From the NCBI GenBank assembly GCA_028688415.1, contig JAQTYF010000001.1, positions 208,627 to 272,626 on the forward strand: 64,000 nt of DNA. The letters run 5' to 3'. Below the pieces are notes generated by a model. The model was not told the DNA's origin, ran no database searches, and saw only the letters and a list, made by a program, of their open reading frames with translations. This document shows, in pieces, positions 1 to 64,000 of the stretch. A program made the translations under genes and the position numbers. The number at the start of each line of letters is the position of its first letter. Within the stretch, counting starts at the first letter, position 1. Origin of the DNA: Candidatus Moraniibacteriota bacterium. Lineage in GTDB: Bacteria > Patescibacteriota > Minisyncoccia > Moranbacterales > UBA1568.

Positions 1-134
1 TTGTTAAAGAAACTTATTTATAGCACTTTTTTGTGTTTTTGTCAAGTACAAAAAATACATTGGAAAAGAAAAAAGCCCGAGCGAATGCTATCGTGTGGGC
101 TTTCTGGTAGAGGAGGAGAGAACGAATGGGTTCT

Positions 135-419
135 TCAGTATGAGTCGACGTCGTCGTGCACCAGTATCTTTTCTGATGTTTCGAGCGACTGAACAGCGCG
201 ATGAAGAGCGAAATAGTACTCGTTGTACGCTTCAAGTGCGATGCCGTTGTCGGTAATCGACGTTTTGCCGAAACGTGAGAGGAATTCGTTCCAGAGACTA
301 TCATTCTGGGCGCTGAGCAGGTATTTCAGAAGCTCGTGTTTTGGATCATGAGCGTGAAGAAGTCCAGCCTCTTCAGTAATCAGGCTCGAGATATCGGTGA
401 TTTCAGTTGCATTTAACAT
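135..419 (-). CDS. hypothetical small protein (94 aa)
   Basis: Intact ORF with an AGGAG-like RBS (revcomp of ctcctg at 424-430) just upstream of the ATG at 417-419. No family recognised. Confidence 0.45.
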   Translation of the reverse strand: MLNATEITDISSLITEEAGLLHAHDPKHELLKYLLSAQNDSLWNEFLSRFGKTSITDNGIALEAYNEYYFALHRAVQSLETSEKILVHDDVDSY

Positions 420-556
420 TTTTTCTCCTGTTGGATTGTGAAAGAATATATCCGTTGTAGAATTTTTTACTCATTTTGTCAAGAGAAATCTTTGCATATT
501 GGCTGATATACTTTATACTGAGAGTAGGATTTTTTAATTATTTATTTCGAAAATTT

Positions 557-1498
557 ATGGAATTTTTACGGATACTCCGACAGAGTATTTTTGATAGAGA
601 TTTTTATATGAAAGCAAAAGATACTCATTTTAGCGGAGCATTGAAGCAGTATACACTGTTTATAGTGTGTATCGCTTGTATTACTGCAATATTTTTCTTT
701 TCTTTCCTTTTTGTTTCTTTGTCACAAATGAGAGAAATGGGGGATGTTCGCGCTCAAGCACTGTCTCTCTATCCTGATGAACTCGTGCTCCGTTTCGAGA
801 ATGGTCAAGCGACTTCCAATGTCGCAGAACCGTATGTGATCCCGGTACCAGCATCGTTTGGTATACAAAATTCTGACAATCTGCTTGTTATCAATACTCA
901 GGGGACAGTGACGCCAGCTGATTTCGATCTCTATAATACATCCGCCATTCTCGGAGGTGACGCCGTGTGGGTCTATGATCGAAAGAAAGAGAAGATTGAG
1001 ATTCAGAAATTTGATATGTTTGGAAAAGAAGCTGTTGTCGTGAATGAACAGAAAGTAGGAGAGTGGATAGATATCGCTTGGAACATAGGGAAGAAAGTGT
1101 TGGTTGCTTCCTTCATATTCGTACCGTTTTTCATTTTCTCTTTTCTCTGGTTCAGTTATCTGACATACCTCCTCTTTGGCGCAGTCATTATTTGGGTTGT
1201 TGCCAAGGTACGTAAAGCCGATCTCTCGTACAGCCAGTCATACAAAATCGGTCTCTATCTTATTACGCTTCCAATTCTCTACAATACATTGACAGTTGCT
1301 TCTCTCTCCTCCCTTCGTTTTCCTTTTGCATTTACGATTATTCTCGCTATCGTAGCGTATGCAAATCTGACCCCGACAAGCACCATTTCAATCAGTGAAG
1401 AAAAAACAGACACACCCAAAGAAGACGAAGGAGTGATCAAAATTGAAAACATCGAAGAAAAAAAGGATCTGAATATTGAATCAAATAAAGAATTATAA
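557..1498 (+). CDS. polytopic membrane protein, DUF1189-like
   Basis: Long ORF (ORF track starts at TTG 476; ATG at 557 chosen). Several hydrophobic segments, a central soluble region and an acidic C-terminal tail. Start codon uncertain. Confidence 0.5.
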   Translation: MEFLRILRQSIFDRDFYMKAKDTHFSGALKQYTLFIVCIACITAIFFFSFLFVSLSQMREMGDVRAQALSLYPDELVLRFENGQATSNVAEPYVIPVPASFGIQNSDNLLVINTQGTVTPADFDLYNTSAILGGDAVWVYDRKKEKIEIQKFDMFGKEAVVVNEQKVGEWIDIAWNIGKKVLVASFIFVPFFIFSFLWFSYLTYLLFGAVIIWVVAKVRKADLSYSQSYKIGLYLITLPILYNTLTVASLSSLRFPFAFTIILAIVAYANLTPTSTISISEEKTDTPKEDEGVIKIENIEEKKDLNIESNKEL

Positions 1499-1533
1499 GA
1501 AAATCAGGAATATTCAAATTATTTTTTATCTTT

Positions 1534-1821
1534 ATGAAAGAACAAGTGAAGAATCAAATTCAGATCAAGGCAACGGACGAAGTATTGCGCGGGGTGTATG
1601 CGAATGCGATGCAGGTGCTTCATACCAAACAAGAATTTGTTCTGGATTTTATGAACATGTTTCCGCCGACAGGGACACTCAATGCACGAGTCATTGTTTC
1701 ACCTGCTCATTTGAAACAAATTATTACCGTACTTTCTGACAATTTGAATAAATACGAAACGAGTTTTGGAACAGTGGAAGCTTCGGATGCTTCATCAAAA
1801 ACTATTGGTTTTCAAGCATAA
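1534..1821 (+). CDS. DUF3467 family protein
   Basis: 95 aa; the motif ANAMQVLHTKQEFVLDF is typical of DUF3467 small proteins. Confidence 0.5.
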   Translation: MKEQVKNQIQIKATDEVLRGVYANAMQVLHTKQEFVLDFMNMFPPTGTLNARVIVSPAHLKQIITVLSDNLNKYETSFGTVEASDASSKTIGFQA

Positions 1822-1832
1822 CGTACAGACAT

Positions 1833-2066
1833 ATGTATGAAGGATTTTTGCAGGAAAGAGATGAGTCAGACGCAAAAAATGATATTGCAGAAGAGACGAT
1901 AATCCATGTCCAGGAATTATTGGACGATGGATTGTACGATGAGGATGCTCGAAACAGAGCTATTATTATGCTCGAAGAAGCGAGATTGTCAACAAAAGAT
2001 GAACGCGCAATAGAACAAATAGACATGCTTCTCGAAGATATCGAAACTCGCTACGGAGATGTTTAA
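1833..2066 (+). CDS. hypothetical acidic protein (77 aa)
   Basis: ORF only; D/E-rich; no family recognised. Confidence 0.3.
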   Translation: MYEGFLQERDESDAKNDIAEETIIHVQELLDDGLYDEDARNRAIIMLEEARLSTKDERAIEQIDMLLEDIETRYGDV

Positions 2067-2118
2067 GAAAACAACATTTGTTTTTTTCTTTGAAGTAGGA
2101 TAAGGTGCGATACGACCT

Positions 2119-2700
2119 ATGGATATACATTCGGTACAATTTGTGAAAGGAGTCATTGGTTCCGAAGGACTGCCACAGCCATCACTGCCTGTTGTGGCTT
2201 TTTTCGGGCGTTCGAATGTGGGAAAATCGAGCGTGATCAATTCACTCGTAAAACAGAAAGGTATGGCACGATCAAGTTCTTCTGCAGGACGGACGACAGA
2301 GATCAATTACTACCTCGTGAATGACGCATGGTATTTGGTCGATCTCCCTGGCTATGGGTATGCTAATCGTCCAGCAGTCGTACGAGCGAAACTTGAGAAA
2401 CATCTTTCCTGGTATGCAAGTACTGATGAAGTCAATTTTCTTTGGACAGCACTCATCGTCGATGCGGAGATAGGTGCCAAAGATTCCGATAAAAAAACTT
2501 TTGAACTCCTCCGAGAATATGGGAGAAGAGTGATCATCATCGCGAATAAATGTGACAAGGGTGGTCGGAACGATATGACCAAGAGTTTGCAGAAAATTCG
2601 TACGACCTTCCCTGATTGCCCTGTGATTCGCTATTCCGCCAAGACAGGTGAGGGGAGAATAGAGCTTCTCCAAACTCTTTTTCCGAAAGAGAAGAAATAG
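2119..2700 (+). CDS. engB: ribosome biogenesis GTP-binding protein YihA/YsxC (EngB)
   Basis: G1 motif GRSNVGKSS, DLPGYG and NKCDK G4 motifs, and ~190 aa length are typical of EngB. Confidence 0.85.
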   Translation: MDIHSVQFVKGVIGSEGLPQPSLPVVAFFGRSNVGKSSVINSLVKQKGMARSSSSAGRTTEINYYLVNDAWYLVDLPGYGYANRPAVVRAKLEKHLSWYASTDEVNFLWTALIVDAEIGAKDSDKKTFELLREYGRRVIIIANKCDKGGRNDMTKSLQKIRTTFPDCPVIRYSAKTGEGRIELLQTLFPKEKK

Positions 2701-2822
2701 ACAGCACACAATTGAGTATCACTTTTTTCACCCATCAACATCTCTTGACTGATGGGTATTTTTGTGTCAAAATATTGTGTTGACATTGTCAACAGTTTTT
2801 TCACAACTAGTAGGAGTAAGAG

Positions 2823-4043
2823 ATGAAGAATGTGTATTCTTTTGTGCTTTGTGGCGGTCGAGGCATTCGTCTCGGCGCGCTTACCGATACTCGGGCCAAG
2901 CCCGCAGTACCGTTTGGCGGGAAATACCGTATTGTCGATTTCGTGATGTCGAATCTGTTTAACAGCGGGTTCCACACTATTGGGGCACTCGTCCAATATC
3001 GGAGTCAGTTTCTGATGGACTATCTGTCCAACAATTGGAGCTCAGTCCCGAAAATGGGGTTCAATGTCTATACCATCGCACCTCAACAGGTGTTTGGTGA
3101 AGAATGGTATCGTGGTACGGCCGATGCGGTGTATCAGAATCTGGACACCGTGCGTGAGCATGGGTCTTTCGATACCGTGTGCATCATGAGTGGTGATCAT
3201 ATCACCGCGATCAATCTCTCTCAGATGTATCGGTACCATCAGGCACGGGAATCAGTGTTTACTGTCTGTGCGATGTCTGTGCCATCGGGCGAAGCATCAG
3301 AACGCTTTGGCGTGATCGAAGTCGATGAAAACAGTCGAATCATTGGTTTTGAAGAAAAGCCGAAGTTCCCGAAAGAAATTCCTGGGAAGCCTGGGTGGAG
3401 CTATATCTCCCTCGGGAACTACTTTGCGAATTTTCATCGTCTCTCGAGTTATCTTGGTGAAGATGCGAATGATGCTGAAAGTGATCACGACTTCGGCAAA
3501 GACATCATCCCTCAGATGGTGAGTGCCAGAGAAGCAGTGTTCGCTTATGACTATCGGGATAACCATATCACTGGTCAGAAAGAACACTACTGGCGTGACG
3601 TTGGTACGGTGAGTGGGTATCATGAGGCCAATATGGACCTCGTCCAGTACGAGCCACAGATCAACCTCTACAACGAAGAATGGCCTATTTGGACGCCGGC
3701 GGACAACCTGCCGGGCGCCAAGTTCGTCAAACCGCATCATCGGCTGGGTAGCGGTGAACGTTTCATTGTGAGTGGTGGATGCATCGTGGAAGATGCTTAC
3801 CTTTGTGAGACGATTCTCGGACGCAATGTCCGCGTGTATGGATCCAAAGTATGTCAGTCAGTGATCTGTGCTGGTGTGCGAATTGGATCTGGATGTTCAC
3901 TCAGTCGTGTGATTATCGACGAAGGTGTTCATATTCCACCGAAAACGAAAATCGGCTTTGATGCCGAACACGATAAAGCTCGTGGCTTCTTCGTTGATGA
4001 CAGTGGTATTGTCATCGTTCCTCAAGGATATGTCTTCAAGTAA
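2823..4043 (+). CDS. glgC: glucose-1-phosphate adenylyltransferase
   Basis: N-terminal LCGGRGIRLGALTDTRAKPAVPFGGKYRIVDF nucleotidyltransferase motif, C-terminal left-handed beta-helix region, 406 aa, good RBS (aggagtaagag). Confidence 0.85.
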   Translation: MKNVYSFVLCGGRGIRLGALTDTRAKPAVPFGGKYRIVDFVMSNLFNSGFHTIGALVQYRSQFLMDYLSNNWSSVPKMGFNVYTIAPQQVFGEEWYRGTADAVYQNLDTVREHGSFDTVCIMSGDHITAINLSQMYRYHQARESVFTVCAMSVPSGEASERFGVIEVDENSRIIGFEEKPKFPKEIPGKPGWSYISLGNYFANFHRLSSYLGEDANDAESDHDFGKDIIPQMVSAREAVFAYDYRDNHITGQKEHYWRDVGTVSGYHEANMDLVQYEPQINLYNEEWPIWTPADNLPGAKFVKPHHRLGSGERFIVSGGCIVEDAYLCETILGRNVRVYGSKVCQSVICAGVRIGSGCSLSRVIIDEGVHIPPKTKIGFDAEHDKARGFFVDDSGIVIVPQGYVFK

Positions 4044-4105
4044 GGTCATATCAAAAAGTAGAATCACCCCGTTTTCCGAACCAGGAAGCGGGGGATTTTT
4101 TTATT
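4042..4105 (+). repeat. copy A of a ~64-bp repeated element carrying a rho-independent terminator
   Basis: aaggtcatatcaaaaagtagaatcaccccgttttccgaaccaggaagcgggggatttttttat; hairpin CCCCGTTTTCC/GGAAGCGGGGG followed by a T-run. Near-identical copy at 5415-5478. Confidence 0.6.
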
Positions 4106-4327
4106 AGGAAATACTTTTGAGATCCGAATGCTTTTTCTTAGGTTTTTTATATTGACTTCTTTTATTCTTTGAGGATATACTCTATGGAAGTTTGATCATG
4201 CTTACCTAGGGATCCAAATGAAAGGGTTCTTGTGGTAGAGCGGGATCGTCCTGTTTTATCCTGCTGGGCGACTGGCGGGCTGGTGAGCGATCACCTTCAG
4301 TTCTTTTACAACCGGAGTATTTTTATC

Positions 4328-5383
4328 ATGAAAACCTTTGAAATTGGCAAGTTGTTTCACGAAGGGAATGTCCAGACCTCCGTCACTTTGATGGATTTCC
4401 CTTATCTGATCCCTGATGCGTTTTATGAGACACGAGAGGGGAAGAAGCTTTCTATCCCTCTGTTACGCTCGATACTGAGCGAGTATTCCAAGAACTATAT
4501 CCTCCTTAAAAAAGAAAGTGGCAAGGAAGAACGTCTTTTGGAACGAGCCTTGAAAACGCTGGAAACAGCGAATCACTATGAGTCGGCCTGCCCGAATGGC
4601 TTTTTCGGTCTTGACGGACTCGAACAGTCATTGAAAGATTTGGACGATCCCACAAAACATGTCATGATCTCGGCTGGTATGAGCAATGTCACATTCAAAC
4701 TTTTGCGTTTGGGTGACTGTATTGCCATGTTACCAACTGACTCACGAGGAGAAAATCATCAGGATGCAATCGGTATCCTCGACGACATAATGGAAAGAAC
4801 AAATGGAGTGATGAATCTCATACATTTCGTTCGGCAATATGGATTTTCTATTGTTCCAAACTATGCCCCAGATGGGAACAATGGCGGTATCTTTGATGTG
4901 GCCGACGAAATAGCGAAATGGCGTGTACATGCGCCTCTGATCAATTGGGTGGACGCGGAAGTTTTTACCCAGAGCCTGTCGGAAGATTTCATATCGAGTT
5001 CTGATAATGATGACGGTGGTGTCGTCATCGGATCGTACGGAGATATGGACGTTTTGATGAGAATCAAGTCCGCGAAAAACTCAAAAGACGACATGGCCTG
5101 GCGACGTGGATATATCCGGAGCCAGACGGCTACGAGAATCGTTTTCGAGTCGAATCATCGGTACATGATCGAAGTGGAGTATTTCTTGAGAGTCAAGAAT
5201 CTTCGGCCTTGTTGGCTTACCGCTGTCTCGCTGAAACACAGTCTTGATTACGGTACAGAACAACACTGCATGGCAGCCGTTGCACGAATGATGTATGCTG
5301 GACTTTATAGCCGTTCTTTTGAACAAACAATGAGTCACAATTCCCATCTTCGTTCATTCGTCATTTGTACTGTCTGTCGATAA
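4328..5383 (+). CDS. hypothetical protein
   Basis: Long ORF (track start GTG 4232; ATG 4328 MKTFEIGK chosen). No recognised domain. Confidence 0.45.
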   Translation: MKTFEIGKLFHEGNVQTSVTLMDFPYLIPDAFYETREGKKLSIPLLRSILSEYSKNYILLKKESGKEERLLERALKTLETANHYESACPNGFFGLDGLEQSLKDLDDPTKHVMISAGMSNVTFKLLRLGDCIAMLPTDSRGENHQDAIGILDDIMERTNGVMNLIHFVRQYGFSIVPNYAPDGNNGGIFDVADEIAKWRVHAPLINWVDAEVFTQSLSEDFISSSDNDDGGVVIGSYGDMDVLMRIKSAKNSKDDMAWRRGYIRSQTATRIVFESNHRYMIEVEYFLRVKNLRPCWLTAVSLKHSLDYGTEQHCMAAVARMMYAGLYSRSFEQTMSHNSHLRSFVICTVCR

Positions 5384-5414
5384 GTAGGTGGCTTTGGTCA
5401 CTACTGAATACAGT

Positions 5415-5478
5415 AAGGCCATATCAATAAAGTAGAATCACCCCGTTTTCCGAACCAGGAAGCGGGGGATTTTTTTAT
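5415..5478 (+). repeat. copy B of the ~64-bp terminator-bearing repeat
   Basis: Two mismatches to the copy at 4042-4105, same hairpin plus T-run. Confidence 0.6.
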
Positions 5479-5569
5479 AAAAAAGAGGAGAAATGAAGAA
5501 TCGTATTTTTTAAGCAATAAAAAAGCTCCTCCAATAAGAAGAGCTTTTTCAGTTGTCCGAATATATCGT

Positions 5570-5815
5570 TTAGCGTAAAGCTTTCACGATATAAATCAGC
5601 ACTACAGCGCCGATAAGGGCGACGACGAAGCTGTAGAGATCGAACCCAGACACTCCGGCCTGACCAAAAAAGGTCATGATCCAACCACCGACGACAGCGC
5701 CGACAATACCTACAATAATATTGAGGAGAATGCCTTGCTGACTGTCTGTGTGCATGAGAAGTGATGCGACCCAACCGACGAGACCACCAAAGATGATCCA
5801 AATAAGAAAACTCAT
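5570..5815 (-). CDS. GlsB/YeaQ/YmgE family stress-response membrane protein
   Basis: 81 aa, glycine-zipper TM segments (GGLVGWVASLL, GIVGAVVGGW) characteristic of the transglycosylase-associated family. Confidence 0.7.
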   Translation of the reverse strand: MSFLIWIIFGGLVGWVASLLMHTDSQQGILLNIIVGIVGAVVGGWIMTFFGQAGVSGFDLYSFVVALIGAVVLIYIVKALR

Positions 5816-5845
5816 AGAATTTAATGTTAATGAATTAAGAGGTTA

Positions 5846-6199
5846 TCAATCTTGTCGATCAAGTTTTACGGCTGCTTCAGGAGTAGAGACTGTCTTCCCC
5901 ATGACAAGGAGCTTGATAATACCCCATGCAAAGAGAAAATAGACGAACATAGCGAGAATGGTGGTCCATTCAAAAATACTCCCTTCCACTCGTGATATTC
6001 TGAAAACAGAAGTGAACGGTGCTACGAAGATACCAGTGGCGGTGTAGATGAAATCTGTGAATCCTGCTCCAGCATTGGCGCCGAAAAGCTTGAGGATGAG
6101 ACGAAACGCGAGGAGCGTTTCGAGAAGCCCGAGGAGATACCAGATGACCTGTGTTCCGCGATAGAGTGGTTTTGTGCTGCCTGATGACATTGCGTCCAT
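5846..6199 (-). CDS. YggT family membrane protein
   Basis: 117 aa, two TM segments with a YggT-like repeat organisation. Confidence 0.6.
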   Translation of the reverse strand: MDAMSSGSTKPLYRGTQVIWYLLGLLETLLAFRLILKLFGANAGAGFTDFIYTATGIFVAPFTSVFRISRVEGSIFEWTTILAMFVYFLFAWGIIKLLVMGKTVSTPEAAVKLDRQD

Positions 6200-6243
6200 A
6201 AGATTTTTCGTTACGGATTAAGGCATTTTTTCTATCTTTCTAG

Positions 6244-6259
6244 GTAACCACGTGGTTAC
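6244..6259. promoter_or_regulatory. 16-bp perfect palindrome GTAACCACGTGGTTAC in a divergent intergenic region
   Basis: Exact dyad symmetry with a CACGTG core between the divergent YggT-like gene and the ferredoxin-like gene; candidate operator. Confidence 0.4.
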
Positions 6260-6402
6260 ATGAATAATGAAGAAGAACTTTCATATCTCTATTGTACTCC
6301 TTATAGTTTAAATTAGCCAATGTTTTTTGAAAAAAGTCAAGAGGATAGAGGTGTCTTGTTGTTGATTTCCTTGCCAATTGCAGGTATACTCTATGCACAC
6401 TT

Positions 6403-6780
6403 ATGGAAGAAACAACATTACAATCATCGCTCTCTATCAAAGATATCCTTCCGGAGAAACAGGGGAAATGCCAAGCAACGATCAAGGTCTGTCTGCACGA
6501 TAAATGTTGTCGAAAGGGAGCGGAAGATATCTATAAAAATCTCAAAGAAGGACTCTCGAAAGAAGAAGCTCTTGTTTTGCCTATCCACGAATGTTTCGGA
6601 TTCTGCAAAGACGGTCCGAATATCTCTTTGAATGACAATATTATCAAAGGTGTTCGTCCTTTCTCAGCTGTGGAGCTCGTCAGAAGAGAACTCGAGAACC
6701 CATCCTGCAAGGCCGATGGACTCGGATCAAAAAGCATTGAGACACTTGACGATGTCTTGGAAAATATCGAAAAACTCTAG
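6403..6780 (+). CDS. thioredoxin-like [2Fe-2S] ferredoxin family protein
   Basis: Cys clusters VCLHDKCC and ECFGFCKDGPN match the NuoE-like thioredoxin-fold ferredoxin pattern. Confidence 0.55.
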   Translation: MEETTLQSSLSIKDILPEKQGKCQATIKVCLHDKCCRKGAEDIYKNLKEGLSKEEALVLPIHECFGFCKDGPNISLNDNIIKGVRPFSAVELVRRELENPSCKADGLGSKSIETLDDVLENIEKL

Positions 6781-6938
6781 AGTGAAATAAGAATCCGCCC
6801 ACATCGTTCTATGAAGTGTTTCGGGCAGGCCCGCCTGCAACGCTATGCGTAGCATTACGGGCAGGGTTGTAAAAAAAAGGTCTTTGTGATAGCTTGTTAT
6901 ATCAATAAATAACGAGCTTTTTTTGTAAAGACAAGGTC

Positions 6939-7505
6939 ATGAAACGAAGCAAAGCTTTTTTCAAGTCAGTACTCAAAGCGAATAAAGAGAGGATGCTCGC
7001 TACTTTTGATCGAGCGAAGAAACATACCCAATCGATGATGCAAAGAAACGTGAAACGAAATGAGAAGTCACTTCTGATAATTCTCTGGAACATCTATTAT
7101 CAGAAAATACGTACTGTCCTGTACTCTGCCTCTGCGAAATCAAGGACATACATCCGCCAATTTTCTTTACGAGATACTTATCGGAATATATCTGTTTTTT
7201 TCACCAAGACATTGAATCGCATGAAAGACACTTCTTTCGCGATATATGAGAATGTTATTCTGCGAGGAAAATATACGCATAAAATGTTTATGATACTTTT
7301 TCTGGTAGCTATTGTTTTTGGAATAGGAGTGAAATCTCTTGCTGTGAATATCGGTATGACGATGGGCTTTGATGATTACCTGGTTATTTCAGAGGATGTT
7401 CGTTATGATATCGGCCTTTTGCAAGAGAAAAATATGAACCAAACAAAAGAAGATTCAGAAAGTAACGAACGACAGGGCGATGTCTGTTCGGATTTGGAGA
7501 TATAA
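6939..7505 (+). CDS. hypothetical membrane protein
   Basis: ORF with one TM segment (FMILFLVAIVFGIGV); basic N-terminus. Confidence 0.4.
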   Translation: MKRSKAFFKSVLKANKERMLATFDRAKKHTQSMMQRNVKRNEKSLLIILWNIYYQKIRTVLYSASAKSRTYIRQFSLRDTYRNISVFFTKTLNRMKDTSFAIYENVILRGKYTHKMFMILFLVAIVFGIGVKSLAVNIGMTMGFDDYLVISEDVRYDIGLLQEKNMNQTKEDSESNERQGDVCSDLEI

Positions 7506-7522
7506 TTCCCTATTTTTTTTAG

Positions 7523-8578
7523 ATGATTTTTATGGATACTTTTTACCCGAAGAACGAAGTGACGCAAGAGAAAAGTGTCGTTCAGATAAAAAACCTGATT
7601 GCACTGGGTGTTGTCTTGACAGGGCTTTTTATCGGAAGTTTGTTCGTGGACTTTGCACAACTGATGACGGGAAGTGGTTTTTCTCGGAGTATCGTTCGAG
7701 AGTATGATCTTCTTCAATCAGGAGGCAAGACATGGGTAGCTTACAAAGAACCAAAAGTGACTGTCCATATCATCACTGATGAAGATTGTACGAATTGTGA
7801 TCCTCGCGAGGCCCTCGTATGGCTCCGACGTGTGATGCCGACGATAGAAGCTTCTGCTGTAGAGAGTACTTCTCCTCTCGGAAGAGAGCTTATCGAGCAA
7901 ATGCGCATCGTGTCTCTCCCAGCATTTATTTTCTCTCGAGATGTGACAGCGACAGATTTCTATTCTCAGGCATCGAGTCTCTTTATCGAGGAGGAAAAAG
8001 GATATTTTTTTGATATGGGAAAAATTGGTTTGTCTATCGGGAAATATCTGACACTTCCAGAAGTGCGTGACGGTGACAGTATGAGTGGACCACGAGATGC
8101 TCGAGTGACCATTATCGAATTCTCAGATTTCCAGTGTGTCTATTGCAAGACATTTCAATCCGATCTGAATACAGTGCTGAAAGAATATGCTGGTAAGGTA
8201 TTGTTCGTTTATAAGCATCTTCCGCTCTCTTCACATACTCAAGCGGAGAACGCATCACTTGCTTCGCTCTGTGCCAATGAGCAGGGGAAGTTTCAGGTGT
8301 ATGCTGATTATCTTTACACAAAACAAGACGTGTGGGGAAAAACAATTGGTACACAGAAATTCAAGGACTATGCTTGGTGGCTCGGTCTCGATGGTCGAAA
8401 ATTCACGACCTGTCTCGATACCAAAAAATATCAAAACCAGGTACTCGCTGATAAAACAGAAGCGAATAAATTCTCTCTTACAGGAACGCCGAGCACTTTC
8501 ATTAACGGCGTCTTCTTATCTGGTGCTGTGACAAAAGATGTCTTGAGACAAGTGATTGACGAAGAGCTTGCTCGATAA
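7523..8578 (+). CDS. DsbA-family thiol:disulfide oxidoreductase, membrane-anchored, tandem thioredoxin-like domains
   Basis: N-terminal TM, a CTNC motif and a canonical CVYC active site (FSDFQCVYCKTF). Confidence 0.7.
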   Translation: MIFMDTFYPKNEVTQEKSVVQIKNLIALGVVLTGLFIGSLFVDFAQLMTGSGFSRSIVREYDLLQSGGKTWVAYKEPKVTVHIITDEDCTNCDPREALVWLRRVMPTIEASAVESTSPLGRELIEQMRIVSLPAFIFSRDVTATDFYSQASSLFIEEEKGYFFDMGKIGLSIGKYLTLPEVRDGDSMSGPRDARVTIIEFSDFQCVYCKTFQSDLNTVLKEYAGKVLFVYKHLPLSSHTQAENASLASLCANEQGKFQVYADYLYTKQDVWGKTIGTQKFKDYAWWLGLDGRKFTTCLDTKKYQNQVLADKTEANKFSLTGTPSTFINGVFLSGAVTKDVLRQVIDEELAR

Positions 8579-8745
8579 ACATGAGACATGAGTCTTGCTG
8601 TTTGGTTATTTTTCCTGTAAAATGGAAAAAGTTTTGCATTTGCCAAGATAGCTCATCCGCCATCCGCCATCTGGCGGAGGCGGAGGCAGAGCGGCACATT
8701 CGCTCGCCCCGTCACACAATGAAGTTTCAGAAAATACGATATTAC

Positions 8746-8821
8746 GCCATCTTAGCTCAGTTGGTAGAGCGGCACACTCGTAACGTGCAGGTCCGCGGTT
8801 CAATCCCGCGAGATGGCTCCA
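8746..8821 (+). tRNA. tRNA-Thr (anticodon CGU)
   Basis: Cloverleaf: acceptor GCCATCT/AGATGGC, D-arm GCTCAGTTGGTAGAGC, anticodon loop CTCGTAA, T-arm CGCGGTTCAATCCCGCG, encoded CCA. Confidence 0.85.
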
Positions 8822-8837
8822 AGATTAATGTGTGACT

Positions 8838-8881
8838 GGGGTAAATGCAGGTCCCGGGTTCGATTCCCGGTCTTGGCTCCA
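8838..8881 (+). pseudogene. tRNA 3'-half fragment (anticodon-loop 3' side, T-arm, acceptor 3' strand, CCA)
   Basis: GGTAAATGCAGGTCCCGGGTTCGATTCCCGGTCTTGGCTCCA parallels the 3' half of the adjacent tRNA-Thr, but there is no D-arm or anticodon-stem 5' side. Possible old att remnant. Confidence 0.5.
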
Positions 8882-9024
8882 TAAATAAGTTCTCCAGTTT
8901 TCCCTGCCCTCCGCCAGCTGGTGGATTGGAGGGGATTCTGATCATCGGCTCAAGAAGAATAAAGCAGGTTTCGATAGACCTGTTTTTCTTTTTGTGAAAT
9001 GAGAAATATGGTATACTAAAATAT

Positions 9025-10117
9025 ATGAGTACTATGAAAGAAAAAATAGCAGTTCTTCAACAAAAACTCCTGCAGTTGCAGGAATGTCTTTGACTTCGAG
9101 AAAAAAGATATTCGTAGAAAGGAGCTCCGTCTGCAGAGCGAAGCGCCAGGATTCTGGAACGATCCTCAGTCGGCTGGTCTCGTGATGCAAGAACTCGAAT
9201 CCCTCGAGAAAGAACGTTCTTCTTTTGCACAGTTTGAAAAAACTGTCGGAGAGACGAATGACATTGCATCCCTCGAGAATCTCTCTTCGGAAGATGAAAA
9301 AACGCTTGAGGAGGAATATCTCTCGATAGAACAGACATTCGCAGAGTGGGAGCTCAAAACCTTGCTCGGAGGAGAATATGACGATAAAGACGCTCTCCTG
9401 ACTGTCCGGAGTGGGGCAGGCGGTGTCGATGCCCAGGACTGGGCTGAGATGCTGTTTCGTATGTACTCTGCGTATGCGAGCAAACAGGGATGGAAGACAC
9501 GTCTCCTCGATGAATCTCGTGGCACTGAAGCAGGGATTAAAAGCGCCACTATGGAAATAAGCGGGAGATATGCATACGGATATCTCCATGGAGAAGCAGG
9601 CATTCACCGTCTCGTGAGACTCTCGCCATTTAATGCGAATAGTCTGAGACAAACATCGTTTGCCTCCATCGAAGTGATGCCGATCATCGATGAGAAAGGA
9701 ATGATCCCGATCAAGTCCGATGAACTCCGTATTGATACGTATCGATCCTCAGGTGCTGGTGGACAGAATGTCAACAAGACAGAGAGTGCTGTCCGTATCA
9801 CTCATATCCCGACAGGTCTCGTCGCTGCATGTCAGAGCGAGCGTTCTCAGCTCCAGAACAAAGAAGAAGCGATGAAGATGCTTCGTTCAAAAATGGTACA
9901 AAAACACATTGAAGAACAAGCGGAAGCAAAACGGAAACTCCGAGGTGATTTCAAGAGTGCTGGCTGGAGCAATCAGATCCGCTCATATGTCATCCATCCC
10001 TATACCCTCGTCAAGGATCATCGTACCGATACAGAAACGAGCGATACGACCAGAGTGCTCGGTGGTGATCTGCAGATGTTTATCGAAAGCGAACTCCGTT
10101 ACTTACAACTGTATTAA
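9025..10117 (+). CDS. prfB: peptide chain release factor 2, with programmed +1 ribosomal frameshift
   Basis: Frame 0 from ATG 9025 (or 9034) reads ...LQLQECL then in-frame TGA at 9091. The +1 frame continues DFEKKDIRR... into the 311-aa ORF containing SPF and GGQ motifs. Confidence 0.9.
9079..9094 (+). promoter_or_regulatory. prfB autoregulatory +1 frameshift site (CTT TGA C with upstream SD-like AGGA)
   Basis: cAGGAatgtCTTTGAC; identical slippery/stop context to the classical RF2 frameshift site. Confidence 0.8.
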
Positions 10118-10151
10118 ATTAAAAAAAAGACATTTCATAAATATAAAAAAT

Positions 10152-10853
10152 ATGTCCGATCAAGAGCCTATTATTCGTTTCGAAAATGTGACCAAGGTAT
10201 TTTCTGATGGTATTACTGTGCTCGATAATATCAATCTGTCATTCCGACCAGGAGAATTTGTTTCTCTCGTGGGATCGAGTGGTGCTGGAAAATCGACTCT
10301 TCTCAAACTCATTTACGCTGAAGAAGTTCCGACTCAGGGAGAGGTCTATTTTCGAGGACGATCTATCAGTGGTATCAATCGCAAACATCTTCCATTTTTC
10401 CGTCGCGATATCGGAACTGTTTTTCAGGATTATAAACTTCTCCCCGCGAGAACTGCATTCGAGAACGTTGCATACGCACTCGAAGTTGATGGTAGGAGTA
10501 CGGCAGAGATCAATATCGAAGTGCCGGAGATTCTCGAAATCGTTGGTCTCGGAGACAAAATGCACAAATTTCCGAAGCAACTTTCTGGAGGTGAACAACA
10601 GCGTGTTTCTCTCGCGAGAGCCCTCATCCATCGCCCGAGAGTGATCATCGCCGATGAACCGACAGGGAATCTCGATCCTGTTTCAGCTGATGAAATTATT
10701 CAACTTCTTCTCGAAATCAATTCATTTGGTACGACTGTTCTCCTCGCGACACATAACAAAGGCATTGTCGACAAAATAGGAAAACGCGTTGTCCTTATCA
10801 ATAAAGGGCAGGTCATCCACGATGCAGACAAAGGAAAATACATTCTGAGTTGA
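10152..10853 (+). CDS. ftsE: cell division ATP-binding protein FtsE
   Basis: Walker [13 protein letters not shown] signature [15 protein letters not shown], Walker [13 protein letters not shown]; start [13 protein letters not shown]. The listed ORF extension overlaps prfB. Confidence 0.85.
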
Positions 10854-10962
10854 AGATACAGGATAGGTGATGCAGAACAAAAGAGAAAAAGCACCTATCA
10901 ATTCCTTCATTCTTGTTCTCAATATCTCTCATCTCTTATCTCTTATCTTTTATCATCAACAT

Positions 10963-11877
10963 ATGAAAATGCTCAAGCTCTGGCGCACCTTCAAAGAAGG
11001 AAAAAATAATTTCTTTCGTAATGGTTGGCTGACATTTGCGACAGTGAGTATTCTGACTTTCTCGCTTTTTATCGTCGGACTTTCTCTCTTGCTCGGTATC
11101 ACATCGCAATATATTTTGCAGAATATGCGAGAGAAAGTGAGTATCAATGTTTCTTTCAATCCTGATGTGAGTGAAGAACGGATACTCGCCATCAGAGAGA
11201 AACTCGCACAAGCCACCAAAGAAATTGCCTCTGTCGAATATATTTCTCGCGATGCAGCACTCGAACAGTTTCTCGAGGAGAGTGGCAACGACCCGACTAT
11301 TGTCCAAGCACTGAAAGAAATCGGGGAGAATCCGCTCTTTGCTTCTCTCGTGATCAAAGCGGTACAACCTGATCAGTATGCACTCATCGTCAGTGAGATG
11401 CAGAAATCGACATTCCAGAATGATATCAGTCGTATCAATTACGAAAAAAACAAAAAAATATTTGAGCGTCTCGATCGTATGGGAACGATGACGAGCAAGG
11501 CTGGTCTGGCACTCGGAGCAATATTTATTTTCATTGCCATTCTGATCACGTTCAATGCTATCCGTATCACCATCTATTCTCATCGTCAGGAGTTTGAAGT
11601 GATGCGTCTCGTCGGTGCTTCGAATATCTATGTCCGTATGCCGTTTGTTTTCGAAGGAGCACTCTACGGTTTTGTTGCGAGTGTTCTCTCGATTATTACG
11701 CTCTACGGTATGGCCTACTATATCGCTCCATTTACTGATGGTTCTATGAATATGGGAAATATGCTAGATGTTTTTCTTGGGTATTTTTGGTACCTTTTTG
11801 TAGGATTGATAGTACTCGGTATCACACTCGGTGTTGTGAGTAGCACCCTCGCTATCCGTCGTTATCTCAAAGCATAA
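10963..11877 (+). CDS. ftsX: cell division permease-like protein FtsX
   Basis: Lies immediately downstream of ftsE. N-terminal RNGWLTFATVSILTFSLF, a large extracytoplasmic loop, and 3 C-terminal TM segments. Confidence 0.8.
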   Translation: MKMLKLWRTFKEGKNNFFRNGWLTFATVSILTFSLFIVGLSLLLGITSQYILQNMREKVSINVSFNPDVSEERILAIREKLAQATKEIASVEYISRDAALEQFLEESGNDPTIVQALKEIGENPLFASLVIKAVQPDQYALIVSEMQKSTFQNDISRINYEKNKKIFERLDRMGTMTSKAGLALGAIFIFIAILITFNAIRITIYSHRQEFEVMRLVGASNIYVRMPFVFEGALYGFVASVLSIITLYGMAYYIAPFTDGSMNMGNMLDVFLGYFWYLFVGLIVLGITLGVVSSTLAIRRYLKA

Positions 11878-11988
11878 TATTTTTCCCTTCTTCCGATACG
11901 CCGATAGGACCACTCTTGACGAAAGGGTGGTTTTATTGTATTTTGAACTGTCCTGTTGTTTAACAATTTCTTTTGAAAGGAGATTACT

Positions 11989-12678
11989 ATGCTTACCTGT
12001 GTAATAGATATACTCAGACAGCATCAGGAAGATCCTGGGCTGTTTGAAAAGGTTGTCCGTGGTACATTTGCATATGGCAGTCCGCAGATGCAATTGATGG
12101 CAGATGCGCGACTCATCGCTACTGAGGCACATCGTTTCGATACGCGCTACAGCGGTGAAGCCTACGTCCGTCACGCTGAGCTGGTAACGGTCATCGATAT
12201 GGAGTATCTCGGATGTACCGATCCCGTTGAGCTTGCCAGCGATCTCACTCACGATGTCGGCGAAGATCATGGAGAACAATGGCCGATCTATCGGATCGGC
12301 GAAAGACTTGGCAAAGAAGTCGCGGAAACTGATGACTGGGTCAACCGGCGACGGTTTGATTATGTGAGGGATGTATCGGAAGCCAAACGGCTTTTCTTTC
12401 ATAACCTGCTGTTCGTAGCACCGCTACGTCCCATCCGGGTTAAGCTATGTGATCAGCTGCACAATGGATTGACCCCATGGAACCTTGATGACGAGGCCTG
12501 GGTTGGACGAAAAGTCCATGACCTTCGGGAATATTACATTCCTATGGCCAAGAAGGTTGGTGTTCTCTATCGAGAGCTCATAGAAGTGACCAGGGCCTTG
12601 GAAAATGGTATCTGTCTCTTACCACCGGTTTCAATACCGCAGAATGTCAGTTCGACTCACAGTGCCGGTCTCGGATGA
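11989..12678 (+). CDS. HD-domain protein, RelA/SpoT-like small alarmone hydrolase candidate
   Basis: RYSGEAYVRHAELV and LTHDVGEDHG match the (p)ppGpp hydrolase HD motifs (RxSGEPYxxHP, HDVVED). Noticeably higher GC than its neighbours. Confidence 0.55.
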   Translation: MLTCVIDILRQHQEDPGLFEKVVRGTFAYGSPQMQLMADARLIATEAHRFDTRYSGEAYVRHAELVTVIDMEYLGCTDPVELASDLTHDVGEDHGEQWPIYRIGERLGKEVAETDDWVNRRRFDYVRDVSEAKRLFFHNLLFVAPLRPIRVKLCDQLHNGLTPWNLDDEAWVGRKVHDLREYYIPMAKKVGVLYRELIEVTRALENGICLLPPVSIPQNVSSTHSAGLG

Positions 12679-12695
12679 ACCGGAAAAATGAAAAA

Positions 12696-12737
12696 GACCG
12701 CGGATTATCCTGATACAGGTGTCCGCGGTTTTCTCTT
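12696..12737 (+). terminator. rho-independent terminator
   Basis: GACCGCGGA...TCCGCGGTTTTCTCTT stem-loop plus T-run after the HD gene. Confidence 0.6.
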
Positions 12738-12777
12738 GAAAAAAAAATCGTTTTAGCGTAGAATAGGAAAACATTCG

Positions 12778-12806
12778 AAATGAAGACCCTTCTCTTCATT
12801 TTTTTG
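12778..12806 (+). terminator. hairpin + T7 run upstream of tRNA-Gln
   Basis: ATGAAGA cccttc TCTTCAT TTTTTTT. Confidence 0.45.
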
Positions 12807-12814
12807 TAGCCCAT

Positions 12815-12885
12815 TGGGGTGTGGCCAAGCGGTAAGGCAATGGGTTCTGGTCCCATGATCCTAGGTTCGAATCCTAGCACCCCAG
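12815..12885 (+). tRNA. tRNA-Gln (anticodon CUG)
   Basis: Acceptor TGGGGTG/CACCCCA (U1-A72 as in bacterial tRNA-Gln), anticodon arm ATGGG-TTCTGGT-CCCAT, T-arm CTAGGTTCGAATCCTAG, discriminator G. Confidence 0.85.
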
Positions 12886-14409
12886 CATTGTTGAACGATG
12901 AGAGGCGAGAGCCTCTTTTTTCGTTTCTATAGCGAGGGAATTCAGTTCGAAGGTACGTTTTCTCTCTGTCAGAGTCTCCACATCTTCACGAAGCCATAAG
13001 AAAGGATCATTAAGGTCGAAATACGCTAGCTTGCGGTCTTTCACGCCAATGTTCGAAGTGAAAACTTCTACGATATCTCGTTTCATTTCTTTCGTGCCGA
13101 GATTGAAGAGATTATGCGCTGTTTTTATGAAACGAACAGCCTGCTCGATCTCGTCTCCAAGTTCTGCAGTAGTATGTTTTGCGTTAGAGAGCTTCTCTTC
13201 GATATTTGCTTCTTCCATTGTGATTTCTGAATACTTTCTATCGTATATTTCTTTCGGCAGAGCATTATCGATAAACTTCTCGACCAGCGACTCTTTGCGT
13301 CGGCGTGTGTCTTCGAGTATATGGAGTAATCGCGCCTCCGTTTCTTTCGCGAGATTGTCTTCGCTTCTCAATTTCTCTTTCGATGCATCCACGATCAAAT
13401 CCAGTATCTCATCATCGAAATGAATCTTTTTCAATTCTTCTGCAATATGTTTCTCCAAATCTTCCTCTCGTGTGTATGGCTGAGAACATTGTCTCACGCC
13501 TTTGGACTTGGTACACCGATAATATGTGTGGCCTTTTTGTATTTCTGCCGTCACCTTGAGTCCACATTCACCGCATACGAGAAAGCCTCGATAGGTGAAC
13601 AATCGTTTCGTATGTTGCGTTTGCCATTTCTTTGGTTCGAGTCGTTTCGTCGCTTCTTCGAAAGTAGCGAGTGAAATGATTGGTTCGTGAACACCGTTAT
13701 ATACCTGTCCTTTCCATTTGAAGAGCCCAGCATAGACTGGATTCGTGAGGATTCTATACACAGTGCTTTTGCCGACCCTGTTGCCGAGACGTGAACGGAA
13801 TCCCTCTTCGTAGAGGGTATTCGCGATACTCTCAACAGAGAGATTATCCGAAATATAGAGATCAAAGACACGTAAAACAAAAGGGACGGCTTGTGGATCC
13901 TGAATCATCGCTTTTGTCTTATAGTCCGACATATAGCCGAAAGGACGTGGCCCAGGATATTCGCCTCGACGTACTTTCTCTGCCAATCCTCGTCTGACAT
14001 TCTTACTCAAATCACGGATGTACTGAGTCGCCATAGAAAACTCGATACTTGCCATCACGACGTTATCTTCTGGATTGTACTCTCGATCAAATGTTCGTAT
14101 CTGTTTGATTGTCTCATTCTGTAACATCCATTTCACCATTCCCTCATCGACAGGATTGCGCGCCAAGCGATCGATTTTCCAACAGAGTACTCCTTGTGCT
14201 TTCCCTTGTTGAATGAATTTCATCATCTCTGCAAAGACTGGTCGTCCGGGAGCTTTCGCAGATTTTGATTCTTGAAAAATTTTGATGACACTCAGACCTT
14301 CGCGTCTTGCGATTTCTTGCATTTCAATAATCTGAGATTGAATAGACAAAGATTGTCGATCTTCACTCTCAGTAGATTTTCTGGCGTAGATGATGTAGTG
14401 CATATTCAT
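12874..14409 (-). CDS. large serine recombinase (integrase)
   Basis: N-terminal resolvase catalytic domain (YARKST...), recombinase domain, zinc-ribbon cysteines (CGECG...CTKSKG) and a coiled-coil C-terminus. Its stop codon overlaps the tRNA-Gln 3' end. Start taken at M26/M28 of the listed ORF. Confidence 0.85.
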   Translation of the reverse strand: MNMHYIIYARKSTESEDRQSLSIQSQIIEMQEIARREGLSVIKIFQESKSAKAPGRPVFAEMMKFIQQGKAQGVLCWKIDRLARNPVDEGMVKWMLQNETIKQIRTFDREYNPEDNVVMASIEFSMATQYIRDLSKNVRRGLAEKVRRGEYPGPRPFGYMSDYKTKAMIQDPQAVPFVLRVFDLYISDNLSVESIANTLYEEGFRSRLGNRVGKSTVYRILTNPVYAGLFKWKGQVYNGVHEPIISLATFEEATKRLEPKKWQTQHTKRLFTYRGFLVCGECGLKVTAEIQKGHTYYRCTKSKGVRQCSQPYTREEDLEKHIAEELKKIHFDDEILDLIVDASKEKLRSEDNLAKETEARLLHILEDTRRRKESLVEKFIDNALPKEIYDRKYSEITMEEANIEEKLSNAKHTTAELGDEIEQAVRFIKTAHNLFNLGTKEMKRDIVEVFTSNIGVKDRKLAYFDLNDPFLWLREDVETLTERKRTFELNSLAIETKKEALASHRSTMLGC

Positions 14410-15551
14410 CAATTGAAAATATATCCGATGAGGAGGAATGTACCAAGACAAAGAAAGTACACAACGATTTCCATTGGACGCCATTTTGAAAAAGGAGGAG
14501 CTCCTTTGTAGCGGAAGTTTTTATGAGATAAATACATATTGCGCAAAACAAAAGGGCACCCTTCGTTGCACACAGATCCTTTCGGACACTGTACGAAGGA
14601 ATGCCCTTTCGTCGGAACAACTAAGAATAGTTGCTCCATGTGTCCGAAATATAAATCTGTGTGCATATACATAGTACAGTATTTTTAGTATTTTCTCCAA
14701 ATCCAAACTCTTTTTTCTCTGCCTCTTCATCGCCCGCGTCGCTTCCGCTCCTTCTTCGCTTCGCTCACTGCCCTGAGCAGGGCAGGCGGGCTTCGTCTCT
14801 GCCAGCTCTCCTCTCTCTACCTCTTCAAACTTCTCCCGACGCCCCCAACAAATGTCAGAGCTCGATTCGGTTTCTGCTTCTCACATCACCTCAGTCTCGC
14901 TCCGTCTTTCTTTCACCCATTATCGTTGTGCTCGGAACCATTCGAACATCGACTGGAATCAGGAGTGCCTCTTGTCCCTCTCCGCAGAAGACTCCTCTTC
15001 CTGACAGTAAGAGGAGACATCTGCTTCGTAATGGTGGACGAGACTGGCACTCCCGACCCATCCGACGTTCGCCTGCCGAGCACAGCAGATTTTATTGCGC
15101 GGAAAAATGAATGACACTCTTTCTCTTCCGACCCGTGTCCTCGTCGATATCAGGGTGGATACCCCCCGGCCACCCTTCCCTGATAGACGAAGGACAAAAC
15201 CGCACTCCCGACAAGCATCGCATAAGTGCAACCCCTATTATGCAACTCTCATCCCAGAGATGAGGTCGCATAATTGGCACTTATGCCGACGCGTATCGGA
15301 GAGGCGGTGGCGGGTCGGTGATGCCCTGTCATACTTTTCGGAGTACTTTCCGCGCACCCGAGACACCGAGCACTTGCATCTTCGCGTCGTTTCTATTGCT
15401 TCCTTTTTGGTGAGAGGAGTGGCTCCTTGCCAAATACCACCACGCCTCACCCGTTCCATTTTTTCCGCCCAGCAGATTTTTCATCCTCTCCATTTTTTCG
15501 CATCTCTTTGTGTTTTTCATTCTTCTTACTTCTTATATTGAAAAAGATTCT

Positions 15552-15689
15552 TTCTTTTTCGATTCGATCGATTTTTCTTTGTTTCGATGTCGTCCTTGTC
15601 GAACGACAACAGAAAAATCATGTGTCGTTCTCTTTTTTCGTTTCTTCTTTTTCGTATTTCTTCTTTTTCGATTCGATCGATTTTTCTTT
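15552..15689. repeat. iteron-like module: two identical 29-bp direct repeats flanking a 14-bp perfect palindrome
   Basis: ttctttttcgattcgatcgatttttcttt at 15552-15580 and 15661-15689. TTGTCGAACGACAA at 15596-15609. A very AT-rich tract follows (15690-15765). Confidence 0.5.
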
Positions 15690-15818
15690 AAATTAAAAAT
15701 TAGAATTACTTTTATTATTTAATTTTTCTTTTTAAATGCTTATTTTTTGTGCTCATTCTTGATACCATTTATTGGTGCAAGATATGCTCTCCGGTCGGTG
15801 TAATTGTTACACCTACCC

Positions 15819-16178
15819 CTATCTTTTCCTTTGTTTGATAAGAAGGATATATCTGTTTACCTTCCGTGAGTTTTTTGATGATCGTTCTACGCGAAGATAC
15901 CCGATTTCTTCTAATTCCCCAATAGCTTTAATGACAGTATTCTTCGCACAATTAGTTTCTGACGCGATTGTTCTTTGTGATGGATGACAATCTTCTTTTC
16001 CAGCGAATGTATGCATGACCAAATTACAATATACCAGTTTCGCTGGTCTAGTGAGCCGTTTGTCCAGAAGCACTTTATGTGGAATCATTGAAAACCCGAT
16101 TTCTCTCCATTTGTCACGAGAGTTTTTGATGTATCCTTCCATGCGATTTCCTCGATTGATTATGTTCTTTATCTCCAT
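15819..16178 (-). CDS. winged-helix HTH protein, phage/plasmid replisome-organizer N-terminal-like
   Basis: LVYCNLVMHTFAGKEDCHPSQRTIASETNCAKNTVIKAIGELEEIGYL matches the replication initiator/replisome organizer HTH pattern. Confidence 0.55.
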   Translation of the reverse strand: MEIKNIINRGNRMEGYIKNSRDKWREIGFSMIPHKVLLDKRLTRPAKLVYCNLVMHTFAGKEDCHPSQRTIASETNCAKNTVIKAIGELEEIGYLRVERSSKNSRKVNRYILLIKQRKR

Positions 16179-16198
16179 AGTGTTATGTTACTTTATTG

Positions 16199-16375
16199 AT
16201 TATTTTTTTGCTTATATATTTCCAAAAGCTCCAGCGCTATATTGCTGATTTTGGCAAATTGATCAAGAAATATTTCAGCTTGATCCTCAGTAATACTGAA
16301 ACCAGCGCGTTTCGACATTACACGTTGGCATCGCTTGATTAATCTATCGGAATATTTTCGTTGCATATTGATGGT
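16199..16375 (-). CDS. small hypothetical protein (58 aa), possibly co-transcribed with the HTH gene
   Basis: Manually read ORF MQRKYSDRLIKRCQRVMSKRAGFSITEDQAEIFLDQFAKISNIALELLEIYKQKNNQ, below the ORF-track size cutoff. No other support. Confidence 0.25.
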
Positions 16376-16536
16376 GAAATCTTATACAACTATTATTACA
16401 AACCCAATTTTTCAATTAATGAAAGTGTGTGTCGGTGGGATTTTGTGTTTTTTCAAGGCTATTTTTGGCATAATAAAAGGACTTTTTGAAAAAAGTCCCA
16501 CTAGATCCTGAAATACAATTTTTTAAATCCCACTTG

Positions 16537-17667
16537 CTACCTGAAAGTCATGAATATAATATTTTGTTTCTTATCAATCTTAAATTGAAAGTCTTTCAAT
16601 TTTTTATCTCTCTGCAGTTCACCACGGGTATTTTTTACAAAATTAAACCTTTCTGTGTGATTTAATTGCTTGCCAAAATTCACAGTGCTTATATTTAATG
16701 GCTCTTTACGAATATCTACATAGACTGCGTCTATATTTCTCCCATCTCCAAAATTTTTGACAAGACACTCGAGAAGTTTGAATTTTTGTGTATCTTTGCC
16801 ACCAATTTTTATAGCAACTTCTCCTGCTATCTGAAGAAAGCCGATCTTTTCCTTTATAAAACACGTTGGCGCCACCTTCCTTTTTACCGCTTTCATTCCA
16901 ATCTTTTTGAGGAATTTTTTCTGTAAATCAATGCTAACGAAAAAGCGCGATTCATCACGAGCGTTCTTTTCACTGCCGAGGCTATTGATTTTTACATCAC
17001 TGTTTTCTTCAAGCGCTAACATACAATCCAGCAGTCGAAAGTCCTCTCCAAACTCAAAATCTTTTAGTACCAGTCCCTCCCCGTATTTCTCATAGTCCGT
17101 CCGCGCTCTCTTTTCGAAGATTGCCTCATGGTCTGAAAAGTTGAGATATGCAATGTTTACTTTTTGCAGATTGTCTTCAGAAAACGCTTTGGCGTAGCTC
17201 TTAATAAAACTGTGGAGACCGTTTCTTGCTTTCTCTGTCATTGTAATTTTGAAATTAACACCACTAAATAACACGGCGGAAATTTTTTCTTGCTTTTGGA
17301 ACACTTCTTCTAAATCTGTAAGTGTAAATTTATTTTCAATGATTCTTTTTACAGACGTATATTTTTGTAATGGATCAGGATGGCACATTTGATAGAGATG
17401 CTCTTTTATTCCTTTTTTATCAGCATAGAAAAGTCCATATCGGTCAAATTCAAATTGCTTCAATTGTATTCCATAAGCGCTGTTTATTTGCGAGATTGTT
17501 TGAAAGACATAGAGCAGTGCGGGTTTTTTAAAATTAAAGAATTGTATTTCTTCAAAATCAAAACTCTTTTGTTCCCCGTATGGATAGTCGATCAATTTCA
17601 AGATAAGAAATAAAATATCCTCATCAATATAGGCTAATTTTTTTGTTTCTTTGGTGGCGCTTTTCAT
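16537..17667 (-). CDS. hypothetical protein (376 aa) of the mobile element
   Basis: Long ORF, AT-rich, no domain recognised. Its position next to the replication-like HTH and origin-like repeats suggests a replication or maintenance role. Confidence 0.45.
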   Translation of the reverse strand: MKSATKETKKLAYIDEDILFLILKLIDYPYGEQKSFDFEEIQFFNFKKPALLYVFQTISQINSAYGIQLKQFEFDRYGLFYADKKGIKEHLYQMCHPDPLQKYTSVKRIIENKFTLTDLEEVFQKQEKISAVLFSGVNFKITMTEKARNGLHSFIKSYAKAFSEDNLQKVNIAYLNFSDHEAIFEKRARTDYEKYGEGLVLKDFEFGEDFRLLDCMLALEENSDVKINSLGSEKNARDESRFFVSIDLQKKFLKKIGMKAVKRKVAPTCFIKEKIGFLQIAGEVAIKIGGKDTQKFKLLECLVKNFGDGRNIDAVYVDIRKEPLNISTVNFGKQLNHTERFNFVKNTRGELQRDKKLKDFQFKIDKKQNIIFMTFR

Positions 17668-17715
17668 ACTTGCTTATTCGTGGGGAAGTTGTAGACTAAT
17701 AGTAAGTCAAAAACT

Positions 17716-17913
17716 ATGAAGACGCAACAGAAGAAAATTGAAGAATATCCTGAAATTCTCACACTTGCAGAGGCGTGTGAGTTGTTAAATTGCCACCCGA
17801 ACACACTCCGCAATTGGGACAATAAAGGAATCCTGAAAGCGATCCGATTTGGGACGCGCGGTGATCGACGATACAAAAAAGAGGATGTGTTAAAAATTAT
17901 CAATAAGGATTAG
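17716..17913 (+). CDS. excisionase-family (MerR-like HTH_17) DNA-binding protein
   Basis: ILTLAEACELLNCHPNTLRNWDNKGILKAIRFGTRGDRRYKKEDV fits the excisionase/AlpA-type HTH signature. Confidence 0.65.
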   Translation: MKTQQKKIEEYPEILTLAEACELLNCHPNTLRNWDNKGILKAIRFGTRGDRRYKKEDVLKIINKD

Positions 17914-17920
17914 TAAGATT

Positions 17921-18835
17921 ATGGCACTATTCAAGATCAGCGGCTCTGTCGTCAAGAAGATAATCGTAAAGGATGCAGATTTAGAAAAAAATCTACAATC
18001 TCTATTTGAACAAAACTTAGAAGAGATCTTGAATATTAATTTTCTTGCTCATGAATATTCCACGAGTTTTGGTGGAAGAATGGATACTTTGGGTATAGAC
18101 AAAAATGGCTCACCCTGCATTATCGAGTATAAGAAAAGTCAGAACGATAATGTTATCAATCAAGGTCTTTCATATTTGCGCTGGCTTTTGGATCACAAGG
18201 CTGATTTTGAAATTTTATGCAAAAATAAAAATATCAACATTGATATTGATTGGGATTCACCACGAGTAATTTGTGTTGCGGAAAGTTATAACAAATTTGA
18301 TATAGATACGGCGGATATTTTACCAATCAATATTGAGCTTTTGAGATACAGGATTTATGAAAACGATATTCTTTATCTTGAACCGGAGAGCTACCAAAAA
18401 ATAAAAATTTCTACTTCTGGAATTATCAAGAAATCAAAAAATAACAATAAAGAAAAAACGGAACTTTTGCAAAAAGATTATTCTGTGGAGGATCATTTAA
18501 AAAAGGCTGACCAAAAAACAAATGATCTGTTTCACAAATTACGCGAAAAAATTATTTCCATCGATGAAGAAATAAGAGAGGAACCAAAGAAATTTTATAT
18601 AGCCTACAAGACAGCAACCAACTTCGCCGACTTGATTATCTATAAGAATGAAATCAGAATTACGCTCAATGTAAAAAGCGGAAAATTAATTGATGTATTC
18701 GACATGGCGACAGATTTTACAAAACCCAAGAAAGGCCACTGGGGTAATGGAGACTATGAGGTGAAATTAAGGGAAGAGAAAGATCTTGAGTCAGTTTTTC
18801 TTTTAATCAAGCAAAGTTATGATTTGAATAAGTAG
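17921..18835 (+). CDS. NucS/DUF91-like PD-(D/E)xK nuclease-fold protein (candidate restriction endonuclease)
   Basis: GGRMDTLGIDKNGSPCIIEYKK gives D...(E)YK motifs after an LEEIL...L helix, as in NucS-like nucleases. Stop is 4 nt before the MTase start. Confidence 0.5.
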   Translation: MALFKISGSVVKKIIVKDADLEKNLQSLFEQNLEEILNINFLAHEYSTSFGGRMDTLGIDKNGSPCIIEYKKSQNDNVINQGLSYLRWLLDHKADFEILCKNKNINIDIDWDSPRVICVAESYNKFDIDTADILPINIELLRYRIYENDILYLEPESYQKIKISTSGIIKKSKNNNKEKTELLQKDYSVEDHLKKADQKTNDLFHKLREKIISIDEEIREEPKKFYIAYKTATNFADLIIYKNEIRITLNVKSGKLIDVFDMATDFTKPKKGHWGNGDYEVKLREEKDLESVFLLIKQSYDLNK

Positions 18836-18838
18836 TTT

Positions 18839-19915
18839 ATGGAAAAGAAATCATCATCAAACAACAATTTACATAAGGCCAGCAAGGAAAAAAAGGATGA
18901 GTTTTATACTCAGCTTGTTGATATTGAAAAGGAGCTGAAACACTACAAAAGCCAATTTCGTGGCAAAGTGGTATATTGCAATTGCGACGATCCATTTGAG
19001 AGTAACTTTTTCAAATATTTTGCTAGCAATTTTAAAGAACTTGGATTGAAAAGACTTATCGCTACGAGCTACAAGCCGTCTCCTATTGCCAATACGGAAC
19101 TTGTATTGCAGCCATCCCTTCTTCTCGGTTATGAAGATAAGATTGTGAGACAGCCAGTAGAACCAAAAGGCCGTCCAAAGGTAACGGCAAATAAATTCAT
19201 TATCAACGAGGTTGATGATATAGATGGCGATGGTGCATTTGATTTGCGTGATATTGCCGAACAACTCAAGGTCAATAAAAACAACGAATGGCTACCGCTT
19301 AAAGGCGAGGGGGACTTTAGAAGCAAGGAAAGCATAGAGTTGCTAAAGCAGGCTGATATTGTGGTAACAAACCCACCTTTCTCGCTCTTTCGTGAATATA
19401 TTTCTCAGCTTGTTGAATATAACAAGAAGTTCTTAATTATTGGTAATGTTAATTCAATTACTTACAAAGAATGTTTCAAACTTATAAAGGATAACAAACT
19501 GTGGCTTGGAGCAAGTATTCATAGTGGTGATCGTGAATTTCAAGTACCAGATGATTATCCCTTAAATGCTGCTAGTTCTAGGATTGATAGTGATGGAAAA
19601 AAATATATTCGTGTCAAAGGCGTACGTTGGTTTACAAATCTAGACTATGAAGAGCGCCATGAAAATTTAGTATTGTACAAAACATATATCCCAAAAGAAT
19701 ATCCCAAATATGATAATTATGACGGAATAAACGTTGATAAAACCGCTGATATTCCAGTTGATTACAACGGTGCCATCGGTGTACCGATTACTTTTTTAGA
19801 TAAATACAATCCAGAACAATTTGAGATTGTAAAATTTAGAAAAGGCGACAATGATAAGGATTTAGTAATAAATGGGAAATCGCCGTATTTTAGAATAATA
19901 ATAAAGAAAAGATAA
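18839..19915 (+). CDS. DNA N6-adenine methyltransferase (NPPF motif)
   Basis: Motif IV IVVTNPPF. Size ~358 aa. Translationally coupled to flanking nuclease genes. Confidence 0.7.
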   Translation: MEKKSSSNNNLHKASKEKKDEFYTQLVDIEKELKHYKSQFRGKVVYCNCDDPFESNFFKYFASNFKELGLKRLIATSYKPSPIANTELVLQPSLLLGYEDKIVRQPVEPKGRPKVTANKFIINEVDDIDGDGAFDLRDIAEQLKVNKNNEWLPLKGEGDFRSKESIELLKQADIVVTNPPFSLFREYISQLVEYNKKFLIIGNVNSITYKECFKLIKDNKLWLGASIHSGDREFQVPDDYPLNAASSRIDSDGKKYIRVKGVRWFTNLDYEERHENLVLYKTYIPKEYPKYDNYDGINVDKTADIPVDYNGAIGVPITFLDKYNPEQFEIVKFRKGDNDKDLVINGKSPYFRIIIKKR

Positions 19916-19916
19916 T

Positions 19917-21020
19917 ATGAAAATTGATCTACACAGAATCAAAGTACGCGAAGTGATCGACGGCTACAAAGACAGCGCCGAAGAAGGTGTTGTTGCGTAT
20001 GGTGGCAAGCTCGATGTTCGCCCCAAGTATCAACGTGAATTCGTCTATAAAGACAAACAACGTGATGCGGTCATTGATACAGTCAAGAAAGGATTTCCGC
20101 TCAATGTGATGTATTGGGTAAAGACTGGTGCGGACAGTTTTGAGGTGCTGGATGGACAACAAAGAACAATTAGTATCGGACAATATGCAAATGGTGATTT
20201 CTCGGTGGACTTTAACGGTCGTACGGCCATGTTCCATAATCTCACCAAGGAGGAAAAAGACCAGATCCTTGATTATGAATTGATGGTTTATTTCTGCGAG
20301 GGTACTGATAAGGAAAAACTTGATTGGTTTAAAATTATCAACATTGCTGGTGAAAAATTGACTGACCAAGAGCTACGCAATGCCGTTTATACTGGCTCGT
20401 GGCTTTCTGACGTAAAACTCAAATTCAGTAAATCAAATTGCGCCGCGTATCTTTTGGCGAATGACGGCGGTGCATTGCTTACCGGTTCACCGATACGCCA
20501 AGAATATTTGGAAACTGCGCTCTCGTGGATAAATAACGGCGAAGTAGCGGAATACATGGCAAAGCATCAGCACGACAAAAACGCTAATGAATTGTGGGAG
20601 TATTTTCAAAATGTTATTGCATGGGTGCGCAAAGCATTCCCTAATCACCGCAAAGAAATGGCGAATGTGAATTGGGGCGAGCTGTACAACCAGTTCGAAG
20701 ATGAGAAATTGGACGCCAAAAAACTAGAAGCCGAAGTTACAAAGTTGATGCAGGACGAAGACGTAACGAAAAAATCTGGTATCTACCCCTATCTTCTCAC
20801 GAGTCAAGAAAGACATCTCTCAATACGCGCCTTTAACGACAAGATGAAGCGCGAAGCTTACGAGCGACAGAAAGGTGTTTGCGTAAAGTGTAGGAAAGAG
20901 TTTGCACTCGAAGAAATGGAAGCCGATCACATTACCCCTTGGCACGAGGGTGGTAAAACGACTGCGAAAAATTGTCAGATGTTGTGCAAACAAGATAACC
21001 GCACTAAATCTGGGAAATAA
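19917..21020 (+). CDS. DUF262 (ParB/Srx-like, DGQQR motif) + C-terminal HNH endonuclease
   Basis: EVLDGQQRTISIGQY DUF262 motif. C-terminal CVKCRKEF...ADHITPWHEGGKT...NCQMLCKQDNRTKS HNH motif. GmrSD-like architecture. Confidence 0.8.
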   Translation: MKIDLHRIKVREVIDGYKDSAEEGVVAYGGKLDVRPKYQREFVYKDKQRDAVIDTVKKGFPLNVMYWVKTGADSFEVLDGQQRTISIGQYANGDFSVDFNGRTAMFHNLTKEEKDQILDYELMVYFCEGTDKEKLDWFKIINIAGEKLTDQELRNAVYTGSWLSDVKLKFSKSNCAAYLLANDGGALLTGSPIRQEYLETALSWINNGEVAEYMAKHQHDKNANELWEYFQNVIAWVRKAFPNHRKEMANVNWGELYNQFEDEKLDAKKLEAEVTKLMQDEDVTKKSGIYPYLLTSQERHLSIRAFNDKMKREAYERQKGVCVKCRKEFALEEMEADHITPWHEGGKTTAKNCQMLCKQDNRTKSGK

Positions 21021-21025
21021 GAGAA

Positions 21026-22219
21026 ATGACAACTCAAAATACAACTGATGGTGGATACTACGCAATAAAAGGATTTGCTTATCAAATAGACAAAGCTATT
21101 TTAGAGCTTTTAAATACTGACGATAATAATGCAAATATAAATATTGAGCAAATCCAAGACATTGACTCAAATAGTTATGTTATACAAGTTAAGTATAAAG
21201 AAAATGCAAAATTAGTGCCTTCACAAGTTAATAAACCAATATCTCAACTTATCGAGGAATTTAAAAAAGATAATAAAAAAAGTTATATCTTATATGTCTT
21301 TTTTTCGGATTTAAATGGATATGCTGATAAGGTTGATAAAGATAAAAAAATTTCAAAAGAAACATTGGACGAGCTTTTGGGAACTCAAAAAGATATATTC
21401 ACAAATCAGGAAAAAAAGAATTTTGCTAATAATTTTTACTTATTTCTTTCTCCTGAATTTCAAGCCCAATTCAATAGTATAATTTTAAAATTAAAAGAAG
21501 CAGGATTTGGAGATACTGATGAAGAGACAATATTTTACTATGCAAATATTTCGGACTATCTTTATAAAAAAGTTTGTAATAATTCAATAGCACAAGTCCG
21601 GAAGAGAACCTGTACTCAAAAAGAAATTTTTGATTATTTAAAAAATGGTAAAAAGTTAATTTCAAACTCTTCTTTTAGAGAGTATCAAGGAGATCAAAAA
21701 TACTTTAATTTTAATAAGAAACAATTCTTTAGTCAGAGAAATATTGATTATTTTGAAAGATTTATTGTAGTGGAATTGAACGGAGATGAAGACGTGGCGG
21801 AACTAAAGGAAATCTTATATAAAATAAAAAATAAATTCTACAACATTTCAGGGGATTGGACTTTTAAAAGAATAAAATCTCCCGCACCATACGTATTCCT
21901 AAAAAATATCTCGGAAGAAAAATTAATATTATTAAAAACCCAAATCTTAAAAGAGGGAATGGTTTTTAAAGATGGTTTTGATTTTCATGGCGCTCTCTTT
22001 TCTTTAACTTCAATAAAAGCAGATTCTACAACTCATAATAACCTTTGTTTGAAATTAATAAACAATGAAGAAAATTTTCAAAGTTTAATTGGTGAAGATT
22101 TTAAGAAAACAAAAGAAGTTTATCAGTTTTATATAAATGAAAGTATACCAATTGAATCTGATATAAAAAATATAAGTATAAAAATTAAAAATATTTTAGA
22201 TATTAAATTTATTCTTTAA
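21026..22219 (+). CDS. divergent DUF4297-like (Cap4-nuclease-like) protein, partner of HerA
   Basis: N-terminal GGYYAIKGFAYQIDKAILELL followed by D...QVK, compatible with the DUF4297 PD-(D/E)xK-like N-domain. 397 aa and immediately upstream of HerA, as in described DUF4297-HerA pairs. Very AT-rich, so assignment from memory is tentative. Confidence 0.45.
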   Translation: MTTQNTTDGGYYAIKGFAYQIDKAILELLNTDDNNANINIEQIQDIDSNSYVIQVKYKENAKLVPSQVNKPISQLIEEFKKDNKKSYILYVFFSDLNGYADKVDKDKKISKETLDELLGTQKDIFTNQEKKNFANNFYLFLSPEFQAQFNSIILKLKEAGFGDTDEETIFYYANISDYLYKKVCNNSIAQVRKRTCTQKEIFDYLKNGKKLISNSSFREYQGDQKYFNFNKKQFFSQRNIDYFERFIVVELNGDEDVAELKEILYKIKNKFYNISGDWTFKRIKSPAPYVFLKNISEEKLILLKTQILKEGMVFKDGFDFHGALFSLTSIKADSTTHNNLCLKLINNEENFQSLIGEDFKKTKEVYQFYINESIPIESDIKNISIKIKNILDIKFIL

Positions 22220-22230
22220 TTTTAAATATT

Positions 22231-24009
22231 ATGACAAGTTCAACAGGTGAAAAACTTGCTTTTGTGACCTCTGTATTTCCAAATAAAGTAAGAATTGAAG
22301 TCGTAAACCTAACAGCTTTCAAAGCCAATATTGATGACGCTCTGGGAGATTTGAAGATAGGCTCTTATCTTGAAATTTCCGATAATGATGGCTGTAGGCT
22401 GATAGCTATAATTGAAAGCTATCAAATAGAATTAAAAGAAAGAATTATTGAAAACGAACAAGGCGGAAAAGAAAAAGAAATTTACAATGCTTATGTTTTA
22501 GAGGCTAGTCCTCTTGGAACGATAAAGGATGGAAAATTTATAAGAGGTGGCGATGCATTGACCATTCCACCAACAGAAGTAAGGCCTGCTAACGCAGCCG
22601 ATATTAAACTTATTTATGAGACAGGTTTCGATGTCGCAGAAAAATTCTGTTTTGCAAAACTATCACAAGATGAAAACATATGTGTCCCCGTGAATGGAAA
22701 CAAATTTTTTAATAAACATTTTGCGGTGGTCGGTTCAAGTGGTTCTGGAAAATCACACACTATAGCAAAAATTTTACAAAATACTATTGATATAGAAAAA
22801 GGAACAAGAGCTTTTGATTTAAACAATTCACACATTATAATTTTCGATATTCACAATGAGTATAAAACAGCTTTCCCGGATGCAAATTTTTTGAACGTTG
22901 AAAATCTTATTTTGCCGTACTGGCTTTTGAATAGTGAGGAGCTAGAGGAATTATTTTTAGACACTGAAGCAAATGATCATAATCAAAGAAATATATTTAA
23001 GGAAGCAATTATAAATGAAAAAATTTCAAATGTAGTTAAAATGGAAAATGAAGATGCTACCGAATTTGAAAAAAGAAAGCAAAAAATTCACTATGACTCA
23101 CCAGTGCTATTTGATATTGGAAAAGTTTTAGAGATAGCAAATAATAAAAATGATGAAATGATAGATACTGGTGAAGTATATGCAAGTGGTGCAAAAAAAG
23201 GACAACCAAAAATGAATCAAGGATCTCTATTCGGTAAATTAACTAATTTTGTGAGTAGACTAGAAAATAAAGTTAACGATAAAAGATTTGATTTTTTACT
23301 AGGAGACAATTCCAAAGCTGTGTCATTTGAAGATACAATCAAACAATTTGTCGGCTATAATAAGCGTAAGAAAAAAAATGAGAGCGGAGAGGAAGTAGAA
23401 ATAGACAAATCAAACGTCACCATAATTGATTTAAGTGGGGTGCCCTTTGAAGTATTAAGTATTACCGTGTCCCTAATTTCCAGAATTTTGTTTGATTATG
23501 GTTATTTTTATAAAAAATACTTAAACGACGGAGTTGATTTAGAAACACCCCTTTTACTGGTCTATGAAGAAGCTCATAAATACGTACCAAAAAGTGATTC
23601 TGAAAAATTTAAAGCGTCAAGAAATGCAATTGAAAGAATTGCAAAGGAGGGTAGAAAATATGGTGTTACATTGGGCATAGTGAGTCAGAGACCATCAGAG
23701 ATATCAGAAACAATATTTTCTCAGTGTAATAATTTTATTGCTATGAGATTAACCAATCCAAGTGATCAAAACTACGTAAGAAGGCTATTACCAGATACCT
23801 TGGGAAATCTAATTGAAGCCCTTCCATCCTTACAGTCGGGTGAAGGATTGCTTTTAGGTGAAGCAGTAGCGATGCCATCTTTAGTAAAAATTGATAAATG
23901 TGAAGCTGATAAACAACCCTCTTCTAATGATGTGAAATATTTAGAAATTTGGAAGGATGAATGGAAAGATGTGAATTTTGAAAATATAATAGCAGAATGG
24001 AAAAAATAA
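22231..24009 (+). CDS. HerA-family (FtsK/HerA-type) ATPase/helicase
   Basis: Walker A VVGSSGSGKSHT, Walker B LLLVYEEAHKY, the typical HerA N-terminal barrel region, ~590 aa. Confidence 0.8.
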   Translation: MTSSTGEKLAFVTSVFPNKVRIEVVNLTAFKANIDDALGDLKIGSYLEISDNDGCRLIAIIESYQIELKERIIENEQGGKEKEIYNAYVLEASPLGTIKDGKFIRGGDALTIPPTEVRPANAADIKLIYETGFDVAEKFCFAKLSQDENICVPVNGNKFFNKHFAVVGSSGSGKSHTIAKILQNTIDIEKGTRAFDLNNSHIIIFDIHNEYKTAFPDANFLNVENLILPYWLLNSEELEELFLDTEANDHNQRNIFKEAIINEKISNVVKMENEDATEFEKRKQKIHYDSPVLFDIGKVLEIANNKNDEMIDTGEVYASGAKKGQPKMNQGSLFGKLTNFVSRLENKVNDKRFDFLLGDNSKAVSFEDTIKQFVGYNKRKKKNESGEEVEIDKSNVTIIDLSGVPFEVLSITVSLISRILFDYGYFYKKYLNDGVDLETPLLLVYEEAHKYVPKSDSEKFKASRNAIERIAKEGRKYGVTLGIVSQRPSEISETIFSQCNNFIAMRLTNPSDQNYVRRLLPDTLGNLIEALPSLQSGEGLLLGEAVAMPSLVKIDKCEADKQPSSNDVKYLEIWKDEWKDVNFENIIAEWKK

Positions 24010-24048
24010 AAGATTTGGAAATGTAAAATTAACTTAGATGAATCATTA

Positions 24049-24132
24049 TGAATGCAATTATATGTCCACACTGCAAGAAAGCTTTTAAGGTCGATGAGGC
24101 GGGATTTGCCGATATTGATGAATGGACAAGTT
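24049..24132 (+). pseudogene. 27-aa zinc-ribbon ORF resembling the N-terminus of DUF2130-family proteins (possible gene remnant)
   Basis: MNAIICPHCKKAFKVDEAGFADIDEWTSYR then stop. DUF2130 proteins start with a similar CPxC..F.VDE.GYA motif but are ~400 aa. Confidence 0.3.
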
Positions 24133-24835
24133 ACCGTTAAATATAACAAATATGGATCCACTCAAAACAAATGGTTTAATAATACAGAATTTTCCACAAG
24201 AGAAATATGAATCTATTCACCATATTTTGAGTAGCAAATATGCAGAAAAGAAAGAGTATGAACATTTTTCAGGAGCGTGGAATGCTACAGCTTATCGATA
24301 CAAAGCTACAATTGACCATGGAAGTGACTTCATCAAATTATTAAAATTATATGGAACGGCACCACAGCCAGAAAAAAGATATTTACAAGAACAAGCGCTT
24401 TTTAATCATTTCAGTTCGTGCTTTTCAGTTTTTGAATCAATGTGTTATGGATTTTATGCGATAGGATCAATTGTTAGTCCAGAATTTTTTTCTATTAACG
24501 ACACAGCAGATCAACGAAAAATATCTCCAGAAACAACAAAAAGAACTTTTCAAAAGGCATTTCCTGATGAACAAATCACTAAAACATTAATTGAGTTAAT
24601 TGCCGATTCAGAATTTGAAAATATTAGAAATACTAGGAATATTCTTACTCATCGAACAGCACCAGGAAGAAAGATTTATCTACACATAGGAGAAGATGAA
24701 TCACTCCCAACAGAATGGAAATTGAACAATAAACCCTTAAATGAATTGATAGTCAAATCAAACGAGGATAATATGAAAAGGCTTTTAAATAATTTACTAA
24801 CTGCAGGAGAAATGTTTTGCATATCACATTTATAA
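24122..24835 (+). CDS. hypothetical protein (237 aa)
   Basis: ORF in defense-island context; no domain recognised. Confidence 0.45.
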   Translation: MDKLPLNITNMDPLKTNGLIIQNFPQEKYESIHHILSSKYAEKKEYEHFSGAWNATAYRYKATIDHGSDFIKLLKLYGTAPQPEKRYLQEQALFNHFSSCFSVFESMCYGFYAIGSIVSPEFFSINDTADQRKISPETTKRTFQKAFPDEQITKTLIELIADSEFENIRNTRNILTHRTAPGRKIYLHIGEDESLPTEWKLNNKPLNELIVKSNEDNMKRLLNNLLTAGEMFCISHL

Positions 24836-24839
24836 TTAT

Positions 24840-25805
24840 ATGGCACGTAAAAATATTTTAAAAATACCAGCTAAGATAAAGAAGCAAATAGAAACATTTA
24901 GTCAGGATGATGTTGTTGTGGCTTGTGTAAAATATATTCCAAATGAAGAAATTCATAAATACAAACACTTAAACATGCGCTATATCAACGGCGAGCTAGT
25001 TCTTCCACCTTCAAAAACTCCAAATCACAATACCGGAAAATTTTCTCGGGCAAACCTAGAAGGTTTGGAGAAAAAAAGAACTGATTTACCAAAAATCTCA
25101 AAAGAATTTAGCTCTGAAGCTCCAAATTGGAATGGAAATGGCACACATGCTGTTTCTTATTCGCGGGATGTATATCAAAAGGATTTCTACCCACCCAAAG
25201 AAGTTGAATTAAAAATTGAGCAAATAGAAAAAAGAGAACATGGTTTCAAAATAAAATTTTTAATTGATCAAGTAATTAATCGAAATACTCTAAATTTTGA
25301 AAAAGAATTATTATATAACTTAAATTTATTACAAGAAAACGTTGGAATGATAGATGTCTTTCCGAGCATTGCAACTTTGGCAGATTATGCAAAAACCGTT
25401 TATATTGATTGGGAAATATTACCACCAGGAACTGTTGATGAGATTGTAGAGGCTTTGTTAAAAAACCAAAAAACAGGAAGTATTACTCCGGATCAAGTAA
25501 AAGTAATGCGGGAAAGAATAGGTGTCATGTCAAAATTGAAGCCCGTTGTGTATATAAAAGGGACAAGTGGTTTTTTAAGATATTTTGGGGCAAAGTTCGG
25601 AGACGATTTTGTTGTTTTTGAAAATATAAAATATGGAAACGCCCTGTATGTAATGTATGATTTATGGGTGGAGCTAAGTAAAAAAAGTAGGACAGAATTA
25701 CTAAATGGATCAAGAGAAGATTTTGAACGCATAGAGCATAGAGATGGATGGGGAGATGTTTTACAAAAATTTGTCAGAGAATATAGGCGTAAAAATAAAA
25801 ATTAA
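24840..25805 (+). CDS. hypothetical protein (321 aa)
   Basis: Starts 4 nt after the preceding ORF; no domain recognised. Confidence 0.45.
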   Translation: MARKNILKIPAKIKKQIETFSQDDVVVACVKYIPNEEIHKYKHLNMRYINGELVLPPSKTPNHNTGKFSRANLEGLEKKRTDLPKISKEFSSEAPNWNGNGTHAVSYSRDVYQKDFYPPKEVELKIEQIEKREHGFKIKFLIDQVINRNTLNFEKELLYNLNLLQENVGMIDVFPSIATLADYAKTVYIDWEILPPGTVDEIVEALLKNQKTGSITPDQVKVMRERIGVMSKLKPVVYIKGTSGFLRYFGAKFGDDFVVFENIKYGNALYVMYDLWVELSKKSRTELLNGSREDFERIEHRDGWGDVLQKFVREYRRKNKN

Positions 25806-25897
25806 ACTATGAATGAAGAGACATTTGAAAAAAGAGGAGAAAAGCTTAATATTAAATAGTCCCGCCGTCCCGCCGAAAATTTTTGGGGGCGAAGCCC

Positions 25898-25954
25898 AAG
25901 CAGGCGGGCAAAAAGGAAGGGGGTTGGGGGGAAGGAATTTTTGCCCGCTTGCTT
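25898..25954. other. 17-bp imperfect stem-loop with a G-tract-rich 23-nt loop
   Basis: AAGCAGGCGGGCAAAAA ... TTTTTGCCCGCTTGCTT with loop GGAAGGGGGTTGGGGGGAAGGAA, in a GC-rich pocket of the AT-rich island. Confidence 0.4.
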
Positions 25955-25992
25955 CCGTTCCTGTTCCGTTTGAGAAAAGGAAAAGTGGATAA

Positions 25993-26265
25993 ATGTCTTT
26001 TTTGAAGAAAATATTTTTTAGATTTGATTATTGCAATATAAAGCATGGGGCTGATTTGTTTTCACTCATCCACAAACATATGGCGAACGTAAGTAGTGAG
26101 TTTATCTTAGAACTTCAAACAATTATCAAGGAAGACTACGACAAGGAACTGTCTACTGCAGAGGTGTCTCAAATAGCCAATGATCTGGTCTGTTACTTCG
26201 ACCTACTGGGAAAGATATACCATCAGAATATAAACCACTCCCAAGAGCCAGAAACTAGCGCGTAG
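25993..26265 (+). CDS. hypothetical protein (90 aa)
   Basis: ORF only. Confidence 0.3.
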   Translation: MSFLKKIFFRFDYCNIKHGADLFSLIHKHMANVSSEFILELQTIIKEDYDKELSTAEVSQIANDLVCYFDLLGKIYHQNINHSQEPETSA

Positions 26266-26380
26266 CAAGCTTCTCTATCCGAAGTAATATCAATTCAAGT
26301 CCCTTCCTCTTTTCAATCAAATGTGCAAGAATTGAAGGGTAAAATCCGTTCACAACCGCATCCCTCCACCCCAGCATTGA

Positions 26381-26412
26381 ACAAAAATACATCCTTTACT
26401 AGGATGTATTTT
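26381..26412. terminator. perfect 12-bp stem hairpin flanked by A/T runs
   Basis: AAAAATACATCC tttacta GGATGTATTTTT immediately after the right-hand att repeat. Confidence 0.45.
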
Positions 26413-26581
26413 TGTTTTAATATAGGTGCCAGGAGTCGAAGTTTATGCCCTTTAGGGTAAATCCTAGCACCTCAGCCACGAAAAGTGGCTTCGCCACCTC
26501 GTGGCCTTAGGCCAATAAAATGGCTTTTCAGGCCTCTTAAAGTGAGCAGTGAGTATTCCTAGTACCTCAGAAAAAAAATTT

Positions 26582-27049
26582 ATGATTTCATACAAACACA
26601 CCCAAATTGGATATCTGATGCTGGTTGTTACGATGGTGGTGCTGGTATTTTTCGCATGGACTCAAATTACGGCCAGACTCGAATCTCCTTCGTACTACTC
26701 CGGCACGAATTTTGCCGTTACTGCCCTAATGGCATTCATTCTGTTTGTTCTTGCATCGTTTGCCACGCTGACATCATCGATTGATGAAAACTATCTTCGA
26801 ATCAAGCTTGGTTATGGACTTTTCGCCAGGAAGTTTGCTTTGAATCAGATAGCTTCAGTGCAAGTAGTAAAGAATCGCTGGTATTATGGATGGGGGATAA
26901 GATTGTGGCTGTGGCCAAAAATGTGGATATATAATGTTTCAGGTTTTGATGCGGTTGAGATAACTATGAAAAATGGGAAAATCTATCGCATAGGAACAGA
27001 TACTCCTGAAGAACTTGAAACTGCGATTAAGCAATCTATAAATTCTTAA
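26582..27049 (+). CDS. membrane protein with bacterial PH-like domain
   Basis: Two N-terminal TM helices followed by a ~90-aa soluble domain (YLRIKLGYGLFARKFALNQIASVQVV...). ATG 26582 preferred over GTG 26549. Confidence 0.5.
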   Translation: MISYKHTQIGYLMLVVTMVVLVFFAWTQITARLESPSYYSGTNFAVTALMAFILFVLASFATLTSSIDENYLRIKLGYGLFARKFALNQIASVQVVKNRWYYGWGIRLWLWPKMWIYNVSGFDAVEITMKNGKIYRIGTDTPEELETAIKQSINS

Positions 27050-27162
27050 TCGAAAATGTACGCCGCCAAAGAAAAACCTGGAATTGTTCTCTCTGCTATT
27101 AAAATTGATTTGAATTCTTAATAAAGGTTCCCACTTTACCCCAGAGCCCCAACTGACAAATT

Positions 27163-27615
27163 ATGAACTACTCAGCTATCATAGAAATTCCTAAAGGATC
27201 TGATCGCCGAATACATATGTCTTATGACATGAGTGGCTTTGTAGACCTTGGAGCCATAAAGGAACAAATTCCAGTGAATAATGGCATTATGCCAGTTGCT
27301 TATGGATACTTACCTTCTTTTATAAATAAAGCTGAGGGTGACCCAGTTGATATTCTTGTTTTTTCTTGTGAAGAATACGTCACCGGAGATACAACTAATG
27401 TTGAAATATTAGGAATGTTCACGCGAGAAGATGGAGATCACAAAATTCTTGCTAAAGACAGCTCTATAAATTATGAAAGTTTCATGGATGTACCTGGCCT
27501 GGAAAGAAAGCTTCTCTTAGAGTACTTTGGATATAAGTCCGAAATTACCGCTGTAGATGACGCTAATAAGGCTAAAGACTACCTAAATAACTCAGAAATG
27601 GTTTCGATAGCTTAA
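27163..27615 (+). CDS. ppa: inorganic pyrophosphatase (family I), short form
   Basis: AIIEIPKGSDRRIHMSYD and DPVDILVF motifs. Confidence 0.7.
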   Translation: MNYSAIIEIPKGSDRRIHMSYDMSGFVDLGAIKEQIPVNNGIMPVAYGYLPSFINKAEGDPVDILVFSCEEYVTGDTTNVEILGMFTREDGDHKILAKDSSINYESFMDVPGLERKLLLEYFGYKSEITAVDDANKAKDYLNNSEMVSIA

Positions 27616-27662
27616 CCCAAATAAATTCCCACTTCGTCCCACAGGTTCAGCATATACAATCT

Positions 27663-27959
27663 ATGAATGAATTCACATTTAAATCTGTAGAACTGTGGCT
27701 TTATCCTGGACAGGCGGGGAATTGGCATTTTGTCTCTCTTCCGAAGAAAGAGTCAGGGGAAATCAAGAAGAAATTTGGTGAGAGGAGTAAAGGTTGGGGA
27801 TCTCTTCCTGTTTTGGTTACTATCGGAAAAACAAGCTGGAAAACTTCCATATTTCCTGATAAAAAATCGGGCGGATACCTTTTACCTATCAAAGCCGTTG
27901 TACGAAAGAAAGAATGTCTCCTGGTAGGCGAGAAAATTTCTTTTTCGATTAAGATATAA
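27663..27959 (+). CDS. DUF1905 domain protein
   Basis: NWHFVSLPKK...VLVTIGKTSWKTSIFP pattern. Confidence 0.55.
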   Translation: MNEFTFKSVELWLYPGQAGNWHFVSLPKKESGEIKKKFGERSKGWGSLPVLVTIGKTSWKTSIFPDKKSGGYLLPIKAVVRKKECLLVGEKISFSIKI

Positions 27960-28002
27960 AAAATATCGTCCTACAGATTTAACACTGTGATATACTTCTT
28001 TT

Positions 28003-28479
28003 ATGGCTCACTTGAATTATTATGTCGACCTTTGTGCTGAGGCATATATCGTGAACGATGGTGCGGTACTTTTACGTTTGCATGAAAAGTATAACTTCTG
28101 GATAGCTCCAGGTGGTCATGTGGATCCAGGAGAAGATATCAACCAAGCAGTACTCCGAGAAGTGTGGGAAGAAGTAGGGTTGAAAGTAGAACTGATTGGA
28201 CCAAGTACGTGGACCAAACAGGACTTTGATACCAATAAAGATTTGGTACCTCCAGTCTTCGTCAACCGACATTCGATCAATGAACACCATGATCACTCTT
28301 CTTTTGTTTTTGTTGCAAAGTCGAATAGTCGTGAGATAAATCCCCAAGAAGAAGCGAGCAAAAATGTCGAGTGTGTTTGGGTGACTCAGGAAGAACTCGA
28401 TCAGATGCACAGAAATGACAATCGTCTTCGCAAGGACATATACCGTTACGCGTCTACGGCTCTCAAACTCATTCAATAA
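28003..28479 (+). CDS. NUDIX hydrolase
   Basis: Nudix box GGHVDPGEDINQAVLREVWEEVGL. Confidence 0.75.
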   Translation: MAHLNYYVDLCAEAYIVNDGAVLLRLHEKYNFWIAPGGHVDPGEDINQAVLREVWEEVGLKVELIGPSTWTKQDFDTNKDLVPPVFVNRHSINEHHDHSSFVFVAKSNSREINPQEEASKNVECVWVTQEELDQMHRNDNRLRKDIYRYASTALKLIQ

Positions 28480-28497
28480 GTTCAGTCACGAAAATTT

Positions 28498-29124
28498 ATG
28501 AAACTCTATCTATCATCATATAAAATTGGAGATCAGCCAGAAAAACTTCTGGCATTATTTTCAGGCAATAAAAAAGTAGGCTACATACCAAATGCCTTAG
28601 ATTTTACTAACGCTAATCCAGTAAGAAGGGAGAATCACATCGAAAGTGATATACAAAGTCTAACTGATAACGGTCTCCAAGTAGAATTACTTGATTTGAA
28701 AAATTATTTCGAAAAAGAAAATGATTTAAGAGAAAAATTGCAAGGCTTAGGAGGAATCTTTATTAGCGGTGGAAATACTTTTATACTTCGCCAAGCAATG
28801 AGACTTTGCGGACTTGATACTGTATTGCAAGGATACAATAAAACTCGTGAAGATTTTGTCTACGCTGGTTACAGTGCTGCGGGGTGTGTTCTTTCTTCGT
28901 CTTTGAAGGGATACTCTATTGTAGATGATCCAACGGATTTTCCATATGCGAATCAAAAAGAAACTCTTTGGGAAGGACTTGGCATGATTGATTATACTTT
29001 CTTACCACACTTTGACTCCGACCACCCTGAATCTGCCGACATTAACAAAGAAGTAAAGTATTGTATTGAAAACAAAATTCCTTATAAGACTCTACGGGAT
29101 GGCGAGGTCTTGATTATTGAGTAG
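28498..29124 (+). CDS. peptidase E-like (S51) / class I glutamine amidotransferase-like protein
   Basis: GIFISGGNTFIL and AGYSAAGCV motifs, ~208 aa. Confidence 0.55.
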   Translation: MKLYLSSYKIGDQPEKLLALFSGNKKVGYIPNALDFTNANPVRRENHIESDIQSLTDNGLQVELLDLKNYFEKENDLREKLQGLGGIFISGGNTFILRQAMRLCGLDTVLQGYNKTREDFVYAGYSAAGCVLSSSLKGYSIVDDPTDFPYANQKETLWEGLGMIDYTFLPHFDSDHPESADINKEVKYCIENKIPYKTLRDGEVLIIE

Positions 29125-29248
29125 AAAGGTCCTAGTTTCGTCCCGCAAGTCCAGTTAATAAAACTACATCAGTTTCACTTTCGTGATTTGAGAAATACAG
29201 ACAGAATAAAACAGTTGAATTAAAACTTAGAATACAAGGATCCTCGTT

Positions 29249-30088
29249 ATGCGAAAAATACAGAAAATATTCATTACGCAGCCTACTATAGAGGGTGCTG
29301 GAGTGTATTTGAAGCGAGGCTTCAGTAATCGTGAAGCAGAACTATTTGACCCGTTTTTGCTTTTTGATGATTTCTCAAATATTGATAGTAATTTATACAA
29401 AAATGGTTTTCCTTTGCATCCCCATCGAGGCATAGAAACGGTGACATATATTTTGAAGGGCGCTGTAGCTCATAGAGATAGCTTGGGAAGCGAAGGAACT
29501 ATTGGAGCTGGTGATGTGCAATGGATGACGGCAGGAAGTGGTATTATGCACGAAGAAATGCCGGTAGCACATACTGAAGGGATTCAGGGTTTCCAGTTAT
29601 GGGTGAATTTGCCACGAGCAAATAAAATGATGAATCCTCGATATCAAGAAATTAAAAGCAATGATATTCCAACGTTCAATGAGAACGGGACGGAGGTGAA
29701 AATTATTGCTGGGCAGTATCGAGATATACAAGGTCCTGTAAAAGATTTGATGGTGTCAACAACATACCTTGATGTGACGCTCTCACCACTCATGTCTTTT
29801 TCTTTGATGACTCATCCTGAAGATAATTTCTTTGTGTATGTGATACATGGAAGACTCATGGTGAGTGATGATCGAGGTGAGATTTGGGTAGAAGAGGGGA
29901 GTATCGGTCTTCTCTCATATGATACTCAATTTTCCTGCACTGCAGGTAAGGAGGGAGTACGATTCTTGCTTATTGGCGGTAAACCAATCAGGGAAGAGAT
30001 GATTGGACATGGTCCAATTGTGATGAATACTCGAGAAGAAATTGAAACAGCACTTACGGAGCTGAATTCAGGAACTTTTATAAAATAA
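29249..30088 (+). CDS. pirin family protein
   Basis: HPHRGIETVTYILKG bicupin N-domain motif. Confidence 0.75.
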   Translation: MRKIQKIFITQPTIEGAGVYLKRGFSNREAELFDPFLLFDDFSNIDSNLYKNGFPLHPHRGIETVTYILKGAVAHRDSLGSEGTIGAGDVQWMTAGSGIMHEEMPVAHTEGIQGFQLWVNLPRANKMMNPRYQEIKSNDIPTFNENGTEVKIIAGQYRDIQGPVKDLMVSTTYLDVTLSPLMSFSLMTHPEDNFFVYVIHGRLMVSDDRGEIWVEEGSIGLLSYDTQFSCTAGKEGVRFLLIGGKPIREEMIGHGPIVMNTREEIETALTELNSGTFIK

Positions 30089-30206
30089 CCCTAGTAAATA
30101 AAACCATGCAAACTTCAACAGAAAATATCAAATTTTTTGTTTTGAAAAATAGAGGATGGAATTATTCGTGGTATAATCAAAAAGAAGAAATTTAATATAA
30201 AAAAAT

Positions 30207-31175
30207 ATGAACAAGGTACTAAAAATCAGTGGGTTGGTTTTGCTTGGACTTTTTGTGGTGAGCGCGATAGTTGCAATTTTCACTTCGACGTATAGAGGAT
30301 CGATGATGAGAGCATCTCAGACGTCGACTGGAATGTCTTTCGCTAATTCTCTCTCTGTATCATCGCCAAAATCATTTGGTGGATTGCGAAACGAGATGAT
30401 GGAAGTCGCTCCTATGACGTCTCGGATGAACGGAAATACTATCGACAGTGTTACAGTTTCAGACGAAGCTCTGTCAGTGGACAAGAAAATAATCAAAAAT
30501 GGCAACCTTAGTTTGAAAGTCGATGATACCGATGTATCGAGTACGAAAATCAGTGCTATTGCAAGAAATAATAGTGGAGAAGTGTTCGCCTCCAATTTCT
30601 ATCAGAGTGGAAACAACGTGAAGAGTGGTACGATCACTGTGAAAGTCCCAGTAGCGTTTTTCGAAAAGACGTTTGGAGAGATCAAAGAGGTTGCTTCTCT
30701 CGTCATATCAGAATCGACGACAGGACAGGATGTGACCGAACAATATACTGATCTCAAAGCGCAACTGAGCAATGCACAAGCAGAAGAACAATCATTTATC
30801 AAGATCCTCGATCAAGCCGTCAAAATAGATGATGTCCTCGCAGTCACGAGAGAACTCGCTCGCGTCAGAGGCACGATAGAGAGACTAGAGGGGAGCATGA
30901 AGTATCTCGAATCGCAAACGGATATGTCGACAATCGCGATCAGCTTGACGGAGAATCAAAACATCACCGTTTCAGACTCTTGGCGACCGTTTCAAGTGAT
31001 GAAAGATGCTGTGAATTCTCTCATCGAGAATCTTCAAGGCTTTGTAGATTTTGTGATTCGTTTCATCGTTACAGTCCTTCCATTTCTTATCATCTGGGGC
31101 GTCATCATCTGGGGTGTATACAAGATAGGAAGAAAAATATATCAGAAAATAATGGCAAAGAACGAGAACGTATAA
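30207..31175 (+). CDS. DUF4349 domain membrane-anchored protein
   Basis: N-terminal TM, central coiled-coil (TEQYTDLKAQLSNAQAEEQSFIKILD), C-terminal TM pair. Confidence 0.5.
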   Translation: MNKVLKISGLVLLGLFVVSAIVAIFTSTYRGSMMRASQTSTGMSFANSLSVSSPKSFGGLRNEMMEVAPMTSRMNGNTIDSVTVSDEALSVDKKIIKNGNLSLKVDDTDVSSTKISAIARNNSGEVFASNFYQSGNNVKSGTITVKVPVAFFEKTFGEIKEVASLVISESTTGQDVTEQYTDLKAQLSNAQAEEQSFIKILDQAVKIDDVLAVTRELARVRGTIERLEGSMKYLESQTDMSTIAISLTENQNITVSDSWRPFQVMKDAVNSLIENLQGFVDFVIRFIVTVLPFLIIWGVIIWGVYKIGRKIYQKIMAKNENV

Positions 31176-31196
31176 GAAAATTAATGTATAAACTCT

Positions 31197-31547
31197 ATGA
31201 ACTTCGATATCCCGACGCCACCAGCTGAAAAAGGACGACAGATTCTCACTGCCGAAGAAGTAAAAGCAAAGATTGAAAAATTGAGTGGGAAAGAAAACCA
31301 AGAAGTGATCAGAATGTTGGAAGACGAAAAGGGCGTCTATCTGTATGAAGTCGTCGCCGTAGATGACAAGGGAGATGCCTCACTGTTTTCTTATAGGCGA
31401 TCAGGAAACTTTCAGGAAACAAAAAGAGCCTCCACTGGAGTTGATGTTGCATATTTCATCGGTCCTATCGAAGATGATATGTGTGTCGGCGGTGATACTC
31501 TGTCCAATTATGACGAGACCTCTGGCACGTGGATTGATACGAAATAA
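31197..31547 (+). CDS. hypothetical protein (116 aa)
   Basis: ORF only. Confidence 0.35.
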   Translation: MNFDIPTPPAEKGRQILTAEEVKAKIEKLSGKENQEVIRMLEDEKGVYLYEVVAVDDKGDASLFSYRRSGNFQETKRASTGVDVAYFIGPIEDDMCVGGDTLSNYDETSGTWIDTK

Positions 31548-31722
31548 ATTCTCGTTTTTCTTAATCCTCAGTTTCAAGAATACATCTGACTTGCAGATGT
31601 ATTTTTATTTTTACGAGAAAAAAACAGAATAAAGCGTTGTCTTGACATATACCCTGTGGGGGTATATTATAAGGGTGTACTCTCGAAAGAGGGGACACTA
31701 ATAAATATATTGTAGTACACTT

Positions 31723-32265
31723 ATGTCACACACACTTGTAGACAAAAAAGTCCCGTCAGTCGTTTTCAAGACCAGGGTTCGTGATGAATCTCTCGGAGGA
31801 GAGAATCCGTTCCGTTGGCAAGACCTCACGTCTGAGGAAATATTCTCAGGAAAAAAAGTAGTGATTTTCGCTCTTCCTGGAGCATTCACTCCTACGTGCT
31901 CGACGACACACGCCCCAGGCTACGAAGCCAAATATGCAGAGTTTCAGAAGCTCGGCATCGATCAGGTGATCTGCCTCTCGGTAAACGATGCTTTCGTGAT
32001 GAAGCAGTGGGCAGACAAGCTCGGTATCAAGCAGGTGTTTATGCTTCCTGATGGCAATGCAGAATTCACCAGAAAGATGGGGATGCTCGTCCGAAAAGAA
32101 AATCTCGGATTTGGAGAACGCTCTTGGCGTTACAGTATGTATGTCGAGGATGGTACGATACAGCAGATGTTCATCGAAGAAGGATTCTCTGATGATTACT
32201 CCGAAGACCCATTCGAAGTATCTGATGCAGATCATATGCTCGCGTATCTCCAAGCCAAGAAGTAA
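31723..32265 (+). CDS. peroxiredoxin (Prx5-like redoxin)
   Basis: FALPGAFTPTCSTTHAPGY peroxidatic cysteine motif. Confidence 0.75.
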   Translation: MSHTLVDKKVPSVVFKTRVRDESLGGENPFRWQDLTSEEIFSGKKVVIFALPGAFTPTCSTTHAPGYEAKYAEFQKLGIDQVICLSVNDAFVMKQWADKLGIKQVFMLPDGNAEFTRKMGMLVRKENLGFGERSWRYSMYVEDGTIQQMFIEEGFSDDYSEDPFEVSDADHMLAYLQAKK

Positions 32266-32359
32266 GGTAAAGAAACAAAGCAGAAAAGAAAGGCACTCAT
32301 ATTCGTGGGTGTCTTTTTTGTGGTGTATAATGAAAGTATTATTATGAAAAAAATGTTTT

Positions 32360-32740
32360 ATGCACTATACACTCGAACTCAATGACCGACCGTTCCAAGC
32401 TATCAAATCTGGAACAAAAAAAATCGAAGGAAGAACTCCGAAAGATGTCGATGACAAACGATATGAGACGATGAAGAGGGGAGACACCATTGCTTTCACG
32501 AACAATGTCACTCTGGAAAAGATGCAGTGTGAAGTATTGTCTGTGACTCATTATAGAGATGTGCGAACGATGCTTGAAACAGAGGGGACGGCGAATGTGC
32601 TCTCGAGCGGACTCGACATCGAAGGAGGAATAAGAAGTTATAATAGTTTGGAGGGATATGAAGATCGCATACAACAGTATGGTATCTATGCGATTGGTAT
32701 CAGATTGCTTACTGGACAGGATAACAAAAATGTGCTATAA
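32360..32740 (+). CDS. ASCH domain protein
   Basis: ~126 aa PUA-like pattern (RPFQAIKSGTKKIEGRT...GDTIAF). Confidence 0.5.
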   Translation: MHYTLELNDRPFQAIKSGTKKIEGRTPKDVDDKRYETMKRGDTIAFTNNVTLEKMQCEVLSVTHYRDVRTMLETEGTANVLSSGLDIEGGIRSYNSLEGYEDRIQQYGIYAIGIRLLTGQDNKNVL

Positions 32741-32922
32741 TACTGTCTTAGTACATTTTTCTAAAAGGTCACACAACGAACAATCAAGGATGGTACAGGA
32801 AACACTGCACCATCCTTTTTTATTTTTCCAGTCATACTCTACCGAGCAGTCTTTTCTATTTTACAAAGATTTATTTTTGTGTTATTCTTTATGTAAATAT
32901 TGTAAACATTAAAAAAAGACTT

Positions 32923-33900
32923 ATGAAAAAACAAGAAATGAAAAAACAGGCAGTCATTTATCAGGCGAAATCAGGAGCAGTTGAGCTTCAGGGTGATTTT
33001 CAGCATGAAACAATTTGGGCGACACAGGCTCAAATTGCAGATATTTTTGGAACACAAAGACCAGCTATTACGAAACATCTGCGTAATATTTTTGTGGACG
33101 GTGAGCTAAAAGAAAAATCAGTTAGTTCCATTTTGGAACATACTGCCGCAGATGGAAAAAACTATAAAACTCAATTTTATAACCTCGATGCGGTTATCTC
33201 GATTGGATATCGGGTGAATAGTAAACAAGCAACGCTTTTTCGCATTTGGGCGACGCAGACTTTGCGGACGCATATTGTCGATGGATACACTATTAATCGT
33301 TCGCGGATAGGCAAGAATTATGATGCTTTTATGCAAGCCGTGACCGATGTGAAGTCACTTCTACCGAAAGGAATGAAGAGTGATACCGGAAGTATCCTCG
33401 AGCTCGTGCGCTTGTTCGCAGACACGTGGATGTCTCTCGATGCGTACGACAGAGAAGCATTTGATATCAAGAAACCCACCAAGAAGAAAGTGGCACTCAC
33501 GGGAGCCAGACTCACTGCAAGCGTCGCTGTTCTCAAAACCGAGCTCATGACCAAGGGCGAGGCGACAGAACTCTTTGCATCCGAGCGTACACACGATGCT
33601 CTCGAAGGGATAGTGGGCAACGTGATGCAGGCATTTGGTGGTACTGATGTTTATCCAAGTATCGAGTCCAAGGCAGCTCATCTCCTCTATTTCATCGTGA
33701 AAAATCATCCATTTGTCGATGGGAACAAGAGAACGGGTGCATACTCATTTGTTTGGTTTCTGAACTGGGCCAAAGTACTCGATACCACACGTCTCACTCC
33801 TGAAGCTCTGACGGCTATCACGCTCCTTATCGCAGAGAGCGATCCGAAAGACAAGGACAAACTCGTAAAACTCGTAATCATGCTCATCAGCAAGAAATAG
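32923..33900 (+). CDS. RhuM-family N-domain fused to a Fic/Doc-family domain
   Basis: The N-terminal part resembles RhuM virulence/DNA-binding proteins. The C-terminus has HPFVDGNKRTG, a Doc-type Fic motif. Confidence 0.65.
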   Translation: MKKQEMKKQAVIYQAKSGAVELQGDFQHETIWATQAQIADIFGTQRPAITKHLRNIFVDGELKEKSVSSILEHTAADGKNYKTQFYNLDAVISIGYRVNSKQATLFRIWATQTLRTHIVDGYTINRSRIGKNYDAFMQAVTDVKSLLPKGMKSDTGSILELVRLFADTWMSLDAYDREAFDIKKPTKKKVALTGARLTASVAVLKTELMTKGEATELFASERTHDALEGIVGNVMQAFGGTDVYPSIESKAAHLLYFIVKNHPFVDGNKRTGAYSFVWFLNWAKVLDTTRLTPEALTAITLLIAESDPKDKDKLVKLVIMLISKK

Positions 33901-34026
33901 GGAGATTGTTCTCGGTATCATGATTATTCGATGATTGACAGAAATATTTATTCTCTCCGTCTTTTTTGGTATACTGTTTTCAAAAGAGTATAGAGGGAAT
34001 ATAACAGGATACAAAAAGAAAAGAGT

Positions 34027-34290
34027 ATGATTGATTCTATAGAACTGGGTAGTTTTTTTGCAAATATATTTATTGGTTTTTTATTATTTCTGGTTTCAAT
34101 AGAATTTATTATTTTGAGGAAATATAACAAATATATTGTTTGGATTTGGCTTTCTTGTTCGTTAAACATTATCTCTATTCTCTACTTTTTAGGTGACACA
34201 TCGTATGTTATCCCTGTAGTGAATGTTTTCATTTGGCCAGTCATAAATATTATTCTCATTATCTGGTATGTTAAGAATAAAAAACACTAA
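34027..34290 (+). CDS. small membrane protein (87 aa)
   Basis: Three hydrophobic segments; ORF only. Confidence 0.3.
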   Translation: MIDSIELGSFFANIFIGFLLFLVSIEFIILRKYNKYIVWIWLSCSLNIISILYFLGDTSYVIPVVNVFIWPVINIILIIWYVKNKKH

Positions 34291-37200
34291 GCGATATTTT
34301 CTCGTTTTTTTTCTTGCATCTTCACTTGTTTTTTCGCCTCTCCATTTTCAATTTTTCATCAGTACTCCCTCTGTAGGTGCTGTCGATATTATTATCGATT
34401 CAAATACAGAGTGGTCTGGACTTCAAACGATATCAGGATACGCTATAGTAGAGAATAGAGCGACACTCACGATCAAGCCTGGCACTATCATAGAGTTTGA
34501 AGGACAATCAAGCTTCGATATACAAGGCATCCTCAGAGTAGAGGGCACGACGAGCGAACCTGTTATCTTCCGAAAAAAGAACGCCTCAAATGTCGATGAT
34601 CATTATGCTATTGTTGTTTCTGGCAGTGTATATGCGCGGAATATAGATGTGTCTGGAGGAGGGAGTATTTTTGAATCCTTTATGGTTCAGAAGAACAAAA
34701 ATGATTCCCTTTTTCAGTATGCCAATGCCGCATGGTTCTATAGCGGAGCATTTACAGCGTATGACACGGGAAAACTCGATATTGAAGGAGCGAACTTTCA
34801 TGATAATGCACTTGCAATATACACTGTTCAGAGTTCATCTTTTGGTACGAAAATCTGGCGATCGAAATTTTCACAAAATGAGATTGATATTGTTGATCAA
34901 AATCAGTTCGGATTCCTGGATGTAAGACATAATTGGTGGGACAATGTGAATGGTCCTATTGCTTGTACTGTAAATTGCGGTGAGTATTATCCACGACCGT
35001 ATCAGAAAATTATTGGAACGATCAATTTTTTGCCTTGGCTCGATAACCCTGCATCTGCACAAGCGTCAGATGGAGTATGTACAGAGAACTGTTTCTCCAA
35101 TGTTCTGTTTTTGCCAGGACTTGAAGCGAGCAGGCTCTATGTGCAAGATGATCCAGGCTGTCTCCTCCTCAACTGTGAGAACCAACTCTGGGAACCAAAT
35201 AGGAATGCAGATGCGGAAAAATTGTTTCTTGATGAGGATGGAAAAAGTATCAATCCTGATGTGTATACGAAAGATGTGCTAGATGAAGTGAACGTGTCGC
35301 AAGCAGGACAAAAAAATATCTATAAATCATTCCTTGCTGATTTGGATAAATGGAAGAACGACGAGAAGATTATTGTCGATTATTCCGCTATCCCTTATGA
35401 TTGGCGTTTGTCACTCGAAGATATCCTTGCTGGCGGTGCAGTATTAGATAGAGAGAAAATTTTCTATACCGAGAAATCCATTGCACCATATATTGTGCGT
35501 GAATTACGACGTCTCGCAAGCACTTCAAAAACAGGCAAAGTGACGATCATCGCTCATTCCAATGGAGGGCTCGTTGCCAAGGCGCTCACACAGACACTCG
35601 GAGTAGAAGCTGAAAAATTAATCGATAACATCGTGCTCGTAGCAGTGCCACAAGTCGGTACACCTCAATCTATTGGAGCTATTCTCCATGGGTATGATCA
35701 GGGACTGCCTACAGACTGGCTTCCATGGGTTCTTTCACCAAAAACTGCTCGTACATTGGCGCAGAATATGCCGAGTGCATACAATCTCCTTCCATCGAAA
35801 GCATATTTCAGTGGAAATGGAAGTACGACGAGTACGCCTGTTATCTCCTTTCGAGATGGACTCCTTACGAATCCATTTATCAGCAAATATGGCAATGAGA
35901 TTTCTACAGAAGAATCCTTGCGAAGTTTTCTTCTCGATTCTGAAGGCAAGGTTTCTGCTGATTCAGGTGATGTCATCCGTCCGAGCAGAGTCAATACGAA
36001 ACTTTTCAATCTTGCCGAAGACGTTCACAACACACTCGATGATTTCACTGTCCCTGCATCCATTTCTGTTTATCAGATTGCTGGTTTTGGTGAAGAAACA
36101 CTTGGAACAATCAAATATTGGACAGGGGAAATCTGTACGAAGAGTTTCCGTGGTTGGTGTCTCGAATCAGGACCGAAACTTGAGTATTCTCCAGAGATGG
36201 TGATCGATGGTGATGGTACAGTAGTGACGCCGAGTGCTTTATCGATGGATACAAAACGGTATTGGGTGGATCTGTTTAATTTTAACGATGTGAACTTCAA
36301 TAGAAAACACGCAGACATTCTCGAAGTTCCTACATTGAGAGATTTCATCAAGAATAAGGTCGTGATGAAATTGTCAAACGATCTCCCTGAATACATCTCT
36401 CCTTCCGTACCATCTATTTCTTCAGAGAAACGATTGCAATATATTTTGCATTCACCACTCACACTTTCAGTTCGTGATACTGTTGGTAATGAAATCAGTG
36501 CCTCAGTTTCGATTATTTCAGGAGCAACGTACAAGCGTTTCGGTGAAGTGCAGTATATTTCTCTCCCAGCTTCGACAGTACATACAGTGATACTCGATGG
36601 ACTAGCAGAGGGATCTTTTACACTGGAAATGCGAGAAATGGAGAATGGTACAGCGATTGCAGAGACGATTTTCTCTGGTATTCCGAATTCAGCTGAGACG
36701 ACAGCGACTCTCGAGGTGACAGATGGCACCATCGGAGGTGCTTCACCGCTGATCATTGATACCGACGGTGATGGTGTTTCTGATTTCTTTCTTCAGCCGA
36801 AAGTAGGGGAAAAGGTGATGCTTCCTCCACTCGATCAGACTCCGCCAGAAGTGAAACTTTTCTTCGATACCAAGACGAATAAAATGGGAGTAGATATCAT
36901 CGATGAAAGCAGAACCACAACGACGTATACTACAATGCTTAGAGAATCAGAAAAGGATCGAAATCATGAAGAGCGAGAAGAAAAGAAAGAAAAACAACAA
37001 AAACAGATACTGACCGTTATTGATCGTGCGGGAAATAGTACGATACTTACTTACACCGAGAAATACACGGAGAAAGATCAGAAACTCACTTTCGAACTCG
37101 ATTCGATATGTTACAATGGTGTTACGACTTCTTTTGAGAATACAAAGGCAGAATATCACTTCAGTCAGACGAAGAAGAGTGTCGGACGATACACTTCGTT

Positions 37201-37417
37201 TGTGACAGACATCCGCACTGCATCTCGCACACTGAAATCACATTATATACCCAAACAAGATACCACTATCATCATTGATAAGTTACGAGAATCGGATGAA
37301 GATGAAAATGATGAAGATGATAATGAGGAAGAAGATATGAAGCAGAAGCAGAAACGCTCAGGACTGATCATTCCTATGCTTATGACTCATCAGGGAAATA
37401 TTGAGATAGGGTATTAA
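34268..37417 (+). CDS. large secreted protein: beta-helix-like region + lipase-like alpha/beta-hydrolase domain + Ca-binding-like motif + acidic tail
   Basis: Signal/TM N-terminus. TIIAHSNGGLV (AHSxG lipase nucleophile elbow). DTDGDGVSD calcium-binding-like motif. C-terminal E/D/K-rich low-complexity region. 1049 aa. Confidence 0.6.
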   Translation: MLRIKNTKRYFLVFFLASSLVFSPLHFQFFISTPSVGAVDIIIDSNTEWSGLQTISGYAIVENRATLTIKPGTIIEFEGQSSFDIQGILRVEGTTSEPVIFRKKNASNVDDHYAIVVSGSVYARNIDVSGGGSIFESFMVQKNKNDSLFQYANAAWFYSGAFTAYDTGKLDIEGANFHDNALAIYTVQSSSFGTKIWRSKFSQNEIDIVDQNQFGFLDVRHNWWDNVNGPIACTVNCGEYYPRPYQKIIGTINFLPWLDNPASAQASDGVCTENCFSNVLFLPGLEASRLYVQDDPGCLLLNCENQLWEPNRNADAEKLFLDEDGKSINPDVYTKDVLDEVNVSQAGQKNIYKSFLADLDKWKNDEKIIVDYSAIPYDWRLSLEDILAGGAVLDREKIFYTEKSIAPYIVRELRRLASTSKTGKVTIIAHSNGGLVAKALTQTLGVEAEKLIDNIVLVAVPQVGTPQSIGAILHGYDQGLPTDWLPWVLSPKTARTLAQNMPSAYNLLPSKAYFSGNGSTTSTPVISFRDGLLTNPFISKYGNEISTEESLRSFLLDSEGKVSADSGDVIRPSRVNTKLFNLAEDVHNTLDDFTVPASISVYQIAGFGEETLGTIKYWTGEICTKSFRGWCLESGPKLEYSPEMVIDGDGTVVTPSALSMDTKRYWVDLFNFNDVNFNRKHADILEVPTLRDFIKNKVVMKLSNDLPEYISPSVPSISSEKRLQYILHSPLTLSVRDTVGNEISASVSIISGATYKRFGEVQYISLPASTVHTVILDGLAEGSFTLEMREMENGTAIAETIFSGIPNSAETTATLEVTDGTIGGASPLIIDTDGDGVSDFFLQPKVGEKVMLPPLDQTPPEVKLFFDTKTNKMGVDIIDESRTTTTYTTMLRESEKDRNHEEREEKKEKQQKQILTVIDRAGNSTILTYTEKYTEKDQKLTFELDSICYNGVTTSFENTKAEYHFSQTKKSVGRYTSFVTDIRTASRTLKSHYIPKQDTTIIIDKLRESDEDENDEDDNEEEDMKQKQKRSGLIIPMLMTHQGNIEIGY

Positions 37418-37438
37418 TTTATTAGAATAACAAGAGAT

Positions 37439-37843
37439 ATGAATAAAAGAAATGTTTTGTGGGCTGGACTTATTAGTACAGGATTTTTTTTCTTAGCAAT
37501 GTATCCAGCAATATTTGGTATCTGTGAAATGAACAATTATGATTGTAGAAAAACTTCAGATTTAATACAAATAATATTTGGTATATTTCCTGTTGTATTT
37601 TTCCTCTCCCTCATCACCTACAAAATGCGAGACGAAGTATTTGAAGCCTGGTGGAAACCTGCTCGCTTTTTCATACCGATCATCATGCTGGTAACCCTCC
37701 TCGTCAATTCCAAAACCAGAAGTGGTGGAATGGGCATCAGTGGTGCTATAGCAGGAGGTTTTGATATTTTTCTCATCGGCATCTTCTATTTCATCTTCAT
37801 TGTCATCTCTCTTGTGAGAATTGTTTCAGTCTATCGCAAGTAA
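37439..37843 (+). CDS. hypothetical membrane protein (134 aa)
   Basis: Four hydrophobic segments. Confidence 0.4.
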   Translation: MNKRNVLWAGLISTGFFFLAMYPAIFGICEMNNYDCRKTSDLIQIIFGIFPVVFFLSLITYKMRDEVFEAWWKPARFFIPIIMLVTLLVNSKTRSGGMGISGAIAGGFDIFLIGIFYFIFIVISLVRIVSVYRK

Positions 37844-37942
37844 TGATTTGGAAGCAAGGCTTCCAAATGAATACAAATTGACTCATTAGAAACAGGAAGA
37901 AAGAAGTGCTATACTGTAGAGGTAAATCGTAACAACAAAACT

Positions 37943-38287
37943 ATGATGTTATTGAAATGGCTCGTGAGTGCAATGGCATTTCTCGTGCTTCCATATCTCG
38001 TCTCAGGAATCAGCGTGAAGGGGATAGGTACCGCGCTTATCCTCGCTCTCGTGTGGGGACTGATCAATGTGACGATCAAACCAATTCTTCTTATCTTGAC
38101 CCTGCCGATTAACCTTCTCACATTTGGTATCTTCACCTTCATTATCAACGGATTCCTCCTCTGGCTCCTCGGAGGACTGATTCAGGGATTCGCAGTCCGT
38201 GGATTCCTTGCAGCCGTGCTCGGCGCTCTCATCCTTTCGGCTATTGGCACTATCACCCACTGGGCCATGCACAAGACTGAAATATAG
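37943..38287 (+). CDS. phage holin family 4 / DUF360 (YvlD-like) membrane protein
   Basis: LVLPYLVSGISVKGIGTALILALVWGLINVTIKPILLILTLPINLLTFGIF matches the DUF360 pattern. Confidence 0.6.
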   Translation: MMLLKWLVSAMAFLVLPYLVSGISVKGIGTALILALVWGLINVTIKPILLILTLPINLLTFGIFTFIINGFLLWLLGGLIQGFAVRGFLAAVLGALILSAIGTITHWAMHKTEI

Positions 38288-38309
38288 ACAAAAATATATC
38301 CTGTTATCT

Positions 38310-38341
38310 TTGCGCGATACATTGCGCGATTATTGCGCGAT
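38310..38341 (+). promoter_or_regulatory. three helically phased tandem copies of TTGCGCGAT upstream of the Fic gene
   Basis: Copies at 38310, 38322 and 38333 (spacing 12 and 11 bp), 50 bp upstream of the Fic start. Confidence 0.4.
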
Positions 38342-38391
38342 TATCATTTATGTGCTATACTGTAGGCATATAAACGGAACAGGGAAAAACT

Positions 38392-39444
38392 ATGTTCAAC
38401 CCAAAATATACGTTAACAGACAGTATTGTTTCGATGCTTACTTCTATTGCTGAAGTGAAGTCTGTTATTGAACATGCCCGAATCTTACCAAAGAATGAGC
38501 TGATGCTACGTCGGCAGGCTCTAGTACGATCGGTACATCATTCGACCGCCATCGAAGGGAATCAGTTGAATGTTTATGATGTCGAGGCGCTGGTAGGAAA
38601 GAGAAAAATAGATGCGCCGAATCGTGATATTTTTGAGGTACAGAATTATTTAAATGCTTTGAAATATATTGAAGAAATCGTTCAGGAAAAGAAAGTTATA
38701 ACGGAAAAAGTATTATTGAAGATTCACAAGCTTGTGACTCATAAAACTTTACCAGAAGAACAGTCTGGTCATTATAGAAAAAGCCCTGTCTATGTTGTGA
38801 GGCGGAAATTGGGGATGCCGACAGAAGTTATGTACACTGGTCCAGATGCAGAAAAAGTCCCGACTCTCTGTGCGAATCTGATGGCATGGATAATGAAGAG
38901 TGAAACAGAAATCAATCCTGTGATTGTAGCAGGCATCGTACACCAAGAGATTGCAGCTATTCATCCTTTTGCTGATGGAAATGGACGTACCGCGAGAGCT
39001 ATGGCGACGCTTATTCTTTACAAGCGAGGATACGATTTTCGAAAACTCTTTGCATTGGAGGATTATTACAACAGAGAACGGCAAGATTATTATAAGGCAA
39101 TAAATATAGGGGAGACCTATTCTGAGAGAAAAGTAGATTTCACGCCATGGCTTGAATACTTCACACTTGGTTTCAAAGAAGAAATCGATGATGTGAAAAA
39201 TAAAATTTTGTTATTATCTGCACGAAGAGTAAATAGCGACATCAATTCCCAGATATATTTAGCAGAGGATCAGATGAAAATTCTTGATTTCATTGATAAG
39301 ATGGGGAGGATCAATGTATCTGATATTGTTGATATTCTTGGTTGTCCAAAAAGAACTGCACAGTTTCATCTATTGAGACTGAAGAAGATAGGAACCATCA
39401 AACAGGTTGGCAAAGGTCCAGCATCAGCTTATATTTTGAAATAA
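38392..39444 (+). CDS. Fic family protein (AMPylase-like)
   Basis: Canonical Fic motif HPFADGNGRTARA and a C-terminal winged-helix region. Confidence 0.8.
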   Translation: MFNPKYTLTDSIVSMLTSIAEVKSVIEHARILPKNELMLRRQALVRSVHHSTAIEGNQLNVYDVEALVGKRKIDAPNRDIFEVQNYLNALKYIEEIVQEKKVITEKVLLKIHKLVTHKTLPEEQSGHYRKSPVYVVRRKLGMPTEVMYTGPDAEKVPTLCANLMAWIMKSETEINPVIVAGIVHQEIAAIHPFADGNGRTARAMATLILYKRGYDFRKLFALEDYYNRERQDYYKAINIGETYSERKVDFTPWLEYFTLGFKEEIDDVKNKILLLSARRVNSDINSQIYLAEDQMKILDFIDKMGRINVSDIVDILGCPKRTAQFHLLRLKKIGTIKQVGKGPASAYILK

Positions 39445-39788
39445 GCTCTAAAAATAAAAAATCCCCGCCTAACGATGTTGAGTGTTACCTCTTGGCCGGG
39501 ATCTTTAATGTCATTGTAGCAGAAAATGCTGATTTGTCTATGTCTGAATCGTCTAAAATACATCTATTAATCGTATATAAAATTATATAATTAATCTTAA
39601 AAGTAGTGAATGGATGGTTGTTTTTGGTGTCTATTCACTACTAATTGACAAAAAGTAGTGAATGAGTGAGATTTTCTTTGAGGGAAGGGGTGTGGTATAA
39701 TAGGCGTATTATGATGAAAGCACATGAAAACTATCGTGAGCTCATTTGGATGCTTGCCAAGACTGATTTAACAGAGGAAAAATAAACT

Positions 39789-40451
39789 ATGAATATAAAA
39801 TTTCGTGATTTGTATGTGACCAAGATAAAGAAATATATTCCAAAAAGAATATTTCTTTTTTATAATGCATTCAAACAACGCCTCCATATCAAGTTCCCAG
39901 AAAGCAGACTCGCCCACAAATACCTCGATGGATTGAAGGGTTTGGAAATAGGAGGTTCTGTCCATAATCCATTTGGCCTCGATACGAAGAACGTTGATTA
40001 TACTGTTGAAGAAAATCAGTATAAGAAGCTTGAAAAGAAGTTTACTGGAGAATCATTGAAAGTAGACATTGTCGCTCCTGGCGATGAAATACCTCTCCCT
40101 GATGAGAGTCAGGATTTCGTCTTGAGCGCACATGTCATCGAACATTTCCCAAATCCGATCAAAACACTAAAAGAATGGTATAGGCTCATTCGCAAGGGAG
40201 GATATATTTTCATGATTGTTCCTCACAAAGAAAGAACTTTTGACAAAGGACGAGAACGAACAAAACTTCAAGAGCTCATTGATTGCTATGAAGGACGCAT
40301 TGTGAGGAATCCAAATCCAGATGATCATTATTCTGTCTGGATTACCGAGGATATGGTAGAGATAGTAAAATATCTCGGCTGGAATATCGTCGAGGTTCAG
40401 AACGTCGATGACAAAGTAGGGAATGGATTTACTATTGTGATTCAAAAGTAA
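39789..40451 (+). CDS. class I SAM-dependent methyltransferase
   Basis: LEIGGS motif I, post-I acidic residue, LIRKGGYIFMIVP. Confidence 0.6.
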   Translation: MNIKFRDLYVTKIKKYIPKRIFLFYNAFKQRLHIKFPESRLAHKYLDGLKGLEIGGSVHNPFGLDTKNVDYTVEENQYKKLEKKFTGESLKVDIVAPGDEIPLPDESQDFVLSAHVIEHFPNPIKTLKEWYRLIRKGGYIFMIVPHKERTFDKGRERTKLQELIDCYEGRIVRNPNPDDHYSVWITEDMVEIVKYLGWNIVEVQNVDDKVGNGFTIVIQK

Positions 40452-40499
40452 CAAGCTTGAGATTTTAGAAAAGCCATTCATATTTAGAATGGCTTTTTA

Positions 40500-41225
40500 T
40501 TATTCCTCTTCTTTTTTGAAAACGAGTAAATAAACAGGCCCTAGAGTGCCAATAAAGAAGAGAGAAAATATGAGAGTAAGACTGGTTCCTTTGAGGAATT
40601 CTGGCTTGTACTGTGACAATCGGTTATTGAGTTGCCCGAGGTCGCCCAAGAAACTTCCAGTACCGTAAGCAGGACGCATCTGGAGTGTCCTATTTTCGTA
40701 TATGAGATAACTTCCTATATTGGTATATGACCAGCCGAGAAACTGTTCTCCTTTGCTTGCACCGAGGTATGGGCGATCACCCTTGCGATTGACCAGTGAG
40801 TAGTACGTCGTTTTGAAACAGTACGTTTGTCCGAATGAATGAGTCAGAGGAGGAAATGTGAAATGATAATAGGTAGAAGGAGACAGATCATAAGAATGAT
40901 ATGTGCTCTGTGCAAGTATTTTCTCACAAGTAGCATCAGCAAGTTCGAAAACTATTTTTTCTCTGAATTCGAGATCTGAATTGCCGAGAACAATTTTTAT
41001 CTGATTAAGATTGTTTTCTTTCGCAATGAATGTTTGTGTCACTGGTTTCTCCGGATCGAGTTTTACTTGATGTGTTCTTCCGGGGAAAGTGTAGCTGGAA
41101 TCAGGAAAACTCAAATTTGCAAAAAATGAACCGAAAATCCAAATAAGCCAACTCACAAAAAGCGTAACAAGGATTTTTCTTTTCTGTTCTTCTATGAACT
41201 CAATTATTTTCATACCGTTATGCAT
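40500..41225 (-). CDS. hypothetical membrane-anchored protein
   Basis: N-terminal TM (LVTLFVSWLIWIFGSFF) and C-terminal TM. Confidence 0.4.
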   Translation of the reverse strand: MHNGMKIIEFIEEQKRKILVTLFVSWLIWIFGSFFANLSFPDSSYTFPGRTHQVKLDPEKPVTQTFIAKENNLNQIKIVLGNSDLEFREKIVFELADATCEKILAQSTYHSYDLSPSTYYHFTFPPLTHSFGQTYCFKTTYYSLVNRKGDRPYLGASKGEQFLGWSYTNIGSYLIYENRTLQMRPAYGTGSFLGDLGQLNNRLSQYKPEFLKGTSLTLIFSLFFIGTLGPVYLLVFKKEEE

Positions 41226-41248
41226 AATACAAGATACTTGATACTGTT

Positions 41249-42745
41249 CTAGAGATAATAACGAGGGATAATAACATCGATCATCGCATGCAAGGAGAGT
41301 AAAATCATTGAAACAAGAAGTGTTTTGATGAGAATATCGAATTGTTTCTTGCTTCGAGTGAAAAAGCCCAAACCAACTGCCATAACTATGATATGAGGAA
41401 TGATAGTTGGTAAGAAGTAGCGTCCTGGTTGGCCGATGAGAATTTGTTTGTATGCATCAAATATACGCCAATCGAAGAATCGAATAGCGAGCTGAAGTGC
41501 TATCATAATACCGAAAAAGAACAGAATATATTTTTTTTCAGGGAGATAACTTTTTTCCGTCCCCATTCTTATTTTTTTGAGAAATCTTTTTGGAACAAAA
41601 AACAATACGATACCGAATAACGCTATGATTTCGAGTATCCAAATACCTTGTATGATGTTTCCAGACAGAGGTGTGTCGAGCCAGCCGAAATTACCCCAAT
41701 AAGATTTTTCTGTACGGAGAACGGAGGTCATATTGATAGTCTTATCAATATATTTCGTCAGAGATTCGACTGGAGAATCAAATTTCGAGGTTGCATTGAA
41801 ATTTGTGATACTGACGAAATAGCTTTTTGGAACAGAGAGGGTGATAACGGCAACGAGTATAAATATTGCAATACTTACATACAAAGAAAACTTTTTCAAT
41901 GAAATGTTGAATCGTTTGTAAATCAGATAACCAAGGAGGAATGGAGTAATGGCAAATAAGACGATTCCAGGGCCTTTGGAATAAAATGCGAGAGGCAAGG
42001 AAAGAATCAGAAGGAGGATATCTTTCCAGTGCATTCCACTATGGAGCAGGGAAACAGATGCATAAATATAAAATGAAAATGCGAGGATGAGAGCAATATC
42101 GATGTTTACCTGTGAAGCAGAGGCCGAAAACATCGGTTGAAAAGCGACAAGAGCAGTAATGATGAGACTGTTTTGTTTGGAAAATCCGATTTTCTGTGAA
42201 ATGAGATAGGCAAGAAACACGATGAGTACTCCCATGACAACCGAGAGGAGACGCATCGAGAAGAGGCGAGTCAGGATAGATTGATCAGAGAGTATCTGTT
42301 CGACTTTTGCTCCGAGAGAATAATAGAAAGATATTGTCCCAGAAATATTCGCAGGGTAGGTATCTATATATCTTTTCCAGTTATTACTCATGATCTCATC
42401 TTCATGTAATCCTCTATCAGACTGAGAAAATTCCTGAGTATTTTCTTTTTGAAACTTCACATCATCGAATTGCAATTTTTGAGCAGTTTGGATGGTTTCT
42501 TCTGAAAAATGATACGTAGAGATATCGATACCATTTGAACTATCTTTCCCTTGTTTTATTGTCCATGTTTTTTCATTTGGCTCAGCTCGTTGTTGGATAG
42601 TGGCATAGTGAGTCTGTTCATCAGGAGCCTGGAAAAAAGGAAAAAGAACGCTCAAAAAAACACCCTTGAAGAAAAAAACAACAAGAATGAGAGTTAAGAT
42701 AAATTCAGGAGCTTTGATAAAAGCCAGAAACCTCTGTTTATTCAT
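41249..42745 (-). CDS. polytopic membrane protein, possible GT-C-type glycosyltransferase
   Basis: More than 10 predicted TM segments, an N-proximal extracytoplasmic loop, ~500 aa. Family assignment is tentative. Confidence 0.4.
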   Translation of the reverse strand: MNKQRFLAFIKAPEFILTLILVVFFFKGVFLSVLFPFFQAPDEQTHYATIQQRAEPNEKTWTIKQGKDSSNGIDISTYHFSEETIQTAQKLQFDDVKFQKENTQEFSQSDRGLHEDEIMSNNWKRYIDTYPANISGTISFYYSLGAKVEQILSDQSILTRLFSMRLLSVVMGVLIVFLAYLISQKIGFSKQNSLIITALVAFQPMFSASASQVNIDIALILAFSFYIYASVSLLHSGMHWKDILLLILSLPLAFYSKGPGIVLFAITPFLLGYLIYKRFNISLKKFSLYVSIAIFILVAVITLSVPKSYFVSITNFNATSKFDSPVESLTKYIDKTINMTSVLRTEKSYWGNFGWLDTPLSGNIIQGIWILEIIALFGIVLFFVPKRFLKKIRMGTEKSYLPEKKYILFFFGIMIALQLAIRFFDWRIFDAYKQILIGQPGRYFLPTIIPHIIVMAVGLGFFTRSKKQFDILIKTLLVSMILLSLHAMIDVIIPRYYL

Positions 42746-42865
42746 ATTTCCAGTATATCACATCCAAAAAATGACGTATCAAATGCTATTTGGAAAGAAA
42801 AAAGAATGAGCGTATAATAAGGGGGTTATCAGAAGTCTTTTTTAATTTTTTTCACACGAGAAGAT

Positions 42866-43714
42866 ATGAAAATCTTGATTGTCGGAGGAGCAGGGTTTGT
42901 CGGGACACATATGCAGAAATTTCTTGCTGATAAAAAAGAAATTACTTTTCAAGTATATGACCAAGTAAATGGAGATGATACCAGAGATCGATTTAAACTC
43001 GACAGATTGTTCGAGAGTGAAGGATTTGACGCTATTATCAACCTCGCCGCACGCGCCGGCGTACGTAGAGGTGAAAGTTTTCCAGAAGAATATTTCAGTA
43101 CCAATGTTATTGGTCTCGTGAATTTGATCGAAATGGCAGAAAAATGGGGGGTGAAGAAACTCGTACACTATTCATCGAGTTCAGTATTTGGAAATGATGA
43201 GCAGGTAGCGACAGATGAGAATTATCCCAAGAAACCAAAATCTATCTACGGTATTACGAAACTTGCTGGTGAACTCCTTCTCCAGAAATCAAAACTCGAC
43301 TATACCATCATCCGACCGTTCACTATTGTCGGAGAGAACGGTAGAAAAGAAATGGTTGTGTACAAATGGTTGAATCAGATCAAGGCAGGGCGAAAGGCTA
43401 CATTCTACGGAGACGGCACTACATACAGAGGTTATACGTATATAGAGGATATGCTTCGTGGCACTATCGAATGTCTGACTAATTCAAAAGCGAGTAGACA
43501 GGATTTCAATCTCGGAGGTGATCAGATCATCACTCTCGAAGATTTGTGGAATATATTCAAAGAAGCCTATCCACAGGCAGAGCGAGAAATGCTCCCGATG
43601 CCAAATACCGATCAGATGTTCAGTCTGGCCAATGTCAGCAAAGCAAAAGAACTCCTCGGCTGGGAACACAAGACTGATATTAAGAAGAAGATACAGGAGA
43701 TGATAGCGTTGTAA
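42866..43714 (+). CDS. NAD-dependent epimerase/dehydratase (SDR family)
   Basis: MKILIVGGAGFVGTH Rossmann motif and a YxxxK region. Confidence 0.75.
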   Translation: MKILIVGGAGFVGTHMQKFLADKKEITFQVYDQVNGDDTRDRFKLDRLFESEGFDAIINLAARAGVRRGESFPEEYFSTNVIGLVNLIEMAEKWGVKKLVHYSSSSVFGNDEQVATDENYPKKPKSIYGITKLAGELLLQKSKLDYTIIRPFTIVGENGRKEMVVYKWLNQIKAGRKATFYGDGTTYRGYTYIEDMLRGTIECLTNSKASRQDFNLGGDQIITLEDLWNIFKEAYPQAEREMLPMPNTDQMFSLANVSKAKELLGWEHKTDIKKKIQEMIAL

Positions 43715-43877
43715 TTAGAATGTTAAGGGATTGCTTTTATTTCAATAAATATCTGTAAAAAATTCTAGCAATTGAATGCTGTATTAGATATATCTTTTCA
43801 GGCGGTACTTGACAAAATTTATCAGTATAGTAAACTAAAGGTAAGAATAATTCATACCTTTAGACTATAATAATGAT

Positions 43878-44450
43878 ATGGAAAGCTTTCTGACAACTAT
43901 CTATGGATCGAAACAAACGGTTTTCACAAGTAGGGAAATCGCTCTTTTGACTGGCACAAAGAATGCTAATAACCTCAAATCCAAGCTTTCGTATTATGTG
44001 AAAACAGGGGGATTGATCCGACTGCGAAGAGGTATTTTTGTCAAAAACAAAGACTATGACAAAAATGAATTGATCGTACGGATATATACACCGGCATATT
44101 TGAGTTTTGAAACGGTGCTTGCCAGGGAAGGTATGATATTTCAATATTATGAATCCTTGTTCGTCGCGAGTTATCTCTCGCGTGATATCTTTGTCGGTGG
44201 AACCAAGATTATTTATAAGAAGCTCAAGAATGAAGTATTGACAAACAAAAAAGGACTCATTAATCGTGGATATTATTTCGAAGCGACAAAGGAGCGAGCG
44301 TTTTTGGATAGGCTATACCTCTTCCCTCGTTATGCCTTTGATAACCTTCGTGGAATAGATTGGAGTGTGTGTCAGGATATTGTTCCAATATACAAGAGCA
44401 AGAAACTTCAAAAAACATTAGAAAAATATCAGAAAGAATATGCCAATTAA
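43878..44450 (+). CDS. type IV TA system AbiEi-family antitoxin-like protein
   Basis: Size and position immediately upstream of the AbiEii-like nucleotidyltransferase; the N-terminal region is compatible with AbiEi. Confidence 0.55.
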   Translation: MESFLTTIYGSKQTVFTSREIALLTGTKNANNLKSKLSYYVKTGGLIRLRRGIFVKNKDYDKNELIVRIYTPAYLSFETVLAREGMIFQYYESLFVASYLSRDIFVGGTKIIYKKLKNEVLTNKKGLINRGYYFEATKERAFLDRLYLFPRYAFDNLRGIDWSVCQDIVPIYKSKKLQKTLEKYQKEYAN

Positions 44451-44461
44451 TAAGAAAAAAT

Positions 44462-45160
44462 ATGTTTAACAAAGACAAACACAAGCTGATAATGACCCGG
44501 ATATTGAAGGATATCTATTCTGATGTGACTATTTCATCGCTTCTCGGTTTCAAGGGTGGAACAGCGGCTTATTTATTTTATGAATTACCGAGGTTTTCTG
44601 TCGATTTGGATTTTGATTTGTTGGAAAATTCTCAGAGTAATAGAGATCTCGTCTTTGAGAGAATTCACGATATATTGTCGAAATACGGAGAAGTCAAAGA
44701 TGAACAAGAGAAATTTTTCACCGTATTTTTTTCGCTTTCTTATGAAGCAGGTGAACATCAGATCAAGGTTGAAATAAATACAAGAAAGACGGGAGCTCGT
44801 TATGAAATGAAGAGTTATCTCGGTATCCCTATGTTGGTCACAACGAAAGAGTCTATGTTCGCAGGGAAGCTCGTCGCGATGACACAGAGGAAAGAATTTG
44901 TTTCTCGTGATCTCTATGATACTCATTTTTTTCTGACACAGATGTGGGATATAGATAGAGATGTCCTGACTTCTTATCAAATCGAATCTTTGAAGACATA
45001 TCTTGAGACTTGTATTGCATTCATAGAGGATATTCCTGATAATGTACTATTGGCTGGTCTAGGGGAATTGATCGATGAAAAAGCGAAAGTATTTGTAAAG
45101 AATAAATTGAAAAATGATACCATTTTTCTCTTGAAAGTTCGATCAGATATCCTCAAATAA
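44462..45160 (+). CDS. AbiEii/AbiGii-family nucleotidyltransferase toxin
   Basis: GFKGGTAAYLFYELPRFSVDLDFD matches the DUF1814 GG...RFS.DLDF motif. Start at MFNKDK. Confidence 0.7.
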   Translation: MFNKDKHKLIMTRILKDIYSDVTISSLLGFKGGTAAYLFYELPRFSVDLDFDLLENSQSNRDLVFERIHDILSKYGEVKDEQEKFFTVFFSLSYEAGEHQIKVEINTRKTGARYEMKSYLGIPMLVTTKESMFAGKLVAMTQRKEFVSRDLYDTHFFLTQMWDIDRDVLTSYQIESLKTYLETCIAFIEDIPDNVLLAGLGELIDEKAKVFVKNKLKNDTIFLLKVRSDILK

Positions 45161-45472
45161 GAATATCTGCATTCTGTATCTCCTGTCACTTATCTTCACT
45201 CAGTGTAATTGTTTACTCTAGTAAAACAGGATTACACAGGGTGAATTCATTATTATCTGCGTTCTTTTCAACTATCTCTTATCCCTTATTTAGCATCTAT
45301 TATCCCTCCATACCCCTCTGTGGCATGGGTTGTGGTAGTCTCGGAATTGGCGTATAATAAGGGGGTTGTATAGAGCCTTTTTATGATTTCATCTGTAGGA
45401 ATAAAGCAGAAACTGTTTCAGATTGCGGAGATCATCCATCTCCGTATTTTTGGGCATGAAATGGGGGAGGAA

Positions 45473-46735
45473 ATGAGAAAATTTATCGGAAATCTCTCCT
45501 GGTCATTCTTTGGAGGGATAATTGCTTCGGTACTGATGTTTGGAGTAAATGTTGGTATGGGACGGTATTTTGGACCCGAAGAGTATGGGAAATATAATTT
45601 TGTATTGATTCTGAGTCAATTTCTATTAATTTTTATATATCTAGGAACAGATGTTTCAAGTGTGAAATTTCTTTCTAGCGAGAAAGAAATGTCGGACAGG
45701 AAATCGTTTTTTTCGAGTTCGTATTATTTCGTTTTTGTGATGATTCTCTTGTCTTGGTGTGTATATTATTTCGTTCATCAGAAGATTGAGAGTTATTTCC
45801 ATATAGATAGTCAATATCTATTTCTCGCCCTCATCTTAGGATCAGTTCTTGGTATGAAGGGTGTGGTCGATGGATATTTGAGAGCATTCTCTCTCTTTCG
45901 TTTTCAGGCATTTTTGCGTGTTATTGAGGCGACTTTGGTCATTATTTTCCTTTTTTTAATTTTAAAAGTGTTTGGCATAAGGGAATATCAATACTATGTG
46001 TATGCGATTGTAGGAGGAGCCGTCTTGTTTTCGCTTATAACTTTATTTCGATTGAAAGAGAATTTTGGAGTGTTTCGATGGACGTCTTTAAAATTGATGT
46101 TGTCTTATGGAAAAGTTGTTCTTATGGGCGTGGTTTTGGGCGCGGTATTTAATTCGCTTGATAAGATAATTGTTGCAAAATATCTTGGCGTGACACAATT
46201 AGGGGTTTATTCAGCGTATTTTATGACTTCGACTAATCTTATTGCACAAATGACGCAAGTATTCAATAATGTCTTTTTTCCAGCTATCTCTCGAGTAGAT
46301 AATATAGCGTATGTGGCGAAAATAAACACATTAATGAAACAGTTTTTTGTTCCTGGTGGAATTATTTTTTCTTTAGTTTTATATGGGATACTGCTTATTT
46401 TTGGGAAAGCCTATAAGCCAGATGTCTTTTTGGCAATCGGATTTGGATTCTTATCTATTCTTCAAATTATTTTCACCATAAATGCATCAATAATTATGGC
46501 TCTTTCAAAAGAACTACTCAAGAGATACTATTTTTGGTTGTACAGTGTAAGTTTCCTTCATATTGCTTTCTATGGAATTTTTATATATTTCAAATTTGTT
46601 ACGATACCGATTTTGCTCCTATTATTTTTCATAAATTTTTCAGTGATAATATTTATTCAAAAAAATCTTATAAATACCTTTATCAAAGCAAAAAAAAATC
46701 CTCATTCCCAGTTTATTTCTGATATGGTAGAATGA
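45473..46735 (+). CDS. oligosaccharide flippase (Wzx/MOP family)
   Basis: ~12 TM, start preceded by a GGAGG RBS, GRYFGPEEYGKY motif. Confidence 0.7.
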   Translation: MRKFIGNLSWSFFGGIIASVLMFGVNVGMGRYFGPEEYGKYNFVLILSQFLLIFIYLGTDVSSVKFLSSEKEMSDRKSFFSSSYYFVFVMILLSWCVYYFVHQKIESYFHIDSQYLFLALILGSVLGMKGVVDGYLRAFSLFRFQAFLRVIEATLVIIFLFLILKVFGIREYQYYVYAIVGGAVLFSLITLFRLKENFGVFRWTSLKLMLSYGKVVLMGVVLGAVFNSLDKIIVAKYLGVTQLGVYSAYFMTSTNLIAQMTQVFNNVFFPAISRVDNIAYVAKINTLMKQFFVPGGIIFSLVLYGILLIFGKAYKPDVFLAIGFGFLSILQIIFTINASIIMALSKELLKRYYFWLYSVSFLHIAFYGIFIYFKFVTIPILLLLFFINFSVIIFIQKNLINTFIKAKKNPHSQFISDMVE

Positions 46736-46759
46736 GCTTGTTATTTATTATAAACATAA

Positions 46760-47320
46760 ATGAATATGATAAAGAAAAACGTTGAATTGATTCTCAGTGA
46801 AATAAAGACTGTTTTTGAATCATTAGATGAAAATCAGGCTATATTGCTTCGAGATGAAATTTTGAATGCGAATACGATAGTAGTTTGTGGGGCTGGTCGG
46901 GTAGGTATGGCGATACGTGGCTTTGGGATGCGATTAGGACATCTTGGAATGAAAGCCTTTACTCTCGGTGATTCGGTGGTTCCCGGAATCAGCAAAGGTG
47001 ATTTGCTGATTGTTGCATCCGGATCAGGAGAAACTCAAACTATATTTGACCTTGTTGAAATTGGGAAAAAAAATGGTGTACGCATTGCTTTGATAACTGG
47101 TAATCCTGAATCAAGAATGGGGAAACTTGCAGATATTGTAGTGAAAATTACAGCTCCATCAAAAACAAAAGCAGTTGAGGGGTTTATATCGATTCAACCG
47201 ATGACAACCTTAAACGAACAAAGTCTCGGAATATTTTTTGATGCTCTTGTATTAGATCTTATGGAAAAAATGAGAGAAACCCATGATACTATGTGGGCGA
47301 GGCATTCTAATTTGGAATAA
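46760..47320 (+). CDS. SIS-domain sugar-phosphate isomerase (6-phospho-3-hexuloisomerase / KdsD-N-like)
   Basis: Single SIS domain of 186 aa (IVVCGAGRVGMA..., LLIVASGSGET). Confidence 0.6.
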   Translation: MNMIKKNVELILSEIKTVFESLDENQAILLRDEILNANTIVVCGAGRVGMAIRGFGMRLGHLGMKAFTLGDSVVPGISKGDLLIVASGSGETQTIFDLVEIGKKNGVRIALITGNPESRMGKLADIVVKITAPSKTKAVEGFISIQPMTTLNEQSLGIFFDALVLDLMEKMRETHDTMWARHSNLE

Positions 47321-48001
47321 ATGTATACTATGCACGATCACAAACACTGTCAGTTAGCTGCATCAATAATTTGTGGCAATTCTTTCAATCTTGAGTCGGA
47401 TTTGGCTGCTCTTGAAAAAGGGGGAATTGATTATATTCATTTTGATGTGATGGATGGAGTATTTGTTCCACGCTTTGGATTGTTTCCTGAATATTTGAAA
47501 GCTATTCGCTCCAAGACAAATCTTCCGATAGAGGTTCATATGATGGTGCAGGATCCGGAGCCGTATATTCAGGACTTCGTGAATGCTGGAGCGACAATGC
47601 TTACTCCGCACATAGAGCCGCTTATGCATGTTCATCGCACGGTAATGAAGATTAAGAGTGCAGGCGTTCAGGCTGGGTTGGCACTTAATCCCGGAACACC
47701 ACTTTCATCGCTTGATTCTATTTTGGAAGATTTGGATTTGGTAATGCTGATGGCTATCAATCCTGGTATTGTGGGTCACAAACTTATCCCAAGAACCATG
47801 GGGAAAATTGCGGAGTTGCGAAAAAAAATCGATGAAACAGGCAAGGATATTATGATAGAAATTGATGGTGGTGTCACGCCTACGAGTGGGATTGAAATGG
47901 TCAGGGCGGGTGCAAATATGTTGGTGTGTGGTACAGGGACAATTTTTCAGCCACCAGCAAAACTGGATGACAAGATACGAGAATTTCGATTGACATTATA
48001 A
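47321..48001 (+). CDS. ribulose-phosphate 3-epimerase family protein
   Basis: HFDVMDGVFVP and LMAINPG..G motifs align with Rpe. Confidence 0.7.
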   Translation: MYTMHDHKHCQLAASIICGNSFNLESDLAALEKGGIDYIHFDVMDGVFVPRFGLFPEYLKAIRSKTNLPIEVHMMVQDPEPYIQDFVNAGATMLTPHIEPLMHVHRTVMKIKSAGVQAGLALNPGTPLSSLDSILEDLDLVMLMAINPGIVGHKLIPRTMGKIAELRKKIDETGKDIMIEIDGGVTPTSGIEMVRAGANMLVCGTGTIFQPPAKLDDKIREFRLTL

Positions 48002-48018
48002 TTACTAGAAATATTGAT

Positions 48019-49602
48019 ATGGCAGGTGATATGGCATATAAGGTTTTGATTACAACATCTGGTACAGGATCGAGACTCGGTGATATAACAAAATATACGA
48101 ATAAATCTCTCGTGAAAGTCGGTAAAAAACCGGCTATTTCGTACATCATTGAAGCATATCCAAAGAATACTGAATTTGTTATCACCGTCGGATATTTTGG
48201 AAATCAGGTCCGAGATTTTTTGAAACTTGTCTATCCGGAAAAAAACTTCAAATTTGTTGAAGTTGATAAATATGAAGGGAAAGGAAGTAGTTTGGGATAT
48301 TCTATGTTGCAAGCGGCATCTCAATTGCAATGTCCATTTATTTACCATGCTTGCGATACAATTATATCTGGAAAAATACTAAAACCAAAAAAGAATTGGA
48401 TAGGGGGATTTCTCGGGGAGGGTTCCTCTCATTACGCTTCATTTGATGTTGTTGATGGGAAAGTGCAACAGATGTATGACAAAGGAATGATAGATCCTGA
48501 TTTTTTGCATATCGGGTTGATAGGTGTACAAGAATATAAATCTTTTTGGGAAAATTTGAAAGAATTGCATAGGAAAAATCCAACCAACGGTGCTCTCAAT
48601 GACGTTGAAGTAATTAGTAAGATGATAGGACAAGGGAGTGAATTTGGAGTCGTTCCGTTTGAGGAATGGTACGACATCGGCAATGTCGAGAGCTTGCATA
48701 AGGCGCGGGTTGAGATCGAAGATTCGTTTAGGATTCTTGACAAATCAGATGAATCGATTTTTATTTTTGATAAGTTTGTAGTGAAGTTTTTTTATGATGA
48801 GAAAACTGTTGCGCAGCGCGTTGAAAGAGGGAGGCTTCTTAGAGGACTTGCGCCTGAAATTGAGGGATCAACAAAGAATTTTTATCGTTATAAGTATGCA
48901 AACGGAAAATTGTATTCGAAGGTCGCCACCCCGATAGATTTTGGTACATTTTTGCGTTGGTCAAAGAAAAATCTTTGGAAGCCGAATCGGGAGGTTTCCG
49001 ATCAAGAATTTAAAAAAATCTGTTATGATTTTTATTATAAAAAAACAGTGGAGCGAGTAGAAAAGTTTTTAGTTTCACGCAAGGTGAAGGACGCGGAGAT
49101 TGTCATCAATGGTGAAAAAGTTCCTACTATCAAAAAAATGCTCAAGATGATTGATTTTGATTGGCTATGTAATGCAAAGCAAAGTGGGTTTCATGGAGAT
49201 TTCATCCTTGATAATCTTTTGAAAAAAGGTAAGTCAGGGTATGTGCTTTTGGATTGGCGTCAGAACTTCGGAGGGCTTCTGAAGTCGGGGGATATGTATT
49301 ATGATCTTTCGAAGTTAAATCACAATTTGACGGTGAATCATGAAATCGTGAATAATGATTTGTTCAAAATTGAGATAGAAAAGGACGAAGTGACTTGTGA
49401 TATTCATCGGAAAGAGAACCTTGTCCAGTGTCAGAAAGCATTATTTGAGTTTCTTCAAAAAAACGGATATGATACAAAGAAGGTGAAAATATTGACTGCA
49501 TTGATTTGGCTCAATATGTCACCGCTTCATCATCATCCTTTTGATCTTTTTTTGTTTTATTTCGGGAAATTAAATCTCTGGCGCGCGCTCAACGAAAAAT
49601 AG
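48019..49602 (+). CDS. bifunctional sugar-phosphate nucleotidyltransferase (N) / APH-ChoK-like kinase (C)
   Basis: N-terminal LITTSGTGSRLG nucleotidyltransferase motif. C-terminal HGDFILDNLL and LLDWRQ kinase motifs. Confidence 0.6.
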   Translation: MAGDMAYKVLITTSGTGSRLGDITKYTNKSLVKVGKKPAISYIIEAYPKNTEFVITVGYFGNQVRDFLKLVYPEKNFKFVEVDKYEGKGSSLGYSMLQAASQLQCPFIYHACDTIISGKILKPKKNWIGGFLGEGSSHYASFDVVDGKVQQMYDKGMIDPDFLHIGLIGVQEYKSFWENLKELHRKNPTNGALNDVEVISKMIGQGSEFGVVPFEEWYDIGNVESLHKARVEIEDSFRILDKSDESIFIFDKFVVKFFYDEKTVAQRVERGRLLRGLAPEIEGSTKNFYRYKYANGKLYSKVATPIDFGTFLRWSKKNLWKPNREVSDQEFKKICYDFYYKKTVERVEKFLVSRKVKDAEIVINGEKVPTIKKMLKMIDFDWLCNAKQSGFHGDFILDNLLKKGKSGYVLLDWRQNFGGLLKSGDMYYDLSKLNHNLTVNHEIVNNDLFKIEIEKDEVTCDIHRKENLVQCQKALFEFLQKNGYDTKKVKILTALIWLNMSPLHHHPFDLFLFYFGKLNLWRALNEK

Positions 49603-49607
49603 GAACT

Positions 49608-50147
49608 ATGAAAAAGAAAACAATCAAAAATTTCATATTGGATGTCGATGGCGTTTTCACTGATGGTAAATTCTATTACACCATCGATGGTAAGGTGATG
49701 AAAAAATTTGGTCCAGAAGACAATGACGCTCTTTCTCTTTTGAAAGACAGGTTGCATCTCCATGCTATTTCAGGCGATAAGAATGGATTTGCTATTACTA
49801 AAAGAAGGATTGCTGATGATATGAAACTCCCACTAGATCAGGTGAGCACATTTGAACGTATGGAATGGATTCGTGAGCGATTCGACCCAGAGGAGACTAT
49901 TTACATGGGGGATGGTATATTCGATCCGCTCGTTTTTAAATATGTTGCATATAGCATTGCACCAGCTAACGCATTCTATAAGACGAAGGAACAAGCAGAC
50001 TTTGTCACCGAGGCAAGAGGAGGAGAAGGCGCAGTTGCGGAAGCGTGCCTCCATATATTGGAAAAGTTTTTTGATGAATCATTCGATATACATTCGCTCG
50101 ACCTCAAGAATGGATCGGGCGCGTGGACAAATAAAAAGTCAGTATAG
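49608..50147 (+). CDS. HAD-superfamily phosphatase, KdsC-like
   Basis: FILDVDGVFTDGK motif I and GDGIFD motif. Confidence 0.65.
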   Translation: MKKKTIKNFILDVDGVFTDGKFYYTIDGKVMKKFGPEDNDALSLLKDRLHLHAISGDKNGFAITKRRIADDMKLPLDQVSTFERMEWIRERFDPEETIYMGDGIFDPLVFKYVAYSIAPANAFYKTKEQADFVTEARGGEGAVAEACLHILEKFFDESFDIHSLDLKNGSGAWTNKKSV

Positions 50148-50173
50148 GTTTTTTATAAATAAAATTTATTGTA

Positions 50174-51300
50174 TGGAATACATTGAAAGAAAGAAAAGTA
50201 TAATAACAGGAAAAGAAAATCTGGAGCAATTGCATACATTTAAGGATTTTCCGGTTTTCTTTGGTTGTGTTGAATATGGCCCAGAGAAAGACATTAAGGC
50301 TGATATGAGTTGGGCAATATGCCCGGAATCGGGTGTGATTCAGCTGGATAAGCTCATCCCACTTGATATCCTCTATCAGGAGCAACATGTTGACGGAACT
50401 GGTCCGACATGGGAACGGTATTACCATGATTTTGCCGATTATATAAAGAAGCAACCTTCGACGAATATCCTTGAGATCGGGGGCGGTGCAGGGAAGCTTG
50501 CCGACATTTTCACCGGCATTACTAAAGAAACGTCTTGGACACTCGTTGAACCCAATCCGTTGCACCCGGGGAATGATCGGGTCAAGATTACACGCGCTTT
50601 TTTTGATGAAAATTTCAAGTATGAGGGCGATGTGGATACGGTGGTTTTTTCACAGGTGATGGAACATGCCTACGATCCGAATCAATTCGTGGAATCCATA
50701 GCGAAATTCCTGAAACCAGGTCAAAAACTCATTTGTGCCTATCCGAATTTGAAGTTGTGGCTTGAAAATAAATACACGAACGCTATAAACTTCGAACACA
50801 CTATGTTTTTGACGGACTACTTCGTCGATTATCTCTTTGTTAAGCACGGATTTGTCATAAAGGACAAGTACTTCTACAAGGATCACAGTATATTCTATGT
50901 CGCGGAAAAGCTGGGACAGCCGGCAGTCGCAACCTTCGAAAATCAATACATGGAGTACAAAAAAATATTTAATGATTTCATTCAATATCACCAGGATATC
51001 GTGAGGAATTTGAACGAGAAAATATCCGATTTTGACGGTGAAGTGTATCTCTTTGGTGCACACATTTTTGCACAGTACCTTTTTGAGTTTGGATTAGACC
51101 AAACAAAAATTGTTTCACTGCTTGATAATTCTGGTTTGAAAAAAGAAAAACGCCTTTACGGTACAAATTTGATTGTTCATGGACCGGAGATTCTTCAAGG
51201 TAAAGGGAAAGTCGGTGTGGTTTTGAAAGTCGGTATATATCGGGATGAAATATTGAAACAACTGAAGGAAATAAATCCTGAAGTTATTATTTTTGAATAG
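50174..51300 (+). CDS. class I SAM-dependent (sugar C-methyltransferase-like) methyltransferase
   Basis: ILEIGGGAGKL motif I plus a C-terminal C-methyltransferase-like domain. The listed ORF extension from 49852 overlaps the previous gene and was rejected. Confidence 0.6.
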
Positions 51301-52435
51301 TGCTATGGTAACTGCAATCTGTAATATCTTTATAAACTCGGATTTTAAGCTCAGATTGTTTAAAGAAACGTTTCCGCGTGTATATGATGTTTCTGATAAT
51401 TGGCTTGTAAATATTCGAGGGAAGTATCGCGAGGATGTCATAAAATATATCCAGGAAACTTTTGAGGATTCTGGAGAAAATTGTATTTTTTTCTCTGGAC
51501 TTGATAACGGTGATTGGGCGAGAAGTACCAGTAAAATGCTTGAGAGATCAAGATATGACTACGTTTATGTCTTTCTCGAGGATCATTTTCTCCTGAAATC
51601 ACTTGATCATTTCAAAGATGTTATCCGAGATATGGAAGATAGTGATATAGATTATTTCCAATATTCATTTTTTAACGTTGGGTTACACACGAACAGTATA
51701 GAAAAAATCTACCCGGATTTTACTGATTTCTTTTGTTCATTTATCTTGGAGCCGAAACAGCTTCGTGAAATTAGAAAGAATCATAAATATTTTTTTCCCT
51801 ATTCTCTTGCTAGTGTAGCTTCTAAGCGTTATTTTCTGAAGTTGTTAGAGCTAGAAAGAAAAAAAATAGTAAAAGTACCTTCTATTCTTCAAGAAATTCT
51901 AGGGAAGATATTTCTTCGTCATCCAAAAAACAGATTGCTTTGGTTTGTTCTTAATAAAATGATTACGAAAATTGGTTTTCGTCTCGCAATTTATTCTCCT
52001 GCTACGCCGTTTAATTTGGAGAAGTCTCTTTTTGATTTTGACGAGGAATTAATGTCAATTAAAGTTGGTGTTCTAACGGAAGAACTTTTTGCGAATTGGG
52101 ATGATGACAATGGTGTATCTGACACATCTCTTATGAAGCGTGGGTTGTACCCATTATCTTTTGTGGTTAATGATGTTAATTATGAACCATCTATTTTAAA
52201 AAAATATAACCAATCAAAAGAAAGGAGTTTAAAGTTTCAATATTATGCGGATAAGTCACGTATTACTACTGTTCCATTGAAATATATTTCTGTTGAAAGT
52301 GGGTCATTGAAAATTGTGTCATCTTTGGAAACGGTAAATTTAAATGCTGGAGAATACGTGTGGGTTGCTGCAAATATCCCACATATGATTACGGCAATAG
52401 AAGATTGCTGGTATAATGTATATATACGAGATTAA
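51293..52435 (+). CDS. hypothetical protein (380 aa), glycan-cluster context
   Basis: ORF only. Confidence 0.4.
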   Translation: MNSAMVTAICNIFINSDFKLRLFKETFPRVYDVSDNWLVNIRGKYREDVIKYIQETFEDSGENCIFFSGLDNGDWARSTSKMLERSRYDYVYVFLEDHFLLKSLDHFKDVIRDMEDSDIDYFQYSFFNVGLHTNSIEKIYPDFTDFFCSFILEPKQLREIRKNHKYFFPYSLASVASKRYFLKLLELERKKIVKVPSILQEILGKIFLRHPKNRLLWFVLNKMITKIGFRLAIYSPATPFNLEKSLFDFDEELMSIKVGVLTEELFANWDDDNGVSDTSLMKRGLYPLSFVVNDVNYEPSILKKYNQSKERSLKFQYYADKSRITTVPLKYISVESGSLKIVSSLETVNLNAGEYVWVAANIPHMITAIEDCWYNVYIRD

Positions 52436-52450
52436 TTTTAAAAAAAATCT

Positions 52451-53179
52451 ATGCACATCTATAACAAGGAGTTTTATGAAGATCAGCAGAATGGTTCATA
52501 TATTTCAGCGAAGGAAATATTGCCTATAATTTTTGACTTGATTAATCCGAAATCAATTGTTGATGTAGGATGCGGTGTTGGGACATGGCTTAGTGTATGT
52601 CAGGAACTAGGTGTTGATGATGTGTTGGGATTGGATGGCCCATATGTTTTAGAAGAAATGCTTAAAATATCGGCTACAAAATTTAAAAAAACTGACTTAT
52701 CAAAACCGGTAAATATTTCACGTAAATTTGATTTAGCAATGTCGTTAGAAGTAGCCGAGCATTTATCTGAATCAAGTGCTGATTGTTTTGTTGAATCACT
52801 TACAAATCTGAGTCCTTTTGTGTTTTTTTCTGCAGCTATTCCGTTGCAAGGGGGGCATAATCATGTTAATGAACAATGGCAAGGATATTGGGCTGATCGA
52901 TTTTTTAAAAAAGGATATATAGCTATTGATTGTATTCGCCCTGCTGTTTGGGGGAATGATGCTGTTGAATGGTGGTATGCCCAGAACGCACTACTTTTTG
53001 TAAAAAAAGAAGTACTTGATAGCCGAACAGATCTCCAACTATTGCATCAGAATACTCATAAAAATCAACTTAACTTAGTGCATCCTAAAAATCATATAAG
53101 ATTTTTTGATGCCACTCGCGTTTCTTTGTTTTCTGTTTTGAAGTCTCTTCCGAAGCGCGTTCTGAGTTCTTTTAAGTGA
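52451..53179 (+). CDS. class I SAM-dependent methyltransferase
   Basis: VDVGCGVGTW motif I. Confidence 0.65.
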   Translation: MHIYNKEFYEDQQNGSYISAKEILPIIFDLINPKSIVDVGCGVGTWLSVCQELGVDDVLGLDGPYVLEEMLKISATKFKKTDLSKPVNISRKFDLAMSLEVAEHLSESSADCFVESLTNLSPFVFFSAAIPLQGGHNHVNEQWQGYWADRFFKKGYIAIDCIRPAVWGNDAVEWWYAQNALLFVKKEVLDSRTDLQLLHQNTHKNQLNLVHPKNHIRFFDATRVSLFSVLKSLPKRVLSSFK

Positions 53180-53186
53180 ATGATAT

Positions 53187-54002
53187 ATGTCTGAGCATAT
53201 TTATAATCCCATACTTTCTGTTGTTGTGGCTGTGTTTAACGGGGAAAGATTTCTTTCGGAAGCAATCGATAGTATTTTGAGTCAAACATATGATAATTTT
53301 GAGCTTCTCATCATTAATGATGGGTCTACTGATGACACGGAAAAAATCATTCAAAATTATACAGAAAAAGATGGGCGAATTGTATATATAAAAAATAATG
53401 TTAATTTGAGGCAATCAAGAAGTTGGAATAGAGGTATAAAAATCGCAAAGGGACAATTTATTATCAGGATGGATGCTGATGATATTTGCCTTCCGGATCG
53501 ATTTGAGAAACAGTATCAATATATGCTGTTACATCCTAATATCGGGGTTCTCGGGTCTCATTATTATATATTTTCCAACAATAAAGAAAAAAAAGCTAAA
53601 AACGCCCCTTTTTTTAGTATAATTGATGGGCGACCGCCAGTTCATCATCCAACTTGTTGTATCCGTAAAGAATTATTTGAAAAGTTCGGATATTATGATT
53701 CGCGATATGATAACGCTGAAGATACAGAACTTTGGTATAGATTTTATTCGAGAGGGGTTGAATTTTCTAACTTAGATGATTATCTTTTATTATATAGAGT
53801 ACATGAGAATAATGTGAGTATAAAAAAACAAAAAAAACAAGTTTATTTGCAGTTAAAAATAAACCTTCTCGCTGTATTCAAATATAGGATTAAGTTTTCT
53901 TTGAAGGGATATCTTCGTATATTAGAGCAATTTTTTTATCTTATATATCTTTCGTTTGGATTGGATAAAATTTACCAGAGAGGCAATACAAGTTTAAAAT
54001 GA
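53187..54002 (+). CDS. glycosyltransferase family 2
   Basis: LSVVVAVFNGERFL...LLIINDGSTDDT and DADD motifs. Confidence 0.8.
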   Translation: MSEHIYNPILSVVVAVFNGERFLSEAIDSILSQTYDNFELLIINDGSTDDTEKIIQNYTEKDGRIVYIKNNVNLRQSRSWNRGIKIAKGQFIIRMDADDICLPDRFEKQYQYMLLHPNIGVLGSHYYIFSNNKEKKAKNAPFFSIIDGRPPVHHPTCCIRKELFEKFGYYDSRYDNAEDTELWYRFYSRGVEFSNLDDYLLLYRVHENNVSIKKQKKQVYLQLKINLLAVFKYRIKFSLKGYLRILEQFFYLIYLSFGLDKIYQRGNTSLK

Positions 54003-54003
54003 A

Positions 54004-55104
54004 ATGAAAAAGATTTGCATAGTAAATTTTAATGTTTATTGTCTATTCAATCCAGAGAGTTCTGCTCCTATGGGTGGAGCAGAGTTGGATATGTATACCG
54101 TTGCTAAGGGATTGGAGAGTGCGTATGATGTAACGGTAATTACGGGGGATTGGGGGCAGAAAGAAGATGAAATCTTTGGAAAAATTCATGTTTTTCGTTC
54201 CTTCGAGCTAGGTAAGAAGGGAATGCTTCGATTTTTTCGTGGAGTTTTTTTATTTTGGAATAATCTTTCTCAAGTAGATGCAGATGTCTATATTTCTTCT
54301 GGAGCGGGTCCAGAAATTGGTATAATTGCATTTTTCTGTAAGTTAAAAAAGAAAAAATTTATATATCGTACAGCATCTGAGATTGATTGTAATAAAAAAT
54401 ATATCAACTTAAATGGCATCAAAGGATTGATATATAAATACGGCCTTGAGAATTCCCATCGTATTGTAACGACGGTGCGACAACATAAAAATTTATTAGC
54501 ATGCTCTCATTCAAATACTGAGAATAAGGTTTTGCATATCAATCTCGGTATATTTTCGGGAAATAAGCAGGAGCAGGGAAAAGATAGTGTTTTATGGGTT
54601 GGTCGCTGTGATTCGTTGAAAAATCCAGACGCCTATATAGATATAGCGAAATATATTTCCGATTATAAGTTTGTTATGATTTGCCCGAGGCAAAAGCATA
54701 ACTCGGATTATTTTGAAGAAATAAAAAGAAAAGCTGAATCCTTGCCGAATATGACGTTTATTGACTTCGTTCCGTTCAAAGACATACAGCCCTACTTTGA
54801 TAAATCGAAAATATTTGTAAATACCTCTGATTTCGAAGGATTTACGTATACTCTAATACAAAGCGGATTGGCACGAACACCAGTAGTCTATCTGAATGTC
54901 AATCCCGATGAGGTTATTACGAAGCATAATATTGGATATGTTGCGGATGGCGACAAAGAAAAAATGGCTGAACAGATAAGTATGCTTTTGAACGATGAGA
55001 AAGACTGGAAAGAAAAATCAGAAAATGCTTTCCGATATGTAAAAGAAAACCACGATATAAATATCGTGGGAGAGCAATGGAAAAATCTTCTAGAAGAAAT
55101 TTAA
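54004..55104 (+). CDS. glycosyltransferase family 4 (GT-B)
   Basis: C-terminal E-x7-E region TSDFEGFTYTLIQSGLARTPVV. Confidence 0.7.
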   Translation: MKKICIVNFNVYCLFNPESSAPMGGAELDMYTVAKGLESAYDVTVITGDWGQKEDEIFGKIHVFRSFELGKKGMLRFFRGVFLFWNNLSQVDADVYISSGAGPEIGIIAFFCKLKKKKFIYRTASEIDCNKKYINLNGIKGLIYKYGLENSHRIVTTVRQHKNLLACSHSNTENKVLHINLGIFSGNKQEQGKDSVLWVGRCDSLKNPDAYIDIAKYISDYKFVMICPRQKHNSDYFEEIKRKAESLPNMTFIDFVPFKDIQPYFDKSKIFVNTSDFEGFTYTLIQSGLARTPVVYLNVNPDEVITKHNIGYVADGDKEKMAEQISMLLNDEKDWKEKSENAFRYVKENHDINIVGEQWKNLLEEI

Positions 55105-55982
55105 ATATTATTCTTCTTAAAAAGAAATTCGTTGCAACCAATGCTTCGTGCTGGATTGGTTTTTTCACATTCGAATCCTCGCTCTTTGAAATAGGAGATA
55201 ATTTTTTCTTCTGATGCGTATTCGTATGGGTATCCGCCGAGCCAATCCTTGATATCAGTCATAAAGCTCATTCCTCGCAGAGAGTGATAGTTTTTTATGT
55301 ACGCGATAGGATTTACAAGATTCAGAGCGAGTCCGATGATGTAATATGTCGTGTAAATAGCTTCGATGATGTGCTTCTCAACACTGCTACTTTTATTGTA
55401 GATTTTTTTAACTTTGAACCAGAAATTTGAGGTTCCTTCCATAAACCGTTGGTTGTCGTTGTAGAGTGCGACATAGAGTTTTCCCTCAGGATTGATGAGC
55501 ACGGTAACGTTCTGGAGCGCCTGATACATATCACCAGTGTGGTGGAGTACCCCCCAGGAATAGACAATATCGAATGCACCAAGCGAATTGATAAAGTTTT
55601 GATCGAGTGCTGACCCTGTTTTTATCTGCCAATGCTCTGGTTTCCCATTCTTTTCATAAAGATATTTGGCACACGCTACCGAAGCATCATCGATATCGAT
55701 ACTCAGGATACTTTTCGCTCCGAGCCGGTACGCCGCCAATGAAAAGAGTCCGCTACCACAACCAATATCAATAAAAGATTTTCCGGTAATATTTTCCTTG
55801 CCACCAAGGAAATCAATAAGTGATTTTTCAGCTTCTTGTATCCTTCTCTCGGTAAGGCTTTTTAGGAAATTTTGCCAATTTTTTCCAAAGCTGAAATGTT
55901 TAATATTTTTATAGCTTTCTTCGTACAGTTCATTTTCCATAAAGTATTCTATTTGATTGTCTTTATTAGAGTATTTTCCCAT
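55101..55982 (-). CDS. class I SAM-dependent methyltransferase
   Basis: IDIGCGSGLFS motif I. Confidence 0.65.
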   Translation of the reverse strand: MGKYSNKDNQIEYFMENELYEESYKNIKHFSFGKNWQNFLKSLTERRIQEAEKSLIDFLGGKENITGKSFIDIGCGSGLFSLAAYRLGAKSILSIDIDDASVACAKYLYEKNGKPEHWQIKTGSALDQNFINSLGAFDIVYSWGVLHHTGDMYQALQNVTVLINPEGKLYVALYNDNQRFMEGTSNFWFKVKKIYNKSSSVEKHIIEAIYTTYYIIGLALNLVNPIAYIKNYHSLRGMSFMTDIKDWLGGYPYEYASEEKIISYFKERGFECEKTNPARSIGCNEFLFKKNNI

Positions 55983-57082
55983 TTTTTTGCTATTTTTTCA
56001 AGTGAAAAAGAGTTTTTAATGGTCTTCTTGGCCTCTTTGGATAACTGACTTCTTACTGTTTCGCTTTTTTGTATCTGTTTGATTGCTTGAACGATATCTG
56101 AACTATTTTTTGCAGGGACGAGCAATCCTGTTTTTCCATTTTCTATTAGAACTCTATTTTCCGGGATATCGGTAGTGATGACTGGAATTCCTGAAGCCAT
56201 AGCCTCCATGATAGCGTTTGACTGCCCTTCAAAGAGGGTTGGTAGAACGAAAAGATCAGATATTTTGAGGAGTTGTGGCACATCGATTCGACGACCGAGA
56301 AAAGAGATGTTGTTTTTAGATTGATAGTTTTGAATCTGGTGTTTCAGATTTTCTTTTTCTATGCCTTCTCCAACAATGAAGAGCTTGAGATTTCTTGCGT
56401 TCTCTGGATTCCCGCTTTCGCGAGAATGACAGAATAGTGATTCGAATGCTTCGAGGAGATAGTAATGTCCTTTATTGATATGAAGATTGGCAACGCAGAT
56501 AATCACGAAATCATCTGGTGCGATGCCGAGAGATTTTTTCAATTCTGAATCAGAGGTGATGGCATCAAAGTATTCGACATCGATGCCATTGGGAATGACA
56601 GTGATTTTGTTAGGATCTACACCGAGGTGCTCGATGTAGAAATCTTTGACTGCCTCAGAATTGGCGAGATAGTCTCTTACAAGAGATTTCGTGAGCCATT
56701 CAAAGATACGTGCGATGAGATATTTCGGATGATTGTATGTGGTACGGAGGAAGGGAATAATAGTTGCTTTAGCCGTATTGTAGAGTGCGAGGCGACCAAG
56801 TATATCAGCATGGAAAAGATATGTGAGAATGATATCAGGATTTTCTTTTGTGACGATTTTACGGAGACGAAGAATACCAGGAATATCGAAAAGACTCTTG
56901 CAGTGAATCGCTTCGACAGTGATGCCAGTAGTGGCGAACTTTGGAGCGAGTTCATCGAGTTCTTTTAAAGTGATAATTTTATGCTCAAAATCATCGAGGA
57001 GAGGAAGTGTACGAAGAAGCATATTCTCGCATCCACCGTTACCAAGAGATTGGATAATATGGAGAATTTTTTTCTTTGGCAT
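55949..57082 (-). CDS. glycosyltransferase family 4
   Basis: LPTLFEGQSNAIMEAMASGIPVITTD motif. Confidence 0.75.
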   Translation of the reverse strand: MPKKKILHIIQSLGNGGCENMLLRTLPLLDDFEHKIITLKELDELAPKFATTGITVEAIHCKSLFDIPGILRLRKIVTKENPDIILTYLFHADILGRLALYNTAKATIIPFLRTTYNHPKYLIARIFEWLTKSLVRDYLANSEAVKDFYIEHLGVDPNKITVIPNGIDVEYFDAITSDSELKKSLGIAPDDFVIICVANLHINKGHYYLLEAFESLFCHSRESGNPENARNLKLFIVGEGIEKENLKHQIQNYQSKNNISFLGRRIDVPQLLKISDLFVLPTLFEGQSNAIMEAMASGIPVITTDIPENRVLIENGKTGLLVPAKNSSDIVQAIKQIQKSETVRSQLSKEAKKTIKNSFSLEKIAKKWENTLIKTIK

Positions 57083-57084
57083 AC

Positions 57085-58173
57085 TTAGTGCGTACCGACG
57101 CAGGTGATACCAGCCTCGGGGTGTTCAAATGATTGTACGTCCTCTAACTTGCTATCGCTGAACCATTTTTCGATTTCTTCAACATAGTAATAGTTACTTT
57201 TTGGAGTCGCGAGAACATCGAAAGCATCGTTGAGCTTCATATTGAAAGGAAAATTCTCGTAGTAGGCAAAGGGGAGTTTCGTAGCAAGCGATTTGAATCC
57301 TATCATCTTGAGGAGTTTCCCGAAAAGATTGATGAGATGAACAATAAATCCAGGAATGTAGCAAAGTTTGAAGAGAATCGGCTTAGGGAGTTTTTTCAAG
57401 AAATCACGAAGCGGTTCATAGAAATAGAGGGCACGAGCATTGTTCCGTCTGTTGTAAACCCAAATAAGCATCTTTCCACCTGCTCTAAGAGTTTTTGGAA
57501 GACGGGAAAATCCATCTTGCGGTTTGGGGAGGTGGTGAAGCACTCCGATCGAATAGGCAATATCGAAAGTATCAGTAAACGGCATATGATAGATGTCGGC
57601 CTGGACAATACAGATGTTCGGAATATCTTTGGTCATTTCGTAGGCGACTCCGACAGTTTCTCCGAGATCTGTTCCAAATGAAATCTCGGTTTCTGAGAGT
57701 CCTGCCCACTTCGTGAAGCGCCCAGACCCGCATCCTATATCAAGTGTCTTTTTTCCTCTCAGATTCTCTTCTTTCAAAAATGGTGAGAGAAAATGAAAGA
57801 AATTGCTTTTCTCGTAATTATTCTCTTTATAGATGTACTTCCATTCGTAGGCGAAACTTTCAGCTGTTTTCTTCTGGTGCTTCCAGAAAGCGTCAAGGTC
57901 AGGAATATTGTCGATAGCTTTCTGCCACTCAGCGTGTATATTTTCGGGTAATTTTTCTTTCCAAGTTTTGAAAAAGTCTTGATGAGTTTGGAGGAGGTTC
58001 GTCTTCAGCTCGTCTATGAGTATTCTAGGAATACCGTTTATGATCGGATACCAAGAACCTGCTGTTGTGACGAGGCCGGAAATTACGTGCGATCCTGCTT
58101 CTTCGAAGACAATAATGTCGAATGGATTATTTGAGACCGGATCAGAGAGATACGAGAGATGATTTCGTCGCAT
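57085..58173 (-). CDS. class I SAM-dependent methyltransferase
   Basis: LDIGCGSGRF motif I. Confidence 0.6.
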   Translation of the reverse strand: MRRNHLSYLSDPVSNNPFDIIVFEEAGSHVISGLVTTAGSWYPIINGIPRILIDELKTNLLQTHQDFFKTWKEKLPENIHAEWQKAIDNIPDLDAFWKHQKKTAESFAYEWKYIYKENNYEKSNFFHFLSPFLKEENLRGKKTLDIGCGSGRFTKWAGLSETEISFGTDLGETVGVAYEMTKDIPNICIVQADIYHMPFTDTFDIAYSIGVLHHLPKPQDGFSRLPKTLRAGGKMLIWVYNRRNNARALYFYEPLRDFLKKLPKPILFKLCYIPGFIVHLINLFGKLLKMIGFKSLATKLPFAYYENFPFNMKLNDAFDVLATPKSNYYYVEEIEKWFSDSKLEDVQSFEHPEAGITCVGTH

Positions 58174-58208
58174 GGTTTCTAAATTTATTGATTAATTTAA
58201 TTATTATA

Positions 58209-60101
58209 TCATGCCGGAAAGTATTCCTCAAACCAGAGTTCGAGGGTGAGAAGTGCCCAAATATGAGGTGAGAAGTTTATATTCGTATTGCAGTGTTGGT
58301 CGAGAATGTGTTGGATGTATTCTTTTTTGAGAAGACCGTCTTTTACGAGACGACCATCAAGAAGTTTCTCTCTCGTATAGTCTTTGAGTTCATTGCGAAA
58401 CCAATGGGCAATCGGAATACCAAATCCCATCTTTGGTCGAAACATCACCTCATCGGGGATGAGGCCTCGTAACGCTTCTTTGAGAATATACTTTTTGTTA
58501 TTGAGACCCTTGAGCTTCAAGTGAAATGGTATTTGTGCTGTAAGTTCGAGGAATTCATGATCCAAAAAAGGGGAGCGTCCTTCGAGAGATACTGCCATTG
58601 TGGCAATATCGACTTTTGTCATAAGATCTTCTGGAAGATATGTTATAAAATCAGCATAGACAGCTTGTTCTGTCCGATTTTTCGAACCTGATTTTCTGAA
58701 TTCTCGAGCAATGATGTCGTATGTATCCTGATCCCAGACTTTTTTCTTGAACTCATCCGTATAAAGCGCGGACTTTTGTTCGTTTGTGAAATAGGCCGTG
58801 TAAGAAAGGTAGCGCCTGCGATAATCATCAGAAATACTTTTTGAGAAACGATGGAGTCGATCGAAAAATGTATTTTTTATACTGTTTTTGAGAAAGCGTG
58901 TTATCGGTTCTCCAAATAATTTATTGAGAATATTAAAGTGATCTAGGAGAGTGGATATTTGAAAAGCACTATACCTACTATACCCAGCAAAGTTTTCATC
59001 GCCCCCATCACCATTGAGAGCGACTGTGACGTGTGCTCGGGTAAGCTTGGCAACATAATAGGTCGGAAGAGCGCTGGAATCGGCATAAGGTTCCTCGTAT
59101 TGCTTGACGAGCATCGGAAGGAGATGGATAGCATCAGGCTTTACGATGAATTCGGTATGATCCGTTTTGAACTTGTCCGCAATTATTTTTGCGTATTTCA
59201 GTTCGTTGAATTTTTCTTCATCAAAGCCTATGGAAAATGTTTTTATCGGAGTAGGGGAATTCTTGGCCATCAGGGCAACGATGGCACTGGAATCAATACC
59301 GCCAGAGAGGAATGCACCGATAGGAACATCAGAAATCATACGAAGTCTGACAGACTCATCGAGTTTATCAATGACGCGTTTCTTCCATTCTTCTTCAGAA
59401 AGATCAAGTTTTTTGGAATAGTCGAGTTTCCAGTATGACTCGTTCTCTACTTTTTTTGTTTTGAGATCGATGAAGAGATAGTGGGCTGGCTGGAGCTTCT
59501 TGATACCGACGAATCCAGTGAGTGGTGCTGGAACGTACTGAAGCGTCAAATAATGATGTATAGCGACGTAGTCAGGCTCCTTGTGGTATTCGGGCTGAGT
59601 CAGGATGGCTTTGAGCTCTGAAGCGAATAGAAAGACATTCTCGTCTATGTAATATTTGAAGGGCTTTTTGCCAACTCGGTCCCGAGTACAAAAGAGTGTT
59701 TGTTCTTGTTCATCGTAGATAGCAAAAGCAAACATACCTCTCAGATGCTTCACACATTCTTTTCCGTATTTGTCATAGAGAGCGAGAATCACTTCTGTAT
59801 CGGAATGAGAAACAAAAGTGTACCCTTCTTTTTCAAGTAAATCTCTCTTTTCTTGGAAGTTATAGATTTCTCCATTGAAAACAATTTCGTACCGATCCAT
59901 ATAGCGCATCGGCTGATGACCGAGTGGAGAGAGGTCGATGATAGAGAGTCTCCTATGACCGAGACCTACTTTGTTATCAGGAGAAATATATGCACCGCCA
60001 TCATCGGGACCACGATGTTTGATAGCATTATTCATCGTCTCAATTTCTTGAGGCGTGATGTCTTTTTTGTTGAATGAGATTTTACCAGTGATTCCGCACA
60101 T
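58209..60101 (-). CDS. asnB: asparagine synthase (glutamine-hydrolysing) family amidotransferase
   Basis: N-terminal MCGITG Ntn nucleophile, SGGIDSS PP-loop, ~630 aa. Confidence 0.85.
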   Translation of the reverse strand: MCGITGKISFNKKDITPQEIETMNNAIKHRGPDDGGAYISPDNKVGLGHRRLSIIDLSPLGHQPMRYMDRYEIVFNGEIYNFQEKRDLLEKEGYTFVSHSDTEVILALYDKYGKECVKHLRGMFAFAIYDEQEQTLFCTRDRVGKKPFKYYIDENVFLFASELKAILTQPEYHKEPDYVAIHHYLTLQYVPAPLTGFVGIKKLQPAHYLFIDLKTKKVENESYWKLDYSKKLDLSEEEWKKRVIDKLDESVRLRMISDVPIGAFLSGGIDSSAIVALMAKNSPTPIKTFSIGFDEEKFNELKYAKIIADKFKTDHTEFIVKPDAIHLLPMLVKQYEEPYADSSALPTYYVAKLTRAHVTVALNGDGGDENFAGYSRYSAFQISTLLDHFNILNKLFGEPITRFLKNSIKNTFFDRLHRFSKSISDDYRRRYLSYTAYFTNEQKSALYTDEFKKKVWDQDTYDIIAREFRKSGSKNRTEQAVYADFITYLPEDLMTKVDIATMAVSLEGRSPFLDHEFLELTAQIPFHLKLKGLNNKKYILKEALRGLIPDEVMFRPKMGFGIPIAHWFRNELKDYTREKLLDGRLVKDGLLKKEYIQHILDQHCNTNINFSPHIWALLTLELWFEEYFPA

Positions 60102-60149
60102 AAGACAGTCAACAAATAACAATTAACAGAAAGTAATCAAAAAAGTACG

Positions 60150-61328
60150 TTATTTCTTATTATCGAGGAGTTTGGAGAAAATTTCAAGGTATTGATTGAT
60201 TGCGTGGTCCCAAGAAAATTTATTTTTTACTTCTTGGTAAGCATTTTGACCAAAGAGGATTCGTTTCTCAGGATGATCGATCAAGTCAGTAAGTTTTTCT
60301 CTGAGTTGCTCGATATTCTTTGGTTCGATAAGATAACCATCGCCGTTTCCAGAAATAACTTCTGACGTACCACCCACATTGGTAGCGATTATAGCTTTCT
60401 GGCAAAGCGCTGATTCAGTGACAGATGTCGGGAGGCCTTCGGTATAGCTTGGATTGACGACGATATCGGCAGTTTTCAGAACACTAATAGCTTCATCAAA
60501 GGGGAGGTTGCCGAAAAAAACTATTTGATCTTCGAGATTATAGGTAGTTGCCATTTTTTTTAATCTCATTTCTTCTGGGCCACCGCCAATAATGAAGGTG
60601 ACGATGTTATTTCGCTTCATTTGAGCGATGGCGGTGATGAGATCATGTGCCCCTTTGCCATCGATCAGTCGTCCGATAAATGCGATGATGGTTTTGTCTT
60701 GATATTTTTCCTTCAAGTCTCGGTGAAGTATGCATTTTTCTATTCCTGCGATATTAGCACCGCGATAAATCACACTACAATCATTTCTTCCAGAAAGTTT
60801 CCGTACGAAATCAGCTGAAGCAGAGGAATTGCCAATGACACAATTGGCCGATCGGAGAATACAACGTCCGAATGTCCAATCGTAGAATTTGGCAAGTAGA
60901 GTTTTTATACTTCCATTGAATTGAGCAAAATCGGAACCATGCTCGATGTGGACAAGGGGAATATTATTTTTCCGTGCGTATCGAAGAGCCATCAGAGAAG
61001 GGAAAAAGAATCGGGTACGAGAAATGATGATATCGTAATTTTCATCAGAAAGAGAATTCCATCTTTGCCAAAAATTCGTTTGCCAGAATTTTGGTATCGG
61101 ATAATTGTGAATGGGTTCGAAAGCGGAGAAACGGATTATTTTGACATCGTTATGATGAATTTCGGTTTCTGGAGCATCCTCTGGCAGACGTGGGGTGAAA
61201 ACAGAAAGAGTCACATTTCTTTGTGAAAGATGTTTGTTAAATTCATCGCTATGACTCTCGAGTCCACCGATATGTGGTGGATAGAATGGCGAGAAGATAA
61301 GGATTTTTTTTACTGGATAATTTTCCAT
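60150..61328 (-). CDS. glycosyltransferase family 4
   Basis: NPSYTEGLPTSVTESALCQKAIIATNVGG motif. Confidence 0.75.
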   Translation of the reverse strand: MENYPVKKILIFSPFYPPHIGGLESHSDEFNKHLSQRNVTLSVFTPRLPEDAPETEIHHNDVKIIRFSAFEPIHNYPIPKFWQTNFWQRWNSLSDENYDIIISRTRFFFPSLMALRYARKNNIPLVHIEHGSDFAQFNGSIKTLLAKFYDWTFGRCILRSANCVIGNSSASADFVRKLSGRNDCSVIYRGANIAGIEKCILHRDLKEKYQDKTIIAFIGRLIDGKGAHDLITAIAQMKRNNIVTFIIGGGPEEMRLKKMATTYNLEDQIVFFGNLPFDEAISVLKTADIVVNPSYTEGLPTSVTESALCQKAIIATNVGGTSEVISGNGDGYLIEPKNIEQLREKLTDLIDHPEKRILFGQNAYQEVKNKFSWDHAINQYLEIFSKLLDNKK

Positions 61329-63388
61329 ATATAAATATGATTTGCTTCATCAGAATAGACTTTTTCGAAATAATCAGATTGTTGATTAAAAATAATATGT
61401 TTTTCTTTGTTTTCGAATTTTTTCATATATGGGCGATCGACATAGGGATTTTTTTCACTCGGAGCGGCATAGTAAATATAGTAGGATTTATTCTTACTTA
61501 CCATTTCTTCTGTCGTGTTTTTTGCTTGTTCTATCAGTTCTATCTGACTGAGAATATTTCGTGCCACTTGGACGTTTGATGTCACGTTTTCTGTGTCGAT
61601 ATTTTCGACGGTTGTCTTGAGTGATTCAATAGCTTTCTTCTGATCCGCTTCAGAAAACGGAATTTGTCGACTTTTAAATTCACTCTCGAATACCGTCTCA
61701 TCGAATAAGAAATTTGGGTCCCCGACTTTGATAACTGATGATCCTGAGAAAAAACTCAGCAATCGGCCACTTTCGACGGTGAAGATGGTTCGATTATTGG
61801 GAAGATTTGTATTGATCCACTCAGCAGAAACGAGCTGTGGTTCGGTAATCATATATTTTTTGAGTGTATTGATATATATGGCCGCAGCGATATTGGCAGA
61901 AAATCCGAGAATGATAATCCAGAGAAAAAATTGATTTTTTCCTATAGGAAGAGAGAATAAAGGAATCAGAAAAAAGAGCGCTATCGTTCCGGCGAATACC
62001 CAAGCCCGATCCGGAAGGAGAGCGATACCTGTAAGACGTGGGAGAATCTCTGCGATGATGAAAAAAACGAGAAATATGCATGTGAGTACCTTACCTTCTT
62101 GAGAAAAAAGAAATGATCGTACAATTTTGTTTTTGATAAAATAGAGTAGTGTCACAAAGGTAAGAAGAAGGGGTGGTCCGATGTAAAAAAGATAATATTT
62201 GGCGACACCGAAGAAATCGCCCCAGCCCATCTGATTGCCATCGATATTCACATAATACTGCGGGAAAAGGAGATTCGGTTGTGAATTCAGGAGAGCAGAG
62301 AGTAGTGATTCGATGTGAGAAAAGATGAAAAGAATCGGGCTGTAAAAAGCTGGCAAAGTGATAAAGAGAAGCAGGAATGTGGTGAGTCTGTTTTCTCTGA
62401 CTTTCTGAAAGATTTCTCGTCGGTAATTCCAGAGAGAAAAAAGAATCCAGAGAGCAAGTGGAATAGCGAGTGCTTCGTGGTAAAAAAAACTGAAAAAAAG
62501 AACGGCACCGCCAAGAAAGTAAAAGAAGGTATTTCCAGTAATCAGCGAGTACGTAAGAAAAGCAAAAAAGAAAAATAGTCCAATATTCGCGAGAGCTTGC
62601 GGAATAGGGAGAGTGAGATAAATAACGGTAATGCCGCTTGCAAAAGGAAAGAAAAAAACGATTACTTTTTGTAATGGATGTGAGAATTTTTGTGCAAGTA
62701 GCGCTGTAGGGAAGATGAGAAAGAGAAGAAGTGCTGGAAGAACATATTTGAAATAAGCATAAAAATCAATATGCGCTCCTTGGGTGAAGATGTGTGTGAG
62801 AGATGAGAAAAGCGGACGATGTCCATTGAGTGTTGTTATGGTTTCTGTCTGAAGTTGTGTGCGATATTCAGTTATCCAATAATAGGGGTCGAGGTCTGGA
62901 AGTGGATAATAGGCGGTGATAATGCTGATAACGACGGTAATGTAGAGAATGAATGGTGGGAGAAAATTCTTCGAGAAAAATGTGCCCAACAAATCCTTAT
63001 TATTCAATGGAAATTCTTGGATACTTTCGAGATTTCTTTTTTTATGAAAAAAATATATTCTAGCAATGATGATGAAGATAAGCAAAGCAGTAATGAAAGG
63101 GAGATAAGGAATTAGTGTCTTCAATTCCGTGTATTCGATCGTGAGCAGGAAAGGGAGTAAAAAGAGGGAAAAAACGAGAGCGATATTTATAAATTCGAGA
63201 AGAGAAAACTTTTTTTTCAAGAAATATTGAATGAGAAATGCTAAATTTATTCCTGGGAGAAAAAGAATAAAAGAAAGTTCTATGAAAGATCGAATAATCC
63301 TTGTCGCTGTGAAAGTATCAAGTGGGAGAAAAAAAATAACACAAAAAAGAAAAAGAAAAACAAGATTTATTCGAATAATCCAAGGCAT
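61310..63388 (-). CDS. large polytopic membrane protein, GT-C/YfhO-like or polymerase-like
   Basis: 692 aa with more than 14 TM segments and a C-terminal soluble domain. Sits next to DUF2304 and GT2, the arrangement of three-component membrane glycosylation systems. Confidence 0.45.
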   Translation of the reverse strand: MPWIIRINLVFLFLFCVIFFLPLDTFTATRIIRSFIELSFILFLPGINLAFLIQYFLKKKFSLLEFINIALVFSLFLLPFLLTIEYTELKTLIPYLPFITALLIFIIIARIYFFHKKRNLESIQEFPLNNKDLLGTFFSKNFLPPFILYITVVISIITAYYPLPDLDPYYWITEYRTQLQTETITTLNGHRPLFSSLTHIFTQGAHIDFYAYFKYVLPALLLFLIFPTALLAQKFSHPLQKVIVFFFPFASGITVIYLTLPIPQALANIGLFFFFAFLTYSLITGNTFFYFLGGAVLFFSFFYHEALAIPLALWILFSLWNYRREIFQKVRENRLTTFLLLFITLPAFYSPILFIFSHIESLLSALLNSQPNLLFPQYYVNIDGNQMGWGDFFGVAKYYLFYIGPPLLLTFVTLLYFIKNKIVRSFLFSQEGKVLTCIFLVFFIIAEILPRLTGIALLPDRAWVFAGTIALFFLIPLFSLPIGKNQFFLWIIILGFSANIAAAIYINTLKKYMITEPQLVSAEWINTNLPNNRTIFTVESGRLLSFFSGSSVIKVGDPNFLFDETVFESEFKSRQIPFSEADQKKAIESLKTTVENIDTENVTSNVQVARNILSQIELIEQAKNTTEEMVSKNKSYYIYYAAPSEKNPYVDRPYMKKFENKEKHIIFNQQSDYFEKVYSDEANHIYIWKIIQ

Positions 63389-63391
63389 AAT

Positions 63392-63787
63392 TTAGTTCTC
63401 TGTTTTTTGAATTCCTTCGTCTGACAAGGCGCGATTGCGTGTAACGACAGAAATCTGCTGTTCGAGATGTTCGATGGCGGAGAGGAGTTTGAACATCATA
63501 AGGAAAACAAGGATAAATCCAGTGAGAATAACGGCATTGATATTGCCTTCGATACCGATGATATTGGCCAATGTATTACTGAAAGTAGGAAAAAGAACGA
63601 TAAATACCATACCTCCCCAGACAATAAGTCTCGTCCCTACTTTGAGAAGCGTTTGATTGCCTTTTCCTCGAAGAAAATTGCTTACTCCCTGATAGATCAT
63701 CACTCCAGAGATGATGAGGATGATGATTTGATAAAACTGAAGACTATTGAAATCCATAGTTGTGTATATTAAGAGATAATATTCCAA
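63392..63787 (-). CDS. DUF2304 family membrane protein
   Basis: ~131 aa, 4 TM, the typical partner of a GtrB-like GT2. Confidence 0.55.
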   Translation of the reverse strand: MEYYLLIYTTMDFNSLQFYQIIILIISGVMIYQGVSNFLRGKGNQTLLKVGTRLIVWGGMVFIVLFPTFSNTLANIIGIEGNINAVILTGFILVFLMMFKLLSAIEHLEQQISVVTRNRALSDEGIQKTEN

Positions 63788-64000
63788 ATGATTTTGTAGA
63801 GTGTCTTGATACCGTTTATGAAGCCTTGTTTTTGAATTTTTCCCATCGAATACTCCGTATAGCGGACTTCGATAGGCACCTCTGTATATTTTAGCTTATA
63901 AATGTAGATTTCGCGAATAACTTCGCTGTCGTACTCATAACGGTCGGTTTTCGTATTGATGAGTTCGGAAGCGTGACGAGAATAGGCTCGAAATCCTGAT
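63768..64000 (-). CDS. glycosyltransferase family 2 (GtrB/DPM1-like), C-terminal fragment running off the window
   Basis: Minus-strand frame reads ...SGFRAYSRHASELINTKTDRYEYDSEVIREIYIYKLKYTEVPIEVRYTEYSMGKIQKQGFINGIKTLYKIIWNIIS then stop. This is a typical GT2 C-terminal region. The start lies beyond 64000. Confidence 0.5.

Follow-up and report, generated by a model that had tools for sequence, protein, structure and literature searches.

The window, the whole 64,000-nucleotide stretch that was analysed, carries a tRNA-Gln(CTG) gene at 12815-12886 on the plus strand (ARAGORN; Rfam tRNA, 62.4 bits). A promoter-like site lies upstream (12736-12764), and the gene order ftsE-ftsX-(p229)-tRNA-Gln is found again in dozens of related loci. 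The 3′ acceptor strand and discriminator base of the tRNA, followed by CATTG, form the 13-nt sequence CACCCCAGCATTG (12878-12890, plus strand), which is repeated exactly at 26367-26379. These are the only two copies in the window, also with one mismatch permitted, and none of 100 shuffles contained two matches. By analytic estimate, about 0.03 same-strand recurrences of an exact 13-mer are expected by chance within 64 kb for the 41 nt surrounding the tRNA end. A preliminary description of this DNA had called such a match very unlikely, at about 1e-3; the chance is still small, but not that small. The 13-mer consists of the end of tRNA-Gln and its trailer and, as that description presumed, is not a common genomic repeat. 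An imperfect extension covers 19 of 23 nt (12868-12890 versus 26357-26379). The right-hand stretch, 26357-26379 on the plus strand, is designated attR and consists of a pseudo-tRNA P arm (CGCATCCCTC) followed by the right repeat copy; the left repeat copy is designated the attL core, with the tRNA as chromosomal target and B arm of attL.

The host side of the site (B′ arm, 26380-26581, plus strand) contains an AT-rich hairpin with a T-run at about 26386-26420, likely the native tRNA terminator. It also holds two older, decayed copies of the tRNA 3′ end (26458-26480, with CCA retained, and 26556-26571), which shows that this site has seen repeated use. The segment 26425-26476 is 90% identical to a scar located 6.9 kb downstream of tRNA-Gln in two related loci (L021 and L063). 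The next gene is R155 (26582-27049), a conserved core gene with 3348 homologues, the best 120 listed being 73-100% identical. At the left end, the inserted DNA supplies the tRNA with a terminator-like hairpin and T-run (12900-12927, plus strand), which falls within the recombinase gene encoded on the other strand. Counterpart hairpins follow the tRNA in L005, L006 and L008. Both junctions have been assembled independently from two other sequencing runs: L004 equals window positions 5449-18928 and L096 positions 25923-33139, each at 100% identity.

Recombinase, backbone and cargo genes

A large serine recombinase of 509 aa is encoded on the minus strand at 12874-14403 (likely start; the longest ORF reaches 14484), in agreement with the approximately 510 aa first described. 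It comprises the Pfam domains Resolvase, Recombinase and Zn_ribbon_recom, and the catalytic serine lies near the N terminus in the motif YARKS. The ORF is intact in its three domains and catalytic motif. The nearest solved structure is that of SPbeta SprA/YokA (9dxh; phmmer E 2.7e-10). Homologues number 2653, and those with a named source are labelled Moranbacteria. The stop codon had been reported to overlap the left repeat, which is roughly right but understates the overlap: the ORF crosses the entire repeat, and its TAG (12874-12876) lies inside the tRNA, 2 nt past the repeat. The final four codons and the stop are the complement of repeat and tRNA.

Directly upstream of the recombinase gene, a small conserved ORF (14412-14672, minus strand) encodes a Cys-rich protein of 87 aa with a hydrophobic C terminus. 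It shares 37% identity over 99 aa (E 5e-14) with a 110-aa ORF of L084, which is located upstream of a recombinase of the tRNA-Asp clade. Within the ORF, a hairpin with a strong fold precedes a U-run (14530-14640; folding z-score -7.6), and L005, L006 and L008 all retain the nucleotide block. The adjacent stretch 14673-15818 is ORF-free and rich in inverted repeats, with folding z-scores of -6.9 on the minus and -8.9 on the plus strand; equivalent stretches reach -8.5 in L006 and -3.0 in L005. It contains two 34-nt direct repeats (15547-15580 and 15656-15689), and an Rfam search of it gave no match. The stretch may serve as a replication origin or form a structured RNA. A winged-helix protein of 119 aa follows (15819-16178, minus strand; Pfam HTH_36 3e-12, weak DnaD_N match). 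It matches PHROG replication-initiator families (best 5e-15), is similar to the DNA-binding domain found at the N terminus of phage replication initiators and DnaD-like loaders, and is conserved in L005, L006 and L084. A small 57-aa ORF of the backbone (16193-16366, minus strand), called in the NCBI record, is 32% identical to a 76-aa ORF of L008. The conserved backbone protein p376 (16537-17667, minus strand) belongs to an uncharacterised family and has a C-terminal domain with an OmpR/PhoB-like winged-helix DNA-binding fold. On the plus strand, 17716-17913 encode an HTH_17/MerR-type excisionase-family protein of 65 aa (Pfam HTH_17 9e-12), which scores above the cut-off of the TIGR01764 'excise' model (30.7 versus 28.8 bits) and matches PHROG excisionase families. 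Its identity is 83% in L038 and 67% in L005. The protein may act as the recombination directionality factor or regulate the cargo operon. The excisionase-family HTH, the replisome-organizer-like HTH and the origin-like repeats named in the preliminary description were thus all recovered.

The cargo lies on the plus strand and contains the nucleases, methyltransferase and ATPase previously announced (Pfam, PADLOC). It begins with the candidate defence protein PDC-S18 (17921-18835; PADLOC 3e-96; Pfam DUF5655). A type II restriction-modification pair follows (18839-21020), made up of an EcoRI-family adenine methyltransferase (18839-19915; Pfam EcoRI_methylase 1.6e-145; PADLOC MTase_II 2e-128) and a GmrSD_N/ParB-like and HNH endonuclease (19917-21020; Pfam GmrSD_N, HNH; PADLOC REase_II 3e-143). 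The pair is found again in L084 and L091, the endonuclease gene alone in L021. The two-gene anti-phage system DUF4297-HerA (21026-24009) comprises a DUF4297 nuclease (21026-22219; PADLOC 2e-55) and a HerA hexameric ATPase (22231-24009; PADLOC 5e-235). The NCBIfam model DUF4297_antiphage matches at 7.5e-62, under its curated cut-off. DUF4297-HerA has been characterized as an anti-phage system (PMC11291478). Three further ORFs (24122-26265) encode proteins of 237 aa (24122-24835), 321 aa (24840-25805) and 90 aa (25993-26265). None of them matched Pfam, PADLOC, PHROGs or NCBIfam, and a PDB search with the two larger proteins gave no match. No phage, relaxase or secretion genes, replication enzyme or packaging gene were recognised in the element, and ten of its proteins scanned against PHROGs gave no structural-gene match. 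A pattern scan of IMG/VR yielded no relative of the recombinase.

An AT-rich interior had also been described. This applies to the cargo (17716-26265, 33.7% GC) and p376 (34.5%), compared with 40-45% in the flanks, but not to the recombinase gene (43.6%) or the restriction enzyme gene (43.5%), which are flank-like. Since the recombinase module has host-like GC, composition gives no mark of the left boundary.

Occupied and empty sites in related genomes

An empty site was sought among relatives and found in a related Moranbacteria genome (L093, GCA_023261645.1). This genome is colinear with window positions 2321-12886 at 71-77% identity, and colinearity resumes at 26539-27039 with 86.5% identity, the nucleotide identity of the comparison being only 71-87%. 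Between tRNA-Gln and R155 it has 207 nt, compared with 13.65 kb in the window. The 207-nt spacer differs in sequence from window positions 26380-26538, so that the precise right end is defined by the repeat together with the L021-type trailer. In four loci with no recombinase at the tRNA (L021, L023, L063 and L070), the same tRNA-Gln end is followed by CATTGAATAAAA, which matches the right junction of the window, CATTGAACAAAA, on the attR flank. Another contig of the empty-site species (L094) encodes an identical R155 protein and has the same sequence between the tRNA end and R155. It carries an island of different cargo, TIR and caspase-like, joined exactly at the tRNA end: the island terminates in ...GAGGAGGCCAG and continues with CCAATGAAGC..., the sequence that follows the tRNA end in the empty site.

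Recombinase homologues of 38-64% identity are placed alike on tRNA-Gln or tRNA-Asp in other CPR genomes, and their defence cargo differs between genomes. Four of them (L005, L006, L008 and L009; 59-64% identical) are convergent with tRNA-Gln and have their stop 13-14 nt inside the tRNA; the cargoes of these loci include a helicase-nuclease, a type III RM with DUF3800 and a type I RM with SMODS. For L005, L006 and L008, which are the nearest homologous elements, the comparison covered the tRNA side, short of attR. Recombinases of the tRNA-Asp clade overlap their tRNA by 42 nt. A complete independent element of 5.2 kb (L037) is bounded by a 19-nt repeat at the same tRNA-Gln end and encodes a recombinase, a RepSA/G2P-like Rep, DUF2726, Shedu and a Clp-like protease. 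The tRNA-complement signature was inspected in 114 full-length homologues of the 2653 found. A motif complementary to the T arm (DSNP-like) occurs within the last 45 residues of at least 66 of these. A further 33 end in short C-terminal peptides such as ..LGC or ..LGR, which correspond to the complement of the tRNA-Gln acceptor in all five loci checked. The right-flank gene varies by lineage (R155 or an S51 peptidase), while the tRNA junction is constant.

Probable site-specific integration and its alternatives

The segment 12891-26379 is best explained, with a probability of roughly 0.85, as an integrative, non-viral, plasmid-like element inserted site-specifically at the 3′ end of tRNA-Gln(CTG). 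The tRNA-Gln-targeting defence island bounded by a 13-bp repeat, as originally proposed, finds concurring evidence in the repeat, the empty site, the island of L094 and the L037 element. The tRNA gene is still intact with the element integrated. In the proposed mechanism, attP would span the 3′ end of the gene that encodes the recombinase, with one half imitating the acceptor and T-arm strand of the tRNA, and attB would comprise the tRNA 3′ end and trailer; both would be bound by recombinase dimers. For serine recombinases 2 bp of identity suffices, and the 13-nt repeat is therefore not demanded by the mechanism. The 2-bp crossover for strand exchange is predicted to fall in a stretch of about 8 nt at the discriminator base (CAGCATTG), where the identity blocks of three related elements overlap. 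Integration would spare the tRNA body, the new trailer and terminator hairpin coming from the element, and would cut the recombinase ORF back to 509 aa, compared with 545 aa in the circular form. A directionality factor is presumably needed for excision, and the conserved 65-aa excisionase-family protein is the leading candidate for this role. Maintenance or replication of the circle after excision is probably the task of the HTH_36 initiator-like protein, p376 and the inverted-repeat-rich stretch. PDC-S18, the type II pair, DUF4297-HerA and the three further ORFs may guard the host against phages, and it is proposed that the element is retained because of this protection.

A domesticated island, once delivered by the recombinase and now fixed, with recombinase and att sites persisting but no longer excising, is unlikely yet the most credible of the alternatives. 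The host-like GC of the recombinase module (43.6%) points to a long stay in the host, the 36 residues at the tail of the circular form are missing from the integrated ORF, and the occupied state was seen in both sequencing runs examined. The decayed scars at 26458-26480 and 26556-26571, with others in many relatives, indicate that in-place decay is common here. Decay has, however, spared the recombinase ORF, whose three domains and catalytic motif are intact, the perfect 13-nt repeat and the conserved backbone genes, and the differing cargo at the same site in close lineages implies recent turnover.

A prophage remnant, or a phage satellite packaged by a helper phage, is highly improbable. Its 13.5 kb would be a satellite-like size, the absence of recognised transfer genes would make a helper plausible, and temperate phages and satellites typically encode large serine recombinases, excisionase-like HTH proteins and DnaD-like initiators. 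Yet Pfam and PHROGs revealed no capsid, portal, terminase, tail or lysis gene among the proteins scanned, annotated phage recombinases are less than 30% identical, IMG/VR holds no relative detected by the scan, and defence cargo takes up about 8.5 of the 13.5 kb. Still slightly less probable is a recombination hotspot, at which homologous recombination in the flanks (ftsX/tRNA-Gln and R155) would swap the content and the 13-nt repeat would be incidental. Conserved core genes do lie on both flanks, islands with no recombinase occupy the locus in L091, L021 and L013, and the same restriction-modification module occurs in different contexts. An incidental repeat is difficult to reconcile with its position at both the tRNA end and the recombinase ORF end (chance about 0.03; 0 of 100 shuffles), with the separate 19-nt repeat of L037 at the same position, and with tRNA complements at the ends of roughly 100 homologous recombinases. 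The exact joining of the L094 island at the tRNA end seen in L093, and a tRNA junction that stays constant while right-flank genes vary, also argue against flank exchange.

Relation to known integrative elements

Like the integrative element, the staphylococcal cassette chromosome SCC/SCCmec (CcrA/CcrB/CcrC) is a non-viral, non-conjugative island moved by a large serine recombinase. Both enter a conserved housekeeping gene at its outermost 3′ end, which leaves the gene functional, and both form tandem arrays and leave repeat scars there. Anti-phage systems are part of the adaptive cargo of both (PMC11470126). The NCBIfam models CcrA and CcrB are among the best matches to the recombinase (E about 1e-24), but its 88 bits are far below the Ccr family cut-offs of 700 bits. 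SCC targets rlmH (orfX) and uses a ccrAB pair, whereas a tRNA gene and a single recombinase gene are found here; attP inside the recombinase ORF and a CPR host are further differences. The host belongs to Candidatus Moranbacteria and is ultra-small.

The three-domain architecture of the recombinase is shared with SPbeta SprA/SprB (9dxh) and phiRv1, the similarity to SprA being distant (phmmer E 2.7e-10). Excision of SPbeta and phiRv1 proceeds via a small accessory protein, and the same is expected for the element. The partner of the phiRv1 integrase, Xis, is a small DNA-binding protein, as proposed here for the HTH_17 protein. SPbeta and phiRv1 are, however, prophages in protein-coding genes or repeats, for which no tRNA target or overlap of ORF and att site is described.

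Islander-type tRNA islands and the actinomycete pSAM2 show the same signature of an intact tRNA, an adjoining integrase gene and a distal repeat of the tRNA 3′ fragment. Their modules are similar as well: integrase, excisionase-like HTH and replication, with L037 even encoding a RepSA/G2P-like initiator. Their integrases are tyrosine recombinases, and their identity blocks lie at the anticodon or T loop; here the block is short, at 13 nt, and is situated at the discriminator base or beyond it. What is unusual is that a serine recombinase, not a tyrosine recombinase, is used at a tRNA gene. Papers of 2015 and 2020 stated that no use of tRNA genes by serine integrases was known. Among 297 serine-integrase islands, TIGER predicted 14 to lie at t(m)RNA genes, a number that its authors considered too low to be sure, calling for experimental proof (Mageeney et al., 2020, PMC7192596). 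An enzyme class previously not credited with tRNA-gene targeting has apparently placed the element here. Compared with the TIGER islands, this behaviour is clade-wide, extending to at least 66 of 114 full-length homologues, and is accompanied by an occupied/empty locus pair.

The tRNA-Gln site and its empty counterpart

The tRNA-Gln(CTG) gene at 12815-12886 was identified by ARAGORN and Rfam. An exact 13-bp repeat at its end had been proposed in the preliminary description, and the analysis bears this out. The sequence CACCCCAGCATTG occurs at 12878-12890 and 26367-26379, no third copy is present in the window with one mismatch allowed, and none of 100 shuffled sequences contained two matches. 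The repeat takes in the 3' acceptor-stem strand, the discriminator G and five bases of the trailer; an imperfect extension matches at 19 of 23 nt. For a region of 41 nt around the tRNA end, the chance that any of its 13-mers recurs on the same strand was estimated at about 0.03. An intact tRNA gene at one end, a 3'-end fragment as direct repeat at the other and an integrase gene beside the tRNA form the signature used by Islander. The Islander expectation of a tyrosine-family integrase does not apply to this element: no Phage_integrase domain was detected in any ORF scanned, and the sole recombinase is of the serine type. Two independent assemblies from other sequencing runs contain attL (contig L004) and attR (contig L096) with 100% identity; thus the junctions are not assembly artefacts. 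Joining the ends predicts ...AATCCTAGCACCCCAGCATTGAACAAAAATACATCC... for attB, the empty site, and ...AACCGCATCCCTCCACCCCAGCATTGTTGAACGATGAGAGG... for attP, the junction of the circle. The AT-rich interior described beforehand holds for the cargo, which has 33.7% GC versus 40-45% in the flanks. It does not hold for the genes of the recombinase (43.6%) and the endonuclease (43.5%), which are host-like.

The search for an empty site in a related genome, suggested in that description, was successful. R155 (26582-27049), the first gene right of the element, encodes a highly conserved core protein of CPR bacteria with 3348 homologues, the best 120 listed being 73-100% identical. One of these (P0289, 83% identical) led to contig L093 (GCA_023261645.1). 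Its gene order is GTPase ... DsbA-like, prfB, ftsE, ftsX, a homologue of the left-flank protein p229, tRNA-Gln(CTG) and R155. In blastn alignments, window positions 2321-12886 are colinear with L093 1-9751 (71-77% identity), and 26539-27039 correspond to L093 9959-10458 (86.5%). L093 has 207 nt in place of the 13.65 kb of the window. Contig L094, from another run, encodes an R155 protein identical to that of L093 and equals L093 from the base after the discriminator G through to R155. It carries an island with Peptidase_S24, caspase-like, ThsB_TIR and 8xMP genes. The island ends in ...GAGGAGGCCAG, followed by CCAATGAAGC..., the sequence after the tRNA end in L093. As the island is joined exactly at the tRNA end and the remainder is as in L093, the two contigs represent an occupied and an empty site within one species. 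Other routes were less productive. A genome-contig scan with the 229-aa left-flank protein returned only two irrelevant matches (27-28% identity), and exact-protein look-ups with left- and right-flank proteins returned the same organism only.

In four loci that have no recombinase at the tRNA (L021, L023, L063, L070), CATTGAATAAAA comes after the same tRNA end. The trailer matches the right junction of the window, CATTGAACAAAA, and the match supports position 26379 as the right boundary. The second tRNA-like copy (26458-26480) was discarded as an alternative boundary: its homologue in L021 and L063 is a scar, and the copy is devoid of the CATTG trailer common to both 13-mers.

Recombinase gene, relatives and crossover

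The gene of the large serine recombinase (509 aa) occupies 14403-12874 of the minus strand, and its product has Resolvase, Recombinase and Zn_ribbon_recom domains. The resolvase catalytic domain (PF00239, E 2.3e-20) covers residues 31-175 of the long ORF. Its YARKS motif aligns with YLRRS of SPbeta SprA, and the serine nucleophile is present. The Recombinase domain (PF07508, 1.1e-19) and a zinc ribbon (PF13408, 2.8e-10) follow in the C-terminal half. The final four codons are the complement of the repeat, and the TAG stop is the complement of CTA within the tRNA. A terminator-like hairpin for the tRNA (12900-12927) is located on the opposite strand inside the recombinase coding sequence.

Homologues of the recombinase number 2653, and all with a source name are labelled Moranbacteria. 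Identity to any annotated phage or plasmid recombinase is below 30%. Recombinases in L005, L006, L008 and L009 (59-64% identical) are located downstream of prfB-ftsE-ftsX-tRNA-Gln, convergent with the tRNA, and their stop codons lie 13-14 nt inside tRNA-Gln. An attR was not found within the 10-kb flanks of L005, L006, L008, L084 and L088. A sister clade (proteins P0016 and P0027) is located on tRNA-Asp(GTC) with a 42-nt overlap. The more distant L037 (38% identity) is a complete element of 5.2 kb that is delimited, at the end of tRNA-Gln, by a repeat of 19 nt (CAGCATTTGTTCAAAAGTG). Besides the recombinase it has genes for a RepSA/G2P-like rolling-circle initiator, DUF2726, Shedu and a Clp-like protease. 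The C-terminal ends were surveyed in the 114 full-length proteins among the best 120 homologues. A DSNP-like motif, the translated complement of the T arm, occurs in the last 45 residues of 66; a further 33 have short end peptides such as ..LGC or ..LGR, which match the acceptor-stem complement at each of the five loci inspected. In the close relative L014 (5842-7346; FtsX 81% identical), the tRNA-Gln end adjoins a 209-aa remnant with 27% identity to the recombinase, and an rve-type transposase comes next. The arrangement suggests an element that decayed and was broken up by an insertion sequence.

The identity blocks of the window, L037 and L094 were aligned on the discriminator base (slash). 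They are CACCCCAG/CATTG in the window, CAG/CATTTGTTCAAAAGTG in L037 and, as left limit of identity, CCAG/CCAATG... in L094. Common to all three is a stretch of only about 8 nt, which begins with the final two acceptor bases and ends at the fifth trailer base. On the inference that cleavage by the related enzymes occurs at corresponding positions, the tRNA body would remain uninterrupted. The P arm at attR is tRNA-like (CGCATCCCTCCACCCCAG versus CGAATCCTAGCACCCCAG) and would then be a recognition half-site, not a repair patch.

In silico joining of the element ends yields an ORF of 545 aa; integration would thus remove a tail of 36 residues. Some homologues (P0020, P0067, P0081, P0103, P0107) do not read through into a tRNA. 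A short motif just past the junction is common to them and to the in-silico circles of the window and L037. Either the protein or the attP DNA may be what is conserved here. For P0020, from the candidate episomal copy L090, the available part of the contig ends 67 nt past the ORF. A joint reading, to which a probability of about one in five is assigned, regards the enzymes as a CPR serine-recombinase clade specialised on tRNA 3' ends, targets credited until now to tyrosine integrases. Its attP would lie within the 3' end of the recombinase gene itself, and integration would therefore exchange the C-terminal tail (545 aa in the circle, 509 aa in the integrated form). Beside an accessory factor, this exchange could help to set directionality or expression, so that integrated and episomal enzymes would differ. 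The same tentative reading holds that other members of the clade gain 1-15 or more residues by translation of the tRNA complement, and that the replacement terminator of the tRNA is encoded by the same short stretch as the recombinase tail.

Backbone and cargo

From the recombinase start, the backbone consists of an 87-aa ORF, an ORF-free stretch, the HTH_36 protein, a 57-aa ORF and p376. The Cys-rich 87-aa ORF (14412-14672, minus strand) is conserved upstream of related recombinases, including that of the tRNA-Asp clade. It contains a 16-bp hairpin followed by a U-run (14530-14640, minus strand; folding z -7.6), which is kept in L005, L006 and L008 with apparently compensatory changes. A pure terminator upstream of the recombinase was dismissed as explanation, since the hairpin sits inside the conserved small ORF. 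Judged from the sequence, this segment may combine two functions. The adjoining ORF-free stretch of 1.15 kb (14673-15818) contains two 34-nt direct repeats and folds far more stably than shuffled sequence (z -6.9 and -8.9 on the two strands). Counterparts in L006 (8850-9700) and L005 (8800-9650) gave z values of -8.5 and -3.0, and imperfect repeats of 94-137 nt are present in those of L006 and L008. An Rfam scan of 14380-16560 returned no match. The stretch could serve as an origin of replication or specify a large structured RNA.

The HTH_36 protein resembles the DNA-binding domain of phage replication initiators. The protein p376 (16537-17667, minus strand) belongs to an uncharacterised family without match in Pfam, PHROG and NCBIfam. 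In the structural model, its C-terminal domain has the fold of an OmpR-like winged helix. A role as replicase or primase was abandoned because the fold search gave a winged-helix DNA-binding domain only. L005 and L006 encode HTH_36 and p376 homologues, L008 a p376 homologue. An HTH_17 excisionase-family protein (65 aa, above the TIGR01764 cut-off) is encoded at the start of the divergent cargo and is a candidate directionality factor for excision; L005 also has an HTH_17 gene. Serine integrases recombine short attP and attB sites at a 2-bp crossover and require such a factor to excise; of these features, the 13-nt identity block and the HTH_17 candidate can be named in this element.

The cargo is transcribed divergently from the backbone and contains at least two clustered anti-phage systems, as expected of a defence island. 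An EcoRI-family methyltransferase and a GmrSD_N-HNH endonuclease form a type II restriction-modification system. DUF4297 and HerA are encoded by adjacent genes (PADLOC PDLC02187, 1.6e-55, and PDLC02188, 5e-235) and represent a characterised system (PMC11291478). With an NCBIfam score of 209.6, where the equivalog cut-off is 300, the DUF4297 protein counts as a divergent member. PDC-S18 is an additional candidate defence protein. These cargo systems themselves are already known. Three co-oriented ORFs (237, 321 and 90 aa; 24122-26265) are located at the distal end of the defence operon and are, by this position, candidates for an undescribed defence system. None of the three has a match in Pfam, PADLOC, PHROGs or NCBIfam; a PDB search with the proteins of 237 and 321 aa was negative too.

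Pfam and PHROGs revealed no virion, packaging, lysis or capsid-hijacking genes, and a pattern scan of IMG/VR found no relatives of the recombinase. No Pfam domain for relaxase, oriT, coupling or type IV secretion functions was detected in any ORF of at least 60 aa; FtsK/TrwB-like matches were sub-threshold and confined to HerA. The cargoes at the related tRNA-Gln loci all differ: an AAA_11/AAA_12-DUF559 helicase with DUF2130, type III restriction-modification with DUF3800, and a type I system with SMODS. One member of the tRNA-Asp clade has the same methylase-endonuclease pair together with a DUF87 ATPase. A few kb right of the element, a Fic/RhuM-domain protein and a 1049-aa LCAT-domain protein are encoded at 32923-33900 of the window (gene table of L011). 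They may belong to another variable region.

Known systems and reuse of the site

The repeat, the empty site in L093 and the recombinase at the tRNA together support the initial proposal of a tRNA-Gln-targeting integrated element with a defence island. The closest analogue in mechanism and lifestyle is the SCC family of staphylococci. SCC elements use a large serine recombinase, are free of phage and conjugation genes and have their insertion site at the 3' end of a housekeeping gene. Tandem arrays of them occur, and defence systems are among their cargo (PMC11470126). In its genomic signature the element described here resembles Islander-type tRNA islands and integrative plasmids like pSAM2, both of which rely on tyrosine integrases instead. 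Serine integrases were described as not known to target tRNA genes (PMC4383910). In a later count, t(m)RNA genes were the site of 14 out of 297 islands with serine integrases; its authors called this use previously unreported and asked for experimental proof (PMC7192596). The phrase 'tRNA genes' was not found in a large recombinase survey (PMC10083194), and a study of genomic islands in Patescibacteria mentions neither integrases nor tRNA. The integrative defence island is a familiar element class. The combination of serine recombinase, tRNA target, att site in the recombinase ORF and CPR host is new within a non-exhaustive literature search, and a later description is possible. Clade-wide tRNA targeting, together with the clean occupied/empty pair, would erase the distinction in tRNA use between the two integrase families. 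It would also offer serine-integrase tools, with the conserved tRNA end as attB, to CPR bacteria, for which genetic tools are lacking. The finding shows how these bacteria, ultra-small and largely uncultured, gain and swap anti-phage systems at one hotspot downstream of ftsEX. The variable cargo beside the recombinase is a guide to new defence genes, e.g. the three ORFs at 24.1-26.3 kb.

Partial copies of the tRNA 3' end occur downstream of tRNA-Gln in many lineages. Counted from the tRNA end, they are located at +170 nt (L018, L019), +197 nt (L066), +234 nt (L027, L076), +232 and +4817 nt (L028), +1002 nt (L059) and +6939 nt (L021, L063). The window has two besides attR. The copy at 26458-26480, 90% identical to the L021/L063 scar, keeps an encoded CCA, as do the native tRNA ends of L013, L014 and L093. 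The copy at 26556-26571 has its counterpart in a fragment directly before the R155 start codon in L093. Among the loci that have no recombinase at the tRNA, several (L093:9754-9998, L094:5183-5425, L076:893-1133, L027, L066, L028) share a conserved spacer, about 200 nt long, between tRNA-Gln and a pseudo-tRNA 3' fragment. An inverted T-arm copy (GGATTCGAAC) forms its start. Rfam gave only hairpin-type chance matches on the L093 spacer. The spacer could be a miniature non-autonomous element or a small RNA.

Two loci without integrase or recombinase contain related genes. L091 (3783-8413) has tRNA-Gln(TTG), an EcoRI-family methylase, HEPN, Bro-N, a GmrSD_N-HNH endonuclease and R155; the same restriction-modification gene pair recurs at this locus in different genomes. 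The adjoining DNA polymerase III tau gene contains an intein. In L021, a 6.9-kb block (11215-17725) extends from tRNA-Gln to the tRNA-end scar and encodes a thymidylate kinase, a pyrophosphatase-like protein, two radical SAM proteins and an Hsp70-like protein. Beyond the scar (18680-20912), an AAA_21 ATPase is accompanied by an endonuclease fragment 94% identical (67 aa) to that of the window, in reversed orientation.

Follow-up and report, generated by a model that had tools for sequence, protein, structure and literature searches.

Between the start of a large serine recombinase gene and a helix-turn-helix (HTH) gene in a Candidatus Moranbacteria genome, the interval at 14490–15800 of the window (the whole 64,000-nucleotide stretch of DNA analysed) had been read from its sequence alone as one GC-rich non-coding region, either a structured non-coding RNA or an elaborate attP or regulatory DNA region, raising the question of what this interval contains and what it does for the mobile element that carries it. 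A single-feature reading fails, the interval being composed of a small gene, a 124-nt leader RNA, a GC-rich tract and an A-rich repeat region, all read on the minus strand, which is the sense strand of the recombinase. On balance, the interval is probably the element's non-coding control module, acting most likely as recombinase-sense RNA. Its parts and the genes at either side are the following.

12874–14403, minus strand: large serine recombinase gene, with its start at 14403 or 14397
14409–14537, minus strand: conserved 42-aa small ORF (MYLSHKNFRYKGAPPFSKWRPMEIVVYFLCLGTFLLIGYIFN), identified by positional and protein-level conservation
14544–14667, minus strand: structured leader RNA, 124 nt, identified from alignments A2 and A4, model R1 and covariation
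14668–14682, minus strand: extended -10 promoter-like element (TG at 14678–14677, TACTAT at 14676–14671)
14700–15460, minus strand: tract E, non-coding, GC-rich and purine-rich in the sense direction, identified by composition, fold z = -11 and no coding conservation
15461–15818, minus strand: region F, A-rich in the sense direction (49% A), with direct repeats
15819–16178, minus strand: gene of a 119-aa HTH_36 protein (Pfam HTH_36, 3.2e-12)

The compositional description given by the sequence-only reading was borne out. The stretch 14700–15460 has 54.5% GC against 33.9% in the rest of the island (0.49–0.55 in 300-nt windows across 14600–15500, compared with 0.29–0.39 deeper in the island), and the reported C/T bias of the plus strand corresponds to a purine-rich minus strand (A.26, C.21, G.33, T.19), a sense composition (G.33, A.26) that resembles that of structured RNAs. 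Folding of 14690–15520 against shuffles gave -328 kcal/mol for the minus strand (z = -11.0) and -278 kcal/mol for the plus strand (z = -6.05). Both hairpins that had been singled out are present: 15220–15229 pairs with 15277–15286 at 10/10 positions, with 15234–15246/15265–15277 nested inside, and arms 14554–14566 and 14593–14606 pair within the hairpin at 14552–14609. Spacers rich in GC, whose co-occurrence with homologous recombinases had been put forward as a point to check, are not the shared trait, as relatives from AT-rich hosts have AT-rich rod hairpins at the same position. No relevant Rfam family matches the region, the Rfam 15 covariance models at gathering score detecting two tRNAs only in the whole window, four chance-level matches at E <= 10 on 14300–16000, and only tRNAs and one LOOT RNA elsewhere in L047 among 15 related loci (families covered include GOLLD, ROOL, OLE, HEARO, group I/II introns, C4, T-box and riboswitches); a literature search found no RNA described for such a locus type.

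The view that no convincing ORF exists in the interval proved wrong for 14409–14537 on the minus strand, where the protein encoded by a 42-codon ORF is conserved across 13 related loci, as ORFs of 31–48 aa at the equivalent position that share [RK]YKG[AS]xP[ILF]W and a hydrophobic helix, or have a variant N-terminus. The product is a membrane-type protein, without a match to any Pfam or PHROGs family. Its stop codon overlaps the recombinase start codon (TGATG), and among the related loci the stop likewise overlaps or sits close to the recombinase start; because of this stop/start overlap, the small ORF may be translationally coupled to the recombinase. A conserved coding frame in homologues, which had been named as the finding that would speak against a non-coding region, was found for this 129-nt ORF and is absent from the GC-rich tract, where tblastx between loci revealed no conserved frame, matches being confined to the leader and falling in several frames.

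The best-supported part of the interval is the leader RNA immediately upstream of the small ORF, for which the following helices were defined.

14665–14655 with 14577–14567, minus strand: leader helix a
14648–14640 with 14589–14580, minus strand: leader helix b
14637–14614, minus strand: leader hairpin c
14606–14593 with 14566–14554, minus strand: predicted terminator stem d/d', with a U tract at 14553–14544 directly after it

Model R1 recovers one copy per locus, on the sense strand only and at the same position, in 15 loci (62–134 bits), and four leader helices have covariation support. Paired cells make up 92% of the leader alignment against 39–50% in slid controls, and 20 pairs are changed on both sides, compared with 1–5 in controls; of 500 leader shuffles, not one attained the observed value for any of four measures, and two did so for a fifth. 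The G-U pairs of the leader are valid on the sense strand only, and its fold z-scores range from -5.2 to -8.2. The proposal of a structured non-coding RNA is upheld here, the hairpin at 14552–14609 being the terminator stem of this covariation-supported leader; for the GC-rich tract it is plausible and stops short of proof. A conserved -10 element lies 6–7 nt ahead of helix a, in the form TGnTAT(T/A/G)AT in most of 14 aligned loci (A2) and TGnTAATAT in most of the distant clade (A6), and would make transcription begin with the opening bases of helix a; it is not called by a sigma-70 scan because it has no -35 hexamer.

Two mutually exclusive folds are available to the leader, as segment d can form part of hairpin e or bind d', and the b'/a' strand can bind a/b or fold back on itself. 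Each fold has a GNRA cap and the two differ by 1–10 kcal/mol, the rod and terminator folds reaching -60.4/-54.4 kcal/mol at this locus and -62.1/-52.3 and -47.8/-47.0 kcal/mol at two others. An attenuator would be expected to show what is seen here, namely two exclusive conserved folds of similar stability sharing nucleotides. The 13-bp d/d' stem, extended by the b'/a' self-hairpin and then followed by UUUUGUUUUG, has the make-up of an intrinsic terminator and is predicted to be a conserved and covarying Rho-independent one, missed by a consensus scan because its loop is beyond the limit of that scan. Together with the U tract, d/d' is the most conserved leader feature in both clades, and its compensatory changes include, for example, GGUUUCUG/CAGAACC to GUCUCUUG/CAAGAGC.

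A role as riboregulator of the recombinase is the most likely one for the leader. Anatomy, conservation, covariation, strand bias and the lack of a coding frame in the tract are direct observations; for transcription, termination, translational coupling and any regulatory input we infer a scheme whereby transcription from the extended -10 element would yield a 124-nt leader able to adopt either fold. Within the rod fold, the 5' strands a and b would pair with b' and a', hairpins c and e would form and GCGA would cap e, permitting transcription to continue through the 42-aa ORF and into the recombinase gene coupled to it in translation; within the terminator fold, d would pair with d', b'/a' would fold back under a GAAA tetraloop next to the U tract, and transcription would stop. 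From this two-fold design it follows that an occupant of the 5' a/b strand would set recombinase expression. Counting against the scheme, the rod is the stabler fold and should be the first to form as the RNA is made, the terminator escaped the consensus scan, and no sequence complementary to the leader a/b strand was found elsewhere in the window; no candidate for a sensed signal (ligand, protein, tRNA, ribosome or RNA) was found for the leader.

The same leader design precedes distant recombinases, including those of filamentous-phage-like prophages, and is common to recombinases only 36–39% identical. Within this distant clade, the complementarity of d' extends into an A/U-rich stretch ending at the recombinase AUG, such that terminator-fold pairing would also cover the recombinase start region. 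Distant leader-sharing recombinases adjoin an HUH rolling-circle Rep (PF23343 REP_ORF2-G2P) with the motifs FLTLTF, HYH and YxxK, and one IMG/VR contig of recombinase relatives also has Zot, a filamentous-phage hallmark; Rep and Zot were seen in the distant clade only, not in close-clade loci. With the single recombinase sequence as query, one distant locus was recovered from the genome collection and none from the viral collection.

Terminator/antiterminator leaders, including riboswitch platforms and protein- or RNA-controlled attenuators, have the same layout of promoter, two-fold leader and genes, and one of their folds is likewise a GC-rich hairpin with a U tract; the leader described here differs in having no recognisable ligand-binding domain, T-box feature or binding-protein site, and in an antiterminator that is an unusually long rod of 20–40 bp closing the whole leader. 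Control of an integration or lifestyle gene by an element-borne structured RNA would be shared with lambda sib/RNase III retroregulation of int, P4 CI RNA and P1 c4 RNA, and the long perfect leader rod would be a plausible RNase III substrate. The lambda sib site is, however, located 3' of int whereas this leader is 5' of the recombinase, neither the C4 family nor another Rfam family matched, and a search of the window for a complementary partner acting in trans found none. Large serine recombinases are widely used for genome engineering; to our knowledge, their natural control has been described mainly at the protein level, and we know of no such leader described for any of them. The leader is a candidate new RNA family with good covariation support, occurring in filamentous-phage-like prophages and defence-carrying islands of poorly understood, mostly uncultivated bacteria, and offers a testable handle on the timing of integration and excision of these elements.

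The element itself is approximately 13.5 kb long and is integrated at the tRNA-Gln gene (12815–12886) of the Candidatus Moranbacteria genome, with the recombinase stop codon overlapping the tRNA-Gln 3' end. The recombinase is 100% identical to a Candidatus Moranbacteria protein with Resolvase, Recombinase and Zn_ribbon_recom domains, and matches a PHROGs integrase family. A 13-nt att core repeat, CACCCCAGCATTG, is present at 12877–12889 and 26367–26379, just past the 3' end of the recombinase gene and hence at the opposite end from 14490–15800. Searches for a Rep, relaxase or Zot were negative in the island and in L002, L003, L087 and L094. The island also encodes a 376-aa core protein with only three homologues, without a match in Pfam, PHROGs or PDB sequence searches and with an unusable AlphaFold model (pLDDT 47.7); profile comparison with the G2P Rep indicated no relation.

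Upstream of the leader, tract E comprises long rod hairpins separated by shorter conserved blocks.

15199–15308, minus strand: rod hairpin H1, 110 nt, identified by self-complementarity, whose core is the hairpin at 15220–15286
15136–15196, minus strand: hairpin H2, with an upper part identical in the three related loci that cover it
15085–15135, minus strand: conserved AT-rich block, from alignment to L006 and L093
14927–15084, minus strand: rod hairpin H3, 158 nt, identified by self-complementarity and hypervariable, in the middle of the tract
14715–14800, minus strand: conserved block H4, consisting of GCCCGCCUGCCCUG...CAGGGCAG...GCGGGC and then GA-rich repeats

The rods of the tract (110–170 nt, long and imperfect) are orientation-specific, being stabler on the sense strand: sense and antisense folds reach -64.8 and -53.6 kcal/mol for H1, -33.5 and -27.4 kcal/mol for H2, and -88.6 and -75.8 kcal/mol for H3, and across 26 rods the sums are -1253 and -1116 kcal/mol, with 67 and 48 G-U pairs. 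H1 bears the motif UUAUGCGAYGC, an 11-mer confined to tract E in the sense direction and present in the window and in L003, L007 and L093. The AT-rich block holds a weak promoter-like match, GTGTCA-17-TAAAAT at 15117–15089, which is doubtful as an internal promoter, the -10 hexamer not being kept in L006 or L093. A weak, non-significant CRISPR-DR28 match was obtained in H4 (E = 1.3), and k-mer enrichment in the tract was set aside as a mere reflection of its purine and pyrimidine arms.

A tract of 0.6 to 1.5 kb occupies the equivalent position in L002, L003, L007–L009, L012, L014, L015, L017, L087 and L094. Homologues of H1 in L003 and L007 carry compensatory changes (AAGUGC/GCACUU to UAGAGG/CCUCUA), as do the repeat hairpins of L003/L007, and such changes are also seen between L014 and L017. 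The H2 upper stem and loop (TATCAGGGAAGGGTGGCCGGGGGGTATCCACCCTGATA) are identical between the window and L093, and the L006 contig, which starts inside H2, matches over the covered part except for one extra G; the H2 base stem differs and yet stays paired (GUCCU.CGUC/GACG.AGGAC to GCGGUCGU/ACGACCGC, read by eye). The stretch around the AT-rich block is 92.6% identical to L006 (15171–15092) and 80% identical to L093 (15206–15097), the rods next to it cannot be aligned, and H4 is ~90% identical to L006 (counted from the alignment) and lies inside a 66% alignment with L093. H3 cannot be aligned with L006, where the equivalent stretch still folds (z = -7.1). No other copies of tract E or H3, as a MITE-like origin would imply, were found in the window or the fetched loci, and neither a phage DNA search with the tract nor a viral scan with the conserved H2 loop sequence gave a match. 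In relatives, the stretches between the short conserved blocks are filled by unrelated rods.

Support for conserved folding is uneven. Excess folding of the first 600 nt varies among relatives (z of -0.6 in L002, -2.9 in L003 and -4.3 in L007), conserved structure was detected in only some alignment windows of L003/L007, and whole-tract pair mapping from L003 to L007 gave 26 double changes that kept pairing and 20 that broke it. Each tract type has only two or three alignable sequences, covariation being seen in individual hairpins. The tract cannot be aligned with L087, though the leader and recombinase region aligns at 67% nucleotide identity.

A second and less certain claim is that tract E may be a 0.76-kb structured RNA upstream of the leader, with a core consisting of the UUAUGCGAYGC motif, H2, the AT-rich block and H4, and exchangeable long rods between them. 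It would probably be co-transcribed with the upstream HTH operon, or read into the leader; the flanking genes are co-directional, and the stretch from the HTH gene to the leader showed no terminator-like site. That the tract represents an undescribed class of structured non-coding RNA of 0.8–1.5 kb, or a cis-acting single-stranded DNA element, specific to one family of small integrative islands of Moranbacteria and related bacteria, is a tentative proposal with a low probability, in which a small conserved core would be combined with exchangeable rods carrying element-specific information; one example would be a Rep-less defence island replicated or packaged by filamentous phages that share its recombinase and leader. 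GOLLD, ROOL and OLE resemble tract E in being hundreds of nucleotides long, GC-elevated, non-coding and strongly folded, and such large ornate RNAs commonly reside close to tRNA genes in prophages or mobile elements. Their Rfam models, however, miss the window and the 15 loci, and tract E consists mainly of rods with a small conserved core. If functional, the tract would be among the larger bacterial non-coding structured elements, with an unusual combination of conserved core and swappable rods.

A rather unlikely alternative, and the one that survives best, is that the rods act as single-stranded DNA, in the manner of rolling-circle single-strand origins or of the packaging-signal and minus-strand-origin hairpins of the filamentous-phage intergenic region, which could let a Rep-less island replicate or be packaged with filamentous-phage help. 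Known elements of this kind, like the tract, consist of serial hairpins that are long, imperfect, orientation-specific and poorly conserved in sequence, and single-strand origins are likewise swapped as cassettes, as the rods are between their conserved flanks. The sense polarity of the tract equals the plus-strand polarity of filamentous phages, in which the plus strand corresponds to the sense strand, and the Rep and Zot genes beside distant leader-sharing recombinases point the same way. Against this, searches of the island and four related loci revealed no Rep, relaxase or Zot, although a helper might act in trans, the 376-aa core protein shows no relation to the G2P Rep, the filamentous-phage-like relatives are without a comparable tract, and the purine-rich strand bias is shared with neighbouring sense-strand genes. 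At 0.8–1.5 kb, the tract is also several times longer than known single-strand origins and the Ff intergenic region. It counts in favour of this alternative that sequence on its own does not discriminate folds of RNA from those of single-stranded DNA, a point also made in PMC5737381.

Less probable again is that tract E is without specific function, a spacer prone to hairpins or a passive insulator that keeps the upstream operon apart from a tightly controlled recombinase gene, with palindromes that arose by local inverted duplication and later decayed. Very fast sequence turnover, as seen in the comparison with L087, central rods that are non-homologous among close relatives, the length range of 0.6 to 1.5 kb and the weak excess folding in some relatives would all suit such a spacer. 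Nevertheless, all close-clade loci retain the tract, and their genomes are, as usual for this bacterial group, small and densely packed with genes; blocks of 80–93% identity, the upper part of H2 and the shared 11-mer survive amid diverged flanks; and compensatory substitutions, along with a G-U bias towards the sense strand, point to selection for folding as a single strand.

Region F, downstream of the HTH gene, contains two direct repeats.

15547–15580 and 15656–15689, minus strand: 34-nt direct repeats containing TCGATCGAATCGA, 94% identical

By eye, in L007 and L087 the sequence following the HTH gene again contains motifs of the GAATCGATCG type, and the repeats are putative binding sites for the HTH protein. 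Regions F and E might together form the replication origin of the excised element, with the F repeats bound by the HTH_36 protein, E supplying a ColE1-type pre-primer RNA region that is G-rich and highly structured and the fast divergence of E reflecting incompatibility specificity, a combination that we regard as improbable. In its favour, the domain with which phage replication initiators bind origins is the one matched by the HTH_36 protein, several loci have direct repeats with TCGATCGAATCGA-type motifs directly downstream of its gene, and the sense strand is rich in G, quadruplex-like G runs occurring in L002, L087 and L007. Such runs are nevertheless absent from some tract types. The match to PHROGs replication-initiation families is restricted to residues of about 25–115, so that the 119-aa protein is equivalent to no more than the winged-helix domain at the N-terminus of phage replication initiators and DnaD-like loaders, is without the C-terminal part of the matched initiator profiles, and may be a plain regulator. 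Long, structured, G-rich non-coding regions by replication functions are known from ColE1 RNA II and from RNA-based prophage origins (Wetzel et al. 2020, PMC7157519), whereas E has yielded neither a conserved promoter nor an overlapping antisense regulator nor a hybrid-forming site.

The region adjoins the recombinase gene and is rich in inverted repeats, but it is very improbable that it is an attP, another double-stranded recombinase site or the source of a recombinase guide RNA, given that the att cores sit at the far, 3' end of the recombinase gene, that the region has no meaningful match to either att site (the sole exact att-flank match >10 nt is a T-rich low-complexity 16-mer), that no guide-RNA loops complementary to attL or attR were found in it, that G-U pairing on one strand only speaks against a duplex DNA site and that the recombinase has the usual protein domains for DNA recognition. 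The IS110 bridge RNA is likewise a structured non-coding RNA immediately upstream of a recombinase gene in a mobile element, differing from the present case in that the recombinase here is a canonical large serine recombinase and the leader is conserved, not programmable.

The annotation of the region is corrected accordingly: gene callers put spurious ORFs of 150–280 aa on the GC-rich tract, in place of which the interval carries the conserved 42-aa gene.

The interval 14490-15800, between a large serine recombinase gene and an HTH gene, is best supported as a control module of several parts that works on the recombinase-sense (minus) strand, the clean result being a covariation-supported recombinase leader together with a small gene missed by the sequence-only reading, whose observations were largely correct and whose interpretation was correct in part.

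Features of the module and its surroundings
12815-12886, plus: tRNA-Gln
12874-14403, minus: large serine recombinase, its stop overlapping the tRNA-Gln 3′ end
14409-14537, minus: 42-codon ORF, flanked by the conserved 130 nt and the start of the recombinase gene
14544-14667, minus: leader RNA (alignments A2 and A4)
14700-15460, minus: tract E, containing the four blocks that follow
15084-14927, minus: H3, 158 nt (self-comparison)
15196-15136, minus: H2 (self-comparison)
15308-15199, minus: H1, 110 nt, whose core is the hairpin 15220-15286
within tract E, minus: H4, a smaller block
15461-15818: region F, A-rich on the sense strand, with two 34-nt direct repeats containing TCGATCGAATCGA
15819-16178, minus: 119-aa HTH_36 protein, beyond the interval
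beyond the HTH_36 gene, minus: 57-aa ORF, then a 376-aa protein of unknown family (16537-17667)
deeper in the island, plus: excisionase-like HTH_17 gene
deeper in the island, plus: defence-type cargo (EcoRI-like methylase, GmrSD/HNH, HerA-like ATPase)

The window belongs to a Candidatus Moranbacteria (candidate phyla radiation) genome; a 939-kb contig with that annotation encodes a protein matching the recombinase at 100% identity. An integrated element of ~13.5 kb at tRNA-Gln has as its boundaries the two copies of a 13-nt direct repeat, CACCCCAGCATTG (12877-12889 and 26367-26379). This puts the att core past the 3′ end of the recombinase gene, and the proposal that the interval is an elaborate attP region is rejected by this direct test. 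Related loci likewise have a tRNA, on the opposite strand, at the 3′ end of the recombinase gene or overlapping it. Within the module the 376-aa core protein is conserved, its identity to the counterparts from related loci L002 and L003 being 27% and 22%; it has no match in Pfam, PHROGs or PDB and three homologues only in a large protein database. A second GC-rich hairpin region, GCAAGCAGGCGGGCAAAAA...TTTTTGCCCGCTTGCTT with G runs on its flanks, is located near the far end of the island (25860-25960).

Related loci (94, labelled L) were gathered from a protein search, contig look-ups and one metagenome scan. In every relative with at least ~47% recombinase identity and sufficient upstream DNA, the order HTH gene, 0.6-1.8 kb with few gene calls, recombinase is constant; GC content is raised across this stretch in L002, L003, L007 (up to 0.79), L087 and L094, with a weaker rise in L008, L009, L014 and L015. 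Gene callers place ORFs of 150-280 aa on either strand of the related tracts; tblastx between loci identified no conserved reading frame in them, leading to rejection of a coding role for tract E, and the matches, limited to the last ~130 nt and spread over several frames, therefore reflect DNA-level similarity. The earlier statement that the region holds no convincing ORF fails for 14409-14537, where a frame is conserved: counterparts of 31-48 aa occur in 13 other loci, sharing a hydrophobic helix that is preceded either by [RK]YKG[AS]xP[ILF]W or by a variant N-terminus. The stop codon of the small ORF overlaps the start codon of the recombinase gene or is near it; the junction reads TGATG in the window and ATGA in L007. 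This suggests that the two genes are translationally coupled.

Ahead of the small ORF and recombinase gene sits the leader, composed of helix a (11 bp), helix b (8-9 bp), hairpin c, a segment d pairing with d′ directly 3′ of a′, and the U tract UUUUGUUUUG; d/d′ corresponds to the hairpin at 14552-14609 which, like that at 15220-15286, was correctly recognised from sequence. Covariation is extensive, with 92% of cells paired (39-50% when partners were slid) and both-side changes in 20 of 39 pairs as against 1-5 in controls; among 500 shuffles the observed value was reached by none on four measures and by two on the fifth. G-U pairs occur only on the recombinase-sense strand, and in each close locus the covariance model recovers a single copy, on the sense strand, scoring 62-134 bits. 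An extended -10 element, TGnTATTAT, is conserved 6-7 nt upstream of helix a, by which the leader appears to form the 5′ end of a transcript of its own.

The minimum-energy fold is an a/b/c rod with a local hairpin e capped by GCGA, while forcing d/d′ yields a continuous terminator hairpin, 1-10 kcal/mol less stable, in which the b′/a′ strand is self-folded under a GAAA loop. The two folds are mutually exclusive, because a′ abuts d′ while d sits inside the rod and because hairpin e and d/d′ share d; with their similar stability, this gives the leader the anatomy of a bistable terminator/antiterminator, with termination predicted. No sequence complementary to the leader was found elsewhere in the window, and the interval matched no Rfam family at gathering or permissive thresholds; the leader is an RNA motif new to Rfam but of a known kind, most likely a terminator/antiterminator riboregulator.

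Weak model matches at the same relative position, next to recombinases of 36-39% identity, led to a second leader clade (L038, L044, L045, L047, L048, L050, L051, L059, L071, L073, L074, L076 and three IMG/VR contigs). The design is the same, comprising an extended -10, a covarying rod, the core UUGUCCCCAAAAAGGGGCG, and d′ followed by a U tract; the leader ends ~20 nt before the recombinase AUG, small ORF and tract are both absent, and d′ complementarity continues into an A/U-rich stretch ending at the AUG. An HUH rolling-circle Rep (PF23343, REP_ORF2-G2P; motifs FLTLTF, HYH and YxxK) is encoded immediately upstream in both loci examined, L047 (2957-3844) and L059 (3003-3839), and in L089 (IMG/VR, 6392 nt) a REP_ORF2-G2P rolling-circle Rep is joined by Zot and a large serine recombinase, the leader design lying between Rep and recombinase in all three. 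The adjacency of Rep and recombinase, with Zot on one viral contig, indicates that these distant recombinase relatives belong to filamentous-phage-like prophages. Besides its Rep gene, leader and recombinase, L047 carries a LOOT RNA (RF03000, 82.7 bits) at 1405-1530 (-), ~2.3 kb upstream of the leader.

Tract E is real and unusual. The compositional claim was borne out: GC is 0.49-0.55 over 14600-15500 against 0.29-0.39 deeper in the island, and the minus strand of 14700-15460 is purine-rich (A.26, C.21, G.33, T.19). The flagged interval is more stable than dinucleotide shuffles (z = -11.0 on the minus strand versus -6.05 on the plus), and self-comparison resolves tract E into long imperfect rod hairpins, with no further copies in the window. 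Two-tier rods of 110-170 nt occupy the same position in all related loci and are AT-rich in AT-rich hosts; the feature common to the loci is the rods, not GC content. Summed over 26 rods, folding energy is -1253 kcal/mol sense versus -1116 antisense, with 67 versus 48 G-U pairs, the largest differences falling in rods closest to the leader.

Compared with L006 and L093, whose recombinases are 74% and 60% identical, the stretch of H2 and an AT-rich block is 80-93% identical; the upper part of H2 shows no difference wherever covered except for one extra G in L006, and H4 shares ~90% identity with L006. In place of H3 and most of H1 these relatives have unrelated sequence that still folds (z = -7.1), and L087, with 67% nucleotide identity across leader and recombinase, has an unalignable tract. 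Compensatory changes were found in H1 (window versus L003/L007), in duplicated L003/L007 hairpins (GCGGAGA/UCUCCGC to GCGUGGUCC/GGAUCAUGC or GCGCUCCCC/GGGGGGCGC), between L014 and L017, and at the H2 base (window versus L093), and the 11-mer UUAUGCGAYGC, always in sense orientation, is restricted to such tracts and present in two types of them. Whole-tract tests were mixed: the fold z-scores of relatives run from -0.6 to -4.3, significance for conserved structure is limited to some of the L003/L007 alignment windows, and L003 pairs mapped onto L007 spoke neither for nor against a shared fold.

The suggestion of a structured non-coding RNA is thus upheld by covariation for the leader, and is the favoured reading for tract E, as a putative RNA in which exchangeable rods accompany a small conserved core, because no terminator-like site separates the co-directional flanking genes, the composition is purine-rich in the manner of structured RNA, G-U pairs are commoner on the sense strand, and the island shows no visible route to single-stranded DNA. 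That last point weighs against a single-strand origin or packaging signal acting as single-stranded DNA, a reading kept alive by the link of this recombinase family to rolling-circle, filamentous-phage-like elements; RNA and single-stranded DNA motifs are inseparable by sequence alone (PMC5737381). An RNA-primed origin (compare PMC7157519) is possible for the interval, as is a functionless hairpin-prone spacer for tract E. A guide-RNA role is rejected, the sole exact match above 10 nt between tract E and the att sites being a T-rich low-complexity 16-mer.

The match of the HTH_36 protein to phage replication initiators is confined to their N-terminal origin-binding domain, and GAATCGATCG-type motifs similar to those of region F follow the HTH gene in L007 and L087 (read by eye); together with the region F repeats, this makes region F a plausible binding region, operator or origin, for the protein.

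Repeated hairpins in L002 (~4255-4275, ~4660-4680) and L087 (~8868-8888) have covarying stems (CCCCGAG/CUCGGGG, CCCCGAU/AUCGGGG) under the same loop, UAUGCC, the reverse complement of GGCAUA at the H1 base in the window, L003 and L007. L087 and L088, the same island in different host strains, are identical across ~10 kb apart from eight substitutions (G>T, C>A or G>C only) that cluster within an 82-nt stretch of quadruplex-like G runs in the tract (9154-9235), which could be sequencing error in G-rich DNA or genuine local hypervariation. On the sense strand of the window, the motif AAAATCTGCTG(G/T)GC occurs twice, 387 nt apart, at the start of the GC-rich tract (15480-15467) and directly before rod H3 (15093-15080), and a perfect 10-nt long-range complement, UGCGCGGAAA/UUUCCGCGCA (15347-15356 with 15096-15105), would close H1 and H2 into one domain.

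Follow-up and report, generated by a model that had tools for sequence, protein, structure and literature searches.

Gene content and setting of the island

The window, that is, the whole 64-kb stretch of DNA that was analysed, harbors a 13.5-kb serine-recombinase island inserted at the tRNA-Gln gene of a Moranbacteria chromosome (Table 1). The stop codon of the recombinase gene falls inside the 3' end of the tRNA gene, and the copy of this end at attR indicates an island length of ~13.5 kb. The integrative element suggested in an earlier note on this DNA was thereby confirmed as an island bounded by att copies. The reconstructed attP showed inverted arms, CGTTCA(C)AAC ... GTTGAACG. The GC content of the island is 36%, as compared with 39-44% in the flanks. 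All recovered contigs with the island carried it in the integrated state, and a second sample contained the same island with 100% identity over 5.3 kb.

Table 1. Features of the island and of the region around the 29-nt repeats. Coordinates are positions in the window; a dot in the strand column marks features given without a strand.
Feature	Position	Strand	Remarks
tRNA-Gln(CTG)	12815-12886	+	Integration target; attL core 12868-12890
Large serine recombinase	12874-14409	-	Resolvase + Recombinase + Zn_ribbon_recom
Small ORF, 42 aa	14409-14537	-	...RYKGAPPFSKW... then hydrophobic tail; stop overlaps recombinase start
Recombinase leader, ~145 nt	14542-14686	-	Found in 15 distinct loci
Leader U tract	14545-14553	-	
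Leader terminator stem C/C'	14593-14606 with 14554-14566	-	
Leader helix A/A'	14655-14664 with 14568-14577	-	
Leader helix B/B'	14640-14649 with 14580-14589	-	
Leader hairpin	14614-14637	-	
Extended -10-like box of leader	14670-14679	-	Conserved
GC-rich structured region	14690-15470	-	54% GC, no credible ORF, strong folding
Long arm	14927-15084	-	Variable
Conserved core	15097-15355	-	High conservation
Invariant hairpin loop motif, 32 nt	15151-15182	-	Common to window, L105 and L106
Covarying long hairpin	15220-15286	-	Found again, with compensatory changes, in the L011/L092/L104 group, which does not align otherwise
ATGCGAAAAAATGG	15490-15503	-	Degenerate counterpart of the ATGCGGAA motif
Repeat copy R1	15552-15580	.	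Identical to R2
Inverted repeat TGTCG-NN-CGACA + third CGACA half-site	15588-15609	.	Candidate HTH_36 binding site
Purine tract GAAAAAGAAGAAACGAAAAAAGAGAACGAC	15624-15653	-	Counterpart of AAGAAAAGAAAAGGAAGCGAAAAGAAAAGAA(A)CGAC of related islands
Repeat copy R2	15661-15689	.	Copy nearest the HTH_36 gene; - strand sequence AAAGAAAAATCGATCGAATCGAAAAAGAA
AT-rich tract	15690-15765	.	76 nt, 15.8% GC; sequence conserved with L105
HTH_36 winged-helix protein, 119 aa	15819-16178	-	Pfam HTH_36, E 3e-12
57-aa protein	16193-16366	-	Conserved in related islands; no function assigned
376-aa protein	16537-17667	-	No function assigned
HTH_17 excisionase-type protein, 65 aa	17716-17913	+	Divergent from the 376-aa gene
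attR	26357-26379	.	83% copy of tRNA 3' end; shared core CACCCCAGCATTG

The genes for the 376-aa protein, the 57-aa protein and the 119-aa HTH_36 protein form an operon on the - strand. The 376-aa gene had been described as lying, like the HTH gene, right next to the repeats; in fact, the conserved 57-aa gene separates it from the HTH_36 gene. The defence cargo of the island consists of a PDC-S18 candidate defence gene, a type II methylase with a nuclease, and a DUF4297-HerA pair. Domain searches found no helicase, primase or loader in any island ORF, HerA being part of the DUF4297-HerA defence pair. GC skew and gene orientation switch at about 17.7 kb, not at 15.6 kb. Comparison of the DNA from 14485 to 16200 with phage and plasmid collections gave no match. 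The scan of genome contigs with the recombinase returned one relative with 31% identity, and the scan of viral contigs with the recombinase alignment returned relatives at ≤30% identity only.

The strong PHROG matches of the HTH_36 protein were all to replication initiators or helicase loaders, none to repressors. In PHROG 270, 8102, 186 and 428 (E 5e-15 to 1e-10), the homologous part is the origin-binding winged helix at the N-terminus of initiators from phages and plasmids. O-like and RepA-like phage proteins and DnaD-like loaders were matched as well. The match spans ~90 N-terminal positions of initiator profiles of 300-450 residues, and the C-terminal 200-350 residues of the matched initiators are missing. 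The protein is the counterpart of the initiator N-terminal DNA-binding domain without the C-terminal part, and its earlier description as a replisome-organizer-like winged-helix protein holds for the homology to initiator N-termini but has to be narrowed to a DNA-binding domain of ~90 residues. On C. botulinum plasmids, full-length stand-alone homologues of ~110 aa come first in a replication module with the order HTH / hypothetical / ATPase / DnaB, and a longer homologue sits before a DnaB-like helicase on a Bacillus plasmid. The HTH_36 domain has been reported in plasmid Rep proteins and described as "conserved in many transcription regulators" (PMC3832669), and its presence in Stx-phage replication regions is also reported in the literature.

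Among 1.8 billion representatives, 75 relatives of the 376-aa protein were detectable, and no match was found in protein families or the PDB. Its AF2 model is confident (pLDDT 90.4), and the C-terminus of the model resembles an OmpR/PhoB-type winged helix. Foldseek analysis of the model showed no significant overall structural neighbour and no match to Rep proteins; neither by sequence nor by fold was a likeness to known replication proteins seen.

Nine related islands, named L003, L011, L012, L016, L091, L092, L104, L105 and L106, were recovered via the 376-aa protein and the recombinase, several of them at the same ftsX-side locus. The islands all have the same order: the small genes are followed by a spacer rich in purines and repeats, then by GC-rich DNA without ORFs, the conserved ~145-nt element and the recombinase. 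The HTH_36 gene is present in L091, L092, L105 and L106, whereas L003, L011 and L104 have in its place genes for CxxC proteins and for a protein of 69 aa; L012 and L016 encode a CxxC protein, and no HTH_36 gene was seen beside their spacers. Some of the related islands likewise carry a member of the 376-aa family; in others, L105 and L106 among them, it is replaced. The other large or small proteins of the related islands had no credible family match.

Non-coding elements upstream of the recombinase

The small ORF that ends at the recombinase start codes for 39-50 aa in the relatives, with RYKGAxPxW followed by a hydrophobic tail. The mechanical ORF of the recombinase extends to 14484, the public annotation begins at 14403, and a Met overlapping the small-ORF stop is located at 14407-14409.

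The recombinase leader can adopt two alternative folds, either a long helix (A/A' and B/B') or a terminator (C/C' plus the U tract) with a loop containing A' and B'. Analysis of the 15 loci showed that 90.4% of cells pair and that double changes occur in 21 of 39 pairs, a number reached in 0 of 500 shuffles and compared with 2-7 in slid controls. The leader is a predicted terminator/antiterminator arrangement, in which the helices are mutually exclusive and both are supported by covariation. Rfam 15 gave no match for the leader. Antisense pairing of the leader with the upstream region was considered and rejected, as the matches were 11 nt long and G-U-rich only.

The GC-rich structured element upstream of the leader measures 0.8-1.6 kb among the islands. 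In the window, the predicted fold of 14690-15470 was -322.6 kcal/mol (z -9.2) on the - strand and -269.3 kcal/mol (z -8.2) on the + strand. The element aligned over its full length with that of L105 (nhmmer E 4.5e-55), and the consensus energy of the two favoured the recombinase-sense strand (-177.9 vs -143.2 kcal/mol). In the L011/L092/L104 group, 31 of 362 predicted pairs had double changes, as compared with 3-8 in slid controls, and no strand preference was seen (-425.5 vs -419.4). No match was found in Rfam 15 for the window region to E 10 or for L104 and L003 to E 1, and the tRNAs alone reached the gathering score.

Two protein-coding interpretations of this stretch were rejected. The antisense ORFs of 273-324 aa in public records showed no protein similarity beyond one stretch of nucleotide identity. 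In the 391-aa sense ORF of L011, substitutions were distributed 85/70/73 by codon position, and 11 of 11 indels relative to L104 break the frame.

Like the non-coding transcripts GOLLD, ROOL, HEARO, OLE and those of ICP1/PLE (PMC7567579), the element is large, ORF-free and GC-rich in an AT-rich genome; it is likewise structured with compensatory changes, mobile-element-borne and near a tRNA gene. Unlike GOLLD, ROOL, HEARO and OLE, it is a candidate RNA, has no Rfam family and is tied to a serine-recombinase gene in Moranbacteria-like genomes. A literature search for structured RNA associated with serine recombinases in CPR bacteria found nothing relevant.

The 29-nt repeats and neighbouring sites

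Read on the strand common to both, the HTH_36 gene lies on the 5' side of the repeat region and the structured element on its 3' side. Two identical copies of the 29-nt sequence TTCTTTTTCGATTCGATCGATTTTTCTTT are present in the 64-kb window, in direct orientation and 109 nt apart from start to start, as had been noted before. Further copies were absent from the 64-kb window at ≤3 mismatches, and the number of copies expected by chance was 0 (100 shuffles). The repeat pair is real and non-random. The similarity extends to 34 nt at 94% identity (15547-15580 and 15656-15689). Each copy contains the 8-bp palindrome TCGATCGA that had been recognized earlier, and its exact form is an inverted repeat, TCGAT-NNN-ATCGA, at 15559-15571 and 15668-15680. 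TCGA is found 8 times in 150 nt at the repeat region, whereas its density in the locus is 5.4 per kb.

Between the copies, TTGTCGAACGACAA (15596-15609) had been taken for a perfect 14-bp palindrome. It consists of a 6+6 inverted repeat, TTGTCG / CGACAA, around a central AA that is not self-complementary. A third CGACA half-site is located 4 nt from this inverted repeat, and the - strand reads CGACAAGGACGACA at 15588-15601. The tract following R2 had been called ~75 bp of nearly pure A/T; its AT richness is indeed extreme, ranking in the lowest 0.2% of 75-nt windows by GC content in the 64-kb window and the lowest 0.8% within the island, but with its GC content it is not nearly pure. The first 51 nt have 9.8% GC. 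The tract sits outside the repeat pair, not between the copies.

The - strand is 71% purine from 15480 to 15700. The predicted fold of the repeat region is weak (z -2.8 as RNA over 321 nt and -1.1 as DNA) as compared with the adjacent structured element, which fits duplex DNA sites rather than folded RNA. A generic sigma-70 scan, otherwise uninformative, found no convincing promoter on the relevant strand of the repeat region, and the extended -10 of the family (TGnTATnAT) was found solely at the recombinase leader and not in the repeat region. The alternative raised in the earlier note, that the region is the promoter or operator of the HTH_36 gene, is ruled out by geometry since the region lies downstream of the stop codon of that gene.

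The exact 29-mers were absent from all nine related islands, an outcome that the earlier note itself had named as speaking against its interpretation of the region as a replication origin. R2 aligns with the TCGAA-motif cluster of L105 and L106. R1 is an insertion or duplication relative to these two islands, in which only a degenerate TCGAAAAATCACGG stands at the same place. In L105, the inverted repeat is flanked by two degenerate motifs, TCGAAAGAATACGG and TCGAAAAATCACGG, with a spacing of 93 nt. [quoted passage not shown]

Comparison of the window with its nearest relative L105 showed 77-82% identity for HTH_36 and 55-72% for the next ~250 nt, which form one conserved block, whereas the gene upstream of HTH_36 is unrelated (about 35% identity, no profile match). 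The inverted repeat TGTCG-NN-CGACA(+CGACA) and the recognition helix SKNT(V/A)IKAI are common to the window, L105 and L106, whereas both the helices and the inverted repeats of L091 and L092 are different. The central bases of the inverted repeat vary among the islands. In the five islands compared, it is the inverted repeat that tracks the recognition helix and is therefore the candidate HTH_36 site, rather than the 29-mers.

In the 5' regions of 10 islands, TCGAATC occurs at 1.62 per kb as compared with 0.08 in the rest of the loci on the same strand (20-fold), and TCGAAA at 4.5 vs 0.77 per kb (6-fold). The ATGCGGAA motif was found in 5 of 10 related 5' regions and 0 times elsewhere in 134 kb. 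The purine/TCGA motifs are also present in the HTH_36-less islands L003, L011, L104 and L016, indicating that they probably belong with the downstream module. These comparisons show what appears to be a conserved cis-acting region with two kinds of site, one tied to HTH_36 and the other to features common to all islands. The 31-nt purine run of AAGAAAAGAAAAGGAAGCGAAAAGAAAAGAA(A)CGAC is identical between L003 and L016. A peptide starting at ATGCGGAA was considered and rejected, with no conserved length or frame.

Possible functions of the repeat region

The explanation that we favour, tentatively, is that the repeats are protein-binding control sites and that 15490-15815 is a cis-acting control region of the island operating as duplex DNA. 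The region is set between the small-gene operon (376 aa, 57 aa and HTH_36) and a conserved non-coding module, the latter comprising the structured element, a putative promoter with the terminator/antiterminator leader, the small ORF and the recombinase. The inverted repeat would be bound by a dimer of HTH_36, and the flanking TCGA and purine motifs by a second factor that all islands have in common; candidates for it are the recombinase, the 57-aa protein and the large protein encoded upstream. The nucleoprotein complex may then gate transcription, from the operon or a weak local promoter, into the structured element, and this gating would couple island gene expression to the excision/integration decision. 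Such a role is consistent with the co-variation of the inverted repeat with the HTH_36 recognition helix, the single conserved block of HTH_36 and ~250 nt between the window and L105, the motif enrichment at the same position across related islands with or without HTH_36, the weak fold of the repeats and the reported conservation of the domain in many transcription regulators (PMC3832669). It is weakened by the lack of a convincing promoter, which leaves the regulated target undefined, by strong PHROG matches to initiators or helicase loaders instead of repressors, by the extreme AT tract, which a simple operator model leaves unexplained, and by the helix-to-inverted-repeat link, which comes from five islands only. 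Small winged-helix or HTH regulators with operator clusters may use distant auxiliary sites. The region shares with such clusters a palindromic core, flanking repeats about 100 bp apart and an adjacent small DNA-binding protein; unlike in typical operator clusters, no promoter was identified at the sites, and the sites are downstream of the regulator gene.

A replication origin of the excised island is a serious possibility, although we consider it doubtful. In such an origin, the inverted repeat and the repeats beside it would be bound by HTH_36 as a minimal, origin-binding initiator, melting would occur in the AT tract, and the replisome of the host or a helper phage would be recruited. Precedents are satellites encoding only an initiator and islands with an origin just downstream of rep. 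The matches of HTH_36 to the initiator N-terminal domain, to DnaD-like loaders and to RepA-like and O-like phage proteins argue for this role, as do the 110-aa homologue heading a DnaB-containing module on C. botulinum plasmids and the occurrence of the domain in plasmid Rep proteins (PMC3832669). The sites are directly 3' of the gene and beside the most AT-rich 75 nt of the region, SGI1 oriV and the SaPI ori have the same position (PMC7433901, PMC9371898), and gene and sites are inherited as one block. Against an origin stand the repeats themselves, which are two long copies only, unphased and unique to this lineage, with a motif content that is also found in HTH_36-less islands; the AT tract outside the repeat pair and the lack of a DnaA box near the site; an HTH_36 protein without the initiator C-terminal part on an island without helicase, primase or loader; and the switch of GC skew and gene orientation at a distance from the repeats. 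Moreover, no close relative was found in viral, plasmid or phage collections, and every recovered contig was integrated.

Iteron-type theta origins of plasmids combine phased tandem direct repeats, an AT-rich tract and a two-winged-helix RepA/RepE-type protein. The region resembles them in the joint presence of direct repeats and an inverted repeat, of an AT-rich tract and of a gene for a winged-helix protein. The AT-rich candidate unwinding element is beside the repeats (15690-15765), and the adjacent 119-aa protein matches ~90 initiator positions, its helix being tracked by the inverted repeat and not by the 29-mers. At least three tandem, helically phased direct repeats would be expected in an iteron origin, and only two copies are present; DnaA boxes would be expected too, and TTATCCACA at ≤1 mismatch was absent from 5.4-20.3 kb, with a window-wide count equal to the chance expectation. 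The repeats thus fail two defining features of the iteron-origin family that were tested, and the "classic iteron" layout claimed earlier is not borne out by two copies 109 bp apart without a phased array or DnaA box and with the AT tract outside the pair. The region further differs from these origins in its single-domain HTH_36, which is not of the RepA/RepE type, and in a 376-aa model without a Rep match. Another analogy is with SGI1 oriV and SaPI/PICI ori, in which an integrative island has a cis site with repeats and an AT tract directly downstream of an initiator-type gene and in which replication would follow excision (PMC7433901, PMC9371898); here, such a site is a candidate only. SGI1 oriV has four 17-bp iterons, a DnaA box and a full RepA; in SaPIs, the AT tract is central and flanked on either side by short iterons, 6-12 in number, and the Rep is of the helicase type (PMC7433901, PMC9371898). 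In contrast, the two 29-mers here are 109 bp apart around an inverted repeat, with the AT tract outside the pair, no DnaA box and a 119-aa winged helix only. The location 3' of the gene agrees with a SaPI/PICI origin, but the repeats are direct rather than opposite, the AT tract is outside the pair, and no helicase-domain Rep, usually accompanied by a primase, is encoded on the island.

The purine/TCGA stretch could also act at the RNA level, as the unstructured 5' part or spacer of a long transcript into the structured element, with the repeats as, for example, protein-binding or R-loop-forming tracts; as a whole, this reading is decidedly unlikely. It would accommodate the purine bias of the - strand, the nucleotide-level conservation, in the two island types, of the purine tract and ATGCGGAA motif ahead of the structured element, and the better fold of the structured element of the window and L105 on the same strand. 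No separate promoter was found for the structured element, a result suggestive of read-through from the operon. Palindromes centred on TCGA and an inverted repeat that follows the recognition helix of a protein are, however, typical of duplex DNA sites, the repeat region has little structure of its own, and the structured element shows no strand preference in L011/L104/L092. We regard it as very unlikely that the 29-mers are a neutral duplication, that is, a recent local copy in a low-complexity spacer, a long repeat without function. The copies are identical and hence probably recent, the closest relatives L105/L106 lack R1, and the fully identical second sample provides no population evidence of constraint; yet what was duplicated is exactly the kind of motif that is enriched here in related islands, and L105 has the analogous degenerate pair around the same inverted repeat. 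A pseudo-att or accessory site for the serine recombinase at TTGTCGAACGACAA is extremely unlikely. The sequence resembles the island-side arm TTGTTGAACGATGA at attL at 11 of 14 positions, a resemblance that is short and was found after the fact, and its central bases vary among the islands. Half-sites of serine recombinases are about 40 bp apart around a central dinucleotide, and the arms here are 2 bp apart. An att site proper at 15596-15609 was rejected for the same spacing, the real att cores being those at the island ends (Table 1).

In a wider reading, which is unlikely, the repeats would be the entry to an undescribed non-coding module that forms the conserved core of a Moranbacteria-like (CPR) island family. 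This module would comprise, in this order, the purine/TCGA protein-binding region, a GC-rich structured RNA that is 0.8-1.6 kb long and represents a new class, a terminator/antiterminator leader similar to a riboswitch, and a small membrane peptide in translational coupling with the recombinase. The large RNA would act in the island life cycle, for instance in an RNA-primed origin that also involves the HTH_36 site, or in excision/integration, as regulator or cofactor. Should the element prove to be a large structured RNA of a new kind with a tie to a serine recombinase, it would represent a rare new class of large non-coding RNA, and site-specific recombination may then be controlled in part through RNA. 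An origin function of the region, if real, would provide a first handle for building CPR replicons.

To our knowledge, the mobile elements of CPR bacteria are almost unstudied, and these bacteria are not yet growable alone. The conserved core of the island family is now defined. Its components, namely the recombinase with its leader and small peptide, the large structured element, the putative binding-site region and the small DNA-binding proteins, offer specific cis sites and proteins for in vitro tests. The 29-mers themselves are a detail specific to one lineage, and the structured element and the recombinase leader are more novel features of the locus than the repeats.

A candidate structured RNA upstream of the recombinase

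In the related islands, the region upstream of the serine recombinase was found to contain a very strongly folding, ORF-free element of 0.8-1.6 kb with a GC content of 54-83%. Compensatory changes were present in this element, as were an invariant hairpin motif, CAGGGAAGGGTGGCCGGGGGGTATCCACCCTG, and a long arm that varies. A search of Rfam gave no match. Judged from the sequences, the element is a candidate for a new large structured RNA, the strand of which is only weakly resolved.

A coding function would be the alternative, and long frames were indeed called over the GC-rich element: antisense public gene calls of 273-324 aa in three loci, and a 391-aa sense ORF in L011 found in this analysis. 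Protein-level conservation was absent, substitutions were spread evenly over the codon positions and the frame was broken by indels, indicating that these ORFs are high-GC artefacts.

Five of the ten islands (that of the window and its nine relatives) have the motif (A)AAATGCGGAA(C/T) 5' of the structured element, and it was found nowhere else in 134 kb of loci; the window carries a degenerate counterpart. The motif was found in islands with and without the HTH_36 winged-helix gene, and it could possibly represent an RNA 5' end, a binding site or the start of a short peptide. In L092, a related island with a divergent HTH_36 gene, two copies of CACCCAGTGAAC and inverted GTTCACC copies directly follow that gene in place of the TCGA-containing repeats. 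These sites are element-specific, which would fit a co-evolution of the protein with its site.

Coordinates of the features (bare coordinates refer to the window, those of L loci to the locus itself).
Feature	Locus	Coordinates	Strand	Remark
Structured element	window	14690-15470		core 15097-15355
Structured element	L003	12640-13400		
Structured element	L011	1400-2800		
Structured element	L092	5440-6700		
Structured element	L104	5300-6700		
Structured element	L105	5935-6700		
Structured element	L106	5860-6700		
Motif (A)AAATGCGGAA(C/T)	L003	12540		
Motif (A)AAATGCGGAA(C/T)	L011	1316		
Motif (A)AAATGCGGAA(C/T)	L091	5915		
Motif (A)AAATGCGGAA(C/T)	L104	5207		
Motif (A)AAATGCGGAA(C/T)	L106	5769		
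Motif (A)AAATGCGGAA(C/T)	window	15490-15503		degenerate
Antisense public gene call	L003	12772-13620	-	artefact
Antisense public gene call	L091	5786-6634	-	artefact
Antisense public gene call	L093	6167-6988	-	artefact
391-aa ORF	L011	1316-2491		artefact
Sites after HTH_36 gene	L092	5205-5270		
Recombinase leader	window	14542-14686	-	15 loci aligned
Small ORF	window	14409-14537	-	between leader terminator and recombinase
376-aa protein	window	16537-17667	-	AF2 model confident, pLDDT 90.4
Defence-gene stack (cargo)	window	17921-24009		
Island boundaries	window	12868-12890; 26357-26379		tRNA-Gln 3' end; its 83% copy
Second tRNA-end copy	window	26458-26480		weaker
prfB ORF	window	9182-10117		

Leader and small ORF of the recombinase

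The leader consists of a conserved promoter-like box (TGnTATnAT) followed by about 125 nt upstream of the recombinase, in which a terminator with its U tract and a long helix are mutually exclusive. Covariation was strong (21 of 39 pairs), and no match for the leader was found in Rfam. The leader is a candidate attenuator of recombinase expression, either riboswitch-like or under the control of a protein.

The small ORF encodes 39-50 aa, is conserved in at least 11 loci, and has a hydrophobic segment after the motif RYKGAxPxWxW/M..E; public gene calls spuriously extend it through the leader to 87-135 aa. The overlap of its stop codon with the start of the recombinase suggests that the two are translationally coupled.

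Island boundaries and cargo

Both boundaries share the core CACCCCAGCATTG, and the reconstructed attP carries the inverted arms CGTTCACAAC ... GTTGAACG. The 3' end of the recombinase ORF lies within the tRNA sequence.

The defence genes that make up the cargo are a PDC-S18 candidate (DUF5655), an EcoRI-type methylase together with a type II nuclease (GmrSD_N-HNH), and a DUF4297-HerA pair. The related island L105 shares the methylase, the GmrSD_N-HNH nuclease and the HerA-type gene, and the restriction or GmrSD genes of other related islands are different ones. 

The 376-aa protein had no significant neighbour by structure or sequence; in its model, the resemblance to an OmpR/PhoB-type winged helix is confined to the C-terminal ~110 residues. 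Among 1.8 billion representatives, 75 relatives of this protein were found, and its position is held by unrelated proteins in L105 and L106.

Elsewhere in the window, the start of the prfB (RF2) ORF corresponds to position 28 in the profile of the PCRF domain. A +1 frameshift site is usual in prfB, and this start is as expected if such a putative site lies just upstream.
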